NCBI RefSeq assembly: GCF_032062105.1 | Contig: NW_026926947.1 | Coordinates: forward strand, 1 to 64,000 | Reading direction: 5' to 3' | Length of the DNA: 64,000 nt | Origin: Saccostrea cucullata | Taxonomy: Eukaryota | In this document: one piece after another, positions 1 through 64,000 of the stretch | Layout: each line of letters begins with the position of its first letter | Position numbering within the stretch: position 1 is the stretch's first letter | Made by a program: the position numbers and the translations under genes | Notes under the pieces: generated by a model | The model's input: the letters and a program-made list of their open reading frames with translations, nothing else | Databases searched by the model: none | Told to the model about the DNA's origin: nothing

Positions 1-624
1 TCTGTCTAAGATTCTGTGAAACATCGACCAAAGAAAGAAACATATATGAAATTCTTTTTTTAAATCAATGTTAATCTTTTTAAGAAAAAAAGATTTTTGT
101 TTTATCGCAATAATTCGCAACTGATCCAATTTGAAAACCAGAACGAAAACGAGTCATTAAATAAGAGGCGAAACCTGCATTCAATTCACATAATACTTCC
201 AGATTGCACACACGAATTTCAAAGTTTAATATTAATAACAATATTCATGTAACATTATCAACAATTTATTTAAACTTAGAAATGTTTAGCAAACTTGTTT
301 CACAGACTCTTTTTTTTTTTAGAAATGTCAGAGTGAGGAAGTTTTTGTTTAAGTTTTATGTTAAATTTCTTATTGTTCAATAGAAAACATTAAACTTTTG
401 TTTGGTATTTATACCTTCCAAAGTATCTTTGATATAAATGTTTTATATTCAAGATTGTTTTGCATAATTTATTAAATAAATCAATCTAAGAAATATATTT
501 CTGATTTATACCTAAGATACAATCTATGACGTCACAAAATCAGAATGTATTTAAGATCTGTAATTAGTTCCTCTATTATATTAAAGAAACCTAAGACATA
601 AAATCGAAATGATAAAGAGCTTAC

Positions 625-730
625 ATAACTTGAGATCGTCAAAGCAGTCAAACATCTCCGTGCTCCAGTCTCTGTGACCTTCGATCCCTATAACCATCAG
701 AGGATTACCAGAACCGGCTGTCAGGAATCT
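625..730 (-). pseudogene. PLAC8/cornifelin-like copy 0: first coding exon with start-codon deletion (exons 2-3 would lie left of the window)
   Basis: Paralogous to exon 1 of copies B/D, including the flanking introns (1-1010 vs 10855-11937). Lacks the 67 nt equivalent to 11575-11641, which contain the ATG. The remainder reads ..GSGNPLMVIGIEGHRDWSTEMFDCFDDLKL with GT donor at 624-623; the conserved WSTGL is changed to WSTEM. Confidence 0.7.
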
Positions 731-1680
731 CTATTTTAATGAATAATTGAATGTTGTAAAGTAATGATATTCATGTTCTAAACAAGGCCTTGTAGAATAA
801 TAGTATGTGTTCTAATCAAAATTCATAAGAAACACAAGTTTTATTATAATTTTCAATCAAGAGGAACGGGTATGCTACCATGGAAAAACCAACAAAAAAT
901 CCTTGCTATATTACATAAATTTTACGAATTATAGAGGGTAACTTTGGACATTTTAACCTTTGGGAAATCCTTGTCTGCCAGGTGTATTGCAAAGATCATA
1001 ACCAAAAACCAGCAATGCTTTGTTCTCATATTAAAAAATACAATGCAAGATGTAATTAAGAAAAACATGCATAATCCTTATTTTTTTAATTCTTAGATAA
1101 AAGAAACTTAGAACGTAAAAAAACTTCACAAAACACACACAGACACTGATACATCAAAAAGTTAAAAAAGAAAAACAAACATAGATTACACGATCAGTAT
1201 GGTCTGGCCCCTGCTGACAAAGCGGGTAACAATATTGTCTCCTTTGTTAGGCTCATATTATAAATTGTTTTCAGACTAATTTAATTTAGTCTAAATAGTG
1301 TAATTTGATTGGACTAGATAGTCGCAAGACCATGTTTTATATAGTATAAAGAATGTAGGTATAGAGTCACGCCCCCCTTGGCAACAGTGATCAGGAACTA
1401 CTTTTTACTATAACTTCCAGTTTACATTAGAGTTAAGAGTAAAATTTTAATCATCTAAGAATAATAAATATTTTGAAGGAAATTCTTTTCTTTTAAAAAA
1501 ATGATGCCATCTTAAAGTAAAGTACACATTAAATTGAATATTTGTGAAAATAAATTGTCAAGGCAATAATAAGATGGAATTATATATGAGTTGTGATTTG
1601 TTGCCGTCTGCACAATGGCAAATTTTGACATGCTGGGGGTAGGAAAACGTGTTGAAATTGAAAAAAAAATTGATTACTGT

Positions 1681-2032
1681 AATTGATTGATTGATTGTCT
1701 TCTGTTTTACGTCCTGTTCGAGAATTTTTCACTCATGTAAAGTCGTCACCATATACCTATGAAAGGCTTCAAATGTTTGCCTTTATACGGCACTCAGGCC
1801 CATTGAGCAGTGAGGGATCATTATCGTGCCAACGCCTGCCGTGACAAGGGACCTGGGTTTTTAAGTTCTCATCCGAAAGATCCACAACTTTCACATTAAG
1901 TGCCGAGTGCATGGTGAAGAAACAGTTGCTCCTCATTTTTTATCGACTTAGGTCAGTCGCGGCAGAGATATGAACTCACAACCTCCCGATGACGGAGAAA
2001 GCGTTCTACCAACTAAGCTACCATGAACGGTC
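1681..2032 (-). mobile_element. tRNA-derived SINE
   Basis: Minus strand begins GACCGTTCATGGTAGCTTAGTTGGTAGAACGC...GTGAGTTCATATC (Pol III A/B boxes) and ends in a (CAAT)n tail; several copies in the window. Confidence 0.8.
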
Positions 2033-2034
2033 AA

Positions 2035-2720
2035 TTAATGTAATGTAAATAATGGCCTAACAATTAATATGAAAAACGCCAGTCAGCATTCAACTAAATG
2101 ATAAACTGTATTTGTTGGCAAGGTCATTATGTTGACTATAGAACTTACAATATGCATGATGACTTTAAACGAGGCTGTTGGTTTTCTTGTTTCATCAACT
2201 TGTTTGTCAATAATTTTCTTCGTTTTAGAAATTGGTCATACGGAGAACATGATTTTGCGTTTCGAATCGATTGAAAGATGTCATCTCCGTATAGAGGTGA
2301 GGAAAGTAAATTGATGTAAATTGAAGTAAAGGAAGTTTATGATTGAAAAAAGTCATCAAAGTTTTCATAAAGCATGTTTGTTAGATAAGCATTAATGTCC
2401 TTTACAAGTAAAATATCCAAATATGAAACAGATGTATAAGACTCTGTAGTGCCTTTATTTCAAGCTCACTGGAATATATCTTAGCGACAAAAGAATGGAA
2501 ATAACATTTGACAATTGACAATTTTTTGTTGATATACCTTAAGGTCGAGTTGAGGGATTCCCGTATATCGAATGATCTTTTCTAATGACGTACCTCGGTA
2601 TAAGTATAACATTTTGAACAATTTCTGTTTCATATGAACACAAATATAGTTTCGCTAATAAAGGGGTGAAATTGGTATCCATGGGAATTCCAATTGATTG
2701 TTGGGATATTTTTTGCATCT
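2035..2720 (-). mobile_element. Degenerate Penelope-like retroelement, RT C-terminal fragment
   Basis: Minus-strand remnants GIPMDTNF.PL / ELEIK.TTES.TS.SYLDILL / ISFNRFETQ; frameshifted. Same family as 6920-7735. Confidence 0.7.
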
Positions 2721-3435
2721 CTTGGTTACATAATCAGTGGCCACTATTCCATATAGACAAAATGGTTGTAGCCTAAACATCACTTTCTCTGGAATAAAAA
2801 ATTTGGATTGAATAAAGGAGCGGAGAGTTGATAATAAATTGTACGTATTAATTTATTTAGCTGCAAATGCTAAAAAGCATTCTTAGCAATTTGCACGTTC
2901 ATTCCTATCCAATTATGTTTACAGATTTGTTTTATATTATTTTTTGGGATAAAACTGTTCCCTTTGCTGAAAAGGTTTTAAGCCAAATTAACGATACATG
3001 CACGTATATTATATAAAGTGAAATTTTGGCAATGCTTTTTATTTCTGCTTACCGGTTTTAATAAACCTGTCGTAATGTATCCTTTCACTGGCAACACCTT
3101 CTTCTTATTCGATTACATTTTTATTTTATCTCAAATGTATGTTGTTTTTTCATGAATTTTTTTTTAGAAATACACAATATTTGGAAATGCACTGCACAGT
3201 TTATTCAAATGTGTGCATATTTTTTTTTTTCGCAGAAAATTATAAACTTTAATGGTTAACATCGAAAACAAAAATTCACAATATTTTTTTCTACATCTTG
3301 AGGAATTAAAATAAAAAAGTGATTAATTTAATTTTAATCAAAACCTCATTATCTACCTTTAATTCTAATATAAAACAACATATATTGTCTATAGAATTAT
3401 ATTTCAAGCTTGTTTAAAAATACAAAAATTAAAAT

Positions 3436-3690
3436 GGGGTGTGGAGCAGTAGTAGAGCGTCTGCTCTAGAGTCGCAAAGTAAGGAGTTGATTCTTACATC
3501 GCGGGTTCGAATCCCGGGCACTGTGGGACGTGGAGACCGGTTCTTCGGATGTGATCGTATAAACCGAGGACCAGTGTTGCAGTACATAATGATACGACCC
3601 CAATCCCCAATTGCTTTTAAAATGGCTTAGGTGGTATCTGTATATCAGACGATGACAATAAATGTAAACAAAATCAGATCAAATTTTTTT
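3436..3690 (+). mobile_element. Second tRNA-derived SINE family
   Basis: GGGGTGTGGAGCAGTAGTAGAGCG (A-box-like) ... GGGTTCGAATCCC (B box), followed by a non-tRNA body and an A-rich tail. Confidence 0.6.
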
Positions 3691-5096
3691 AAAAGTGTAA
3701 GTAACGTATTGGACTATTTGAATGCTTTATAGTTCCTGGTCTTTTGTAAAGAGTTAAAAGTAAGTGTATTAAAAAATCGAGAAAAAATTCTGCTTCTATG
3801 CTATAAAAACAAGTTTCAAGTGGTAACAAAAAAGAATCAAGTGATACAGAAAAGTTTTTAACAAATAGGTATTGAGTCAGACTGTTAAATGTAAGGGGAA
3901 ATTGTTTTTGAGAAATTCGTGACGGTATGATTTTTAGCGTTACGGTCTTGTTTGGTTTATCCTTTGGTTAAAAAAACACGTTGATTTTCAAAAAATTTAT
4001 GCCAAGATATATTAAATTCATATTTACATCAAAGACAGGTGTTTTTATTACCAAATTTAATTACCTTGTCACTTGCAACTAAATTTTTGAAGAAAAAAAA
4101 TCAATACTTTACACACAAATACTCTATAATAAAAAAGAGTTTCTGATTGATTATATCGCAGTGTTTGGAAATCTGATAATTGCCCTCGAGTCAACAAGGC
4201 AGGTGGTCATTAAATATTTTTAAATATCACACAAACATGTGTTGTTTCTATATACACGTAGCTTAGGAAATGTTCTAATGTTATTGGCTGTATTTGTGTA
4301 CATGACGTGCGAAGTGAAATAAAAACCTAGTTTGCAATTTAGTGCTATGTTTTATATAAACTTCAAAGCTTTGGGCGGCCTTAATGTGGCTTTATATCCT
4401 TGTAGAAGGTTTCGAGTTCATTTAAAAACTCAGGTATGAATGTTTTCCCAACCTCGAAAACTAGTCGTAGCAAGCACTTATGATGTATATTTAGAAATAA
4501 GCACATGTATGCATAACACTATCCACATTGCATTTTTTTTATCCCCTCCAAGTAAAAGCTTATCATATAGAAATCTTATATGCTATAGTGGGCCTCAAAG
4601 ATACCGTGCGTGATTTTTTTAAAGTTTAAAATCCTTTCAATTAGATGATGTGCATGAAAGAAAGCACTTTATACTTAAAGTTATTTTTTATTTACAGTTT
4701 CGTTCCAGAATTGGTAGGAAAAAACAGTTAAAATAAAAATGTACGTTTATCATTCTTTTCTGTACTTTACAAAACTTTCTTTTAAAAAAAAATCATTTTT
4801 TGCTTTGGATTTTTTTGCTGACATTTGACATCTTTGCTTACAATTTCAAATATAAAAACTATAAGTATGCAATATAATGATCTTTTTGATTTAAAAGATC
4901 TTATGCAGTTATCACATTTTTAAGTTGAATTATTGCCTTAAGAGAAAAAAATTGGGGTTTTTTGTTTATTTTAAAATGAAAATTTTAATATATATGTACA
5001 GAATGGGTATACTAATATAATAGATAGAGGCTACAAGGAGAAAGCGTCACTTTAATTAAAAATAGAGTTTCCAGATTCTCTTCTGAAATATCGTCT

Positions 5097-7909
5097 TTAT
5101 GGGACTCCCATGTTATCGAGTTCTCTCTGCATCTGACACACTCCACACGGGCCACAACAAGTCAGAACCATACAGTCATTACAGGCGGATCCCTACAAGT
5201 AATTGTTTGAAAATAAATGTGAAATTAGATGAAAACGAAAAAAAAAAAAAAAAAACTTACCAGAAGATTTTTTTCACACATTAGATCTACATATAGATAT
5301 TCATTATTATATATTTACATTTGCAAATGTTTCCCTTTATATAACACTACTGAAAGCAATGCGTATCTATAACCGTATAAATACAGGTTCCTCGAACGTC
5401 AAAAACGTTCGACGTAATTTCTCAGTGACGTCATAAAGGGTCGACGCGCGTTTAGTGCATTACATACATGCCGAAGGATTTGAAAAATAAAACATTTCAC
5501 ACGTTTAAAGTCACAATCAGGCAAATTTAAAGTATGAATGAGTAACAAATGTAAATATATGTCATAAGATATCATTTTGAACCATCTATCGGGCTATAAA
5601 TACGGGTTGGTACGAGATCTAGTTCATCATAAAGCCCTTCGGGCTGGAATTTGATCTCGTGACCAACCCGTATTTATATCCCGATCATGTTTTAAAATGA
5701 TACCCTATTTCTTAAGAGTGCTTGACATTATAAACCTGAATGCCGCCGATGGTTCTGATTCTACTCCTCAGAACGACAGATCCTCCTTGAACACAATAAG
5801 GCATACAACAGCACTCCCCAGTCCTGGAGGCCACGTTACACAGAGTGCAGGGTAAACAGAAGTATCCAAGTATGCCTATTAAAATAGAATTTATGGATTA
5901 TAACACTATTTGGCAGGTTTATTGACGTGACATGGGTGGGGAATGTTACCTCCACGTGTGCTTCAATCATTTATGAATCATGGCCATCTTTACTTTTTTT
6001 TTTATTATGTTCCCTTGTCTATATATGCCGTCTTTGAATGAATAAAATACATTATACTTTTCTTTCCTGATACCTGGTATATCATCATTAATTTTAGTTT
6101 GAAGCATTTTTGTATGTGATATTTAGATCCAAAGTGCAAATCTTAATTAAATTTTACGCTTCAAAAAGTTTATGTCTGGGCTATTGGTTATGGTTGCTGG
6201 TAATGAAACGATCAGCATTAACTTTGTCTGATATGGCGAAAAATAATCTAAATCAATCTTTCCCCCAAAAAGTTTGTATGTTTGACATTTTTGTTTAGAT
6301 TTGAGTTGACTTCTGATCCCATTTCCTATGATTTTAAAAGGCCCTTGTGTGCTCTTCTCCTTCAATTTTGTATTGAAAATTCCAAAGAGCTTTAAAATTT
6401 GAGCTTTTTTTTACTTGATGTTATCTTCATATTTAATGTATGTAACTATGTATCACGTAAACAAAGTTTACCTCTATATAATTACGTAATTATACATAAT
6501 TATAAATATTTTAAAGGAGTTTAAATGAACAGTGAAGAAATTGAACAGGATATATCTATTTTAAAAAGAAAAAATAACAGTACAAATCGTGAACAGGACA
6601 AATGCTTCAATTTAATTGGGAACGGGTGTTATTGAGAAATGCGCATCCCCGATCGACAAGCCACATTCTGCATTAAAAGAAAAAAAATTAAATGCCCATA
6701 TTTGCCTATTTCTTTCGTGAACTTGTTTGTTTTACACACAATTTGATATCTTGTTCGTGCATCACATTTAGTTTATACATTTCATGCACCATTTCACGTT
6801 TGATCTTTGAAAAGGTATATGGCAAAATATACTTGTATTATTTACTTGACAGAAACATAATCTTGTAAAAGGAAAATATTATGACACTTTCAAACAAATA
6901 TAATGAATAACGAATAGTTTATAAGCTTAAAAGTCCATTAAACGATACAAAATTGGAGCAGCGCAAACACGAAACTCCAAAACATCAGAAGTGGGATAAG
7001 GTGCCATGGAGTAGTGAGCATCCCATGCCCACTGGTCACACCTGCAGTGTGCCCCTTGTTGTGATTGGAAAACATCGGCATAAATCCGGCAACAATTCGT
7101 AATGTAAATAATGGAATAATAGAATAACAATTAATATAAAAAAAAAGTCAGTCAGCATTAGACTAAGTGATAAATTGTATTTGTTGACAAGGTCATTTTG
7201 TCGAACTTACGAACTGCATGATAAATTTACACGAGACTGTTGATATTCATCAACTTGTTTGTCAAAAATTTACCTCGTTTTAGAAATTGTTCATACATCG
7301 AATATGATTTTGCGTACCTAATCGACTGAGAGATATGAACTCCGAATACAAATGATGAAGGTAAATTGCTGTTTAAGTAAAGGCAGTTTACGATTGAAAA
7401 GTTAGAGTCATTACGTTCATCATAAAGCTTGGTTGTTAAATAACCTTGAAGGTCTTTTTCAAGTAAAATATCCAAATATGAAGTAGATGTATAGGATTCT
7501 GTGGTGCCTTTATTTCAAGCTCACCGGGATATATCATATCGACAAAGAATGGAAATAACTATTTTCAATTGACAATACGTCGTTGATATATCTAAATGTC
7601 GAGCCGAAGGACACATCGAAAGATCTCTACACGTGCTCGGTATAAGATTTTGAACGAATTCTGCTTCATAATATAGTTTTTCTAATAAAGGGGCGCGATT
7701 GGTATCCATGGAAATTCGAATTTTTTTGCATCTCTCGACTACACAACTCTTAAACTATTGCAAAATAAAAAGAAACACTTACACGTTTTAATGTCAGAGA
7801 AGCAGTCAAACAGGCCGGTACTCCATTGTCTGTGACCGTAAATGTCCGTCACCTTCAGCCTATTATCTGGAACGCCAGCTGGTTGTTGAACAACTACTGT
7901 AGTTGACAT
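5097..7909 (-). CDS. PLAC8/cornifelin-family protein, copy A (120 aa)
   Basis: Exons 7909-7783 (127 nt), 5875-5736 (140 nt), 5192-5097 (96 nt); all GT-AG and in frame. MSTTVVVQQPAGVPDNRLKVTDIYGHRQWSTGLFDCFSDIKTCILGYFCLPCTLCNVASRTGECCCMPYCVQGGSVVLRSRIRTIGGIQGSACNDCMVLTCCGPCGVCQMQRELDNMGVP*. WSTGLFDC, CxxGxFCxPC, RxxIRxxxGIxGS and DC...C.PC..CQ..REL are PLAC8-domain hallmarks. Confidence 0.93.
5571..5701. repeat. ~130-bp imperfect palindrome (MITE-like) in copy A intron 2
   Basis: ATCATTTTGAA..ATCGGGCTATAAATACGGGTTGGTACGAGATC pairs with GATCTCGTGACCAACCCGTATTTATATCCCGAT..TTAAAATGAT; small inner GCCCTTCGGGC hairpin. Confidence 0.8.
6920..7735 (-). mobile_element. Penelope-like retroelement 3' fragment in copy A intron 1
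   Basis: ORFs 7227..7475 (DILLEKD..GYLTTKLYDERNDSNFSIVN..YLNSNLP....GVHISQSIRYAK) and 7521..7709 (MDTNRAPLL...YEAEFVQ) resemble PLE RT palm/thumb motifs, followed by the family 3' motif. Confidence 0.75.
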
Positions 7910-8254
7910 CTTGGTTTCCTTTGTTTGACGAACTCAAAACTCTGAAACAAAAAAATTAAAATGTAATATATTTGGTGCATTGTGTTTCCCTTTTTTCTTT
8001 TAAAATGAAAAACACAATTTTTTAAAAGATAAAATATTACTATTTCAATGATCTCTTTTATAATCATGTGCGATTTTTAAGAAAATAATTGTTCAATTCT
8101 CGGGAAAAATATAATATTTGATATTAATATGTAAAGTGAATTTTTTGCGAAAAATGGTATATTTTGTAAAAATCTTTCTTTAATAAAAAAAATTATGAAA
8201 TTGAACTGAAACATAAAATATCTATAGCCGTCTTAAGCTAAGATATGCAGAACA

Positions 8255-8430
8255 AACATTACCTTTCTCTGTTTAAAACGTTTTCGAGTGCACCCTATTC
8301 TCGGGGTGTTTGTACTTATGCAGGAAGAGATTTACTGTTTGTTTGTCGCATGGAGACCATCAATTCTATCAGTTTCCTGTCACCAATTAGAATGTTTATA
8401 ATAATAATCATTCCTAAGGTTAATCTACAA
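8255..8430 (-). promoter_or_regulatory. Putative core promoter and short non-coding first exon of copy A
   Basis: Non-coding block highly conserved, in inverted orientation, with 14690-14860 upstream of copy C. TATA-like TGCATAAGTA followed ~50 nt later by an AAG|GTAATG donor (~8262); matching CAG acceptor at ~7943, just upstream of the ATG. Confidence 0.55.
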
Positions 8431-10192
8431 GGAATTTGTCATCAGTTCCCTTCCTCCATACCATTTTTTCTTGTAGACGAAAAACAACAAAGCAAAAACT
8501 ATACAGGTCTAAACTTGATAGTTCGGAAAAAGTTATAAAATATACGGTCAAAATGCATGCTAATATTAGAAAACCAGGTAAAATAAGGTATTTCAAAACA
8601 ACTAATTTTTATGTGTTGACTGAAGACTTGTATACTTTAAAAAAACAGTGTTTATTTAGGTGATAAATGTCGAAGACCATCTTGCTCTACTGCAAAACTT
8701 GCCACTTTAAATCTCTTTCTTTGAGATTAAGAGAATACAAAATGAAAAGTCAAAGCTCTCACTGATATTACCCTACAGATAAAAATAAAGACACAAATTG
8801 AATCTTACAAAGTTGATAATCACTTTATACAAGAACAAAGCATTTGCGTCAGTTAAATATTTTTTGTGATCTTCACGCCCTTACTCTGAATTCCACAGTT
8901 GTATTCTCAAACAGGACGTAAAACAATCATTCCATCTATACCTTTTAATTAAGACCAGAAAAAAAATATAAATTCTCAAGCTAAATTTTATTTCCTCTTT
9001 TAATTTATTTTTATAACCATATCAGCCGATGTACGTAGATGATTTTCTATCAATATAATCTAATGAATGAAAATTTGCAGAATTAATTTTACTGAAGGAA
9101 TCAAAATTGATTTTTGTTGTTTAAAAGTTCTTAATGTAAAAAAAAAGCATGATTTCTTTAAGCTGCTTGTTATAATCAAATCAATTGATGTAGTACTTCT
9201 TAATGATTTAAGACATCACGATGAAAAATATCTAGTTCGGCTTCATTTGATTCTCTATATTATATATTACTTTTATAATACATCTCCTAAAGCAATCTAT
9301 TATCGAGTTATTAACCTTGTTAGAAATGTAGAACGCCTAGATTTGACAAATACAAATTTAAGTGTTGAGGCACTATTATCACTTTAAATAAGGAACGTAG
9401 AAATTTAAAAGTGTCTTGTGATAAAGGTGAATTTTTAACGCGTTAAAACCTGATTTTTAAAACATAATTTCGGTATTAATTGACAACGAACTTTTTTGAC
9501 TTGTTTACTATCTTCTGATATAACCTAAACATTATTACTAAAATGGCGTTTCAATGCATTTATTTGAGCTGCAAATATTAATACATTTGAAAAAATGGCA
9601 CATTCGTTATATTCAACCAACGTTTTCTGCTATAAAAGTGGGTCTAAACATAGGTTTTATGGAGTGATTCTTGTTCATAAAGTTAACAAATAAACCTCAA
9701 CGGATTTTTCACTTTATAAAAATAAATCGAAATACTTTGCTGATTCCCTGAAAATCACCGTAAAAAGACATGCCCTGTAAAAAGGTGAGTCAGTTTGAAG
9801 AACTGATACACAGCTGCTTCTCGGAAAGTGGACTTGTTCTTGGCGTGGGAACTTGAATCTAGCTGACTCCCTCAGTGATATACTTTAAATGCAAACTCTT
9901 CTACATTTTCTGCACCATTATTTTCAATTTTGACAACTGAGTGTTACACTTTCCGATCATCAAGAAAGAACTTCTTAAAACATTCTGTACTATTAGTATT
10001 CATTTATTTGTAATCAAAACTGAATATTTGTTTTGTGAGCATATAAAATAACAGAGCTTATTCATAATTGATATAAAAGTTTATAAAAAGATACAGTAGA
10101 ATTGCAGTAAATACATGAACAGACAAAAGAAACTGACAAGATAGTTCTTTACAGAAAATGGTCACTAAATTGTGATCCAAATCAATTGTTCT

Positions 10193-11603
10193 TCATTTTG
10201 GAACTCCCATGTTATCAAGTTCCCGCTGCATCTGACACACGGCGCACGGTCCTAACAACGACAAAATCACACAATCCATACAGGCTGTACCCTGTTAAAA
10301 AGACACAGAAACCGTTAATAACAGAAAGTATGACCAAAAGATTTTCATAACAAAGAAATCAACAACATTATTGTTTAGAGTAAATTAAAGAAATATAATT
10401 TTGGGCTTTTTTATTTACCTGGATGCCTCCTATGGTTCTGGTCCTGCTCCTTAAAACAACCGTTCCTCCCTGAACACAGTAAGGCATACAGCAGCACTCC
10501 CCAGTCCTTGAGGCAACTGAACATACTGTACAAGGGAGGCAGAAGAAACCGAGGAGACCTGAAAATAACATATATCTTTCTTTTTATTTAGTATGACAAT
10601 GTAGATTGATCATACAGTTTCAAGATAATTTTAATCCGACTTACTTGTGTACATCATTGTATTCATTGTATTGATGATTGATTTGACTATTGATTGTATT
10701 GATGATTGATTTTGACTATTGATTGTATTGGTGATTGATTTGACTATTAATCAATAAAGCCATGACAAAAACTGCCAATCATTCTTAATCTATTTTGTCG
10801 ACATAATGCATTTGTCACATGTATATTACGCACAGCGATGAAGTTTTCCTTTTGTTTCTTTGAAACATCGATCAAAGAAAGAAAAAAAAATATGTAATTT
10901 ATTTCTTAAATCAATGTTAATCTTTTTTTAGAAAAAAAGATTTTTGTTTTTTTTTCGCAATAAATCGCAAATGATCCAATTCGAAAAACATTACCAAAAC
11001 GAGTCATTAAAATTAGAGGCCAAACCTGCATTCATTTCACATAATACTTCCAGGTTGCAAACACGAAGTTCAACGTTAAATATCAATAACAATATATAAT
11101 TTATGTAACATCATCAACATTTATTTAAAATTAGAAATGATTACCAACCTGTTTCACAGACTTTTTATTTAGAAATGTCAGAGTGTGGAAGTTTTTGTTT
11201 AAGTTTAAAGTTAAATCGCTTGTTCTTTAACAGAAAATATCAAACTTTTGTTGGGTAATTATATCTTCTAAAAAATCTTTGTTAAGATTGTGTTGCACAG
11301 TTTATCCAAATAAATAAATCTAAAAGATGAATTTATGATATATACTTTTAAGATTCAATGTATGACGTCATAAAGACCAGGATGTATTTTCAAAACGTTC
11401 ATTTATGATCTGTATTATTAGTTTCTTCGTTGCTAATGCAACCTAAGACGTAAAACAGGCATGATAAAAAGCTTACATGACTTGAGATCGTCAAAGCAGT
11501 CAAACAACCCTGTGCTCCAGTCTCTGTGGCCCTCGATCCCTGTAACCATCAGAGGATAACCAGAACCGGCTGTCGGCTGCTGGACTACAACAGTGGTCGA
11601 CAT
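10193..11603 (-). CDS. PLAC8/cornifelin-family protein, copy B (121 aa)
   Basis: Exons 11603-11477, 10558-10419, 10291-10193; GT-AG, open frame. MSTTVVVQQPTAGSGYPLMVTGIEGHRDWSTGLFDCFDDLKSCLLGFFCLPCTVCSVASRTGECCCMPYCVQGGTVVLRSRTRTIGGIQGTACMDCVILSLLGPCAVCQMQRELDNMGVPK*. Exon 2 lies within ORF 10368..10571. Confidence 0.9.
10657..10750. repeat. Short tandem repeat, ~28-nt unit x3
   Basis: TTGTATTGATGATTGATTTGACTATTGA repeated about 3 times in copy B intron 1; absent from copy D intron 1. Confidence 0.8.
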
Positions 11604-11937
11604 TTTCTAGAGCCTTTGACGATAAGTCTGTTTTGAAAATCAGGAATCTCTATTATAATGAATCATTGAATGTTATAAAGTAATGATATTCTTGTTCAAA
11701 CCAAGGCGTTGTAGAATAATAGCATGTGTTCTATTTCAAAATTCATAAGAAACACAAGTTTTATTATAATTTTCAATCAAGAGGAATGGGTATGCTACCA
11801 TGGGAAAACCAACAAACAATCCTTGCTATATTACATCCCGGTAAGTTTTACGAATTATAGAGGGTAACTTTGGACATTTTAACCTTTGGGAAATCCTTGT
11901 CTGCCAGGTGTATTGCAAAAATCATAACCACAAAACC

Positions 11938-13557
11938 ATGTAAAGACGTCACCATATACCTATGAAGGGCTTCAAATTTTGGCCTTTACTCGGCACTCAG
12001 GCCCATTGAGCAGTGAGGGATCATTATCGTGCCAACGCCTGTCGTGAAAAAGGGACCTCGGTTTTTAAGTTCCCATCCGAAAGATCCGCAACTTTCACAT
12101 TAAGTGCCGAGTGCATTGCGAAGGAACAGTTGTTCCTCATTTTTATCGACTTAGGTCAGTCTCGGCCGAGATATGAACTCACAACCTCCCGATGACGGAG
12201 CAAGCGTTCTACCAACTAAGCTACCATGAACGGTCAATTAATGTAATGTAAATAATGGCCTAACAATTAATATGAAAAACGCCAGTCAGCATTCAACTAA
12301 ATGATAAATTGTATTTGTTGACAAGGTCATTATGTCGACCATAGAAGTTTCAATATGCATGATGGCATTAAACGAGACTGTTGGTATTCTTGTTTCATCA
12401 ACTTGTTTGTCAATAATTTTCTTCGTTTTAGAAATTGGTCATACGGAGAACATGATTTTGCGTTTCGAATCGATTGAAAGATGTCATCTCCGTATACAGG
12501 TGAGGAAGGTAAATTGATGCCTAAGTAAAGGAAGTTTATGATTGAAAAAAGTCATCAAGTTTATCATAAAGCATGTTTGTTAGATAACCATTAATGTCCT
12601 AAGTAAAATATCCAAAAATGAAGCAGATGTATAAGACTCTGTGGTGCCTTTATTTCAAGCTCACTAGAATATAGCTTATCGACAAAAGAATAGAAATAAC
12701 TATTGACAATTGACAATACCTTTTCGTATATCTAAATGTCGAGTTGAAGGATACATCGAATGATCTTGTCTAATGAAGTACCTGGGTATAACATTTTGAA
12801 CAAATTTTGTTTCATATGCATACAAATATAATTTCGCTATTAAAGGGGTGTAATTGGTATTCATGGGAATTCTAATTGATTGTTGGGACATTTTTTGCAT
12901 CTCTGGGTAACATTATCAGTGGCCAATATTCCACATAGACAAAAATGTTGTAGCCTAAACATCACTTTCTCTGGAATAAAAAATTGGATTGAATTAAGGA
13001 GAGGAGAGTTGATAATAAATCGTACGTATCAATTCATTAAGTTGCAAATGCTAAAAAGCATTCTTAGCAATTTGCACGTTCATACCTATCCAATTATGTT
13101 TGCAGTTTTGTTATATATTAATTTTTTGGGATAAAACTATTCCCTATGCTGAAAAGGTTTTAAGCCAAAGTTCAAGTGTTATTAATATTAAGTCTCTATC
13201 AGAAAATTTCATCGAAAGCAACATGTGTCCATAATAGTTGCAGGAAACGAAATTGATATCATGAATTATATTTCGTTAGTAGGAAATTCAACGTACTGAT
13301 CGAATTTTGATTATTCGGAAGGAAGTTTCCATATTTTCTAAGAAAATTTGTAGGATGAGTTAAGAGTTATGTTTTGTTAAGTGGTCTTCACATCACGATA
13401 TAAACTGTAAATATATCTATAATATTATTTTCACTAATCCAATCAAAGGAATTAATTGTAGAAGTCTGAATTTGCAAAAAATGCTCCCTTTGACCCCCAT
13501 CTCAGCTCGCCTTATACCTATCGGGTGGAACCTCTTTTTCTTTCAACACTTTGCACT
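11938..13557. repeat. Left arm of ~1.6-kb inverted repeat (truncated SINE + Penelope-like fragment + further repeat-like DNA)
   Basis: Reverse complement of 15408-17034, roughly 90% by eye with long exact runs such as GTTTTGTTAAGTGGTCTTCACATCACGATATAAACTGTAAAT. 11938-13168 is also a direct repeat of 1735-2987. Confidence 0.9.
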
Positions 13558-14200
13558 GCATTTTTAAAGGAATCATGCATTTTTCTTAAGATCTTTTAAA
13601 CAACAAACATCAAATCTGATTCCTTCAGTAAAATTAATTCTGCAATTTTGCATTAATAAGATTAAATTGATAGAAAATCGTCTATGTACATCGGCTGATA
13701 TAGTGGTTAAAATAGATTAAAAGAGTAAATGAAATTTACCTTGAGGATTTTAAAAACTTTATTCTTGTCTCAGTTAGAGGTTTAGATTGATTGAATGTTT
13801 TACGTTCTGTTTGAGAATGCAACTGTATAAATGTAAGAGTGACCAAGTAAAATTAACACATTTCTGTAATTCAGAGAAAAGGAGTTTAACTGATGCGAAT
13901 GCTTTGTTCTTGATAAAAGTCAACTTTGTAAGATTCAAATTGTGTTTTTATTTCATTTGTAAGGTAAAATCAGTGAAAGCTATATTTTTTTATCCTCTCA
14001 AGCTAAAATAAGTGATTTCAAGTATCAAGTTTGGCAGTAGAGCAAGATTGGCTGCGACATAAATCATCTACATAAAAACTGGTATGTTCGAAAAATTCAA
14101 GTCATCAATCAACACATGATAATAGTTGTTTTAGAATACCTTACTTGACCTGTTTAGTATTGTTTTATATATATTTTCATCGCATATTTAGGGAGTATTG

Positions 14201-14672
14201 TATGGAATCCGGATAGGGCCAGCTCAGTATCGCATCATCGCACCATCGAGGTTAAGGTCGATAGAGCGATGAAGAGATAATTCGATGACAATGAAGTGAT
14301 GGTGCGATAACGATGAAGTGATGGTGCGAAAGCGCAATGACGATGATGCTATGGCACGACAATGTGATGACGATGGTGCGATAATGCGATGACGCGATGG
14401 TGCGATAGTAATGACACAATGGTGCAATGACAATGGTGCGATAGTACGATGACGATGAAGCGATATTCACTATCGCTCAACCGTGTTATAGCACAATCCT
14501 CATGGCATTATCGCGCCATAGCATCATCGTCATCGCGCTATCGCATCCTAGCTTCATCGTTATCGCACCACCGTTTCATCGTCATAGCGCCATCGCGTTA
14601 TCGCGCCATCGACATTTAAGTTGATGCTCGATGGTGCGATAGTGAACTTTTTGGCCCTATCCGGATTCCATA
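14201..14672. mobile_element. Non-autonomous IS3EU-like DNA transposon (MITE) with internal CGAT/ATCG-rich repeats
   Basis: Perfect 21-bp TIR TATGGAATCCGGATAGGGCCA / TGGCCCTATCCGGATTCCATA and 6-bp TSD GTATTG (14195-14200, 14673-14678). TAYGG termini plus a 6-bp TSD are the IS3EU signature. Confidence 0.85.
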
Positions 14673-14689
14673 GTATTGATGAACATTTC

Positions 14690-14860
14690 TTGCTGATTAA
14701 CCTTAGGAATAATAATTATTATAAACATTCTAATTGGTGAAAGGAAACTGATAGAATTGATGGTCTCTAGGCGACAAACAGTAAATCTCTTCCTGCATAA
14801 GTACCAACACCCCGAGAATAGGGTGCATTTGTAAACGTTTTAAACAAGGAAAGGTAATGT
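14690..14860 (+). promoter_or_regulatory. Putative core promoter and short non-coding first exon of copy C
   Basis: TGCATAAGTA at 14794-14803, donor GAAAG|GTAATG after 14853, acceptor TTTCAG at 15149; conserved with the copy A upstream block. Confidence 0.55.
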
Positions 14861-15181
14861 TCTTTTTTATTTAAAAACGCTTATAAAAATTTAATGTTCA
14901 ATAGTTTCTTTTATAAAAGAAATATTTTACATTCTATCCCAAATTAAAAAAAAATGATGCATTTTTATATCTTTTTTTCCAAAATAGAATATTTTTTCTT
15001 TAAAACTGTACATGTTTTTCAAAGAGATTTATGAATATTATTATTTCATTTCTAAAAAAAATGCGTGTTTTATCTAATTTACAAAGAAGCAAAAGGAAAA
15101 CCCGAATACATTAAATACTTTATATATAAAAATTCTTTTTCAGTTTCAGAGGTTTGAGTTCGTCAAAAAAAGAACACGAGG

Positions 15182-18100
15182 ATGTCAACTACAGTAGTTG
15201 TTCAACAACCCACGGGTGTTCAAGATAATCGGCTGATGGTGACGGACATTCTCGGTCATAGGCAATGGAGTACCGGCCTGTTTGACTGCTTCTCAGACAT
15301 TAAAATGTGTAAGTGTTTCTGTTTTGGCAATAGTTTAACATTGTACGTATCGTATATTTCTCTCTCTGCTAAAGTGTAAGCTAGTGTGAAGTCACAGATT
15401 GAACATGAGGTGCAAAGTGGTGATAAAAAAAGAAGCTTCCTTCCGATAGGTATTTTGCGGGTTGGGGAAGGGGTCAAAGGGAGCTTTTTTTTTTTTTTTT
15501 ACAAATTCGGACTTCTACAATAAATCATTTTAATTTGATTATTAAAAATAATATTATAGACACATTTACAGTTTATATCGTGATGTGAAGACCACTTAAC
15601 AAAACAGAACTCTCAACTCATACTACTTTTCTTCGAAAATATTGAAACTTTCTTGACGAATAATAAAAATTCGATCAGTACGTTGAATTTCCTACTAACG
15701 AAATATAATTCATGATATCAATTTCGTTTCCTGCAATTATTATGGACACCTGTTGCTTTTGATGAAATTTTCTGAAAGAGACTTAATATGAATAACTTTG
15801 ACTTAAAACCTTTTCAGCGAAGGGAATAGTTTTATCCCAAAAAATTAATATAAAACAAAACTGCAAACATAATTATATAGGTATGAACGTGCAAATTGCT
15901 AAGAATGCTTTATAGCATTTGCAACTTAATAAATTAATACGTACGATTTATTATCAACTCTCCGCCCCTTTATTCAATCCAATGTTTTATTCCAGAGAAA
16001 GTGATGTTTAGGCTACAACTTTTTTGTCTATGTGGAATATTGGCCACTGATAATGTAACCCAGAGATGCAAAAAATGTCCCAACAATCAATTGGAATTCC
16101 CATGGATACCAATATTACCCCTTCAATAGCGAAACTATATTTATGTGCATATGAAACAAAATTTGTTCAAAATGTTATATAGTACCTACGTACGTCATTA
16201 GACAAGATCATTCGATGTATCTTTCAACTCGACCTTAAGATATATCAACAAAGTATTGTTAATTGTCAAAAATTATTTCCATTCTTTTTTCGATAAGATC
16301 TATTTCAGTGAGCTTGAAATAAAGGCACTACACAGTCTTATACATCTGTTTCATATTTGGATATTTTACTCAGAAAGGACATTAATGGTCATCTAACAAA
16401 CATGCTTTATGAAAAACTTGATGACTTTTTTCAATCATAAACTTCCTTTACTTAGGCATCAATTTACCTTCCTCACCTGTATATGGAGATGACATCTTTC
16501 AATCGATTCGAAACGCAAAATCATGTTCTCCGTATGACCAATTTCTAAAACGAAGAAAATTATTGACGAACAAGTTGATGAAACAAGAATACCAACAGTC
16601 TCGTTAAAATCATCATGCATATTGTAAGTTCTATGGTGTATATAATGACCCTTGTCAACAAATACACTTTATCATTTAGTTGAATGCTGACTGGCGTTTT
16701 TATTTTAATTGTTAGGCCATTATTTACATTACAAATTGACCGTTCATGTCAGCTTACTTGGTAGAGCGCTCGCTCCGTCATCGAGAGGTTATGAGTTCAT
16801 ATCTCGGCCGCGACTGACCTAAGTCGATAAAAATGAGGAACAACTGTTCCTTCGCCATGCGCTCGGCACTTGATTTGAAAGTTGTGGATCTTTTGGAGGG
16901 GAACTTAAAAACCGAGATCCCTTGTCACGGCAGGCGTGGGCACGATAATGATCCCTCACTGCTCAATGGGCCTGAGTGCCGAGTAAAGGCCAAAATTTGA
17001 AGCCCTTCGCAGATATATGGTGACGTCTTTACATGAGTGAAAAATTCTCGAACTGGACGTAAAACAAAAAACAATCAATCAGTCAATTACAGAACGTGTT
17101 CTCGTCGGATTGTTGTTGCGAATCACTCCATTAATACCAATTCCAAGTTTAGATGACGTTTGTCCTAATCACAATAAGTACCTTTATTTTTTTTTAAATA
17201 TGAATATATCCTGTTCATTATCGTCACTGTTCATTTAAACTGGTTTAAGATTCATTTAAAGTCCCGTACGTAATTATAAAAGGTAAACTTTGTTTACCTG
17301 ATATGCATACATACGTTAAATACTTGTACGACGATAACATCAAAACAAAATGTCAAAAGCTCCTTGGAATATAATACAAAATTGGAGGAGCAGAGAAGAC
17401 ACGGGCCTGTTAAAATAATATACAGTATAGGAAATGAAATGAGAAACCAACTCAATTCTTAACAAAATAGCAAACATACAAAACTTTTTGAGGGTGCAGG
17501 TTGATTTTATTATTTTTTTTTTTTTGGTCATATCAGACAAGGTAAATGTTTATCATTTCTTCACCAGCAATAACCAATAACCAATAACCCTGGCAAACTT
17601 TTTGAAGCGTAAAATTTATCAATGTTTGCACTTTGAATCTAAATATCACAAACACTGTTTTTGTAAGCATGTTTTATTCCAGACAGATGCAGAAAGGATA
17701 CAGACGTACATGTTAATGGTGACATTCTAAGTATCATGGAAGAAAAGTTTAATGTATTTTATTTACTCAAAGACGGTACATATAGTCAATGGAACATAAT
17801 AAAGAGCTATAAAGATAACCATGATTCAGAAATAATTGAACCACACGTGGAGGTAATTAACATTCCCCACCCATGTCACCACAATAAACCTGCTAAATAG
17901 TATTATAATCTATCATCTCTATTTTTATAGGCCTACTGGGACTTTGCTGTACACCCTGTGTTCTGTGTCACGTGGCCTCCAGGACGGGGGAGTGCTGCTG
18001 TATGCCTCACTGTATCTTGGGAGGATCTGTCATTCTGAGGAGCAGAATCAGAACCATCGGCGGCATTCAGGTCTATAATGTCAAACACTCATAATAATGG

Positions 18101-18305
18101 TTCCTTACATTAAATAAATTTTTGAAAAAAAAATCCTCTGATTAGTTGTTTGATTAATTTGTTTCACATATCTTTTTATTTTCAAGTTACTTTCAAATAT
18201 TGCTTGTAGGGATCCGCCTGCAATGACTGTATAGTTCTGTCTCATTGTGGCCCGTGTGCAGTGTGTCAGATGGAGAGAGAACTCGACAATATGGGAGTCC
18301 CATAA
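15182..18305 (+). CDS. PLAC8/cornifelin-family protein, copy C (120 aa; only plus-strand copy)
   Basis: Exons 15182-15308, 17931-18070, 18210-18305; GT-AG, open frame. MSTTVVVQQPTGVQDNRLMVTDILGHRQWSTGLFDCFSDIKMCLLGLCCTPCVLCHVASRTGECCCMPHCILGGSVILRSRIRTIGGIQGSACNDCIVLSHCGPCAVCQMERELDNMGVP*. AATAAA at 18421-18426. Confidence 0.93.
15408..17085. repeat. Right arm of the inverted repeat, inside copy C intron 1; includes a PLE fragment (~16065-16730, +) and a full SINE (16738-17085, +)
   Basis: Reverse complement of 11938-13557; the SINE has A/B boxes and a CAAT tail. Confidence 0.9.
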
Positions 18306-19139
18306 AGGCAGCATCTCACAAGAGAAACTGGCAGTTCTGTTTTTAATATTTTGATGCTTTCTCTGTGTAACTTCTATCTATCATGTATTTGTATACAAAT
18401 TCTATACATTCCATTGTACAAATAAACGAAAGACACTTATTTTTCTGTTAGGACAGGACGTAATCGAATAGAGGTGGTAACGGCATATAATTTTTGAATT
18501 CAGAAAGATCATTGTTGATTAATTATTCTTATCTATCATTTTATATTTCATCATAAATCCTATTTTATGACATCGAATGCAAATTATGTAAAAGGGTTTG
18601 AAATAAAAGTTGTAGATGTAGATGCAAATGCATCGTCTGAAGCCACGGTCCAGAGTCCGCATAGTTCTCTCCTACCCGTGGTTGCTAAATCACAAAAAGT
18701 GTCGTAGTCTTGAATATTTACGGGTGTCTATTGGACGATATTTGTATATTCTTTCAATGACAAGTTTTGTTACCATCGCAATTGAAATCAACAATTTACA
18801 TCAGCAGTATTCGTACACTGCGATTTGGTAATGAAAGGTCGCATCAGAGTTCATTATCCGACTATACTTTACTCGCATTGGTCAATATTTTAAGGTATAA
18901 AACAATCTCTTTTAATTCAACCATGGCCAGAATGGGAGAGAATCGTTCATTTTGGCCGTGGTTTGAGATGATGATGAAAATGTAAATAATAGGAAAACAT
19001 TCAAAGGACAAGTTTCGGCGAATGTCTTAAACAATGGGGGAGATCAGAATTTGTTCCCTTTGTACATGTAACCAATTTACCAGTTAGAAGGACTTGTTAA
19101 AAAAAAACAAAAAAAAAACTCAAAATCTGATTGAAATGA

Positions 19140-19930
19140 AACAAAAGGAGATAACGAACACTATTCAAGATCAAAAGTCCATAAAACAAAATAGGAGTAG
19201 AGCAAATATAAGAGGTGGAATCAGGTGCCATGAAGGAGTGGGTATTCCCTGCCGACCGGTCACATCCGTGTGATCCTTCTCACGATCGGGAAATAACGGA
19301 AAAATCCGTTGTCAATTCAGTGTATAGACAATGGACTAATAATTAGTATGAAAAAAGTCAGTCAACATTTGACTCAATAATAAATTGTATTTGCTGACAA
19401 GGTCATTGGATTGACAATAAAACCAGTTGTTTGAAAGTTATGGCCAAAGCTATTGAATTTGGCATTTTTGTAAAGTGGGATAAAACTCTGAGGTCAAGGT
19501 CAATAGGCCAAATTTGGTGGAACCAAAAGAAAGGTTTTGTCACAAGGAATATACCTGTGAAATATGAAAGCCATAATCCAACCCACTTGAACGTTAAAAG
19601 CAAGTTTTTTTTTTAGAGATAACCAACGTTATTCTACATCATGAGTACATTCAGGTGATAGAAGTCAGAGGAGCAGAGCAAATATCGATCTCTAAGACAT
19701 CGGAGGTAGGATAAGATGTCATGGAGATGTAAGCATTCCCTTCCGAGCGGTCACACCCGTAGTGTAATTCTTGACATAATCGGATTGACATAATGTTCTG
19801 TCGACAACTTAGTGTATAAGAAATTTCCGAAGCATTAGTATGAAAAAGTCCAACGGCTTTTTTCCAATTATTGAATGCATTTGCTGACAAGGTCAGTGCA
19901 TCAGTAAAAGAACTTGCGAATTGATGACTT
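19140..19930 (-). mobile_element. Two Penelope-like 3'-end fragments separated by a satellite/HINE-like fragment
   Basis: Family motif GAGGTGGAATCAGGTGCCATGAAGGAGT...CCGGTCACA at ~19210 and a diverged copy at ~19700; AGGTCAAGGTCA satellite-like piece at 19410-19610. Confidence 0.6.
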
Positions 19931-20840
19931 TTGACGAAATTAATTAGGTTACATAATGCCAATTTCGTATATCCCTCATTCAATGCCATAAATACTTGAA
20001 ATCTATCTTTTTGTCATAAAAATTCTTAAGTCAACATTAATTACATTCTGATATAAGTATAAATAGTTACTCTAACAAAAAAATACTTCAACTCTCGAAC
20101 CCACAGATATTGTTATGCTAAAACATAACATCTACAAAATATATGAGTTTAAGAAATAAAATTTTTTTGGGCAGTTGTGTTACAGCTTATATTCATCAAA
20201 ATGATGCAAATTTTTGCATGGTATCAGCGATATCGATTTATATTGATAAAGTAAGGAATCCTTAGAGGTATGATAATCAACTTAACTAATGCAGTAGAGA
20301 TTGAAGAATGGATCTTTCAAAAAGTGAATAAGTCTGTTGTTTTGATAGGCAATCAAAATCTACTTAATCTGATTATAAAACAATATATATGACAAACGTA
20401 ATTATATTTGAATAGAGATTAAAATCAAGGACTAGATATTTTACAGCGTGAAGTCCAAATTATCAATAGGTACTATACTACAAGTATTCTTTTTATTCTC
20501 TACTCAAATATAATTACTTTTGTTATGCATCTATAAAAAACGTTCTATTTTCAAGTTATTAACTTTGTTAGAAATAAATAACGCCTAGATCTAACAATTG
20601 CTTTAAGTGTCGAGGGCACCTGTATCACTTTAAATAAGGAACGTGTTAAATGTAGATTTTAAGGACTTGAAAACCTGATTTTCAAAACATAATTTCGCTA
20701 TCAAATTGGCTTCTTTGACTTGTTTACTTTTATCTGAAAGAATCTGAATGTTATTACAAAATGGCGTATTCAACATAATCAAACTACTTTTTTTCTAACA
20801 AAAGCAGGTCCGTCCAAAGGGGTTTATTGGAGTAGTTCTT

Positions 20841-21282
20841 TTTTTAAAGAGTTTATTTTAACTTTCACACAAATTACACAAATACAAAACAGACGTATAT
20901 ATGAATAAGTATACAAGAAAGTATGAAATAAAGCAAAAAACAAACAAAGAGGTAATATAAACTAGTGTGAAAGTTTATGTGGAGAGAGAGGGAGAAATAG
21001 AAAGGGAAAAAACGAGAATGAGAGAGGGAGAAAAGATGAGAGGGCACACACTTTATTGAATAAGTAACGGTAAGAAAATTTTTAAAGTTTTTAAACTATT
21101 TCCTGCCAGTGTCTTTCAAATTCATCATATTTACAATTTTTCAACAAAAGAAATTTTTCTATTCTAATTCTTTCAGTAAGAGCATTTTTCAAACTCTCAA
21201 CGTTTAATTTTATAGTTTTGGCATACTTACTTGCAAAAATACATTGTTTTATAATCAGAATAAAAAGATTTTCTAACTTTTA
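20841..21282 (-). mobile_element. 5'-truncated L1/Tx1-clade LINE 3' end
   Basis: Minus-strand frame ENLFILIIKQCIFASKYAKTIKLNVESLKNALTERIRIEKFLLLKNCKYDEFERHWQEIV* resembles an L1/Tx1 ORF2 C-terminus. It is followed by a TC-rich UTR and A-rich tail, with an imperfect GGAGT(AG)TTCT duplication at both ends. Absent at the paralogous site downstream of copy B (~9670). Confidence 0.65.
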
Positions 21283-21617
21283 GGAGTTTCTGTTTATGAA
21301 TTTACAAAAAAAATTGATTGCCTATCAAAACAAACAGACTTGTTCACCATTATTTTCAGTTTGACATGTGAACGATACACTTTTCCATCATCAAAATATA
21401 ATTCTTATAATATTCTGTACTATTAATATTTATTTTTTTATAATTAGAACTAAATATTTGTTTTGTGAGCATATAAAACAACAGCGTTTTTTTTTATAAC
21501 TAATATACAAGTTTAAAACAGGAAGCAGTATTGCAGTAAGTACAATCAAAGTAACTGATAAGATAGTCCTTTAACGATAATGATCATGCACTGAATTGTG
21601 ATCCGATTAATTGTTCT

Positions 21618-22775
21618 TCATTTTGGGACTCCCATGTTATCAAGTTCCCGCTGCATCTGGCACACGGCGCACGGTCCTAACAACGACAAAATCACACAAT
21701 CCATACAAGCCGTGCCCTGTTAAGAAGATACAGAAAAGATTAATAACAGAAAGTACGTCCAAAGGATTTTCTTTACAATAAAATCATCCACATTGTCTGT
21801 TTAGAGGAAATAAAAAAAATATAATTTTGGTTTTTTTATTTACCTGGATGCCTCCTATGGTTCTGATTCTGCTCCTTAGAACAACCGTTCCTCCCTGAAC
21901 ACAGTAAGGCATACAGCAGCACTCCCCAGTCCTTGAGGCAACTGAACATACTGTACAAGGGAGGCAGAAGAAACCGAGGAGACCTGAAAATAACATATAA
22001 CTTTCTTTTTATTTAGTATGACAAGTGTAGATTGATCATATTGTTTCAATATACCTATACATTTGTCACATATATACATGTACTACACGGAATGATAAAG
22101 TTTTCCGTTCAAGTTTCTTCCATACATCGATCATAGAAAAAAATTTAAAACTTTTATCTCAAATAACTTTTAATCTTTTTCAGAAAAATATATCGTAGTT
22201 TTATCTCAATAATTTGTAACTGATGCTATTCGAAAACCAGTGCCAAAGGAAGTCATTAAAATAAGAGGCCAAACCTGATTCAATTCATATAATACTTCAA
22301 GGTTGCAAACATGGATTTCAAAGTTTAATATCAATAACAATATTCATGTAACATCATCAACATTTATTTAAACTTAGAAATGTTTAGCAACATGTTTCAC
22401 AGACTCTTTTTTTAGGAATGTCAAGTGTGAAAGTTTTGTTTAAGTTTTAAGTTTATCGAGGATTGTTTTGAACTATTTATCCTAATAAATCAATCTCAGA
22501 AATGTAGTTCTGATTTAGACCTTTTTAAAAGATACAAACTATGACATCACAAAGACCCGTATGCATTTTCAAACGTTGAAGATCTGTAATTAGTTCCTCT
22601 TTTGCTAATGAAATCTAAGATGTAAAATCGAAATGATAAAGAGCTTACATGACTTGAGATCGTCAAAGCAGTCAAACAACCCCGTGCTCCAGTCTCTATG
22701 GCCCTCGATCCCTGTAACCATCAGAGGATTGCCAGAACCGGCTGTCGGCTGCTGGACTACAACAGTGGTCGACAT
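21618..22775 (-). CDS. PLAC8/cornifelin-family protein, copy D (121 aa)
   Basis: Exons 22775-22649, 21983-21844, 21716-21618; GT-AG, open frame. Differs from copy B at only 2 residues (N vs Y at position 16; RIR vs RTR). Confidence 0.93.
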
Positions 22776-24175
22776 CTTTCTAGAGCCTTTGACGATGAGT
22801 TATGAAAATCAGGAACCTCTGTTTCAATGAATAATTGAATGTTATAAAGTAATGATATCCATGTTCAGAACTGGACGTTATAGAATAGAATCAACTATTC
22901 CATTTCAAAATTCCTATGAAGCACAATTTTTATTATGATTTTCAATCAGGAAGATTGGGTATGCTACGTTAGGAAACCAAAAAAAAATCTTGGCAATAAT
23001 GTATAAATACAACTAACTGTTGAGGTTAACATTGAGAATTTTAACCACATGAAAATATTTGTCAAACAAGAAGAAGACGAGGTTAACATGGTTAATAATG
23101 GTTTTCCATGGGTAAACAGCTTTTTAAAGTTATCCCCAAGTGGATGGAATATTAACTACATGTATATTATACTGATTTTTTAAAGGTATGTAAATATAAA
23201 ATTTACGCGTAAAACATTTTGCACAGTCTGTATTGTTTCCCAAAGAATAAGTGTACAAGAAAGTTCAATTTCTACTTTATAATATTTCTGAATCATGCTG
23301 TCATTCCATCTATTTTGATTGCAAAACTACATTTGGCAAATACAACAGTCTTGTAAAAAGACTGCAACTTAAGTTTAATTATTCATTCACAACTTAAGTC
23401 GGATCAAGATGATCTGGTAGATTTTCATGCAATTGAAATGAGGTGTGAGTGGGTCAGCATAACAGGATGTGCACATACTTGAAAAGACTAAACTGTTAAT
23501 AGGTTTTTGTAAGATGCCATAACGTTATATGCGCCGACACAGCTTAAAAAGGGCTGGGTTGTATCAGTCATTTCTGTCATTGCCGAAATCTAAGCACAAT
23601 CTTTAGTTCTATATTGCCACTTATGAGTTTGTATATAGAACAATGTTTTTTTTATTAAATATATGGAGAAAACGGCCCGTATTCGAGCTCAAATTACAAT
23701 CTAAATTTTTCCTTCATAATGAATTATCTAAATATAATTATTGTTATATTGTTGTTTTATGATGGCATAACGAGTAATTTCTAACCACATCCTACCTGTG
23801 GGTACTTAATTATCACCTCTAGGTTTCTCGGTTACAATTAATTGAACTATGAGGAAAGAAAGTGCCTCGTGACAAGTTTAAAAAGGCCAAGAAAAGTAAA
23901 AAAGTAACAGAGGAGCAAAAATGAACATTTAATTCGTATAAGCTTTAGAGGCCCCTTGGGGAACTTTTAATTCATTCCTCAGTCCAATGCAAATGTTGCC
24001 ATTATTTTAGTGTATTCCAACGGTCATAACTTCAAAACCAGCGATGGTTTTGCTATCATATAAGGAAATACAATGCAAGGTCATAAAATTAAGAAAACTT
24101 ACAAGATTCACATTTTTTTCTTCAAATTCTTAGATTACCGTGCAAATTATGAAAAGAACTATATTCAGTATATTG

Positions 24176-24716
24176 CATATCTTTGCCCCTACAAAAATTA
24201 AATTTTGAAAAATTCTTAAAATGTGTTGTATTGTACAAATTGTTTGAAAAATATAAATTAACAAAACATATTATAGTTTCAAAGTAGGTTGTTGACAATT
24301 TTTTTTAAATTTATGACGTCACAAACTCGTCGGATTTTGCATTATTTTTCAGAAAAAAGACAAAATGGACAAAATGTCAACAATTTTATTTATAGAATTT
24401 ATAGAGCGCATGTTTGTTCAGGAACAATATTTGCATATTTAATTGATATTATTATTCTACACATTATATCAAAATATTGAGCCTGAACACACCTGCGCTC
24501 GGTGATTTTTACTCAAAATATTGACGCAATTTTTGCATTTTTCTATAGAAATCATGGAAATTTTAGATTTACGTCATTTTCCTGGCGTCATTTCAAACAT
24601 ATGACGTCATTGCTGACGAAAACATTCAGTACTTTGAAGTCAGCATGAATCCCCCTGTTTTAAAACATAATTAAATTTTACTCCGTCAAAGTTTGATTTT
24701 GGGGGCAAATATTGGT
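24176..24716. mobile_element. Putative old MITE
   Basis: Imperfect TIRs ATCTTTGCCCCTACAAAAATTAAATTTTGA / TCAAAGTTTGATTTTGGGGGCAAATAT; internal TGACGTCA-rich sequence. Confidence 0.45.
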
Positions 24717-26993
24717 TACTACCAAATAAAGTTCTTTGAACGTTTAAAAATTTCACAAAAGACACACGTCAGTTGACACATGACATTTTTTTTTTCTATT
24801 TTTAAATGTTTTTCCTCCAAGGCACCTGATACACCTCTGATGTTTTGGAGGTCCATGTTTGCTTTACTCCTATTTTGTTTTATTTTATGGACTTCTGATC
24901 TTGAATATTGTTCGTTATCACCATTTGTTTCATTATTTTCCAGCCATATTATTGATCTTGTATCTGCATTTGAGACAATTGTGAACATCTTAAAGAAATT
25001 ATATTGAGTGAATAATTAGCAATTCTAATTAATTCATTTCACTCACAATAAAACAACAAAATACGTAGTCTTTTGTTATAAGTTACAGAAAATGCCCAAT
25101 TATGGCCAGAATACTTAATTTAAAAATACAGTGGTATATCTCAAAATTGTGTTAAACTGTTATGGTTTTACGAATTATTTTTATTATATAGATTAAAGGT
25201 ATAAAGAAAAAGTGTATAATGTTCTCTAAACAGACCAAGGGTTTCTTAATTTTCATCTAATTAAAGTTAAAGCTGATTTGATATCAATTGTTCTTAAAAC
25301 TAATAATAATATTGATACAATGTTCAAAGGCCTTAAAAAAAATAAGAAATACGCATATGTGTACTTACATTCCAAATGACTGCCAGTAAATACTTAAACA
25401 TATCAATAGACTCTGTATTTTGTATGTTTAAAGTGGCTGTTTCCTTTCTTTCTAATGAGTTGCATCTGAAGAGCTTTAAGATGAAATTTCACGTGAGTGT
25501 TTATTATGTAACCTTTCACGATTAACAAAACATAACCTTTGTCATTATTAATGAGTGCTGAATGACTCCTTTTATATATTTTAACAAAATAAAAAAAGAT
25601 AATGTAGTATATTTTTACAATTGATTTTTTTGTCAAAATGTCTTATTGTTTAAGAGTCGTTTTTCTTTTCTATTGTTCTATTGCGGGGGCAAGATTCTCT
25701 TCATGAAATTGATAAAATTAATCGTTTTTAAAAGTCCTTTTAAATAAATCAAATTATGACAGAACCCAGGATAGACTTTAAAAACAGATGTAGGATAAGA
25801 TGTCATTGAGATATAAGTATTTATAACGATTACATCCGCAATGTATTATTAGTAAGATCGGTAAACTGAAAAAATCGTAAAAAAAAAAATTCAAAGTCAT
25901 AATAGGTAGGATTCTTCTCATATTTCTAATATTTTAAAAATTAATGAAATTTTCACAGAATCAAGAGGGCAATATCAGTAAGTGATATTATCAGTGAAAT
26001 TAAATTTGACCGTTTTATATTAGAGGCAAGGTCAGGTCAAAGTCATTATCTTTTTCCTTGACATTAAGAATAAAAAATAACTGGTGCCAATCATGTGGGT
26101 TCCTACTTCTATTTCAAAAGATGATTGGTTTTTTTTTTTTTTTTGGCATAAAAACATATTACTATATTGGGTCTATAGCATGATACTACCAAATTTACAT
26201 AAATAATTTAACTTAAGTGGATATTGGCTAATTCGAATTTTCTCTGTTTTTCTTAATTTTTTAGGATATATTATTTATTTTCATATGCTTCCTATATTTA
26301 ACTTTTTTTTTGTTTTCAAATATAATAAAGTAGTCTTATAAATGTACAAAATGATACAAAAACAAAAAGTTTTGATCTTTTACTAAGAGAGAAAAAATAC
26401 TTTTTATGGATTTTTGGCTCAAATCTGCACTTTGATAGGAAGCGTTTAAAAGCTAATACAGTTCTAGTTTGTTTGAAAAATTATATTTATTTTATATATT
26501 GTGAAAGTATAGTCCCTCACTATTAATCTTATATACATTTGAAAATTTCTCCAAGCCTTCGATTGTGTAAAAATTATAACTAAATTCATTGTTCTATTAT
26601 AATTCTGAGAGGCCGAAAAGAAGATATTTCCATACGCCACCATTCCGCCAAAAATATAGTCCCTGCTAGTTTTCAAACGCAGTTTACCGTTTCTATTTAA
26701 AGTTGTACAATTGTGATGAGGAAAGAAAAATATGGTCTTTTAATTATAAATTCCTTAAACCTCAATATATAAGACATATAAGCAAATATATACTTTGAAT
26801 ATCTAGTCAGAAACCAGAGAAAAATCCTACCTTAAAGAATACTTTCAAACAAAATGTATGGCCAAATTACGTTATTGTGTCAACCATATAACTTGCAATA
26901 TTGTGACTTCAGAAATATCCTTGTATCATCAACATATTTCTCAATAACCTGTTGCTTTTTTTATTTTGGCAAACGTTCGTGAGAATATAGTCT

Positions 26994-28953
26994 TATGATG
27001 AATTCACCATGCATCGGACACCCTTGTACTTCAACAAGCTCTAGTGATATCGCTACCGATGGAAAATTATCAAAATTAAGCTTATCATTTAGTTTGTGAT
27101 TAAAATATTAATTCGGGACACAATTATATGTCCTTTATTGATAAAATCATCAAAAATCGAATTTTTAAGAATAACAAAGAATTCTCCATGGATCGGACAT
27201 TGTTTACCATGCATCGGACAGACGGTATTTAGACCGAAAACGTATCATACCTTTATGACAGTACCTTAAAATCCTTGATATGGATATACTTTTATCTTTT
27301 ATCTAAGAAATGACCTTCAACTTAATCTTAATTGACGATATCGTTGCACATATGTAGAACGATTCAAGATGCCACACTTTGCCTTAGAAATGCATTGAAA
27401 TGCTTGTAATGCAGTAATTCGCGCGTTTTTCTCATGGGTTACCATACTCTGGTTTGTAGAAATAAATTGAGTAAGATTCTAGACGTCATATATCTATAAC
27501 TTGTATTTTGACTGAAAATTAGGAGTTTTATTTTCCATTTCCGCAAAAAACACCTGTCAGTTGGGCTCTGTATAAAAACAGTAGTGATTACCTTTGCATC
27601 GGAATGCGTCCGATGCATGGTTAATTTGTGTCCGATGTACGGTGAAATTAGCATACTATTAAACCCAGCTCTAATTAGAATTAACCAAAAATTGAAGTGA
27701 AATTTCTTTATAATTTATGTAAAATTACCAATCCCTGACAAAATTCACCAAAGTCCGACTCGTTCCGTGGAAGTCGAATTTAAAAGAACGATAACTCTAA
27801 AAATTGTAAAATCATAAAATTTCGGGTTATTCCCCTTTGATAATGTAAAATATGACGTAACTTCAAGGCCATTCTCGGGGTATTTTTATCACAACATGAT
27901 AAAAACAGTCGGTATCATAAAAAAAATTAAATCTTCATCTTTAAGACAGAAACAAATAAATACACAGAACTTTTAACGACGTTCGATCCTGATATTTAAA
28001 GTCTTAAACTTTTTTTGCCAAGTATATTTTTAGTTTCTACATACATAACTTGATTAAAATGCAAATAAAAAAATGGGGGTCAATATGCTTCTTTTAGCGC
28101 TACAGTACATTTTATATGACCTTTCTGCACTGAAATTTGTGTCTTAATTAAAAATTACATCTTCGACGTTTTCCCTCCAATATCTTCATCCAATTAAAGC
28201 ATGAAACAAAATTAACTCTGTGTCTGTTTAAAAAAGACACTTAAAAATTGTGACTAAGAAAAGGTTTCAAATTGCTTCGAATAATCAATTATTTGACCTT
28301 TCTGCACTAATAAAATGTTATTTTTCCGGCATTGAAAATATAATAAGCAAGAATATTATTTCAAAGTCTTAAACTTTTTCTGATTTTAAGCAAATAGGTC
28401 AAAGTTATCTTGAATATTTAGAAAATAACATCAAAAGTGGGGGTATATGATGTACATTTTCAGATATTACTAAAAAAGTGGGAATTTTACGTTAAAATTG
28501 GCTCAATTTTTTCCCGGATTTTCAGAATATATTTACTTTATTTGTCACACTTTGTTGATAGAATTCATAAGAAACAGCATAACATATTTCACTCAAAAAA
28601 CAGCTTTGTGTGCAACCAGCATGGAAAAAAATTAACAGTACTGTTATAGTTCAAATGTAAAAAAAAATGATCATTTTCGTCTAAAAAACCTTCCGCCACA
28701 AAATATAGTCCCTATTTTAATTCTACTTGAATGGAATTTCATCGCGGTTTTTTCATTGAATATAGTTTAATTTGCATTGTAGAATTCAGTTTTATTGTTA
28801 GAACCTAAAAATGATGCTTATTTTTATGAATAAAGGACCTGCGCGAAATACGCTCAAAATAGCAGGATCGAACGTCCTTAAGTTGAAAGAGAGTTTATTG
28901 CCTAAAGTTGTCCGAAGCATGGTATGTGTCCGATGCATGGTGAACTCACCCTA
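26994..28953. mobile_element. Non-autonomous DNA transposon with reiterated sub-terminal motif
   Basis: TIR-like TGAATTCACCATGCATCGGACAC (~26999) / GTGTCCGATGCATGGTGAACTCA (~28926); the CCATGCATCGGACA motif recurs in both orientations at ~27187, 27207, 27608 and 28910. Confidence 0.7.
27977..28877. mobile_element. TTAA-target MITE (Kolobok/piggyBac-type target) nested in the preceding element
   Basis: TTAA|CGACGTTCGATCCTGATATTT ... AAATAGCAGGATCGAACGTCC|TTAA. Confidence 0.7.
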
Positions 28954-29264
28954 CGTATAGAATCATCAGGGAGACGAAAACTCCAAATGCTGTCGACGTC
29001 AAGAAATTCTATAGCTGCATGACCGTAGCATAATGTTTAAGTCTGTTAAGACAATTGTTTCTAGGATGAAATATATGGATATAACAGTACAGTATTAAGG
29101 CTCAAATTTCTTTAAAACATTTATTTGGAGAGCAATCACGAACCTCCATATCTTCAGCGATGGGATCAGGCATCATGGGATAGTGAGCATCTCCAGTCGT
29201 CCAGATGACAAGAAAGTGTTCATACATATAGCATGTTCTTACGTATTAAATCAACTGAGAAGGA

Positions 29265-30620
29265 TATGGAGATAACGAACAGTATTCAATATCAAAGCCC
29301 ATAAAACAATACAAATTAGGAGCAGAGCAAACACGGACCTCCGAGACATCAGAGGTGGGTTGAGGTGCCATGAAGGAGTAACCATCCCCTGCTGACCGGT
29401 CACACCCGCCGTGTGCTCCTTGTCATGATCGGGAAATAACGGAAAAAATCCATTGTATTTGCTGACAAGGTCATTGTTTCGACCATTAAACTTACAAAAT
29501 GATGACTTTAAACGAGACTGATAATATTCTTGTTTAATTTACTTGCTTGCCAATAACTTTCCTCTTTTTAGAAATTGTTCTTACGTAGAGCATGCTCTTA
29601 CGTATCGAATCAACTGAAATATATACACTCCGTATGCAGGTGATGAAGGTACATGCATATTGCTGCATAAGTAAGGGAAGTTGACAATTGATTGATTGAT
29701 TATATATATTATTTAATGTCCTCTTCGAGAATTTTTCTCTCATAAAGAGACGTCACTGTATGCCGTTGAAGGGCTTCGAATTTAGATCTATACTCGGCCA
29801 ATGAGTAGTGAGGGTTCTTTATCGTGCCAATGCCTACATGACACGGGACCTACGTTTTTAAGGTTACATCAGAAAGACCCGTGACTTTCACTTCTAGTGC
29901 CGTGCGTTTGGCAAAGGAATAGTCACTGCCTTTCTTTACGTCTTAGGTTTGACGAGCGAGAATCGAACCCTTACCTCCCGATCACAAAGCGAACGCTCTA
30001 CCACTAGGCTACCGTGACATGTAGTTTACAATTAAAAAGTCAAAATTATTTGTATTATGATTGCCATAAAAATGTCTTTTCAAATAAAATATCGTAAAAC
30101 GAGAAAAATTGGCGCATGCATATTAAAGCGCAAATGCAAGTATAAATGTATTGGTGCAAGTAAAATTAATTGCTTGCGCTTGTCATCAAAATATATAAAT
30201 GTATATTTGATTTTGTGATCACCCTAGCACGCTAATATCAGAACGCCTGGGCATTTATTTATTGTTGGGAATATGGCTGTATATACACATGAAAATCCAT
30301 TTTTATGTTGTTCATTTCGGTAAAATTTGCAATTTCAATTTTTCCAAAAGTTCCTTAGAATTTTTAAGTATCCACATCTGATTGACACCACTTATCGAAT
30401 ATATTTTACAGTAGTCCTGAATTTTCTTTTTCACTACACATACTGTTAATACTTGTAATTTATTTTGAAGTAAAGAAAGAGAGTTGGTAGACCATCTACT
30501 GGAACCCATCATGTATCTTATGTTTGTTTGTAAGGATATCTATGAAGTCTGGAATCCGATATAGAGATGGTAATTCGAATTCATGTTAACTTTGGGGTTT
30601 ATTAAAAAATTTACGATTTT
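29265..30620 (-). mobile_element. Penelope-like fragments interrupted by a SINE
   Basis: 3' motif and thumb remnants at 29265-29686; more upstream RT-region remnant YSISGVNQMWILKNSKELLE in ORF 30312..30512. Confidence 0.65.
29687..30017 (-). mobile_element. tRNA-derived SINE (same family as 1681-2032)
   Basis: Head GTCACGGTAGCCTAGTGGTAGAGCGTTCGC...GGTTCGATTC, shared body, (CAAT)n tail. Confidence 0.8.
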
Positions 30621-30764
30621 CTAGGAGGAACATCACGTAATGAAAGGAATGTAAAAAACTTTTATACTGATCAAATCTTATTTCTCAGTCTTTTAAATAT
30701 TGTATGGAGCAGTGTCATCTTGCATAATGCGATGTTGTAGAGCAAAACTACCCCAATATAGAGA

Positions 30765-30990
30765 TTGATCAATTGATTGTATGTTGTTTAACGTCCTTCT
30801 CGAGAATTTTTCTCTCATGTGTAAACGCAACCACTTGCCAGCGGAGAGCTTCAAAATTTGTCCTATACTTGGCACTTACGGCCATTGAGCAGTGGGGATT
30901 CTTTTTTCGTGCCAGCGCCTACAGCGACACGTGACCTCGTTTTATGCGGTCTCATCCTAAGGACCGTGTCTACGTGGGATTCAAACCCGC
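30765..30990 (-). mobile_element. Truncated SINE copy
   Basis: Body and tail homologous to the other SINE copies (GAGAATTTTTCTCTCAT, GGCCATTGAGCAGTG). Confidence 0.7.
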
Positions 30991-32261
30991 GAAGGAGTGT
31001 CTTTTAGAAACCTATCCTAAAGTCTTGCTTTGGAGTGAGCCTCCCCAACCAGAGAAGACATTTACTTTAGAATTATACCAATGACACAACCGAAAGTAAA
31101 TCCCCTCCTAATTCATACACTGGATGAGGAATTATAAAATTACTATTATAAAAAAAACAGAAAATATTACAGAATGTGGGAGACCTATATGTAATTTTGC
31201 TAAAAATATGGACTTTGATGATACTTCTATATGAAACTGATCACTGGTAATGTTACAAAGTTTCGGTTTATTGAGTGGAAAATTTGTTAAAAAACTTTAT
31301 TACAACTATATCAAACTCTAGATCTGTAGGAAGGAAATATCTTGTTTACTGTTTAAATTTTCGTTGTTTTCAAGCGAATTTATGTCCACCACGAAATGCA
31401 ATTTTCCACATACTACTGAACAATTCTTAATCCACGAAATCAAATCCCCATGAACCTTTATATTTTCCTCAAAGGAGGAAAATTTGACCCCTCGAAAATA
31501 TGTGATTTTACTGTATTCCAAAAGTAATTAATTTACGGAAATTAAAGATTTAAAAATCATTAAAAAGAGCAGGAAAAAATAATTTTAATTGATGAAAATT
31601 CTGCCTTTGTATTTGTGCTAATAGAGTTCCTGTTTGGTATACCACATGGATGGCACTTAATGAGCTGCCTTTACCTGACGAGCTTAAAATAAGAAAATAT
31701 ATGTAAGACAACAACTATTTTTATATATGTCAACAATGTACGCACGCTCTTTCACTCTCACGTTCATTCTTGTTTCTTTTAGGCAAATATCTTCGACTGT
31801 CCCATGTTTGGAAACTGTGTAAAATTAAGATAGGCTATCTTTCTATATAATACCAGCAAGGGTCGCTTAGAATTATGGAATAAAGCAAAAGCAAATAACC
31901 AGATTCCAGCACTTTCTAAAACAGAATAAGGTAAATGTACAAGTTTTCTAAACTATTTTTTTCTGTTTTCTATGAGCAGTGTCCTTAGACAAGAAATGAG
32001 CGTCTGGATATCTATTAATTTAGATTATTCAATCATATCATCTGCACGAAATTGCCATGTGTATTTCATGACCAAATGTAATTTATATTATGCGTATTTT
32101 ATTCCAAAGTAAACGAAAAAAAAAACACAGTAATTATTATTGAAATTAATTTTTAGGTTGAGGATCACAAAGCCAGTAAAGATGATTTAACTCAGGTTAG
32201 GCTTGAAAAAGCATAGAAGCATAAGAGAACATAAAGGTAATAATCTTTGGAGTAGCTGTCT

Positions 32262-35095
32262 TTATGGAACTCCCATGTTATCAAGTTCTCTCTGCATCTG
32301 ACACACTCCACACGGACCACAACAAGTCAGAACCATACAGTCATTACAGGCGGATCCCTGTATAGAAAGTTGATATTTTCAAATATGAGTACTTTACAAT
32401 TAATGTACTAACTTATACATTGATTTTCATACGAGTTTTAATTTTCCCTGGTAAGTTTTATTTTACCTGGATGCCACCAATAGTTCTGATCCTACTTCTC
32501 ATTAGAACGGTTCCTCCCGAGACACAGAAAGGCATAAGGCAACACTCTCCAGTTCTAGAGGCCAAGTTGCAAACGGCACACGGAAAGCAGAAGTTTCCAA
32601 TGAGGCCTTATTAAAAAAAATGCATATTACATGTATTGGTAGTTGATTATCAATATTATTGTTAATTCTTTATAAGTATTTGATTTCAATAAATAAATCA
32701 TCGTTTGTTCTTTTGTTAAACAGGAATGTGTTATTAAATAAAAACCAATTTTAAAAGAATCTTTTTACCCTTGATTTTTTTATGCCGAAACAAAAAATTA
32801 AACCATGATGACCGCCAGGTTGATCTTAAATATTGATTTTAATTGATCCAAAAATAATGCCATAGCTCCTGTTTATCATTCATTATTACATTGGAAGACT
32901 GAGCATCCTCTATCAACTGGTCATACCCGCCATGGGCTTCTTGTGATAATCGATCAAGTAGAAATATTTTTGTTGGTAAATAATGACCTTACAATTAGTA
33001 TCATAAACATTCGTTCGCATTCGATTTAATGATAGATTGTATTAGCTTACAAAGTCATTGTATCGATCATATAGCTTTCCAAATGATGAATTAAAAAACG
33101 AGACAGGTTGATATCATTGTTTCAGCAAATATTTACATTTCTACTTAAAACTTTTTTCTCTCTGTCAAAACTCTTTACACGTTATATGAGTTGAGTTCTT
33201 GAGAAATAAACACGAGTTTAAATATCGCCAAGTGAAAGGTCAAGTGCTTTACGTGCATGTAAATCTCATGCAGCTGTCTTTATGTGTGACGTCAATGAGC
33301 GGGGATTAATGATTTTGTCATTGGATGTCTCGTCTTTTTTAAATATATCACCCATTTTCGTATCTTTAGTTTCAATTTCATTTTATATATAATGTTAATA
33401 TAAGAAATCAGTGTCTCGTTCGTTTGATTTGCCAGGCACATCAACGATAGTTGGAAACGTGAGATGATTTATATATAATTGGCTTCGCCTGTTTTAAAAA
33501 TTAACCCACATTTCCAATGAGACTTACCTTAAAAGCTAAACAGTAATTTCTTTATTATCTTTTAAGTGGTTAAATTTTCTGACAAGTGACATATATTGTA
33601 TAAAAAATAAGGTCTTTTAAAACAGGACTGTTGATATTCTTGTTGCCTCGTTTTGGAAATTTTTCATAGACGTAGCATACTCTTCAGTATCTTGCAAATC
33701 AACTAGTAAATATAAACTCTGTATGCAAGTGTTAAATATGAATTCTTGCAAGGGAAGTAAACGATGGAAAAGTAAAAGTACTCATTTTATTATAAAGTTT
33801 TGCTGTTAGGTCAGCTTTAAAGTCAAGTATAAAATAGATGAGTCAGACTCTGTGATATTTACTATTTCACGTTTACTGGAATATACATCGAGTTGACATG
33901 AATGGAATTTACTATTGTAAATCAAAAAAAAGTTGCAGTTGTTGTGTCTAAATGTCGGGATGAAGGTAAGCAATGCAAGCGTTTTTATATTCTTATATTT
34001 AATTTAGGGTACGGATGTAAAATCTGCTTCGTATGAATAACAAGAGGCCCATGGGCCTTATAGGTCACCTGCGCATTATGCAACAACTTTCAAATGATTA
34101 AAGTTTGTTCATGTTTTAAGCCAGATGATATGGCATTCACAATTTTGAAATAGTCACCATTGCTAATAATAACTAAACACTTAGCATTTGTTTAGTTTGT
34201 TTACTTAATACCCATAAGCAGGGTAGGGGAACAAAAAATACATTTCGACTAATCAGTAATATTCAGCAATAATCAGAAGTGCCCCTACCACACATGAACC
34301 CCTGATCCTAGGTATACACATTGCACAATTTTTGAAAAGGCACACTTGCTTATCAAAAATGTTTGATTAATAATACGCAAGTGAGTTAAGGCTACATATG
34401 GAGGTTTCTATGCGATATGATTTTGTTGATGTAATTTATAACCTTGAATGGGAGAGAACAATGATGTCATACTATGACGTCATAATGTACACTTCTATTA
34501 ATAAACTGTGGGTACTAAGTATGTATAAGAAAATCTATTTGAACTTTCTCTGTACATAAAATATACAACTTATGAATTTTTATTAGCTCATTTGCATAGA
34601 AATATCCATATTTAGCCTGAACTCACTTGCGTAAGGAACAGATTTCAAACAATTAATTATTTTCAGTACATAAGTAGAGTCCCCACCCCAGCCTTCTTAG
34701 GTATCCCTGACCCAAGGGGCCTTGAAATTCACAATTCTGGAGAAGCCCTCATAACTATATAGGTAGTTTATCTGCTTATTATACCCAGGAGTAAGGAGAA
34801 GATTTTCATAGATGTAATGTATTTTCACTATATAATCATTAGAGCCGCGCCCTAACACCATAAGCCCTGGAAGAGGCACTCTTGCTCATCATAACTATGT
34901 ACTTAGTTAGTTTATTCAATAGAGGCAGAGAAAAAGATTTTCAAAGAATTAATGCATTTTTACCATATAACCAATAGAGCCCCACCCTAACACCAGAACC
35001 CTTGGCCCTGAGGCCATAACATTCAAAATTCTGGAAGAGGCACTCTTGCTTTTCATAACTATGTACATAGTTAGTTTAATTGATACCTAGAAGGT

Positions 35096-35131
<36 letters not shown>

Positions 35132-36471
35132 CATATAATCAATAAAGCCCCGTCCTTACACCAGAACCCCTGACCCTGGGGCCATGAAATTCACCATTTT
35201 GCTAGATGCACTCTTGCTCATAACTATGTACTTAATTAGTTTATTTTAACACTCAGGAAAGAAGAAGATTTTCTAAGAAAGAATGCATTTTCACTATATA
35301 ATCAATAGTGCCCCGCCCTAACACCAGATAAACCTTGGGCTCACAAAATTCACAATTTAGGTAGGGGCACTCTTCTTCTTCAAAACTATGTACTTAGTTA
35401 GTTTATTTAATACCTAGGAGTAGAGAAGATTTTCAAAGAAATAATGCATTTTCACCATATAATCAATAGAGCCCCGCCCTAACACCAGAACCCCTGACCC
35501 TGGCGCCACAAAATTCACAATTTTGGTAGATGCACTCTATCTCATCACAACGTCGTTCTTACTTAGTTTATTTAATACCCAGGAGCAGAGGAGAAGATTT
35601 TCAAAGAAATAATGCATTTTCACTATATAATCAATAGAGCCCCGCCCTTACACCTGAACCCCTGACCCTGGGGCTATGAATTTCACAATTTTGGTAGAGC
35701 ACTCAATGCTGATTACAATCATACCAACAGTTTGCCTGCTTGATGTCCAGGAGTAAAGAAGAAGATTTTTATAGATTGCACTAATTTTAGTGGTTTTGGC
35801 CCCACGCCCGAGGCCCCTGGGGGCAGGGACCATGAAATTCCCAATTTTTGTTCCCCTTCACCCACAGATGCTACATCCAAAATTGGTTGAAATTGGTTCA
35901 GCGGTTTCAGGGAAGAAGCTGAAAATGTTTAAATCTTAACGCACGACGACGGACGAAAACAGACAGCAATAGGTCACCTGAGTTTACTCAGGTGACCTGA
36001 TAAAAAAGAGTATTTTTTAATTCTTTAAAGGAAATGGTTAAATATGGTGTTAAAAGTCAAGTGTTTATATTTTATTGATTTTGCTAAAATTTGAAATGAA
36101 ATTTGATAAAATTTAGAACAAGAGATAAAAAATAATGGTCATATCCCTTCATTCTTAAGATTTTCTTTAAAAATTTTACTATATAATTAAGTAGATATAT
36201 CTATGGATATCAATTGTTTTAATATCTCACAAAGGTAAAGAGATGAAAATCATATTTCATATTGAAAATTTAACCGAGTACTATTATTTCTGTTACATTA
36301 CGATTTATACACCTTGCTGTGGCTGGTCAAAATGTAACACTTACACGATTTAATGTCTGAGCAGCAATCAAAAAGGCCTGTACTCCACTTCCTATGGCCT
36401 TCAATGGAAGTCACTATCAGCCTCGTATCGGGAATGGTTGATGGTTGTTGAACAACTACCATAGTGGACAT
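32262..36471 (-). CDS. PLAC8/cornifelin-family protein, copy E (120 aa)
   Basis: Exons 36471-36345, 32606-32467, 32357-32262. MSTMVVVQQPSTIPDTRLIVTSIEGHRKWSTGLFDCCSDIKSCLIGNFCFPCAVCNLASRTGECCLMPFCVSGGTVLMRSRIRTIGGIQGSACNDCMVLTCCGPCGVCQMQRELDNMGVP*. Confidence 0.92.
34039..36004 (-). mobile_element. Helentron-associated (HINE-like) element with diverged ~165-170-bp satellite array, in copy E intron 1
   Basis: 5' palindrome AGGTCACCTGAGT-TT-ACTCAGGTGACCT (35971-35998), adjacent GACG/GACA microsatellite, about 6 diverged monomers (34790-35800), 3' subTIR and GGCCCATGGGCC-TCTTGTT end at 34039-34070. Confidence 0.85.
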
Positions 36472-37329
36472 TGTGAGTCCTTCACAAACGCAGACCTCTG
36501 TAACCTATTTATTTCCGTATTGAAATGTTAAATCATTGTTTTTAGGTACTTTTCTTCATTTTCCTTGATAATGGAAATTATGCTAATTTTCACCGTGATG
36601 CTATCTGTTAAAAGCAATTACCCTTTGTTATGCATAAGGAAAGGGAAACAATAAACCCATACATCGTTAACTGTTTTTAACATTAAAAGATATCAATGAA
36701 AGAATTCAAAATAAGTGTTATGTTGGAATAAAATTCAATTAATCAAAGATTTCCTCAGAGTATCTTTAAATTGGGAAACTTATTCATATTTCATTACACT
36801 TTTAATATTACACCCTCCTAGCTACTTGACATCACCTTTGGAATTTCCAGTGGTAAGTGATAAATGCCTTTCAATAGATTTGTTTTGTTTAAAAATATTT
36901 TTAGAGATCTCCATCTTTTTCATATACCCCTTTTGACTGACAATTTCCATAAATTTCAGCGTTTTCAATTAAAAATCAAAATCACGTATCCGGGATATAA
37001 ATTATGAAATCACAGCACTGTTAAATATGTTACTGTTAATTAATCTTAAGAAAAAGAAAAAAGATTTTTATAAACATAGACGTATGCTTCCTGCTTTACG
37101 GGTTGGGTGCGCGTTTGCCTGTATATGTTGTATATATAATGTTATATTCTTTCCTCATATCGTGACTATGTATGAAATATATGGAGATAAGGAACAGTAT
37201 TCAGGCTCAAAAGTCCATTAAACAATACAAAATTGGAGCATAGTAAATACGGACCTCCAAAATATCAAAAGTTGAATCAGGTACTACGTATTTTTTTTTA
37301 TAGTTCCGAGAATGCAATTCTTCAGTAAG

Positions 37330-38260
37330 AAAAAGAAAACTACGCATAAGAATGATAAAATTATTAGGAAAAATTTAATGGAATTATCTAATGGAAATCA
37401 TATGTTTTCGAATAGGAATAACATGCTCTCGAATAGGAATAACAAATTAATTGCATAAAAATAACCTAATTATCGAATAAGAATGACAAAAAATATATTT
37501 TTGTCAAATCCCTTAGCTCTCATTTATTTTGGCTCTGTTTGATTTTCATAAATCACTCAAACACAAATTAGAATTGAAAATGGTCATTTATTAATTAAAT
37601 GACGTAAATTGGAACAAAACACTAACTACAAAAATTTGAAAATAAAATAACCCGGATGTATATTAAAAAACATATATTATTACATCCGGGTCGACAACAT
37701 CTCTGCCTTGTAAAATCATTATGCCAACATGAACAAAGAGTATTACATAATATATTCATCGTTATGTCCTTGAAAATCAAAGGTGGGGGACCAAAAATTG
37801 CCCCAACACACATTATGACAAATCAAAAATAATAACACAGAAAAAATATAAAATGATTGACTATCTAGAATAAATTTTCATAATAAACAAATATTACAAC
37901 TGATGCCTAAACGATATTATGAATACGAGCTGTAATTAAAACAAAATTAAATGAAAAATACTAGTTTACACATTGCATTAGGGAGGGTGGAAATATATAA
38001 CAGGAGTCACATATTTCCGAATATAAATAACATGTTATCGAATATGAATGAAATATTTTGGAATAGGAGTCATAGGAATCATATACGTTAGATTAGATAT
38101 TATATACCTTCCAATATGAACAACATTTCGAATGGAAATGAAAACGTCAAAAAAAGTCACACATTCTCAAATAGGAATCACAATTTATTGAAAAGGAATA
38201 ACATTTTATCAAATAGTAATGATATGCTTTTGAATAAGATTAATAAATTGTTACAATAAG
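37330..38260. repeat. Degenerate ~21-nt periodic repeat (AATAGGAATAACA...)
   Basis: Recurring GAATAGGAATAAC/AATAAGAAT units at 37345-37490 and 37995-38265; probably the interior of an old DNA transposon. Confidence 0.5.
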
Positions 38261-39931
38261 AATGTAACATGTACAGTGTTACAAAAAAGTATAAAATGTA
38301 CTAACGTTTTGTCCGCAAGAGACGGGCGGTTTTCATACAAGTTTATTCTTAGACCATTGTTTACACACTTTATTTTTCCCGATCATCCAAAGGAGCACAC
38401 GGCGGGTATGGCCTGTCGGCAGGGGATGCTCACTCCTTCAAGGCACCCGACACCATCTCTGATGTTTTAGAGGTCCGTGTGGGTAAGACATTTGAGCTTG
38501 ATTATAAATCGTATCTCCATATTTCGTTAAGAATTTTTTTCCCTTCTGGAAGAAAAATCTTTGAGCATTAAAGGAAATATAAAGTTTTAATTAACAACGT
38601 TACATCCTAATATACTTCAAAAGCATTTGTAATTTAAGTTTAAGATTATATTACATTTGTAAATGATTAAGGTAGATAGTCGAGATGGAATTAATAAGAA
38701 CAATCAACAATAGAAACTTTTTTACACTTCCATAGCATTTGTATCCGCAAAATCTATATGTTGAGGTTCTTATTTTTAGCCTGGACACTTCCAAAAAACA
38801 GTGGTATTTTGTGGAAGTGGCCCAGGCTGAAAATTCAACATGCTGAAATCATTATTTCGTCTTTTCCCTCTTTTCTAAAATTTATTAAATTTCATTCAGA
38901 GAGTGAGCTACAAAGTTTGTATTTGGGGTTTTATATTTTCTCAGTTGATTCGATACGCAAGATCATGCTCTGCGTGCAGTGTATGGACAGTTTCTAACAC
39001 GGAGAAGTTATTGATAAACAAGTCGATGAAGGGAGGATATCAACAGTCTCATTTCGTAAGTTCTATGGTCAATACAATGACTTTCAGCAAATACAATTCA
39101 TCATTGCGTTAAATGCTGACTGACGATTTCATACTAATCCATGTGGGTTCAGGATAAGAAAATATGTTAGCATATTATTTCTTAACCATTGAAAGAAATA
39201 CTATGCTGCAAGATCTAATAAAGGGTTTTAGTGTAAAGTTTCATGATTAATCAAAGTATTTACTTTAGTATATTATATTTTCTCTTTTGTTAATTGTTAA
39301 TGTGGCCAATATTGTGGAGAATCTACGGGGAAATAATTTGAAAAACTCAAACTTTTTTGTGATCGGAAGCTTTAAAGTCAATCATGCTTTAATTTGTAAT
39401 CATGTTTCATATCTTTGATATCTTTAACTTCTTGAATTAATTAATAAAGACAAATTGAACAAATCGTATAAAAATGTAGAGTAGGTTAATTCTCAGGCGT
39501 CCTGAAAGAAAATTGCGACCGAAGCTATCTCTTAGGAGACGCACCCCAGTTTCCCCCATTCGATTCTATTGGTTCTACGTGTATTTTGCGGCATTCGCTT
39601 AACTGACCATATAAGATGATGCTATTCAAGTTATGCTGGAGTATATTGCAAGAATAATAACTCCAGCATATAAAAAAGTACATAATCAACATACATAATG
39701 TAGTTTAAGTAACCGTAAAATTCTTTTATTTGTAAATACAATGTACTGAATTTTTAAAATCCTGAAAAATAACTTTTGACTAAGAAATGTAATGAACAAA
39801 ATTCAAAAATATTGAAAATCATTTATCTTATTTACAGAGATAATGAATAAGAACATTATAGATAGTTTTTTTTATTTCAAATATGCATGTGGGTATCATC
39901 CTGCTTTATCATTTCGCAAGATATGGTAAAA

Positions 39932-41743
39932 TCAAAGCGGGACTCCCATAGTGTCGAGTTCTCTTTCCATTTGCAATACTGCACAAGGAAGGCACCACTT
40001 TACTATTGTATCGTCGTTTGAGACGGTCCCCTTTAATGAAGAAAAAAACAATTATACATGTAAGTAATTGCTCTTTTTATATAGCTCTACTTCAATACTA
40101 ATTTTAATTTAACATCAGTTCGATTTTTCTGAGGAATATTTTGTTGGTTTACCTTAATTCCTCCGATGGTTCTAATTCTAGTTCGTAGTAGGGTGGTTCC
40201 TCCCGGTATGCACGCAGCCATTAAGGGACACTCCCCTGTTCTTTTCGACAGACTGCATTGTGTACAACATAGACACAACCACCCAATTATGCCTGTTTCA
40301 GTATACTGTTTTTATTAATTTATTCATTATTTGTAAATTAATGTGAAATAAAATTACGCTTTGTACAAAACCCGCCAAAAAAGTTTTCACTAACATATCA
40401 GAAATTGAAATGTCTCAATACACTTTTGTAAATTGCAAATTTAATTCAATAGTTTTTACGAAAGAAGGATATAAAAGAATACTGTTGCTGTGTATTATAT
40501 TATTTATATTTCAAGTACATTGTATTTTGAAAGATCAATATTTTACTTTCGATTAAAAAAAAGTCGAAAAGAAACAGGAAAGTACTTCTGAAGGATGATC
40601 GTTTATATGTTAATATCAGGTGCAGAAGTCCTAGCCGATGTTTAGTCATTTAGAGGCAAATATACCAGGCACAATCTCCTACCTAATGTAAAGCCAATGA
40701 TAATATAAGAAAAATATCTCTTCTGGTAAATATATTGCGTTCAATCTCTCTGTGAACAAGTCCTTTTCCTCCTTCGAAGATTAATTAGTTATAACAGTAC
40801 AATTTTTTCGCCAAATCATATTATTATGAGCCTAATTGACCTGAAGGATCAAGAAAGCTTTTCTAATCACAATTTTTCGTCATATATCGTAAACGTATTA
40901 TGTCCTTTTCATCAAAGCCACCAAGCAAAAATCAACCGAACCTGGCACTGAGTATCCTTGGGTTAAGGGAATTCAGTTTTCATCAAATGAAGGGTTACAA
41001 CATCTTTCAAATAGACATAAATTTAATAAAATAAATTGTTCTTAAACAAAGCGTTTTGAATAGTATATAGGTCAAAAAATGTCGACAGGCAGTTTTCAAA
41101 GCTTTGTTGGCAGTGCATATGGTGGTTTCTTATAGGCTATTGTTGTTAGAACAAAAAAATTATATTACATGAGTATCAACATTAAACAATCAAAAGTTTA
41201 GAGTGTTTTACTCGTGATTAATAAAGTTTACGTAACATTTGTTTTCTTGCAAATACTAGTACTCTAATTTAAGAAAACATTTACAACTGAAGACATTATC
41301 ATAAATTACATTAAATTTATTTTTGGTAAACTGTAACACAAACTTGTGCCTTGTATTGTTAAAAATTTCACAAAGCACTGCATTATAACATTATTCAAAT
41401 AAAATTCTGTAATCTTCATTTCTTTCATGGATCTTTTACTCTTAAACACTTTTTGATTGGTATCAAGATTAGATCAATTAGGAAGGAGAAAAAACATTTT
41501 AAAAAAACATTCGCATTGAAAGATCAACAAAAATTTTGGAGAAAAATAGGACACGTGACACAAATAATAATCTTAATGAGCATCACTTGAGAACTGTGAT
41601 GACCAGTACATGACACACTTACATTTGACCTTGTCCTCGCACTCACAGAGGCCCGTGGACCATTCTCTGTGACCTTTGATCCCCGTGACCAACAGTGGAT
41701 TACTGGCCGCAGGCTGTTGAACAATCACCACGTTAGTTGCCAT
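39932..41743 (-). CDS. PLAC8/cornifelin-family protein, copy F (119 aa, divergent)
   Basis: Exons 41743-41623 (121 nt), 40292-40153, 40030-39932. MATNVVIVQQPAASNPLLVTGIKGHREWSTGLCECEDKVKCIIGWLCLCCTQCSLSKRTGECPLMAACIPGGTTLLRTRIRTIGGIKGTVSNDDTIVKWCLPCAVLQMERELDTMGVPL*. Confidence 0.9.
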
Positions 41744-44700
41744 CTATCATGTATCGATTCTTTGGCGATCCTTTTTCTGTACTAAAAAAGTTTTCTTCAA
41801 AAAAATATTATTAGTGTCTTGAATAGGCGGAATCTTTTATTCCTCTGCGTTCAGAGTTGTTTGTTTTATTCAGGTAAAATTAGTTCGTGATAAAGTGAAA
41901 AAAAATTGTGGAAAGAAGAAAAAAGTAAAACAGGAAGCAGATAAAATCGATCATGAAATAAAAAGATGAATTAAAAGATGAAAGTGAAAGTGTACTAGTC
42001 CAGAGCAGAATTAACTTTAAATTAAATTGAGATGGTCTTGTTCAACAAATTCAACAAGCAAGAACAAGATATACCTACATTCAAATTGGAAAGTACTGAA
42101 GATATAAAACATATTTCATTTTGAAAAAATAGAATTATCTACCACTATGATGATGTATCAAAAAAAAAACCAAAAAAAATTACTCTTTTTTGTATAGTTT
42201 AAGAAAACAATATTATGTAAAATACTAAAAATTATACTTTTACATAGGAAAGAACTTTCTGTTATTATTACAATAATAATTATTTTTTTAAACTTTACGG
42301 TGTCGAAAATTAGGTTTAATGATTCCTGCGTGGTCTTGTATTTTTCAAAGTGCATTGATGACAATTATGAGATCATGCAATCTGAGATTACTTAATGTTT
42401 TAGACAAAATACCATTTGTTGACAGATTTGTATTGAAATTCTCAGAAAGTCTACAATTTTCAATATTTTTTTTACTAAGTTGTGTCTCGTCATATTTTAT
42501 AAACCTTCATACATTTGATATGATTATTTTGTGTGTTTTAAAACACTTAATCTGCGTTTTTGAATATATATATAGTATAATATATATAGTAAAAGTAGTA
42601 AGTATGAAATTACCTTCTCTTTATGAATTAAAGTGTCTGCAAGCCAAACTAAATTGTATAACGATACAATAATTCAAAGATTATATCTTTATATAGAAAA
42701 AAGCAGATCCGCACATGCGCGAATAATTTCAGGAAACTCCTGTTTAGAGTAGCACAGTGAAGCGATAAGTTAATCTGATGATTATTTCTCGCCAACTTAA
42801 ACATCGAAATATGTTATAGTTTATATATGAAATATTTATAAAGTTATATAAACTCATTATGATAATTAAAACGTTGCATCAAATTTTGTATTTATTACGA
42901 TATTGTTATAACATTCTCTACAAACGCTTAAGTAATCAATTATTTGTCTAGTTGACGTACAATATTGTTTAACATCTATATGTATCTTTTAAATGAATAT
43001 ATTATTCCCCTTATTTCTTCCATGCTTTTTCACAGAACTGCCCCTTTTCTTAATCTTTTGCTAACACTGTAATCAAAATTAAAATTTTAACGGCTAAAAA
43101 AGGTTTTGACAAAAGTTGTCTTGTCTATTTGTTTCCTTTGTTTATATGAAAGTCAAACGTACTTCGTAAAAACATAAAGGTCATGGTAAAATTCATAGGA
43201 AAACTCTCATAACTTGATTGATTTTTCAGCTTCTTTACGGCAATCCTCAAATAACCAAAGCATATTTTGTCCAAAGTAGTTATCTTACAGTGTACATTCC
43301 TGTTCGTATAACTACAAATTCTTACTCCAAACAGAAAATAGATTGGTATAATAATTTCTTTTTCATTTATTTTTGTTGAAAAATATGTAAATAGTTAAAA
43401 CATTAAGAAATTGTACACTTTTATGATTTTCACAATTCTCACGTTTTGCTATTACCTGAAGAAAATTCATACGATATGTGTATCACTTCACTGGACACTA
43501 CTTACATGTAGATATTGCGTAAAAATCTTAACTTTTCAGTTTTAACTTAAATTCATTTCACTTATATAAACATTATCCTAGTTAACCTTTTTAAGTTAAA
43601 ATATATTAACTTTTTGAGTACTATAAAGCATTTTCTGCTCATGATCAAATTTTAAATAGAAGCAGGACATTAACAAATAAGTTAATTTTACAGTGATTTC
43701 AGTGACCTTATTTAAAGCCAGCTGGTCGTAATATGTTGATCTTGTCTGCACCTTTGATTCGCCCTTGGGTCGTATCTTGACTGTCATATTCCATACCATT
43801 TCTTTGACCTTTGTTTTCACATTTAAATTTGACAAAGGAATATTCCGTCCACCTCCCGTCGATAGAGGATTTTTTCTCCTCTTATACATCTGAGATCTTG
43901 AATTCTTAGAGGTTGGTGTTTTATGCCCAGTAGGTTGATTTGTAGTGGTTGTAGTTTTTTAAGATCAACCAATGTTTGTTTACGTCATCTATCCTATTCT
44001 TTGTATTCATGTTTAACTGATCATTTTTAAAATGAAACAAAGTAGAATCTAAATTATTGTAAGAAAAAAAAACACTGACACCATCGATTTAAATTTCAAA
44101 ATGCACTTTTAATTCCTTTATTTCATTTTGCAATCTAAATGCACAAATATGCGATGAAAACATAACGTAACTAATAATTATATAATAATGAAACTGTATA
44201 TGATTTTATTGAATCGTTTTATTTTGAAATTCTTAAAATAAAGTATATGGACAATGCAATATAAAACTACTTAAAAATTATATGAAGGACAATATTTTTA
44301 AAGTGTCAGTACTGTAATAAAAATATTAATCTTGATTTTTTTTATTTGAAACTTCTACAGAAACAAAAGCGGACGGACATGAGATATTAAAGATATTGCT
44401 TGAGATTAAATTTAACAGTTATCTGCCGGTTAATCTTCATTTTCTCACTTTCTTTTTTATTCTTCCTATACTTTGAGTTTCTTTTCAACGGAAGAAGCCT
44501 GGTATAAAAGATTATTTTGACATTTTTTTTGTTTTAAATTTTAAAAATATTACACTACATATTCTATTTTTTTGACTCTAGGCAATGTCTTGTCACAAGG
44601 ACTGCATCTGTGAAATATTAAAGCCATATCCCTTTCCACTCAAAAGTTATGGTTATAGTGCCTGCAAGCCAAACTACATCGTACAATGATACAATAATTT

Positions 44701-45002
44701 TAAAAATTTGTTTGAGGACAAAGAGACAAACAGACAAACAGAGAGATAGACGGGCTGACGGACAGGAAAAAATCTATATACCCTCGAATCGTCGATTAAG
44801 GGGTCATAAAAATGACTCGTATATTTAAAAGCGTGATTTATGCATTTGCATTGTACAAATTTTATTCTCAAATTATCAAAAACATTTTGAGAATAACTTT
44901 GATATCATTTTTTTAAAAAATCCGATAAGAAAAAATAAGAGTCATGATGTATGTAGATAAATATTGAAAGTGTACGAAAGAAATTAACTTCTTTATTCAA
45001 AA

Positions 45003-48000
45003 CTAGTTTATTCCCATGTTGGATAGTTCTCGATGCATTTGGCACACTGCACATGGTTCACAGAAATTTGTTACTATACAGTCCTTGAAAGCGGAACCCT
45101 GCATAAATGTATAACAGCCTTTTAATATAAAAAAAAGACGGAAAGAAATTCATGTCAGGAAATTATTTTCATATAATTAAAAAAAAAACTTTAAATAGAA
45201 TTAAATATTTTTTTTCAATCGAAATAAAATACCTCGATTCCTCCCATGGTTCTAATTCTACTCCTTGTGATGATCATTGCTCCTGTAACACAGAAAGGCA
45301 TCAAGCACCCCTCACCGGTCCTGCTGGCCAATGTACACTTCAGATAATTTAGGCAGAAGAATCCAAGTAAGCCTGTTTAAAATTCATACATTAGTCATTC
45401 TGATGCAGGAAACATTTTGCATTAAAATTTGTCTCTTTTAGATCTGTTTTTCAGCAAAAATCTGTTCTTGGTGAATATAATATTAGCATGTTCATTTCTT
45501 TATCATTCCTTCATTTCGAATGAGTTTTTTTAAACCTAGTTTTTAACTGATATAAATCGGTAATATTTTCGATTTTAAGATCCATCCAATACCTTTAACG
45601 TGATATTTCTGTGCAACTGACTTTCACAGAATTTGTCGTAAGTTATTAAGTTATTGACTACAGTAAAAATAAAGTTTGTTTATTTTATGTATTTTGGATT
45701 ATTTCTTCGTATGCACATATTTTTGTTGATTGATCATAAAATTAATTGATTTAGTATCATATTTTATTTTAAAAAATACTAAAGTTTCCACCATATTTCA
45801 TGTATTTCATGCGTGATTGGACATACTATATAGAAAATTGTTGAATTGAATCAAGTGGTTCGTGAAACAAATGGAGATAAAGAACCTTATTCAATCTCAA
45901 AAGCCTTTTGAAGAAAACAAATTTGGAGCAGGGAAATCACGGACCTCCAATGTATCAGAGGTGGGATCAGGTGTTATGTTGGAGCAAGGATCCCCTGCCG
46001 AATGGCCAGACCTGGCGTGTGTACCTTGTCATTGCCAGGGAAAATCCAATCAGAATTCAGTGCTAAAATAATGACCTTACAACAAGTATGAGCTAGAAAC
46101 CTCAATCAGCATTTAACTTAATGATATATTGTAATTTTTGACAAGGTCATTGTATCGGCCATAGAACTTACGAAAGGATGACTTAAAACAAAACTGCTGA
46201 TACTCTTGTTTCATCAGCTTGTCTGTCAACAATTTACCTCTGTCTTAGAAAATGCACATGCGTAGAGCATGCTCTTGCGTCTCGAACTGAATGATATAAA
46301 TCCTGTATGCATAAGTAAGGTAAGTTGACGAAATGTTAAAGTTTTCACGTTTATCATAAAGTTTGGATGTTAGATTACCATTAACGTCTTTTTCAGGTAA
46401 AATATCCAACTATGAAACAGATGTGTCAGACTCTGCAACATGTGCAATATCTTTCATTTTAAGCTCACTGGGATATAGCGTTTCGACATAAAAATGGAAA
46501 TAACCATTTTAAATTGACAATAAGGCGTCGATATGTTGATGACCAAAGTAAGTGTTTTATTTCTTTTCACGTAAAAGATTTTGGACAAATTCTGCTTCAT
46601 ATGAATATAAATTGTAAAAATAGGTCTACTAATAACAGTGTTGTTTCCTTTGGGAATTCCAATATACGAGGGTTGTCCAAAAAGTTCGTGGATAATGGCG
46701 TTTTTGTTAAAATAAATGGTTCTACATAAATTCATTTTATATCAAAATATTTCTTATGAAAAAACAACTCAGAATAATTTAATTTTTATTGATGGAACTT
46801 AATTTTTTTTTAAATTTGGGTCTTAAAGGTTGAAGATAGTGCGCACAGACCAATCTGACGTTAAGCTAATTTCATTATAACGTCAAACATTTGGATTTTG
46901 AATTTTAACACATGTTCATGGACATGCAGTTCATGTTTTTATGGCCTAACACATCCAAGTGCTAGCAAGAATATTTAAGTATAGATTATAAGTTATTTAA
47001 TTTTTAAATTTCAAAATAACGTACAAAAATTTGCGACATCATGAATATAAAAAGTTAGTATACACATACTATACAACCCAGTCCGACGCTGCGCTAGATT
47101 TATAACAAGGTCGTGTATAGAAAACTCAATTTTTAGTAAATTTCATGTGTTTTATATTCTTGTAGTGTCTTTAAATTTGTACACATCGTTGAAAAATCGT
47201 GTACAACCAATTTCAAATCAATTACCCAAGTATATTTCAACAACTATAAGTTTTTTAAACAAATATTTTATCTTACGTCGTTTCAACCGTATTAAAACAT
47301 TTTTTTTGACTGAACTCTGTCCCGTTCGGACGACTGACGTCGCTTTTTCTGTCAAGGTTTGTTAGTGTTTTCATTTAGTATTTTCACTGTCTATATTGTA
47401 AGTGATACTTAAAATATCAGAAAATGATTATATAGTCTCTTTATTTGGGTTTCATATAATTTTGATTGAGTTTTGACTTGTTTGTGAAAAAAATCATTTA
47501 GTCCGAAAACTTTTTATCAGAGTTCATGGCATTTTAACCTAGGTCCGTGCGCACCATCTGCGATCTTTAAGGACCCCGATTTTGACAAAAAATTTCCAAA
47601 GTTCCACCAATAAAATCTAAATCATTCTGTCTTGGTTTTTCATAAGAAATATTTAGATACTAAGTATACAATAGAATTATATAGAACCATTTATTTCAAC
47701 AAAAGCGTCATTGTCCACGAACTTTTTGGACAACCATCGTATGTAGAATGTTGAAAGACATTTTATAACATTTGAACATTTCTATCATTTTTTTCACTTC
47801 TTTTTTTCGATCTAGAAGGTATGATTATAATACGCCTTTACCTAAATTGTAAAATCCATACCCCTCGAGCAAGGCGTTCTGGTTTACAGCTAGACTCTAT
47901 TGATCATATATTGTAAATGCAGTAGTTTTTTGAAATAAAATCTATGCTGATGATTAATGAAGCTATGGGTGTCTAGATACCTAGTGGATCACATCGTTGT

Positions 48001-48425
48001 ATTTAACAAAAGTTTTTAATCAGACACTGAGATTCCTTTTTACTGGATAGGAGGGTTTTGGTGCTAGAATTGGGATCTGATGATCATGTAGGATATTCTT
48101 TTCTCTACTTTGAAAGATATTTTTTTTCCTTTTAATTATATTTTTTCAATTTAAAACTTTAAGTCCTAATAAGCCTAATATCAAGTATTGCTTTTGAATG
48201 TTACGATCAACTTAAATGTAGTTTAAAGATTGTATGACACTAGTACTTACTTGTTGTCACATCGGAGCAGACGTCAAACAGGCCTGTACTCCATTCTCTA
48301 TGCCCTTTTATTTCAGTCACCATCAGCTGGTTGTCGGGAACTGCTGCTGGTTGTTGAACAACGACTACATTTTGTTCAGTGCCCCCCGCACTCTGCACAG
48401 TCACAGTTTGTTCTGTTGTCGCCAT
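45003..48425 (-). CDS. PLAC8/cornifelin-family protein, copy G (136 aa, N-terminal extension)
   Basis: Exons 48425-48251 (175 nt), 45372-45233, 45098-45003. MATTEQTVTVQSAGGTEQNVVVVQQPAAVPDNQLMVTEIKGHREWSTGLFDVCSDVTTSLLGFFCLNYLKCTLASRTGEGCLMPFCVTGAMIITRSRIRTMGGIEGSAFKDCIVTNFCEPCAVCQMHRELSNMGIN*. Confidence 0.9.
45860..46664 (-). mobile_element. Penelope-like 3' fragment in copy G intron 1
   Basis: IGIPKGNN, ISTPY.., KRYIPVSLK remnants (ORF 46454..46735) plus the family 3' motif at ~45930-46020. Confidence 0.7.
46667..47739. mobile_element. Tc1/mariner-type MITE with long TIRs
   Basis: TA|CGAGGGTTGTCCAAAAAGTTCGTGGATAATG ... CATTGTCCACGAACTTTTTGGACAACCATCG|TA; imperfect inverted similarity extends ~190 bp. 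Confidence 0.88.
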
Positions 48426-49104
48426 ACTGTGCCTAGTCTTTCACGAATCTAAACCTCTGTAATCGGACTTTATTTTGAAAATAAAATGTTAATATATTGA
48501 AAAGTAAAATCTTTCTCCAAATAATTTTAAGGCGTCTCCATATGAGTAAAAAAAATCTCGAGAGAGACGTTAAACAACATACAATCGATCAATCCAAATA
48601 GTTTCTGTTGCAAAAAAATATTTGATTAGGGCTTTAAAAATTCTTTTCACAGACCTAATTAATTGGAGACAAAAGCAATAGCCTAGAAGTCTTATGCGTG
48701 CATAGTTTGTGATACTAGTATTCCACTGAATGGAATTTAAATATTGCTGATATATTTTGATACATTTTTAAAATACTTATTAAATTTAAATCAGTTCTGT
48801 GTTTCATGATCAGAAAACAAAGCATTGCATTTTTAAATTTAATTAAAATGATATCATTATGAATTTTATTTGATATTTAACAGTATTTGAACAATCCTGA
48901 ACATTTAAATTCTAGTTTTGCAATTATTTACAAAAGTCATTATGCTAAAATCATATTAATTATACCTGAATTGTTGTAAATATGTTTAGTGTATTTTAAT
49001 AACCATCTCTTGAGGCCTAAACTTTACACGATAGGTTCTGTATATACAGTCTGAAATTAAAATAAAGAAAAACTGCTCTGATATGTATGAAAATGGTAAT
49101 TACA

Positions 49105-49320
49105 ACAAATACCTTCTCTTTCCGAATTCCAGTCTTTAGAGCCGTTATCGGATTATTTTCGTCTCTTTACGAGAAAATCAGGGGTTTTTTTATATCAAGA
49201 TTCAGATCTGCGCAAGATGGGTATGTTGGATTAAGTTTGCACTGTTTTTAATATACCGGACGTGTCGTGCAGTGAAACTTAAAGATGAATTGATCCCGCC
49301 TATTTATATGTCCGTTCCGC
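49105..49320 (-). promoter_or_regulatory. Putative promoter/non-coding first exon of copy G
   Basis: Minus-strand CATATAAATA at 49301-49310 in a locally CpG-richer patch. GAGAAG|GTATTT donor at ~49112; a similar GAGAAG|GTAATT lies upstream of copy F at ~42613. Confidence 0.4.
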
Positions 49321-49341
49321 GCTTTTTAGTTAATATATGAT

Positions 49342-49468
49342 CGAGGAGTGATCAAAAAGTTCGCGAACTAATTTAATAACTTCCATAAAAGAAACAATAT
49401 ATTTGGTTTCACTGTTGTTTATATTTTAAATCTGAATTGTGGTTTTGTAGATATAGAAATAGTTCACG
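49342..49468. mobile_element. Small mariner-like MITE just upstream of the copy G promoter
   Basis: CGAGGAGTGATCAAAAAGTTCGCGAACTA / TAGTTCACGAACTCTTTTATCACCCCTCC; TIR related to the 46667-47739 element. Confidence 0.6.
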
Positions 49469-52400
49469 AACTCTTTTATCACCCCTCCTATGCAATTTTT
49501 TTTTAATTTCATTTTTATCATTTTTTTTTTTTTTACAGGTTACGTCTTTTTCTCAAATCTTTGAAATCTACACATGTTAGAAGATTTCCTTTGACATTTT
49601 GTACTGTCAATGAGAGAATCGGGCGTGTATCTCAAATTTAGACATTACAAACATTGGGGTGCTAATAATTGGATGTCTTTCAGATGAAGATATCACTTTG
49701 CCTTCATAGATATACAAAAATCATTTTTGTTTTCCTCAACAAAACTTCTAAATGATATATTTACATATATGACAGTTTGACTGAGATTAATAAAAGCTTT
49801 AATCCCTCTATTACTTAGATGAAATATGAAAATAACAAACAGTAAGCAAACTCAAAATTAATTATAACTTAAAGACTAGATTCTGATTCTGATTCTAAAG
49901 CATCTTCTATATAAGTATTGTAGTATTATGATACATTTTTCAATATAGTTTAAAAAAGAGTGAAAAGAGGCATTGCATAATACATTGTCATCCAATATGA
50001 AAATTAGAATTTAAAAAGCTTAAAAGTCCCTTATTAGAAAATAAATCGGGAGCCGAGCAGACTTGGACCTTCATAAAGAATGATCAGATGTCATGGAGGA
50101 GTAAACATCCCCCGTCAACCTCACACTCCTGCTCTTTGCTCCTGACACGATTGAGTAAACGGGAAAATTTGTGGAAAACAGATGCCATTGATATTAGCTG
50201 CATATTTCTAATCTTGTCAGTTAATGTTCCGCGATATTAGATGGAAGTAACCATTCGAAACTGATGATATATCGATATCTGAATGTCAGCCTGAGGTTGA
50301 ATGCCACTGCAAGTTTTAGTTTTTTTTTCTTTACATGTAGAATTTTTCTAATAAATCGCCTTAATATGAATTCAAACTTAGGCAAAAAAAGTTGTCCATA
50401 TTTCTCATAAATAAACATTTAATGTTTAATTTATGTATAATTTTTAATGAAGTAACATATATATTTCGTAAAGGTAGAAGATATGTAAAAAGGACTTTAA
50501 ATACGACTTTCGTTTATTTCATCTTAATGAAGTCAGACAATTTTATGGTAAAAGCATTTGATAAAATGATTCTGAATGAACATTTGAAGTTAACAACACT
50601 TGTCAATTTAATAATCATTTATTTTTATATAGTTTACTATAGCACATAGAATATGATAATCAAGACATGGCGGATATGAAACGTTAACAAGGTTGAGTAG
50701 GATTGTGATATCTTAATATTTTACTTCCGTTTAACTCTTCTTTTTTCAGCCTTTCATTTTTTCATTCCACTCTTTTTTTTCTTCCTGTCAATAAGTTTTC
50801 AGACATGTATCTTACTGTTTTCAATGGACTAAAGCCAATAAAGTTTTTTTTAAGAATTAAAGGACTTTAATTACGTCTTTTGCAATTGTTTATTTGTCAT
50901 TTATAATTATCAAGATCTCTTCATTATTCAAAATTATTGTTTAAAATTAAATTATCTAGATATTTTTTTTTTCCTTTTTTCCTATCATGACAATTAAGGA
51001 GCTCAAAAGTAACCGTTCTGCGATGATTAATCCTCAATGGCACCTGATCCCACCTATTGTTTTAGATGTCTGTTTGCTCTGCTTAATAGTTTACTTGGAA
51101 TAAAGTCTACAGTTGTCAGCTTAAGGACAGATGATTCCAACAAACTTTTATCTTAAAATTTAAAAATAACAACTCGGGTCATGTTTTTGAATAAAATGAA
51201 CATTAGTTTCAGGGCAAGGTTTCTCATATTTCATTCACACAATGTTTCACAATAATGGGATTTAAGGGGGAAAATATATGTACAGATTAATTAGGATTGT
51301 TGCAAAAAAGGTATGATTTTGTACACCATAGAATGTTTACAATTTCTTAATATTTTAGAAGTTTATTATTTGCAACAAAATAGTATAGGTCCAAATATAT
51401 ACTAGTATATACCAATCCAGGCATCCATATTTTTGTTTGTATCATCTGTTTTAAATTGAGAAAAGTTTCGTCAAAATACCTTCAAAAATGTCTATAACAA
51501 TGTTCATTTTTAAGTAATTAACCAGTTAAAAGAATGCTAATCATACACGACAATCACATGTAAAATATTCACAAAATCATAATATCAGGGGAAAAAAATA
51601 ATAAAGGCGGTCATTTCTTGTAGTGGAAGGATATTTAGAAGGAAATTCTTCAATTTTTCACATCTGTGAAATTTAATATCTTGGAATTTTTAGCCAAAAT
51701 AATTTTAATCACATATACTTTTTATCATTATATGCTAGGAATACAGGATTTATTTCATATCTTAAAAATAAAATATGGAAACAACGAACAATATAACTTG
51801 TTTAAGCTCAGAAGTCCATTGAGACAATGTTCCAAAATTATACATGTACATGTATGTTATATCGAAATTTCATTTTTTTAATTTAACTTATATTAAATGA
51901 TATTTATAAAATTTCTAACTATGGCCCATTTTTTATTATTAAATTATTTTTGAATTTGGAGTGTAATTCTACATGAAAAAATAAACAATTTTACAAACTA
52001 AAGACTTTTAAAGGATGAACTTTATTATAATTTTTACTTGGTTATAAATTTAATGGCCTAAATATAATAAAAACGGGAGTGGAAATCTGTAAAATTACGT
52101 TTTATTTGAATATTTTTTTTTTCAAACAGATGTTCCATACTTCTTAATCATCAAAAAAAGTAAACATTCAGATAACATACAGATTGTCCATCTACAAAAA
52201 GAATACTAGTATAGGCCATGTATCCGAATTTTTGCGATATACCGCGATACAATGAAACCCGCGATATAATGAGAATCGAGTATATATATATAAATAAGTG
52301 GTGCTGACAGTAGAAAATATTAAAGTTATTATGCTTATAATACAGTTTTAATCGTTCAAGGTAAATATTTGGACAAACTTAGCCTCCACCCCCTTCACCC

Positions 52401-52803
52401 CACTTTTTTGCAAAAAAAAAGTCATTGAACATAGGGGCGTAGATTAGCCCCCTCCCTCGAACCGTTAGTCCTTGTCAACATTATTTGCAGTACTCTCAGA
52501 ACTTTGATTATTTTACTGGTTCAAGTCAAAACGAAAGTGAAAATGCAAAAATGACGTAACTGTCGATTAAGAGCCAGAACGAGGCAAATGTGTATTGAAT
52601 TTTGTCGGTGCTGTAATACACATTCAAAAATATGATTTGGGTTATATTTACGACTTGAGTAGTTGTGATAATCGACAAAAGACTCTTTAAATTTTAAAAG
52701 AAGAGTGTCAGATTAACGTTTGTTGAATTCAAGTGGACAAGGACTTTGAAATGGCGAATATTTAATGGATATTTCGCGCGATTTGTTATTTATTTTGTAA
52801 AAG

Positions 52804-55800
52804 ATGGCGTCGAGTTCTGTGAGTCAAGAAAGTTTGGACATCGAAGACTATGAGATAAGCTCACGACAGAGTAGGGTAAGGCGTGCTCGGGCCCTGATGC
52901 CAAAAATTGGTGACGGATACGATCGGGAATCCCCTCGAAATGGAGACGGGGGTGGTGATGTCATTCCCGAGCACGAGTCCCCCTCCCGATCAACGGCAGC
53001 ATCACGAGCCCGAGACAAAAGGCGACCTAACCACCTCCATAAAGGAAAACTCCCTAAAGATAAACGTAAACTGAGAGAGAAGAGGCGCAGCACTGGTGTA
53101 GTCAACCTCCCCTCAACAGAGGTATGTTACGTCATCACAGGACTGTTGACAGTTGCTAGTGTAGGGCATTGTTTATATTGTAGGGGTTGTCTATATTGTC
53201 ATTAATTTGACTAAATTTCTTGCTGACATTAATTCTCATGTCTTGATATGAAAATTATTAATATCGTTTGATAACAAAAAGTTATCAAGCTCAAAAGTCA
53301 ATCGGAAACACTGCAAATTAATATGTTGATGTTGCGACCATTAGGGCGAGGGCACATACTTATCAAGATTTCATTAAGATCGGGCTCGTCAAACCGCACC
53401 TTACATCCGGCGCCTCTAAGACTCTGACGTCACATGACGTCGTATTCATGGTGCTTTACTAAACTGAAGCCTGAACAGGGCTGATTTTAATGAAGAACCA
53501 TTTTACTGACTATTTTTCTGCAACAAATTCATTAAATCAAGGCAAGTTTATTATTCGTTTAACTTTTGTTGTTTTTCTCGCGAGAATGTTGCTTTAGCTT
53601 TTGTGTACGAAGCAATGCATTGTGGCATTACTCCGGCAAAATATTCTAGCGAATGAATGTGCAGTAGTTTGAATTTTCTCTTCACCCAGGCATTGTCGTT
53701 AGAGCTCGCAGTGACGAGCGTCGCTGTGACGCTCGCTGCACTCGCTATAAATACGCATCAGATCCTGCCAGTGGAATCATGTTTATTTGCTTTCTGAATT
53801 GTTAAGAATACATTCCTAGCAGACACCAAGTCACAGGGTTTTGGCTTTGTTTTGTATCACAAGTCATGAAGTGGTTAATGAATAAGGATAATCATTATTT
53901 TCTTTAAATATATTAAGTCATGTTCGCCACTAGTTTATATACATGTATATATTATATGAAAAACACAGAGGCAGAATAAAATTTGCTCCATTGTCTTTTA
54001 AGAGTACACAATACTGATTAAAATTGGTATTTTTAGAGTACAGGGGATTCCCTTGATGATGAAGATGACGAGGAGTTATTGGAAGCGAAGAAGAATACAT
54101 CGTATAATGAAGTCATCGACGCAGATAATCCTCAAACTCCATCCGAGGTAAAGGTGCTGGGCACACTGGTATATTACCGTATACCAGTATATAAAGTGTC
54201 TGTTACATCAGAGACTTATAAAAAAAACCCTGTTTTTATACATCTCTTGTACATTAAACAAATTATAATAAATACTTTCATATAAAAATAGTCATATATT
54301 CCAATACCAAAGACCTACTGGCTATAGATAACTATATTTATTATCAAATTAATCATATTCTTTTTTATTTCTGAATTTGCTTTGTATGGAGAGAAGAAGA
54401 CATTATAAATGTAACAGATCTAGATGTATACTGATAGTTTGATTTTGATTTATAATGTTATCCACTTAATTTATCTTAACAGAGCAGAGTACCAAGACCT
54501 TTCTCTTCCAGAAGATCAAACAAAAGGTATAAATAATGTCTATATTCCAGCTAAACTATATATTTATTGGGGTTTTCATAAACAATTAATTCCTTGCTTT
54601 TATTTATTATTTAAGAAAAAAACTTAAGCTCTTATAGAATTATATTTTCTACACATGTAATTATAGTGATTGCATGTATAAATTTTGTTTTCACATTTAT
54701 TTCCAGCCCTTCAGATCTTGAGGCGGACCTAGAAGATAACCAGGATTATGACAGCACCGTGAGCCAATCAGAAACCAATCTTACTCTCATCGGAAAGTCT
54801 GACTCCGTTGAGTCGTCCAATCAAAACGCTAGTCCTAAGATGGGGCAAGGCCAGCAGTTCTTTGGCAGGTCTACTAACCATCCGGATATACCCAAGTCTT
54901 TCAGAAATTTTTCACCCAACACAAGTGAGAACGAAACAAAGACTTCTCCGTCATACTCCTCCAATTCTTCTTCTCCCTCCTCAATACTGAACCGATATAA
55001 GTGGCGCAGTCCCGACGTGTTAAATCAGGAGAGGGAACCTCCTTCTTCTGGTACAGGAATATCTTCTATCATCTCTAAATACGACAGAAAACCCAGCGAA
55101 ACAGAAACAAATTCCACAACAGGTTTTACTTCTAAAGGCTACCGAAATTTTGGGGATAGATTCCGTAAAGAAAGTCCATTTCAGAGTCAGTTCCGAAGCG
55201 TAGCTGCTCCAACAACGAGGGAAGATGCCGAAAAGATCAATCTCAAAAAGGTAAAGCACTATGTAGAGGATTCCAACAGCAAAAGTTACCATATAGTGTA
55301 ACCCAAATCATGGCAACCCTGATTATCTGTTCAATGATAATGTTCTTAATCAATGTTATATATTTGAGTAAATCCATGTTACATTCTACTTCAGGTGAAT
55401 CATATGACTTTTACCCTCAAAACTCTGTCTTGTTAACATCATTAGTCTAAGCTAAAATATTGTTGTTTTGTTTTAATTGATGATAATACTGTTCAGGCAT
55501 CAACAGTTAAGTAAACTATGATCATCATCACAGTTGAAACTATTTTATTTATTTATTTGCTTTCATTTAATGTAAATCATATTTCACTCTATTTGCAATT
55601 GTAGATGCTTGAGAAAGAGCAAGAGGAGAATAAGAAGATGAAGGAACTGTTGGAAGATAAAGACAGACGAATAGCAGAGCTGGAGAGAGAGGTGTACCTT
55701 CTTAATAAGGTAAGAGGTCAAACGAGTTGTCTGTGGAATATCTTACAGAGTGGGGAATAATATGTCGGTTCAGGGAAGTGGGGTTAGCATCCAAAAAAAA

Positions 55801-56345
55801 TAAAGGCTGGGGGAAATTATTTCAAATAAAATGGAATATATTAGTACTCTTACAAAGTGCATGAAAAGTACATACGAAGGAAATATAGTGATACGGCTGT
55901 ACCAGTTAATTTTCAAGACCAGAAATTTAAAAGTTTAATATTTGTTAACAGTTAATGCATTATAATAATAGACAAAGAGAATACATGTATATTGCCACTA
56001 AGTGTATGATAATTTTTGAACTTGTATCTGGTGAATTGTTATGTGACAGAGGAAAGAATTAAGAAAAAAGATTTAAGAGTCAAGACAAATCAGTGTTTGA
56101 AATTTAATTGAAAGTTTCTCTTGTTTTATATGTCCACACTAGGAAAATTGACATTTGAAGGTATATGTTACATTGTAGCTGAATGTTTTGGATGCTTTTC
56201 CTTTTGATCTCAGCAACTTGTAGTTCGAAATTTTATATTATTGTTAATTTTTAGTGGTATTTTGCGTTCATAATTTGTGTATATTAAATAGTATTTAGTG
56301 GATTTTTTAGTGTTGTGAGTATTTTCCCTTTTTAAATCTTGTTTA

Positions 56346-56388
<43 letters not shown>

Positions 56389-56405
56389 CATTTTGTCCGG
56401 CGTCC

Positions 56406-56444
<39 letters not shown>

Positions 56445-56456
56445 GACTTCTTCTCA

Positions 56457-56487
<31 letters not shown>

Positions 56488-56496
56488 CCACAAAGT

Positions 56497-56547
<51 letters not shown>

Positions 56548-58202
56548 ATTCAAGGGGAGATAATTGGGAATTAATGAAAATTTAGTGGTATATTTTAAAA
56601 ATCTTCTTCTCAAGAACCACTGTGCCAGGAACGATGAAACTTATGGGGAAACATGCTCAGGTAGTGTAGATTCAAGTTTGTTCAAATCATGACCCCCGGG
56701 GGTAGGGCGGGGCCAAAATGGCCGACTAAAGTTTTACATAGAAATATATAGGAAAATTCTTTAAAAATCTTCTTCTCAAGAATGACAAAGCCATAATTCA
56801 TCATATTTATATGGGAGCATGCTCATGAAGTGTAGATTCAAGTTTGTTCAAATCATGACCCCCCGGGTAAGGGCGGGGCCAAAATGGCCGACCAAAGTTT
56901 TACATAGAAATATATAGGAAAATTCTTTAAAAATCTTCTTCTCAAGAATGACAAAGCCATAATTCATCATATTTATATGGGAGCATGCTCATGAAGTGTA
57001 GATTCAAGTTTGTTCAAATCATGACCCCCCGGGTAAGGGCGGGGCCAAAATGGCCGACCAAAGTTTTACATAGAAATATATAGGAAAATTCTTTAAAAAT
57101 CTTCTTCTCAAGAATGACAAAGCCATAATTCATCATATTTATATGGAAACATGCTCAGGTAGTGTAGATTCAAGTTTGTTCAAATCATGACCCCCCGGGG
57201 GTAGGGCGGGGCCAAAATGGCCGACCAAAGTTTTACATAGAAATATATAGGAAAATTCTTTAAAAATCTTCTTCTCAGGAATAACAAAGCCATAATTCAT
57301 CATATATATATGGAAGCATGCTCAGGTAGTGTAGATTCAAGTTTGTTCAAATCATGACCCCCGGGGGTAGGGAGGGGCCAAAATGGCCGACCAAAGTTTT
57401 ACATAGAAATATATAGGAAAATTCTTTAAAAATCTTCTTCTCAAGAATGACAGAGCTATAATTCATCATATTTATATGGAAGCATGCTCAGGTAGTGTAG
57501 ATTCAAATTTGTTCAAATCATGACCCCCGGGGGTTTGGTGGGGCCAAAATGGCCGACCAAAGTTTTACATAGAAATATATAGGAAAATTCTTTAAAAATC
57601 TTCTTCTCAAGAATGACAGAGCTATAATTCATCATATTTATATGGAAACATGCTCAGGTAGTGTAGATTCAAGTTTGTTCAAATCATGACCCCCGGGGGT
57701 AGGGCGGGGCCAAAATGGCCGACCAAAGTTTTACATAGAAATATATAGGAAAATTCTTTAAAAATCTTCTTCTCAAGAATGACAAAGCCATAATTCATCA
57801 TATTTATATGGAAGCACGCTCAGGTAGTGTAGATTCAAGTTTGTTCAAATCATGACCCCGGGGGGTAGGGCGGGGCCAAAATGGCCGACCAAGGTTTTAC
57901 ATAGAAATATATAGGAAAATTCTTTAAAAATCTTCTTCTCAAGAATGACAAAGCCATAATTCATCATATTTATATGGAAGCATGCTGAGGTAGTGTAGAT
58001 TCAAGTTTGTTCAAATCATGACCCCGGGGGGTAGGGCGGGGCCAAAATGGCCGACCAATGTTTTACATAGAAATATATAGGAAAATTCTTTTAAAATCTT
58101 CTTCTCAATCATTTTCTAAAAAATAGCAAATCCATCATTGGTCATGGGACTACTTTTGGATTTACAATAAAAAGCCAATTTTTACTAGTCCTACCCTTGG
58201 TG

Positions 58203-58239
<37 letters not shown>

Positions 58240-58776
58240 GATTACTCTTAATGAAATTGCATGTATATAGCCTTTTAGATCAGATTGTTTACTCTGTTAA
58301 CTCTGCATATGCATATGAAAAGTTTAAAGTCATCTGAATAATTTAATTTTAATCTTGAATTTTATATTCCATTGCTGGCATACGATTTAAACCATATTAA
58401 ACCTTACAGGTATTCACATTAGAGAAAATGAGATGTCTTTTAAAAATCTTGAAATACTACTTGTACAGTATTAACATAAATACTTAAGTATATGGTTTAG
58501 ATTTTTTTGATTTTAATTCTTTAGCATACAATAAATTATATTAAATATAAAGTGTGATTTCGTCACATTACTTTTTGCGGGTTGCTACAATTAACATATA
58601 TTGAAAGATTCTGTTCGAAAGATATGATGATTGTTGAAGCAAGACTTTTGTCTTTTATTAGAACTTCTTGGTTTTAATTTCAGGATCTTGAAGACATGGA
58701 CGATGAAGCGCAGAAACTTCAGTTGGAGAACAATGCACTGATAAGAGCTGTCTCTCAGCTGAGCACTCAAGTGTGA
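52804..58776 (+). CDS. PAWR: PRKC apoptosis WT1 regulator (Par-4) orthologue, 404 aa
   Basis: Exons 52804-53121, 54037-54147, 54483-54526, 54707-55250, 55605-55709, 58684-58776; all GT-AG with matching phases, 1215 nt. Contains KRKLREKRRSTGVVNLP (Par-4 NLS/SAC core with the RRST PKA site) followed by an acidic run. The C-terminal leucine zipper ..EQEENKKMKELLEDKDRRIAELEREVYLLNKDLEDMDDEAQKLQLENNALIRAVSQLSTQV* closely resembles vertebrate Par-4. Confidence 0.92.
56342..58237 (+). mobile_element. HINE/Helentron-like element with 9 x 166-bp satellite monomers (oyster Cg170/HindIII-like) in PAWR intron 5
   Basis: 5' hairpin AGCTCACCTGAGC-CGAAG-GCTCAAGTGAGCT and (GTCC/GTCT)n microsatellite. GTAGATTCAA recurs at 56666, 56832, 56998, 57164, 57331, 57497, 57663, 57829 and 57995. 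3' subTIR GCTCAGGTGAGC followed by palindrome GGCCCATGGGCC and TCTTGTT. Confidence 0.9.
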
Positions 58777-59759
58777 CGGTCTTCAAGAAAACCAATCGAG
58801 CACACCCGCTGCACTGCACTAGACACACACTTTACTAGAAGATCATGTGATATGCATGTTATGTAAAGAACTTTTAAAAGAATTAAATTGATAACAATAT
58901 TTGCAAGACAAATAATGAAACCAATTGTTTAACAATAATAATTTGTCATGGGATGTTTTGATTTCAAATTTGTGATTTCTTTGTAGCTGTAAACCAAATA
59001 CTTTCTAGTTTACGCATATTTTTTTTAAAATATGAATGATTATAAAATTTTAAATATTTATACCATTAGTGTTCAAGTATTTCTTACAGCAATTTTGTTT
59101 TTATCTCATTCTTTCAATACTTTCATTATTTTTGCTTGCAACTTATAAAAGAAAAAGTGATTGGGGAATTAATTCATGATGTGAAGTTTCTTAAGTTGGA
59201 AAACCATAAGATTTTTCTTGTTGAAACCCATTATGTTGCATTCAACTTGATAGATTTCTTTTTAAAAAGTTTTATAAAGATATCCAGCTAAATGCGCAGC
59301 ATACAAAAAGCATATCTAATTTTTCAAGTCTATTATACAGTGTAACATAGTTAAATCTAGCTTAATAGGACCAAGAAAAAATTAAAGTTTGAAATATGTA
59401 GACATTCAAGATACTGTGGTTAAAGTATACAAAGGAAAAATAGTTGTGGCTTCTAGCTGGCTATGCTGACTTTTAGATTCCCAAGGTACATGTATTTTAG
59501 ACATCCTTGTTGGAGATATCAAAGTTCAACTGTATATTTTATAATATTTGAGGGTTCTTTTTTTTTCTTAAAATATTATAAATGGAAATTAAGTTAGTGA
59601 TAAAATCTGAACAAACTGACATTTTCTTTGTATATTTTTAAATGCATATTGAATTGAAATTTAAAATGCATTTTGAATTTCAAAATGGGTATCTAATATC
59701 CATGGTTGTTATCAATTTCATATAGCTGCTTTTTTGTGAGTTTACATTAGTATGTGTAT

Positions 59760-60806
59760 TATTATACCCCCCGCAAACGAAGTTTGGGGGGGTATATAGG
59801 AATCACCTTGTCCGTCTGTCTCTCTGTCCGTCTGTCTGTGCAATCGTGTCCGGTCCATATCTTTCTTACAGAGGGACATTAGAATCTACTACTCCACATT
59901 AAGATTGCTCATAACCTAAGGGTGTGTCATGACCTTGACCCAAGGTCATTTGGGGAAGTTCAAGGTCACTGGAAGAAAAATTTCATAATTCGTGTCCGGT
60001 CCATATCTTTCTTATGGATAAACTTGGTAGGTTCTCATTTCACACAAAGATTGCCCATGACCCAAGGGTGTGTCATGACCTTGACCCAAGGTCATTTGGG
60101 GAAGTTCAAGGTCACTGGGAGAAAAATTTCAAAATTCATGTTTGACGCATACCTTTTATGGATAAGCTTGGTAGGTTCTCATTTCACACAAAGATTGCCC
60201 ATGACCCAAGGGTGTGTCATGACCTTGACCCAAGGTCATTTGGGGAAGTTCAAGGTCACTGGAAGAAAAATTTCATAATTCGTGTCCGGTCTATATCTTT
60301 CTTATGGATAAACTTGGTAGGTTTTCATTTCACATAAAGATTGCCCATGACCCAAGGGTGTGTCATGACCTTGACCCAAGGTCATTCGGAGAAGTTCAAG
60401 GTCACTGGTAGAAAAATTTAATAATTCGTGTCCGGTCCATATCTTTCTTAAGGATAAACTTGGTAGGTTTTCATTTCATACAAAGATTACCCATGACCCA
60501 AGGGTGTGTCATGACCTTGACCCAAGGTCATTTGGGGAAGTTCAAGGTCACTGGAAGAAAAATTTAATAATTCGTGTACGGTCCATATCTTTCTTACAGA
60601 TAAACTTGGTAGGTTCTTATTTCACTCAAAGATTGCCCATGACCCAAGGGTGTGTCATGACCTTGACCCAAGGTCACTTGGGGAAGTTCAAGGTCACTGG
60701 AAGAAAAATTTTATAATTCGTGTTTGATACATATCTTTATTATACAAAAACTTACTTCTGAAAAACCCAGCGGGGGGTATTTTTTCCCGATTGGACAGTT
60801 CTAGTT
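59760..60806 (+). mobile_element. HINE-like element with ~6 x 146-bp satellite monomers, downstream of the PAWR stop
   Basis: 5' palindrome TATACCCCCCGCAAAC-GAA-GTTTGGGGGGGTATA, GTCC/GTCT microsatellite, monomers containing TGACCTTGACCCAAGGTCA, 3' subTIR GCGGGGGGTAT and CTAGTTT end. Confidence 0.85.
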
Positions 60807-62537
60807 TTTTCAGTTTCTCAGAAATGCACCACTTTGACCAAATTTATACTTGATTACTTGTGATACACTGTAGGTGATTAGTAGGTCATATCATGTGATT
60901 CCTGTTCTTATTTTTAGTGGTAGATATTTTTGGAGCCTTATGAAGGCTATAATATACAATTTAACATTCATGACGCATTGTAGTTATTGGTATGTTTCCT
61001 ATTTTTTGGTAGAGTAGATAGCATATTTCCCTGTTTAACGAGCATTTTAATGTCTTGACAGAGAATTCCTACACAAATGTGATACCTTTATTTCCAAGGG
61101 TTGTGCTACTTTATTGTTTGGATTATGTCCCTTGAAATAAGTGACTTGGGACATTAATGTTAAAGCCAGAAAAAATATTTTACATGTTATAAACGCAATG
61201 GTGATATTGGTGCATTTTTTGTTAAATTTTGAGTTTAATTGCGTTATACAAATGGTGTTCATTTTTTCTGTGTTATAGCCATATGTTTAGATTTTGTTTT
61301 CTATTTAGTCATTTAAAATTGGACTAAAATGTCATTCCAAATTTTTTTGTTGTGTGTGTTGTTCATTATTGCTTGATTTAAAAAAAGAATTACATGACTT
61401 ATGATTAAAGTGAGGAAACAGAGGAATGTGGGAAAATTACAAGATACACAAATCATTTACTATAATTTGATCTGTCCATTTTATTTAAACATTAAGAAAC
61501 ATTATAAAGATATATTGTATATATATGCTGGTTGTGAAACTTCTGTATTAAGATATACATACTTGTATATTTTATAGCAATTTTGAAAATCAATGTTATT
61601 TAACTCGGACATATTTTTTGTATCTTTTCAAATTTCTTCTAACTTTTTGTGAGATAAAATTTGATTTTGCCGATATTAATGAACGTTTCCAGAAATAAAC
61701 AAATGTACAAGCTAGGTAACCAACACAATTTGTAAGTCATACACAAAGATTAAAGGTTAAATTTTACATGTAAGTCAATCAATGCTCATGATTTTGGTGC
61801 TTTAATAGTACATGTAATTCATTAACATATCTATGTTCTGAGAACCACAGGCTTATTCTACAGGAATTTGTACCTTTGAGGACCATGTGAAATCTATTCT
61901 GTATGCATGGACATTTACTTTTTGCATACTGTCTCTCATTTGCTTGCTCATGAAATCATTACCTTAAATTAATATCACCTAGGTGCAATATGCATTTTAT
62001 AAAAATGATTGCACTGAAAATATTGTTTTACTTTTTTTGTTGCTTGTCATGAACAAAGATACAAAGAATATATGTCATTGATTTGCAAAGAAAACATCAT
62101 ATCTGGATTGAGAAGGGAGTGGATTAATTGTTAATGTTTATGTCTCATAATGTTCATTTACTGTGATGTTCATCAAGTGGGATCAAAGAAATTGAATGCA
62201 TCATTTTGGAATGTGTGAAAGTGATACATTGTATTTATATTAGTGTCCTTGATATGGAAGATATTGTTTGGAATGTATGTTACAAAACATTCTATTGTTG
62301 ATATAAATGTATTTTTTCTTTGTTAGGCTTTTTTGTGTTCCCTAGTGTTGAGTATTAATTTATTTGCTTATAGTGCTTTTGCTCATTTTTTTTCTCTCTC
62401 CAGTTTTCATTTGTTGATATATGCTGTTTCTTTTCAAGAGAAATATATTCACGAATATGGAGATCTTAAATTGCATGTGATATTAATTTGGCTGGCATTG
62501 AACGATTCCATGTGATGAGGAAGAAGGGTTCCTTATT

Positions 62538-64000
62538 TTTAGCTCACCTCAACGAAGTTGGGGGGAGCTTATGTGATACCCTCGGCGTCGGTGTCGGCGT
62601 CCCAGGTTAAGGTTAAGTTTTTTGGAGCAGTTTTCTTTTTAATTACTTCTGTGTCCTATACTGATTAGACATGCATGGAAGATGGTTTTAGTGTGTTTTA
62701 TTATACCAGACAAAGTTTCAGATGCTGCAATTTCAGCAAAGGAATTACCAGGTTAATGTTTTTGGAGCAGGTTAACATTTTTGGTGCAGTTTTTGGTGTG
62801 GGTTTCATTTCCAAGTAACTATAAGCCCTATGTTGACCAAACTTGCATGGATGGTACATCTAAGGATGCATACTACCGGGCTTGCTTCGGATGCTGAATC
62901 TGACCTACATTTTCCGGTTGAGTGAACAGGTTAAAGTTTTTGGTGTAGGTTTCATTTCCAAGTAACTATAAGCCCTATGTTGACCAAACTTGCATGGATG
63001 ATACATCTAAGGATGCATACTACGGGGCTTGCTTCGGATGCTGAATCTGACCTACATTTTCCGGTTGAGTGAACAGGTTAAAGTTTTTGGTGTAGGTTTC
63101 ATTACCAAGTAACTATAAGCCCTATGTTGACCAAACTTGCATGGATGATACATCTAAGGATGCATACTACCGGGCTTGCTACGGATGCTGAATCTGACCT
63201 ACATTTTCTGGTTGAGTGAACAGGTAAATGTTTTTGGTGCAGGTTTCATTTGCAAGTAACTATAAGCCCTATGTTGACCAAACTTGCATGGATGATACAT
63301 CTAAGGATGCATACTACCGGGCTTGCTTCGGATGCTGAATCTGACCTACATTTTCCGGTTGAGTGAACAGGTTAAAGTTTTTGGTGTAGGTTTCATTTCC
63401 AAGTAACTATAAGCCCTATGTTGACCAAACTTGCATGGATGATACATCTAAGGATGCATACTACCGGGCTTGCTTCGGATGCTGAATCTGAGTGAACAGG
63501 TTAAAGTTTTTGGTGCAGGTTTCATTTCCAAGTAACTATAAGCCCTATGTTGACCAAACTTGCGTTGATGATACATCTAAGGATGCATACTACTGGGCTT
63601 GCTTCGGATGCTGAATCTGACCTACATTTTCCAGTTGAGTGAACAGGTAAAAGTTTTTGGTGCAGGTTTCATTTCCTAGTAACTATAAGCCCTATGTTGA
63701 CCAAACTTGCATGGATGATACATCTAAGGATGCATACTACCGGGCTTGCTTCGGATGCTGAATCTGACCTACATTTTCCAGTTGAGTGAACAGGTAAAAG
63801 TTTTTGGTGCAGGTTTCATTTCCTAGTAACTTTAAGCCCTATGTTGACCAAACTTGCATGGATGATACATCTAAGGATGCACACTACCGGGCTTGCTTCG
63901 GATGCTGAATCTGACCTACATTTTCCGGTTGAGTGAATAGTTAAAAGTTTTTGGTGCAGGTTTCATTTCCAAGGAACTATGAGTTCTTTAATGACCAATC
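62538..64000 (+). mobile_element. HINE-like element with ~8 x 147-bp satellite monomers (runs off the window end)
   Basis: 5' hairpin AGCTCACCTCAAC-GAA-GTTGGGGGGAGCT and (CGGCGT)n microsatellite. ATAAGCCC recurs at 62821, 62968, 63115 and onward; one monomer near 63490 has a ~18-nt deletion. Confidence 0.85.

Follow-up and report, generated by a model that had tools for sequence, protein, structure and literature searches.

An inverted repeat enclosing the promoter and first coding exon of an oyster cornifelin-type gene is probably the scar of an old gene inversion

In a 64,000-nucleotide stretch of the oyster Saccostrea cucullata (assembly GCF_032062105.1, contig NW_026926947.1, positions 1 to 64,000; hereafter the window), the upstream region and first coding exon of gene C, a member of a PLAC8/cornifelin cluster, lie between two arms that are reverse complements of each other. 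Most likely the left arm (L) is a truncated mirror copy of the repeat-filled first intron of C, likely left by a single old template-switch (fold-back) event which duplicated and inverted C, and the cassette is likely fixed, with no working switch. The arms and the parts of C are as follows.

about 11938..13560, no strand: left arm L, a copy of intron-1 sequence from C, oriented as in the minus-strand paralogs
13561..15407, plus strand: spacer, with C upstream region, MITE-like element, predicted non-coding exon and coding exon 1
14201..14672, no strand: MITE-like element, palindromic, 472 bp, multi-copy, within the spacer
14690..14853, plus strand: predicted non-coding exon of C, a block conserved with paralog A, donor AAG|GTAATG, start approximate
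15150..15308, plus strand: C coding exon 1, ATG at 15182, phase-1 donor
15399..17035, no strand: right arm R, native portion of C intron 1, both flanks collinear with paralog A
17931..18070, plus strand: C exon 2 (P0001)
18210..18305, plus strand: C exon 3 to the stop (P0001)
1677..2987, no strand: third arm copy T, facing as L does, located upstream of Z, a B-like pseudogene
4842..9161, minus strand: paralog A and its flanks, taken as the uninverted counterpart of C

The inverted repeat is real, and the likeness of its arms is confirmed to lie far beyond chance. By blastn, 11937-13567 aligns with 17035-15399 at 89.96% identity over 1653 columns with gaps counted, while in a global alignment L and R match at 1481 columns, mismatch at 126 and are gapped at 39 (92.2% identity ungapped), the longest perfect run being 83 bp. 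Both analyses uphold the first-pass annotation, which had described the arms as reverse complements diverged by about 10% by eye, with slight revision of the edges; its two arms stand, but it had omitted T and a fourth, partial copy on contig C21730 (G000:C21730). The gene models likewise agree with its placement of C exons 2-3 (plus strand) to the right and gene B (minus strand) to the left. Its description of the spacer as almost exactly the C promoter and exons was right as to those parts, the non-coding exon having been predicted here from alignment conservation with A, but incomplete, as the 1847 bp also hold the 472-bp palindromic element and approximately 57 bp of a repeat end that is missing from L.

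The models of C (plus strand) and of B, A, D and E (all minus strand) have GT/AG intron ends, with phase-1 exon-1 donors and phase-0 exon-2 donors in 5/5, and those of A, B, C and D are identical letter for letter to the annotated P0006, P0007, P0001 and P0003, respectively. All four proteins tested matched PF04749 (PLAC8/cornifelin) at 56-64 bits, above the Pfam gathering cut-off of 34.4 bits. Within this family the locus represents a locally expanded tandem array in which one copy is inverted, C being the sole plus-strand member among eight in the window; contig bases 64,001-84,000 held no further cornifelin exon.

Evidence for the origin of the arms comes from comparison with A, the one paralog from which the ancestral uninverted order was deduced. 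C is collinear with minus-strand A across 13564 to 18547, and R consists of three dispersed repeats situated in C intron 1:

15351..16052, no strand: TE2, a dispersed repeat of approximately 700 bp, whole in R and cut in L
16053..16738, no strand: TE1 fragment, a dispersed repeat with a counterpart in A intron 1
16739..17087, plus strand: SINE-like repeat with tRNA-like head and CAAT tail

In A, the TE1 counterpart (7093-7722) is positioned and oriented as in C and is 76% identical. The third repeat we take to be a SINE from its head and tail; no Rfam family reached its gathering score in an Rfam scan. R has native flanks and complete repeat ends, and its outer edge is spanned by a 462-bp contig from a related oyster, whereas L is cut at both ends: on the outer side approximately 57 bp of the SINE-like tail are missing, and on the inner side 50-57 bp of TE2. 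The spacer is single-copy (no second near-identical copy among 29/29 candidates) and inverted relative to its flanks, with its C upstream region collinear to the reverse of A 9161-7743.

The other end of the inversion is also legible:

20385..20528, no strand: right breakpoint of the C inversion, an inverted copy of A-equivalent 9191-9283 beside a direct copy resuming at 9242

Expressed in A-equivalent positions, the inverted block opens at 9161 and closes on a reversed 9191-9283. The small inverted repeat formed there is identical at 37/42 bp, a divergence similar to that of the arms, and its match score of 84 compares with a maximum of 51 in 300 shuffles; in genome searches the sole other non-repeat matches to the breakpoint sequence were these local ones. 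One contig of the related oyster spans the junction, which is therefore common to both oysters. A match of 3314-3419 with 20319-20424 was also seen and left unused for the breakpoint, and a pairing of 9680-9754 with 20283-20213, considered as part of it, was dropped as a dispersed repeat. The far 3' flank of C (18540-19130 and 19940-20215) showed no homology above shuffles with 2988-4850 or 1011-1680, so that the start of the duplicated unit could not be placed.

These features would be accounted for if C had originally lain on the minus strand, as A does, and if copying had proceeded through intron 1, switched to the opposite strand approximately 1.85 kb further on, at the far end of the promoter, and run back through the whole gene, with a second short switch at the right breakpoint before resumption. 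The outcome would be an inverted repeat around an inverted spacer, and later deletion of the left-hand old exons 2-3 and of the sequence upstream of B would have left L alone. By eye, and with no chance control, the age-worn junctions at 11938 and 13560 show 1-3 bp of microhomology. The same junctions would be left if the whole unit had been duplicated in tandem and then inverted, or if a circular unit had been inserted, and these courses are indistinguishable here from the one above.

Known rearrangements offer partial parallels. Template switches of type 3-1-2-4 (PMC5453318) likewise yield an inverted repeat around an inverted spacer, although those events are short, whereas here a copied-back stretch of some 5-7 kb, a second switch and later deletions would be involved, 7 kb being an extrapolation. 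Fold-back inverted duplications retain a spacer in single copy, of 766-70,466 bp (PMC3907307), a range that includes the 1.85 kb found here, but the cases reported there are mostly terminal, megabase-sized and pathogenic, unlike this locus, and after a simple fold-back the spacer would still face left, such that one later flip would be needed. Inverted duplicates from staggered breaks were found at the breakpoints of 17/29 Drosophila inversions (PMC1885836); there, too, the duplicates are a by-product of inversion and not its cause, but they sit at opposite ends of the inversion, whereas R lies inside the inverted block.

It is unlikely, by comparison with the reading of L as a relic of the inversion of C, that the arms still recombine now and then and that a low-frequency flipped allele points the C promoter at B. 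Recurrent inversions through inverted repeats in humans (PMC3961182) and the flip/flop system of yeast (PMC9731477) similarly involve kilobase inverted repeats around gene parts; in the former, HsInv0347 is a polymorphic inversion carried by 1.6-kb inverted repeats, with no arm identity given, and HsInv0241 swaps the first exons of AQP12A/B. Refined human breakpoints, however, lay in regions of high identity, one example being a proposed 782-bp tract of 99.9% identity within 94% repeats, and both orientations are seen in such systems, whereas the present arms are 92% identical and one orientation is known. Here the 8% divergence is scattered, with no long near-identical tract between the arms and no perfect run beyond that noted above. 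Alu repeats of 94% and 86% identity lower rearrangement rates in yeast by approximately 15- and 58-fold, in a different assay (PMC10164571).

The ancestry of the arms argues for exchange, but of an old kind. Three-way distances are star-like (L-R 0.069, L-T 0.073, T-R 0.081), and the 28 polarised shared-derived sites divide into LR 9, LT 9 and RT 10, so L and R share no overall excess of derived changes relative to T. By segment, the outer part favours LT (6/9), the middle RT (7/8) and the inner LR (7/11), a patchiness for which a three-segment permutation gave p=0.008, a runs test p=0.115 and an unpolarised test p=0.18. Such a mosaic indicates that the copies exchanged sequence at some past time, and since the LR-sharing segment is itself 6.8% diverged, this exchange is old. 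The patchiness is also a point against a single template-switch event, as an old flip would leave part of such a pattern.

The consequences of a flip for B were assessed using its three exons:

11477..11649, minus strand: B exon 1, ATG at 11603, likely acceptor at 11649
10419..10558, minus strand: B exon 2 (P0007)
10193..10291, minus strand: B exon 3 to the stop (gene model)

The open reading frame of B is intact, with two amino-acid differences from D, but its native upstream sequence stops at 11938; a search with a profile of the non-coding exon of A and C gave no hit upstream of B, D or other paralogs, and the promoter belonging to B itself could therefore not be placed. At 11649 the acceptor is plausible on sequence grounds: B, D and Z all retain its AG, and an RNA-type contig ceases to align at D base 22818, the homologous position, leaving 5 letters over. 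In three RNA runs from a related oyster, whose best word share of 0.19 marks it as a relative or a divergent lineage, B-type reads numbered 0/1,972 at the B-diagnostic site 10286. The test is weak, as C too looked nearly silent there, but such an absence, alongside an intact frame cut off from its upstream sequence, would fit a promoter borrowed by flipping. Site 10270 was rejected as B/D-diagnostic, its change being private to the D-type gene of the related oyster, and 10283 and 10286 were used instead. The joints 15308 to 10558 and 14853 to 11649 did not appear among the 15 best-supported of 155 and 15 of 2,738, which says little.

As the first-pass annotation had proposed from the shared phase-1 donors, C exon 1 joined to B exons 2-3 gives an open frame, of 121 aa. 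The default splice path after a flip, from C exon 1 to B exon 1, nevertheless meets a stop at codon 43, and a flip would orphan C exons 2-3. Examination of the latter for the effect of having once been orphaned gave 16N:5S substitutions for C exons 2+3 vs 5N:7S for A (p=0.067), and p=0.32 vs C exon 1. The promoter switch suggested by the first-pass annotation does not hold up against repeat-derived arms, scattered divergence, lack of an arm-specific derived excess and this stop, while its fallback, a scar of the event that inverted C, is supported by a native R, a truncated L and a readable second breakpoint.

The stronger proposal, that the cassette still flips in germ line or soma, the flipped C promoter serving as sole promoter of an otherwise silent but intact B and toggling C against B or a C/B chimera, appears quite improbable. 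Better supported is an early form in which the cassette flipped freely just after duplication, between two identical C bodies, as this would account for the mosaic descent of the arms as well as for the rapid evolution of C exon 2.

That two independent transposon insertions came to face each other by chance is very improbable and largely refuted, even though the whole arm is made of dispersed repeats. Dispersed copies of TE2 (40 scored of 294 candidates) and of the SINE-like repeat (40 scored of 5282) are 70-80% and 85-86% identical, respectively; the two arms agree with each other at 90% but with dispersed copies at 70-86%, and 136/1141 polarisable sites are derived jointly in L, R and T. 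The full three-part composite, with its common junctions, is confined to this contig and cluster (3 of 40 scored matches), which marks the arm copy as a local duplicate.

An assembly artefact, or two alleles joined, is similarly hard to credit. The assembly is fragmented (23,869 contigs), and the L junctions at 11938 and 13560 were absent from the independent contig pieces listed (8 of 18,972 in one run set), none of which spanned an arm, but the 126 arm substitutions are scattered, 35 sites in 1224 columns are private to L, at 10 sites L retains the ancestral letter of the repeat while R and T carry a derived one, and allele-like contigs of the cluster match at 96-99%.

A programmed or somatic promoter-exon switch driven by a site-specific recombinase is scarcely credible: geometry alone, with promoter and exon 1 between opposed phase-compatible gene bodies, recalls the enzyme-driven bacterial invertible promoters and intragenic inversions (PMC10028968 and PMC9881135) in which a promoter or coding piece reads into either body between short repeats, but phase compatibility is common to all paralogs and so no sign of design, the arms consist of repeat sequence in decay, the spacer ends show no pair of short perfect repeats, and none of the three ORFs of at least 130 aa in the window is recombinase-like by eye, a spliced or distant gene being possible.

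Title and abstract searches, which were not exhaustive, found no paper on this oyster cluster, and no animal invertible-promoter system was among the papers listed. Were both orientations to occur, the locus would represent a promoter and first-exon switch by DNA inversion, that is, an isoform switch in an animal. As the scar that it probably is, the cassette represents a well-resolved natural case of a gene turning within a tandem cluster with both breakpoints legible, and would belong to ordinary genome evolution.

The two arms constitute a real inverted repeat: blastn aligned 11937–13567 with 17035–15399 at 89.96% identity over 1653 columns, in agreement with the by-eye estimate of ~10% divergence in the first-pass annotation. 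A global alignment had 126 mismatches and 39 gap columns, and its longest perfect run was 83 bp. The relevant features are:

1677–2987, third arm copy (T)
4842–9161, minus strand, gene A, uninverted paralog of C
10419–10558, minus strand, exon 2 of gene B
11477–11649, minus strand, exon 1 of gene B
11938–13560, left arm (L)
15150–15308, plus strand, exon 1 of gene C
15399–17035, right arm (R)
15351–16052, dispersed repeat TE2
up to 16738, dispersed repeat TE1
16739–17087, dispersed repeat, presumably SINE-like
17931–18070, plus strand, exon 2 of gene C

The spacer was described as C upstream region, non-coding exon and exon 1; all are present, the non-coding exon as a prediction (a conserved block bounded by a donor at 14853), but a 472-bp palindromic multi-copy element also lies there. 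In organism A, a relative or divergent lineage distinct from paralog A, 14107 is linked to 12601 across five letters in a DNA contig (depth 108); either TE1 may have inserted there or the lineage may have undergone another rearrangement.

The arm is built of the three dispersed repeats. R is native intron sequence of C, since both its flanks are collinear with paralog A and TE1 occupies the equivalent place in intron 1 of A. L is truncated on both sides: its inner boundary falls within TE2, and its outer boundary falls within the SINE-like tail and adjoins B upstream sequence, a stretch retained in D and in copy Z being lost there. From 13564 (A 9161) to 18547 (A 4842), C aligns collinearly with the reverse of A, and 20385–20475 matches A-equivalent 9191–9283 reversed (score 84 against a maximum of 51 in 300 shuffles), so that both limits of the inverted block fall no more than 30 bp from a single ancestral point. 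The direct copy restarts at A-equivalent 9242, which creates a second inverted repeat (37/42 identical).

Both ends of the C block are thus shaped as an inverted repeat around an inverted spacer, like the product of a type 3-1-2-4 template switch as described in PMC5453318. The single-copy spacer also resembles those of comparable size typical of fold-back duplications (PMC3907307), and the permuted unit is compatible with circular intermediates (PMC7450558); the present junctions do not separate these routes. We propose that C originally lay on the minus strand and that a duplication-inversion would have turned it round, leaving L and T as leftovers; both have the orientation of the paralog A intron, as would be expected. 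Inverted duplications were common by-products of inversion (17/29) in PMC1885836. The feature is quite probably the old scar of this event, and this fallback suggestion of the first-pass annotation gained support from the reversed collinearity with A, the native R, the truncation of L at both ends and the second inverted repeat.

A rare allele in which the cassette is flipped toward B is improbable, although the ORF of B is intact, native sequence upstream of the gene stops at 11938, and a profile of the A/C non-coding exon located no promoter upstream of B; B (10193–11938) may be a promoterless young pseudogene. The claimed in-frame fusion proved sound, as C exon 1 reads openly into B exons 2–3, but the splice phases permitting the chimera are common to 5/5 modelled paralogs. 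An acceptor for B exon 1 probably lies at 11649, and the default flipped path (C exon 1 to B exon 1) meets a stop at codon 43; a productive message would require skipping one of these exons, and a flip orphans C exons 2–3. Frequent flipping is unlikely, we infer, because arm identity is 92% and the best perfect tract 83 bp, in contrast to human recurrent inversions, whose breakpoints lie in high-identity repeat regions, in one case with 1.6-kb arms (PMC3961182). Yeast Alu repeats at 94% or 86% identity showed rearrangements cut ~15- or 58-fold (PMC10164571).

Chimeric RNA was sought in three organism-A runs (44–47% of each read). None of the 1,972 reads (0/1,163, 0/325 and 0/484) carried the B letter at 10286, and a non-D letter at 10283 occurred in 1/1,163, 0/325 and 1/484; as organism-A DNA includes a B-type contig, neither B nor the C/B chimera was expressed in these runs. 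The test is weak, as the C promoter may be off there, given that reads on C exon 1 continue into A exon 2 (94 in run X9, agreement 0.98), and organism A may lack L.

Pairwise distances over 1224 columns were 0.069 (L–R), 0.073 (L–T) and 0.081 (T–R). Polarisation with 13–22 dispersed copies per segment, excluding 8 unpolarisable sites, left 28 informative sites (LR 9, LT 9, RT 10), among which no L–R homogenisation was seen. Along the arm these sites change from LT (outer, 6/9) through RT (middle, 7/8) to LR (inner, 7/11), a patchiness significant in a three-segment permutation test (p=0.008), with p=0.04 for the LT-to-RT split alone, p=0.115 in a runs test and p=0.18 unpolarised. The outer-to-middle change would be expected of an old flip that followed the divergence of T, but also of gene conversion among at least four copies or of recombination between ancestral alleles. 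Divergence in the inner segment has now reached 6.8%, and any arm exchange is therefore old. This patchy ancestry is the main result opposing a pure one-off history.

Independent insertion of the arms is very unlikely: among the 40 matches scored, the full composite occurred three times, always in the window (L, R and T). An interrupted fourth copy (87–90%) lies on contig C21730 beside two other pieces matching the window at 26.1–26.8 kb. An assembly artefact is equally doubtful. Organism-A contigs bridge both the outer edge of R and the right junction. The latter contig, from a run whose RNA label is a guess, covers 20162–20997 unbroken, and the right junction therefore predates the split of organism A from the S. 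cucullata genome; example unique pieces of organism A differ from the window at 4/247 to 30/380 letters, against 7.8% between the two arms. Run X6 yielded unspliced C intron 1 and exon 2 (17532–18062) and 1.4 kb past the D stop (20162–21535); these may come from an extended D 3′ UTR that reads toward C, or from DNA contaminating the library. A programmed switch is scarcely credible, and the suggested promoter switch was not upheld, given the arm identity, the short perfect tract, the stop at codon 43 and a 64-kb window holding no recombinase-sized ORF.

Eight cornifelin/PLAC8 copies were found by tblastn (Z, A, B, C, D, E, F and G, left to right), C alone on the plus strand. The spliced models of A, B, C and D are identical to annotated proteins, all four passing the PF04749 cut-off, and C exon 1 matches P0001 (cornifelin homolog A-like [Saccostrea cucullata]) at 100%. 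Z (593–1011) is a B-like pseudogene that lost its start codon by a deletion joining 722 to the equivalent of B 11640; its 92.6% upstream and ~80% intron likeness to B suggests a mosaic. Exon 3 of A (5093–5194) and E (32258–32359) is 97% identical against 72–77% for exons 1–2, perhaps through recent gene conversion or exon exchange. C exon 2 carries 10 private amino-acid changes against none in A (outgroup P0005; binomial p=0.002, the exon having been picked after looking at the data), several codons having two; the exon evolves fast, perhaps under relaxed or positive selection since the inversion. Exon-like ORFs of an unrelated gene lie right of the cluster (52801–55301, plus strand). Tandem arrays and further cluster pieces are:

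34705–35775, tandem array, unit ~165 bp
56577–58205, tandem array, unit ~166 bp
59844–60753, tandem array, unit ~146 bp
62772–63998, tandem array, unit ~147 bp
G000:C21265, contig where C7416-like sequence adjoins a D allele
G000:C8251, contig with an intact paralog
G000:C7416, contig with a paralog whose exon 1 holds a stop
G000:C3850, contig with a 99% copy of 44.7–51.4 kb
G000:C21730, contig with the fourth arm copy

The window, G000:C9084:1–64000, belongs to a genome of 1.17 Gb in 23,869 contigs, and the cornifelin cluster of this oyster is structurally variable or partly uncollapsed.
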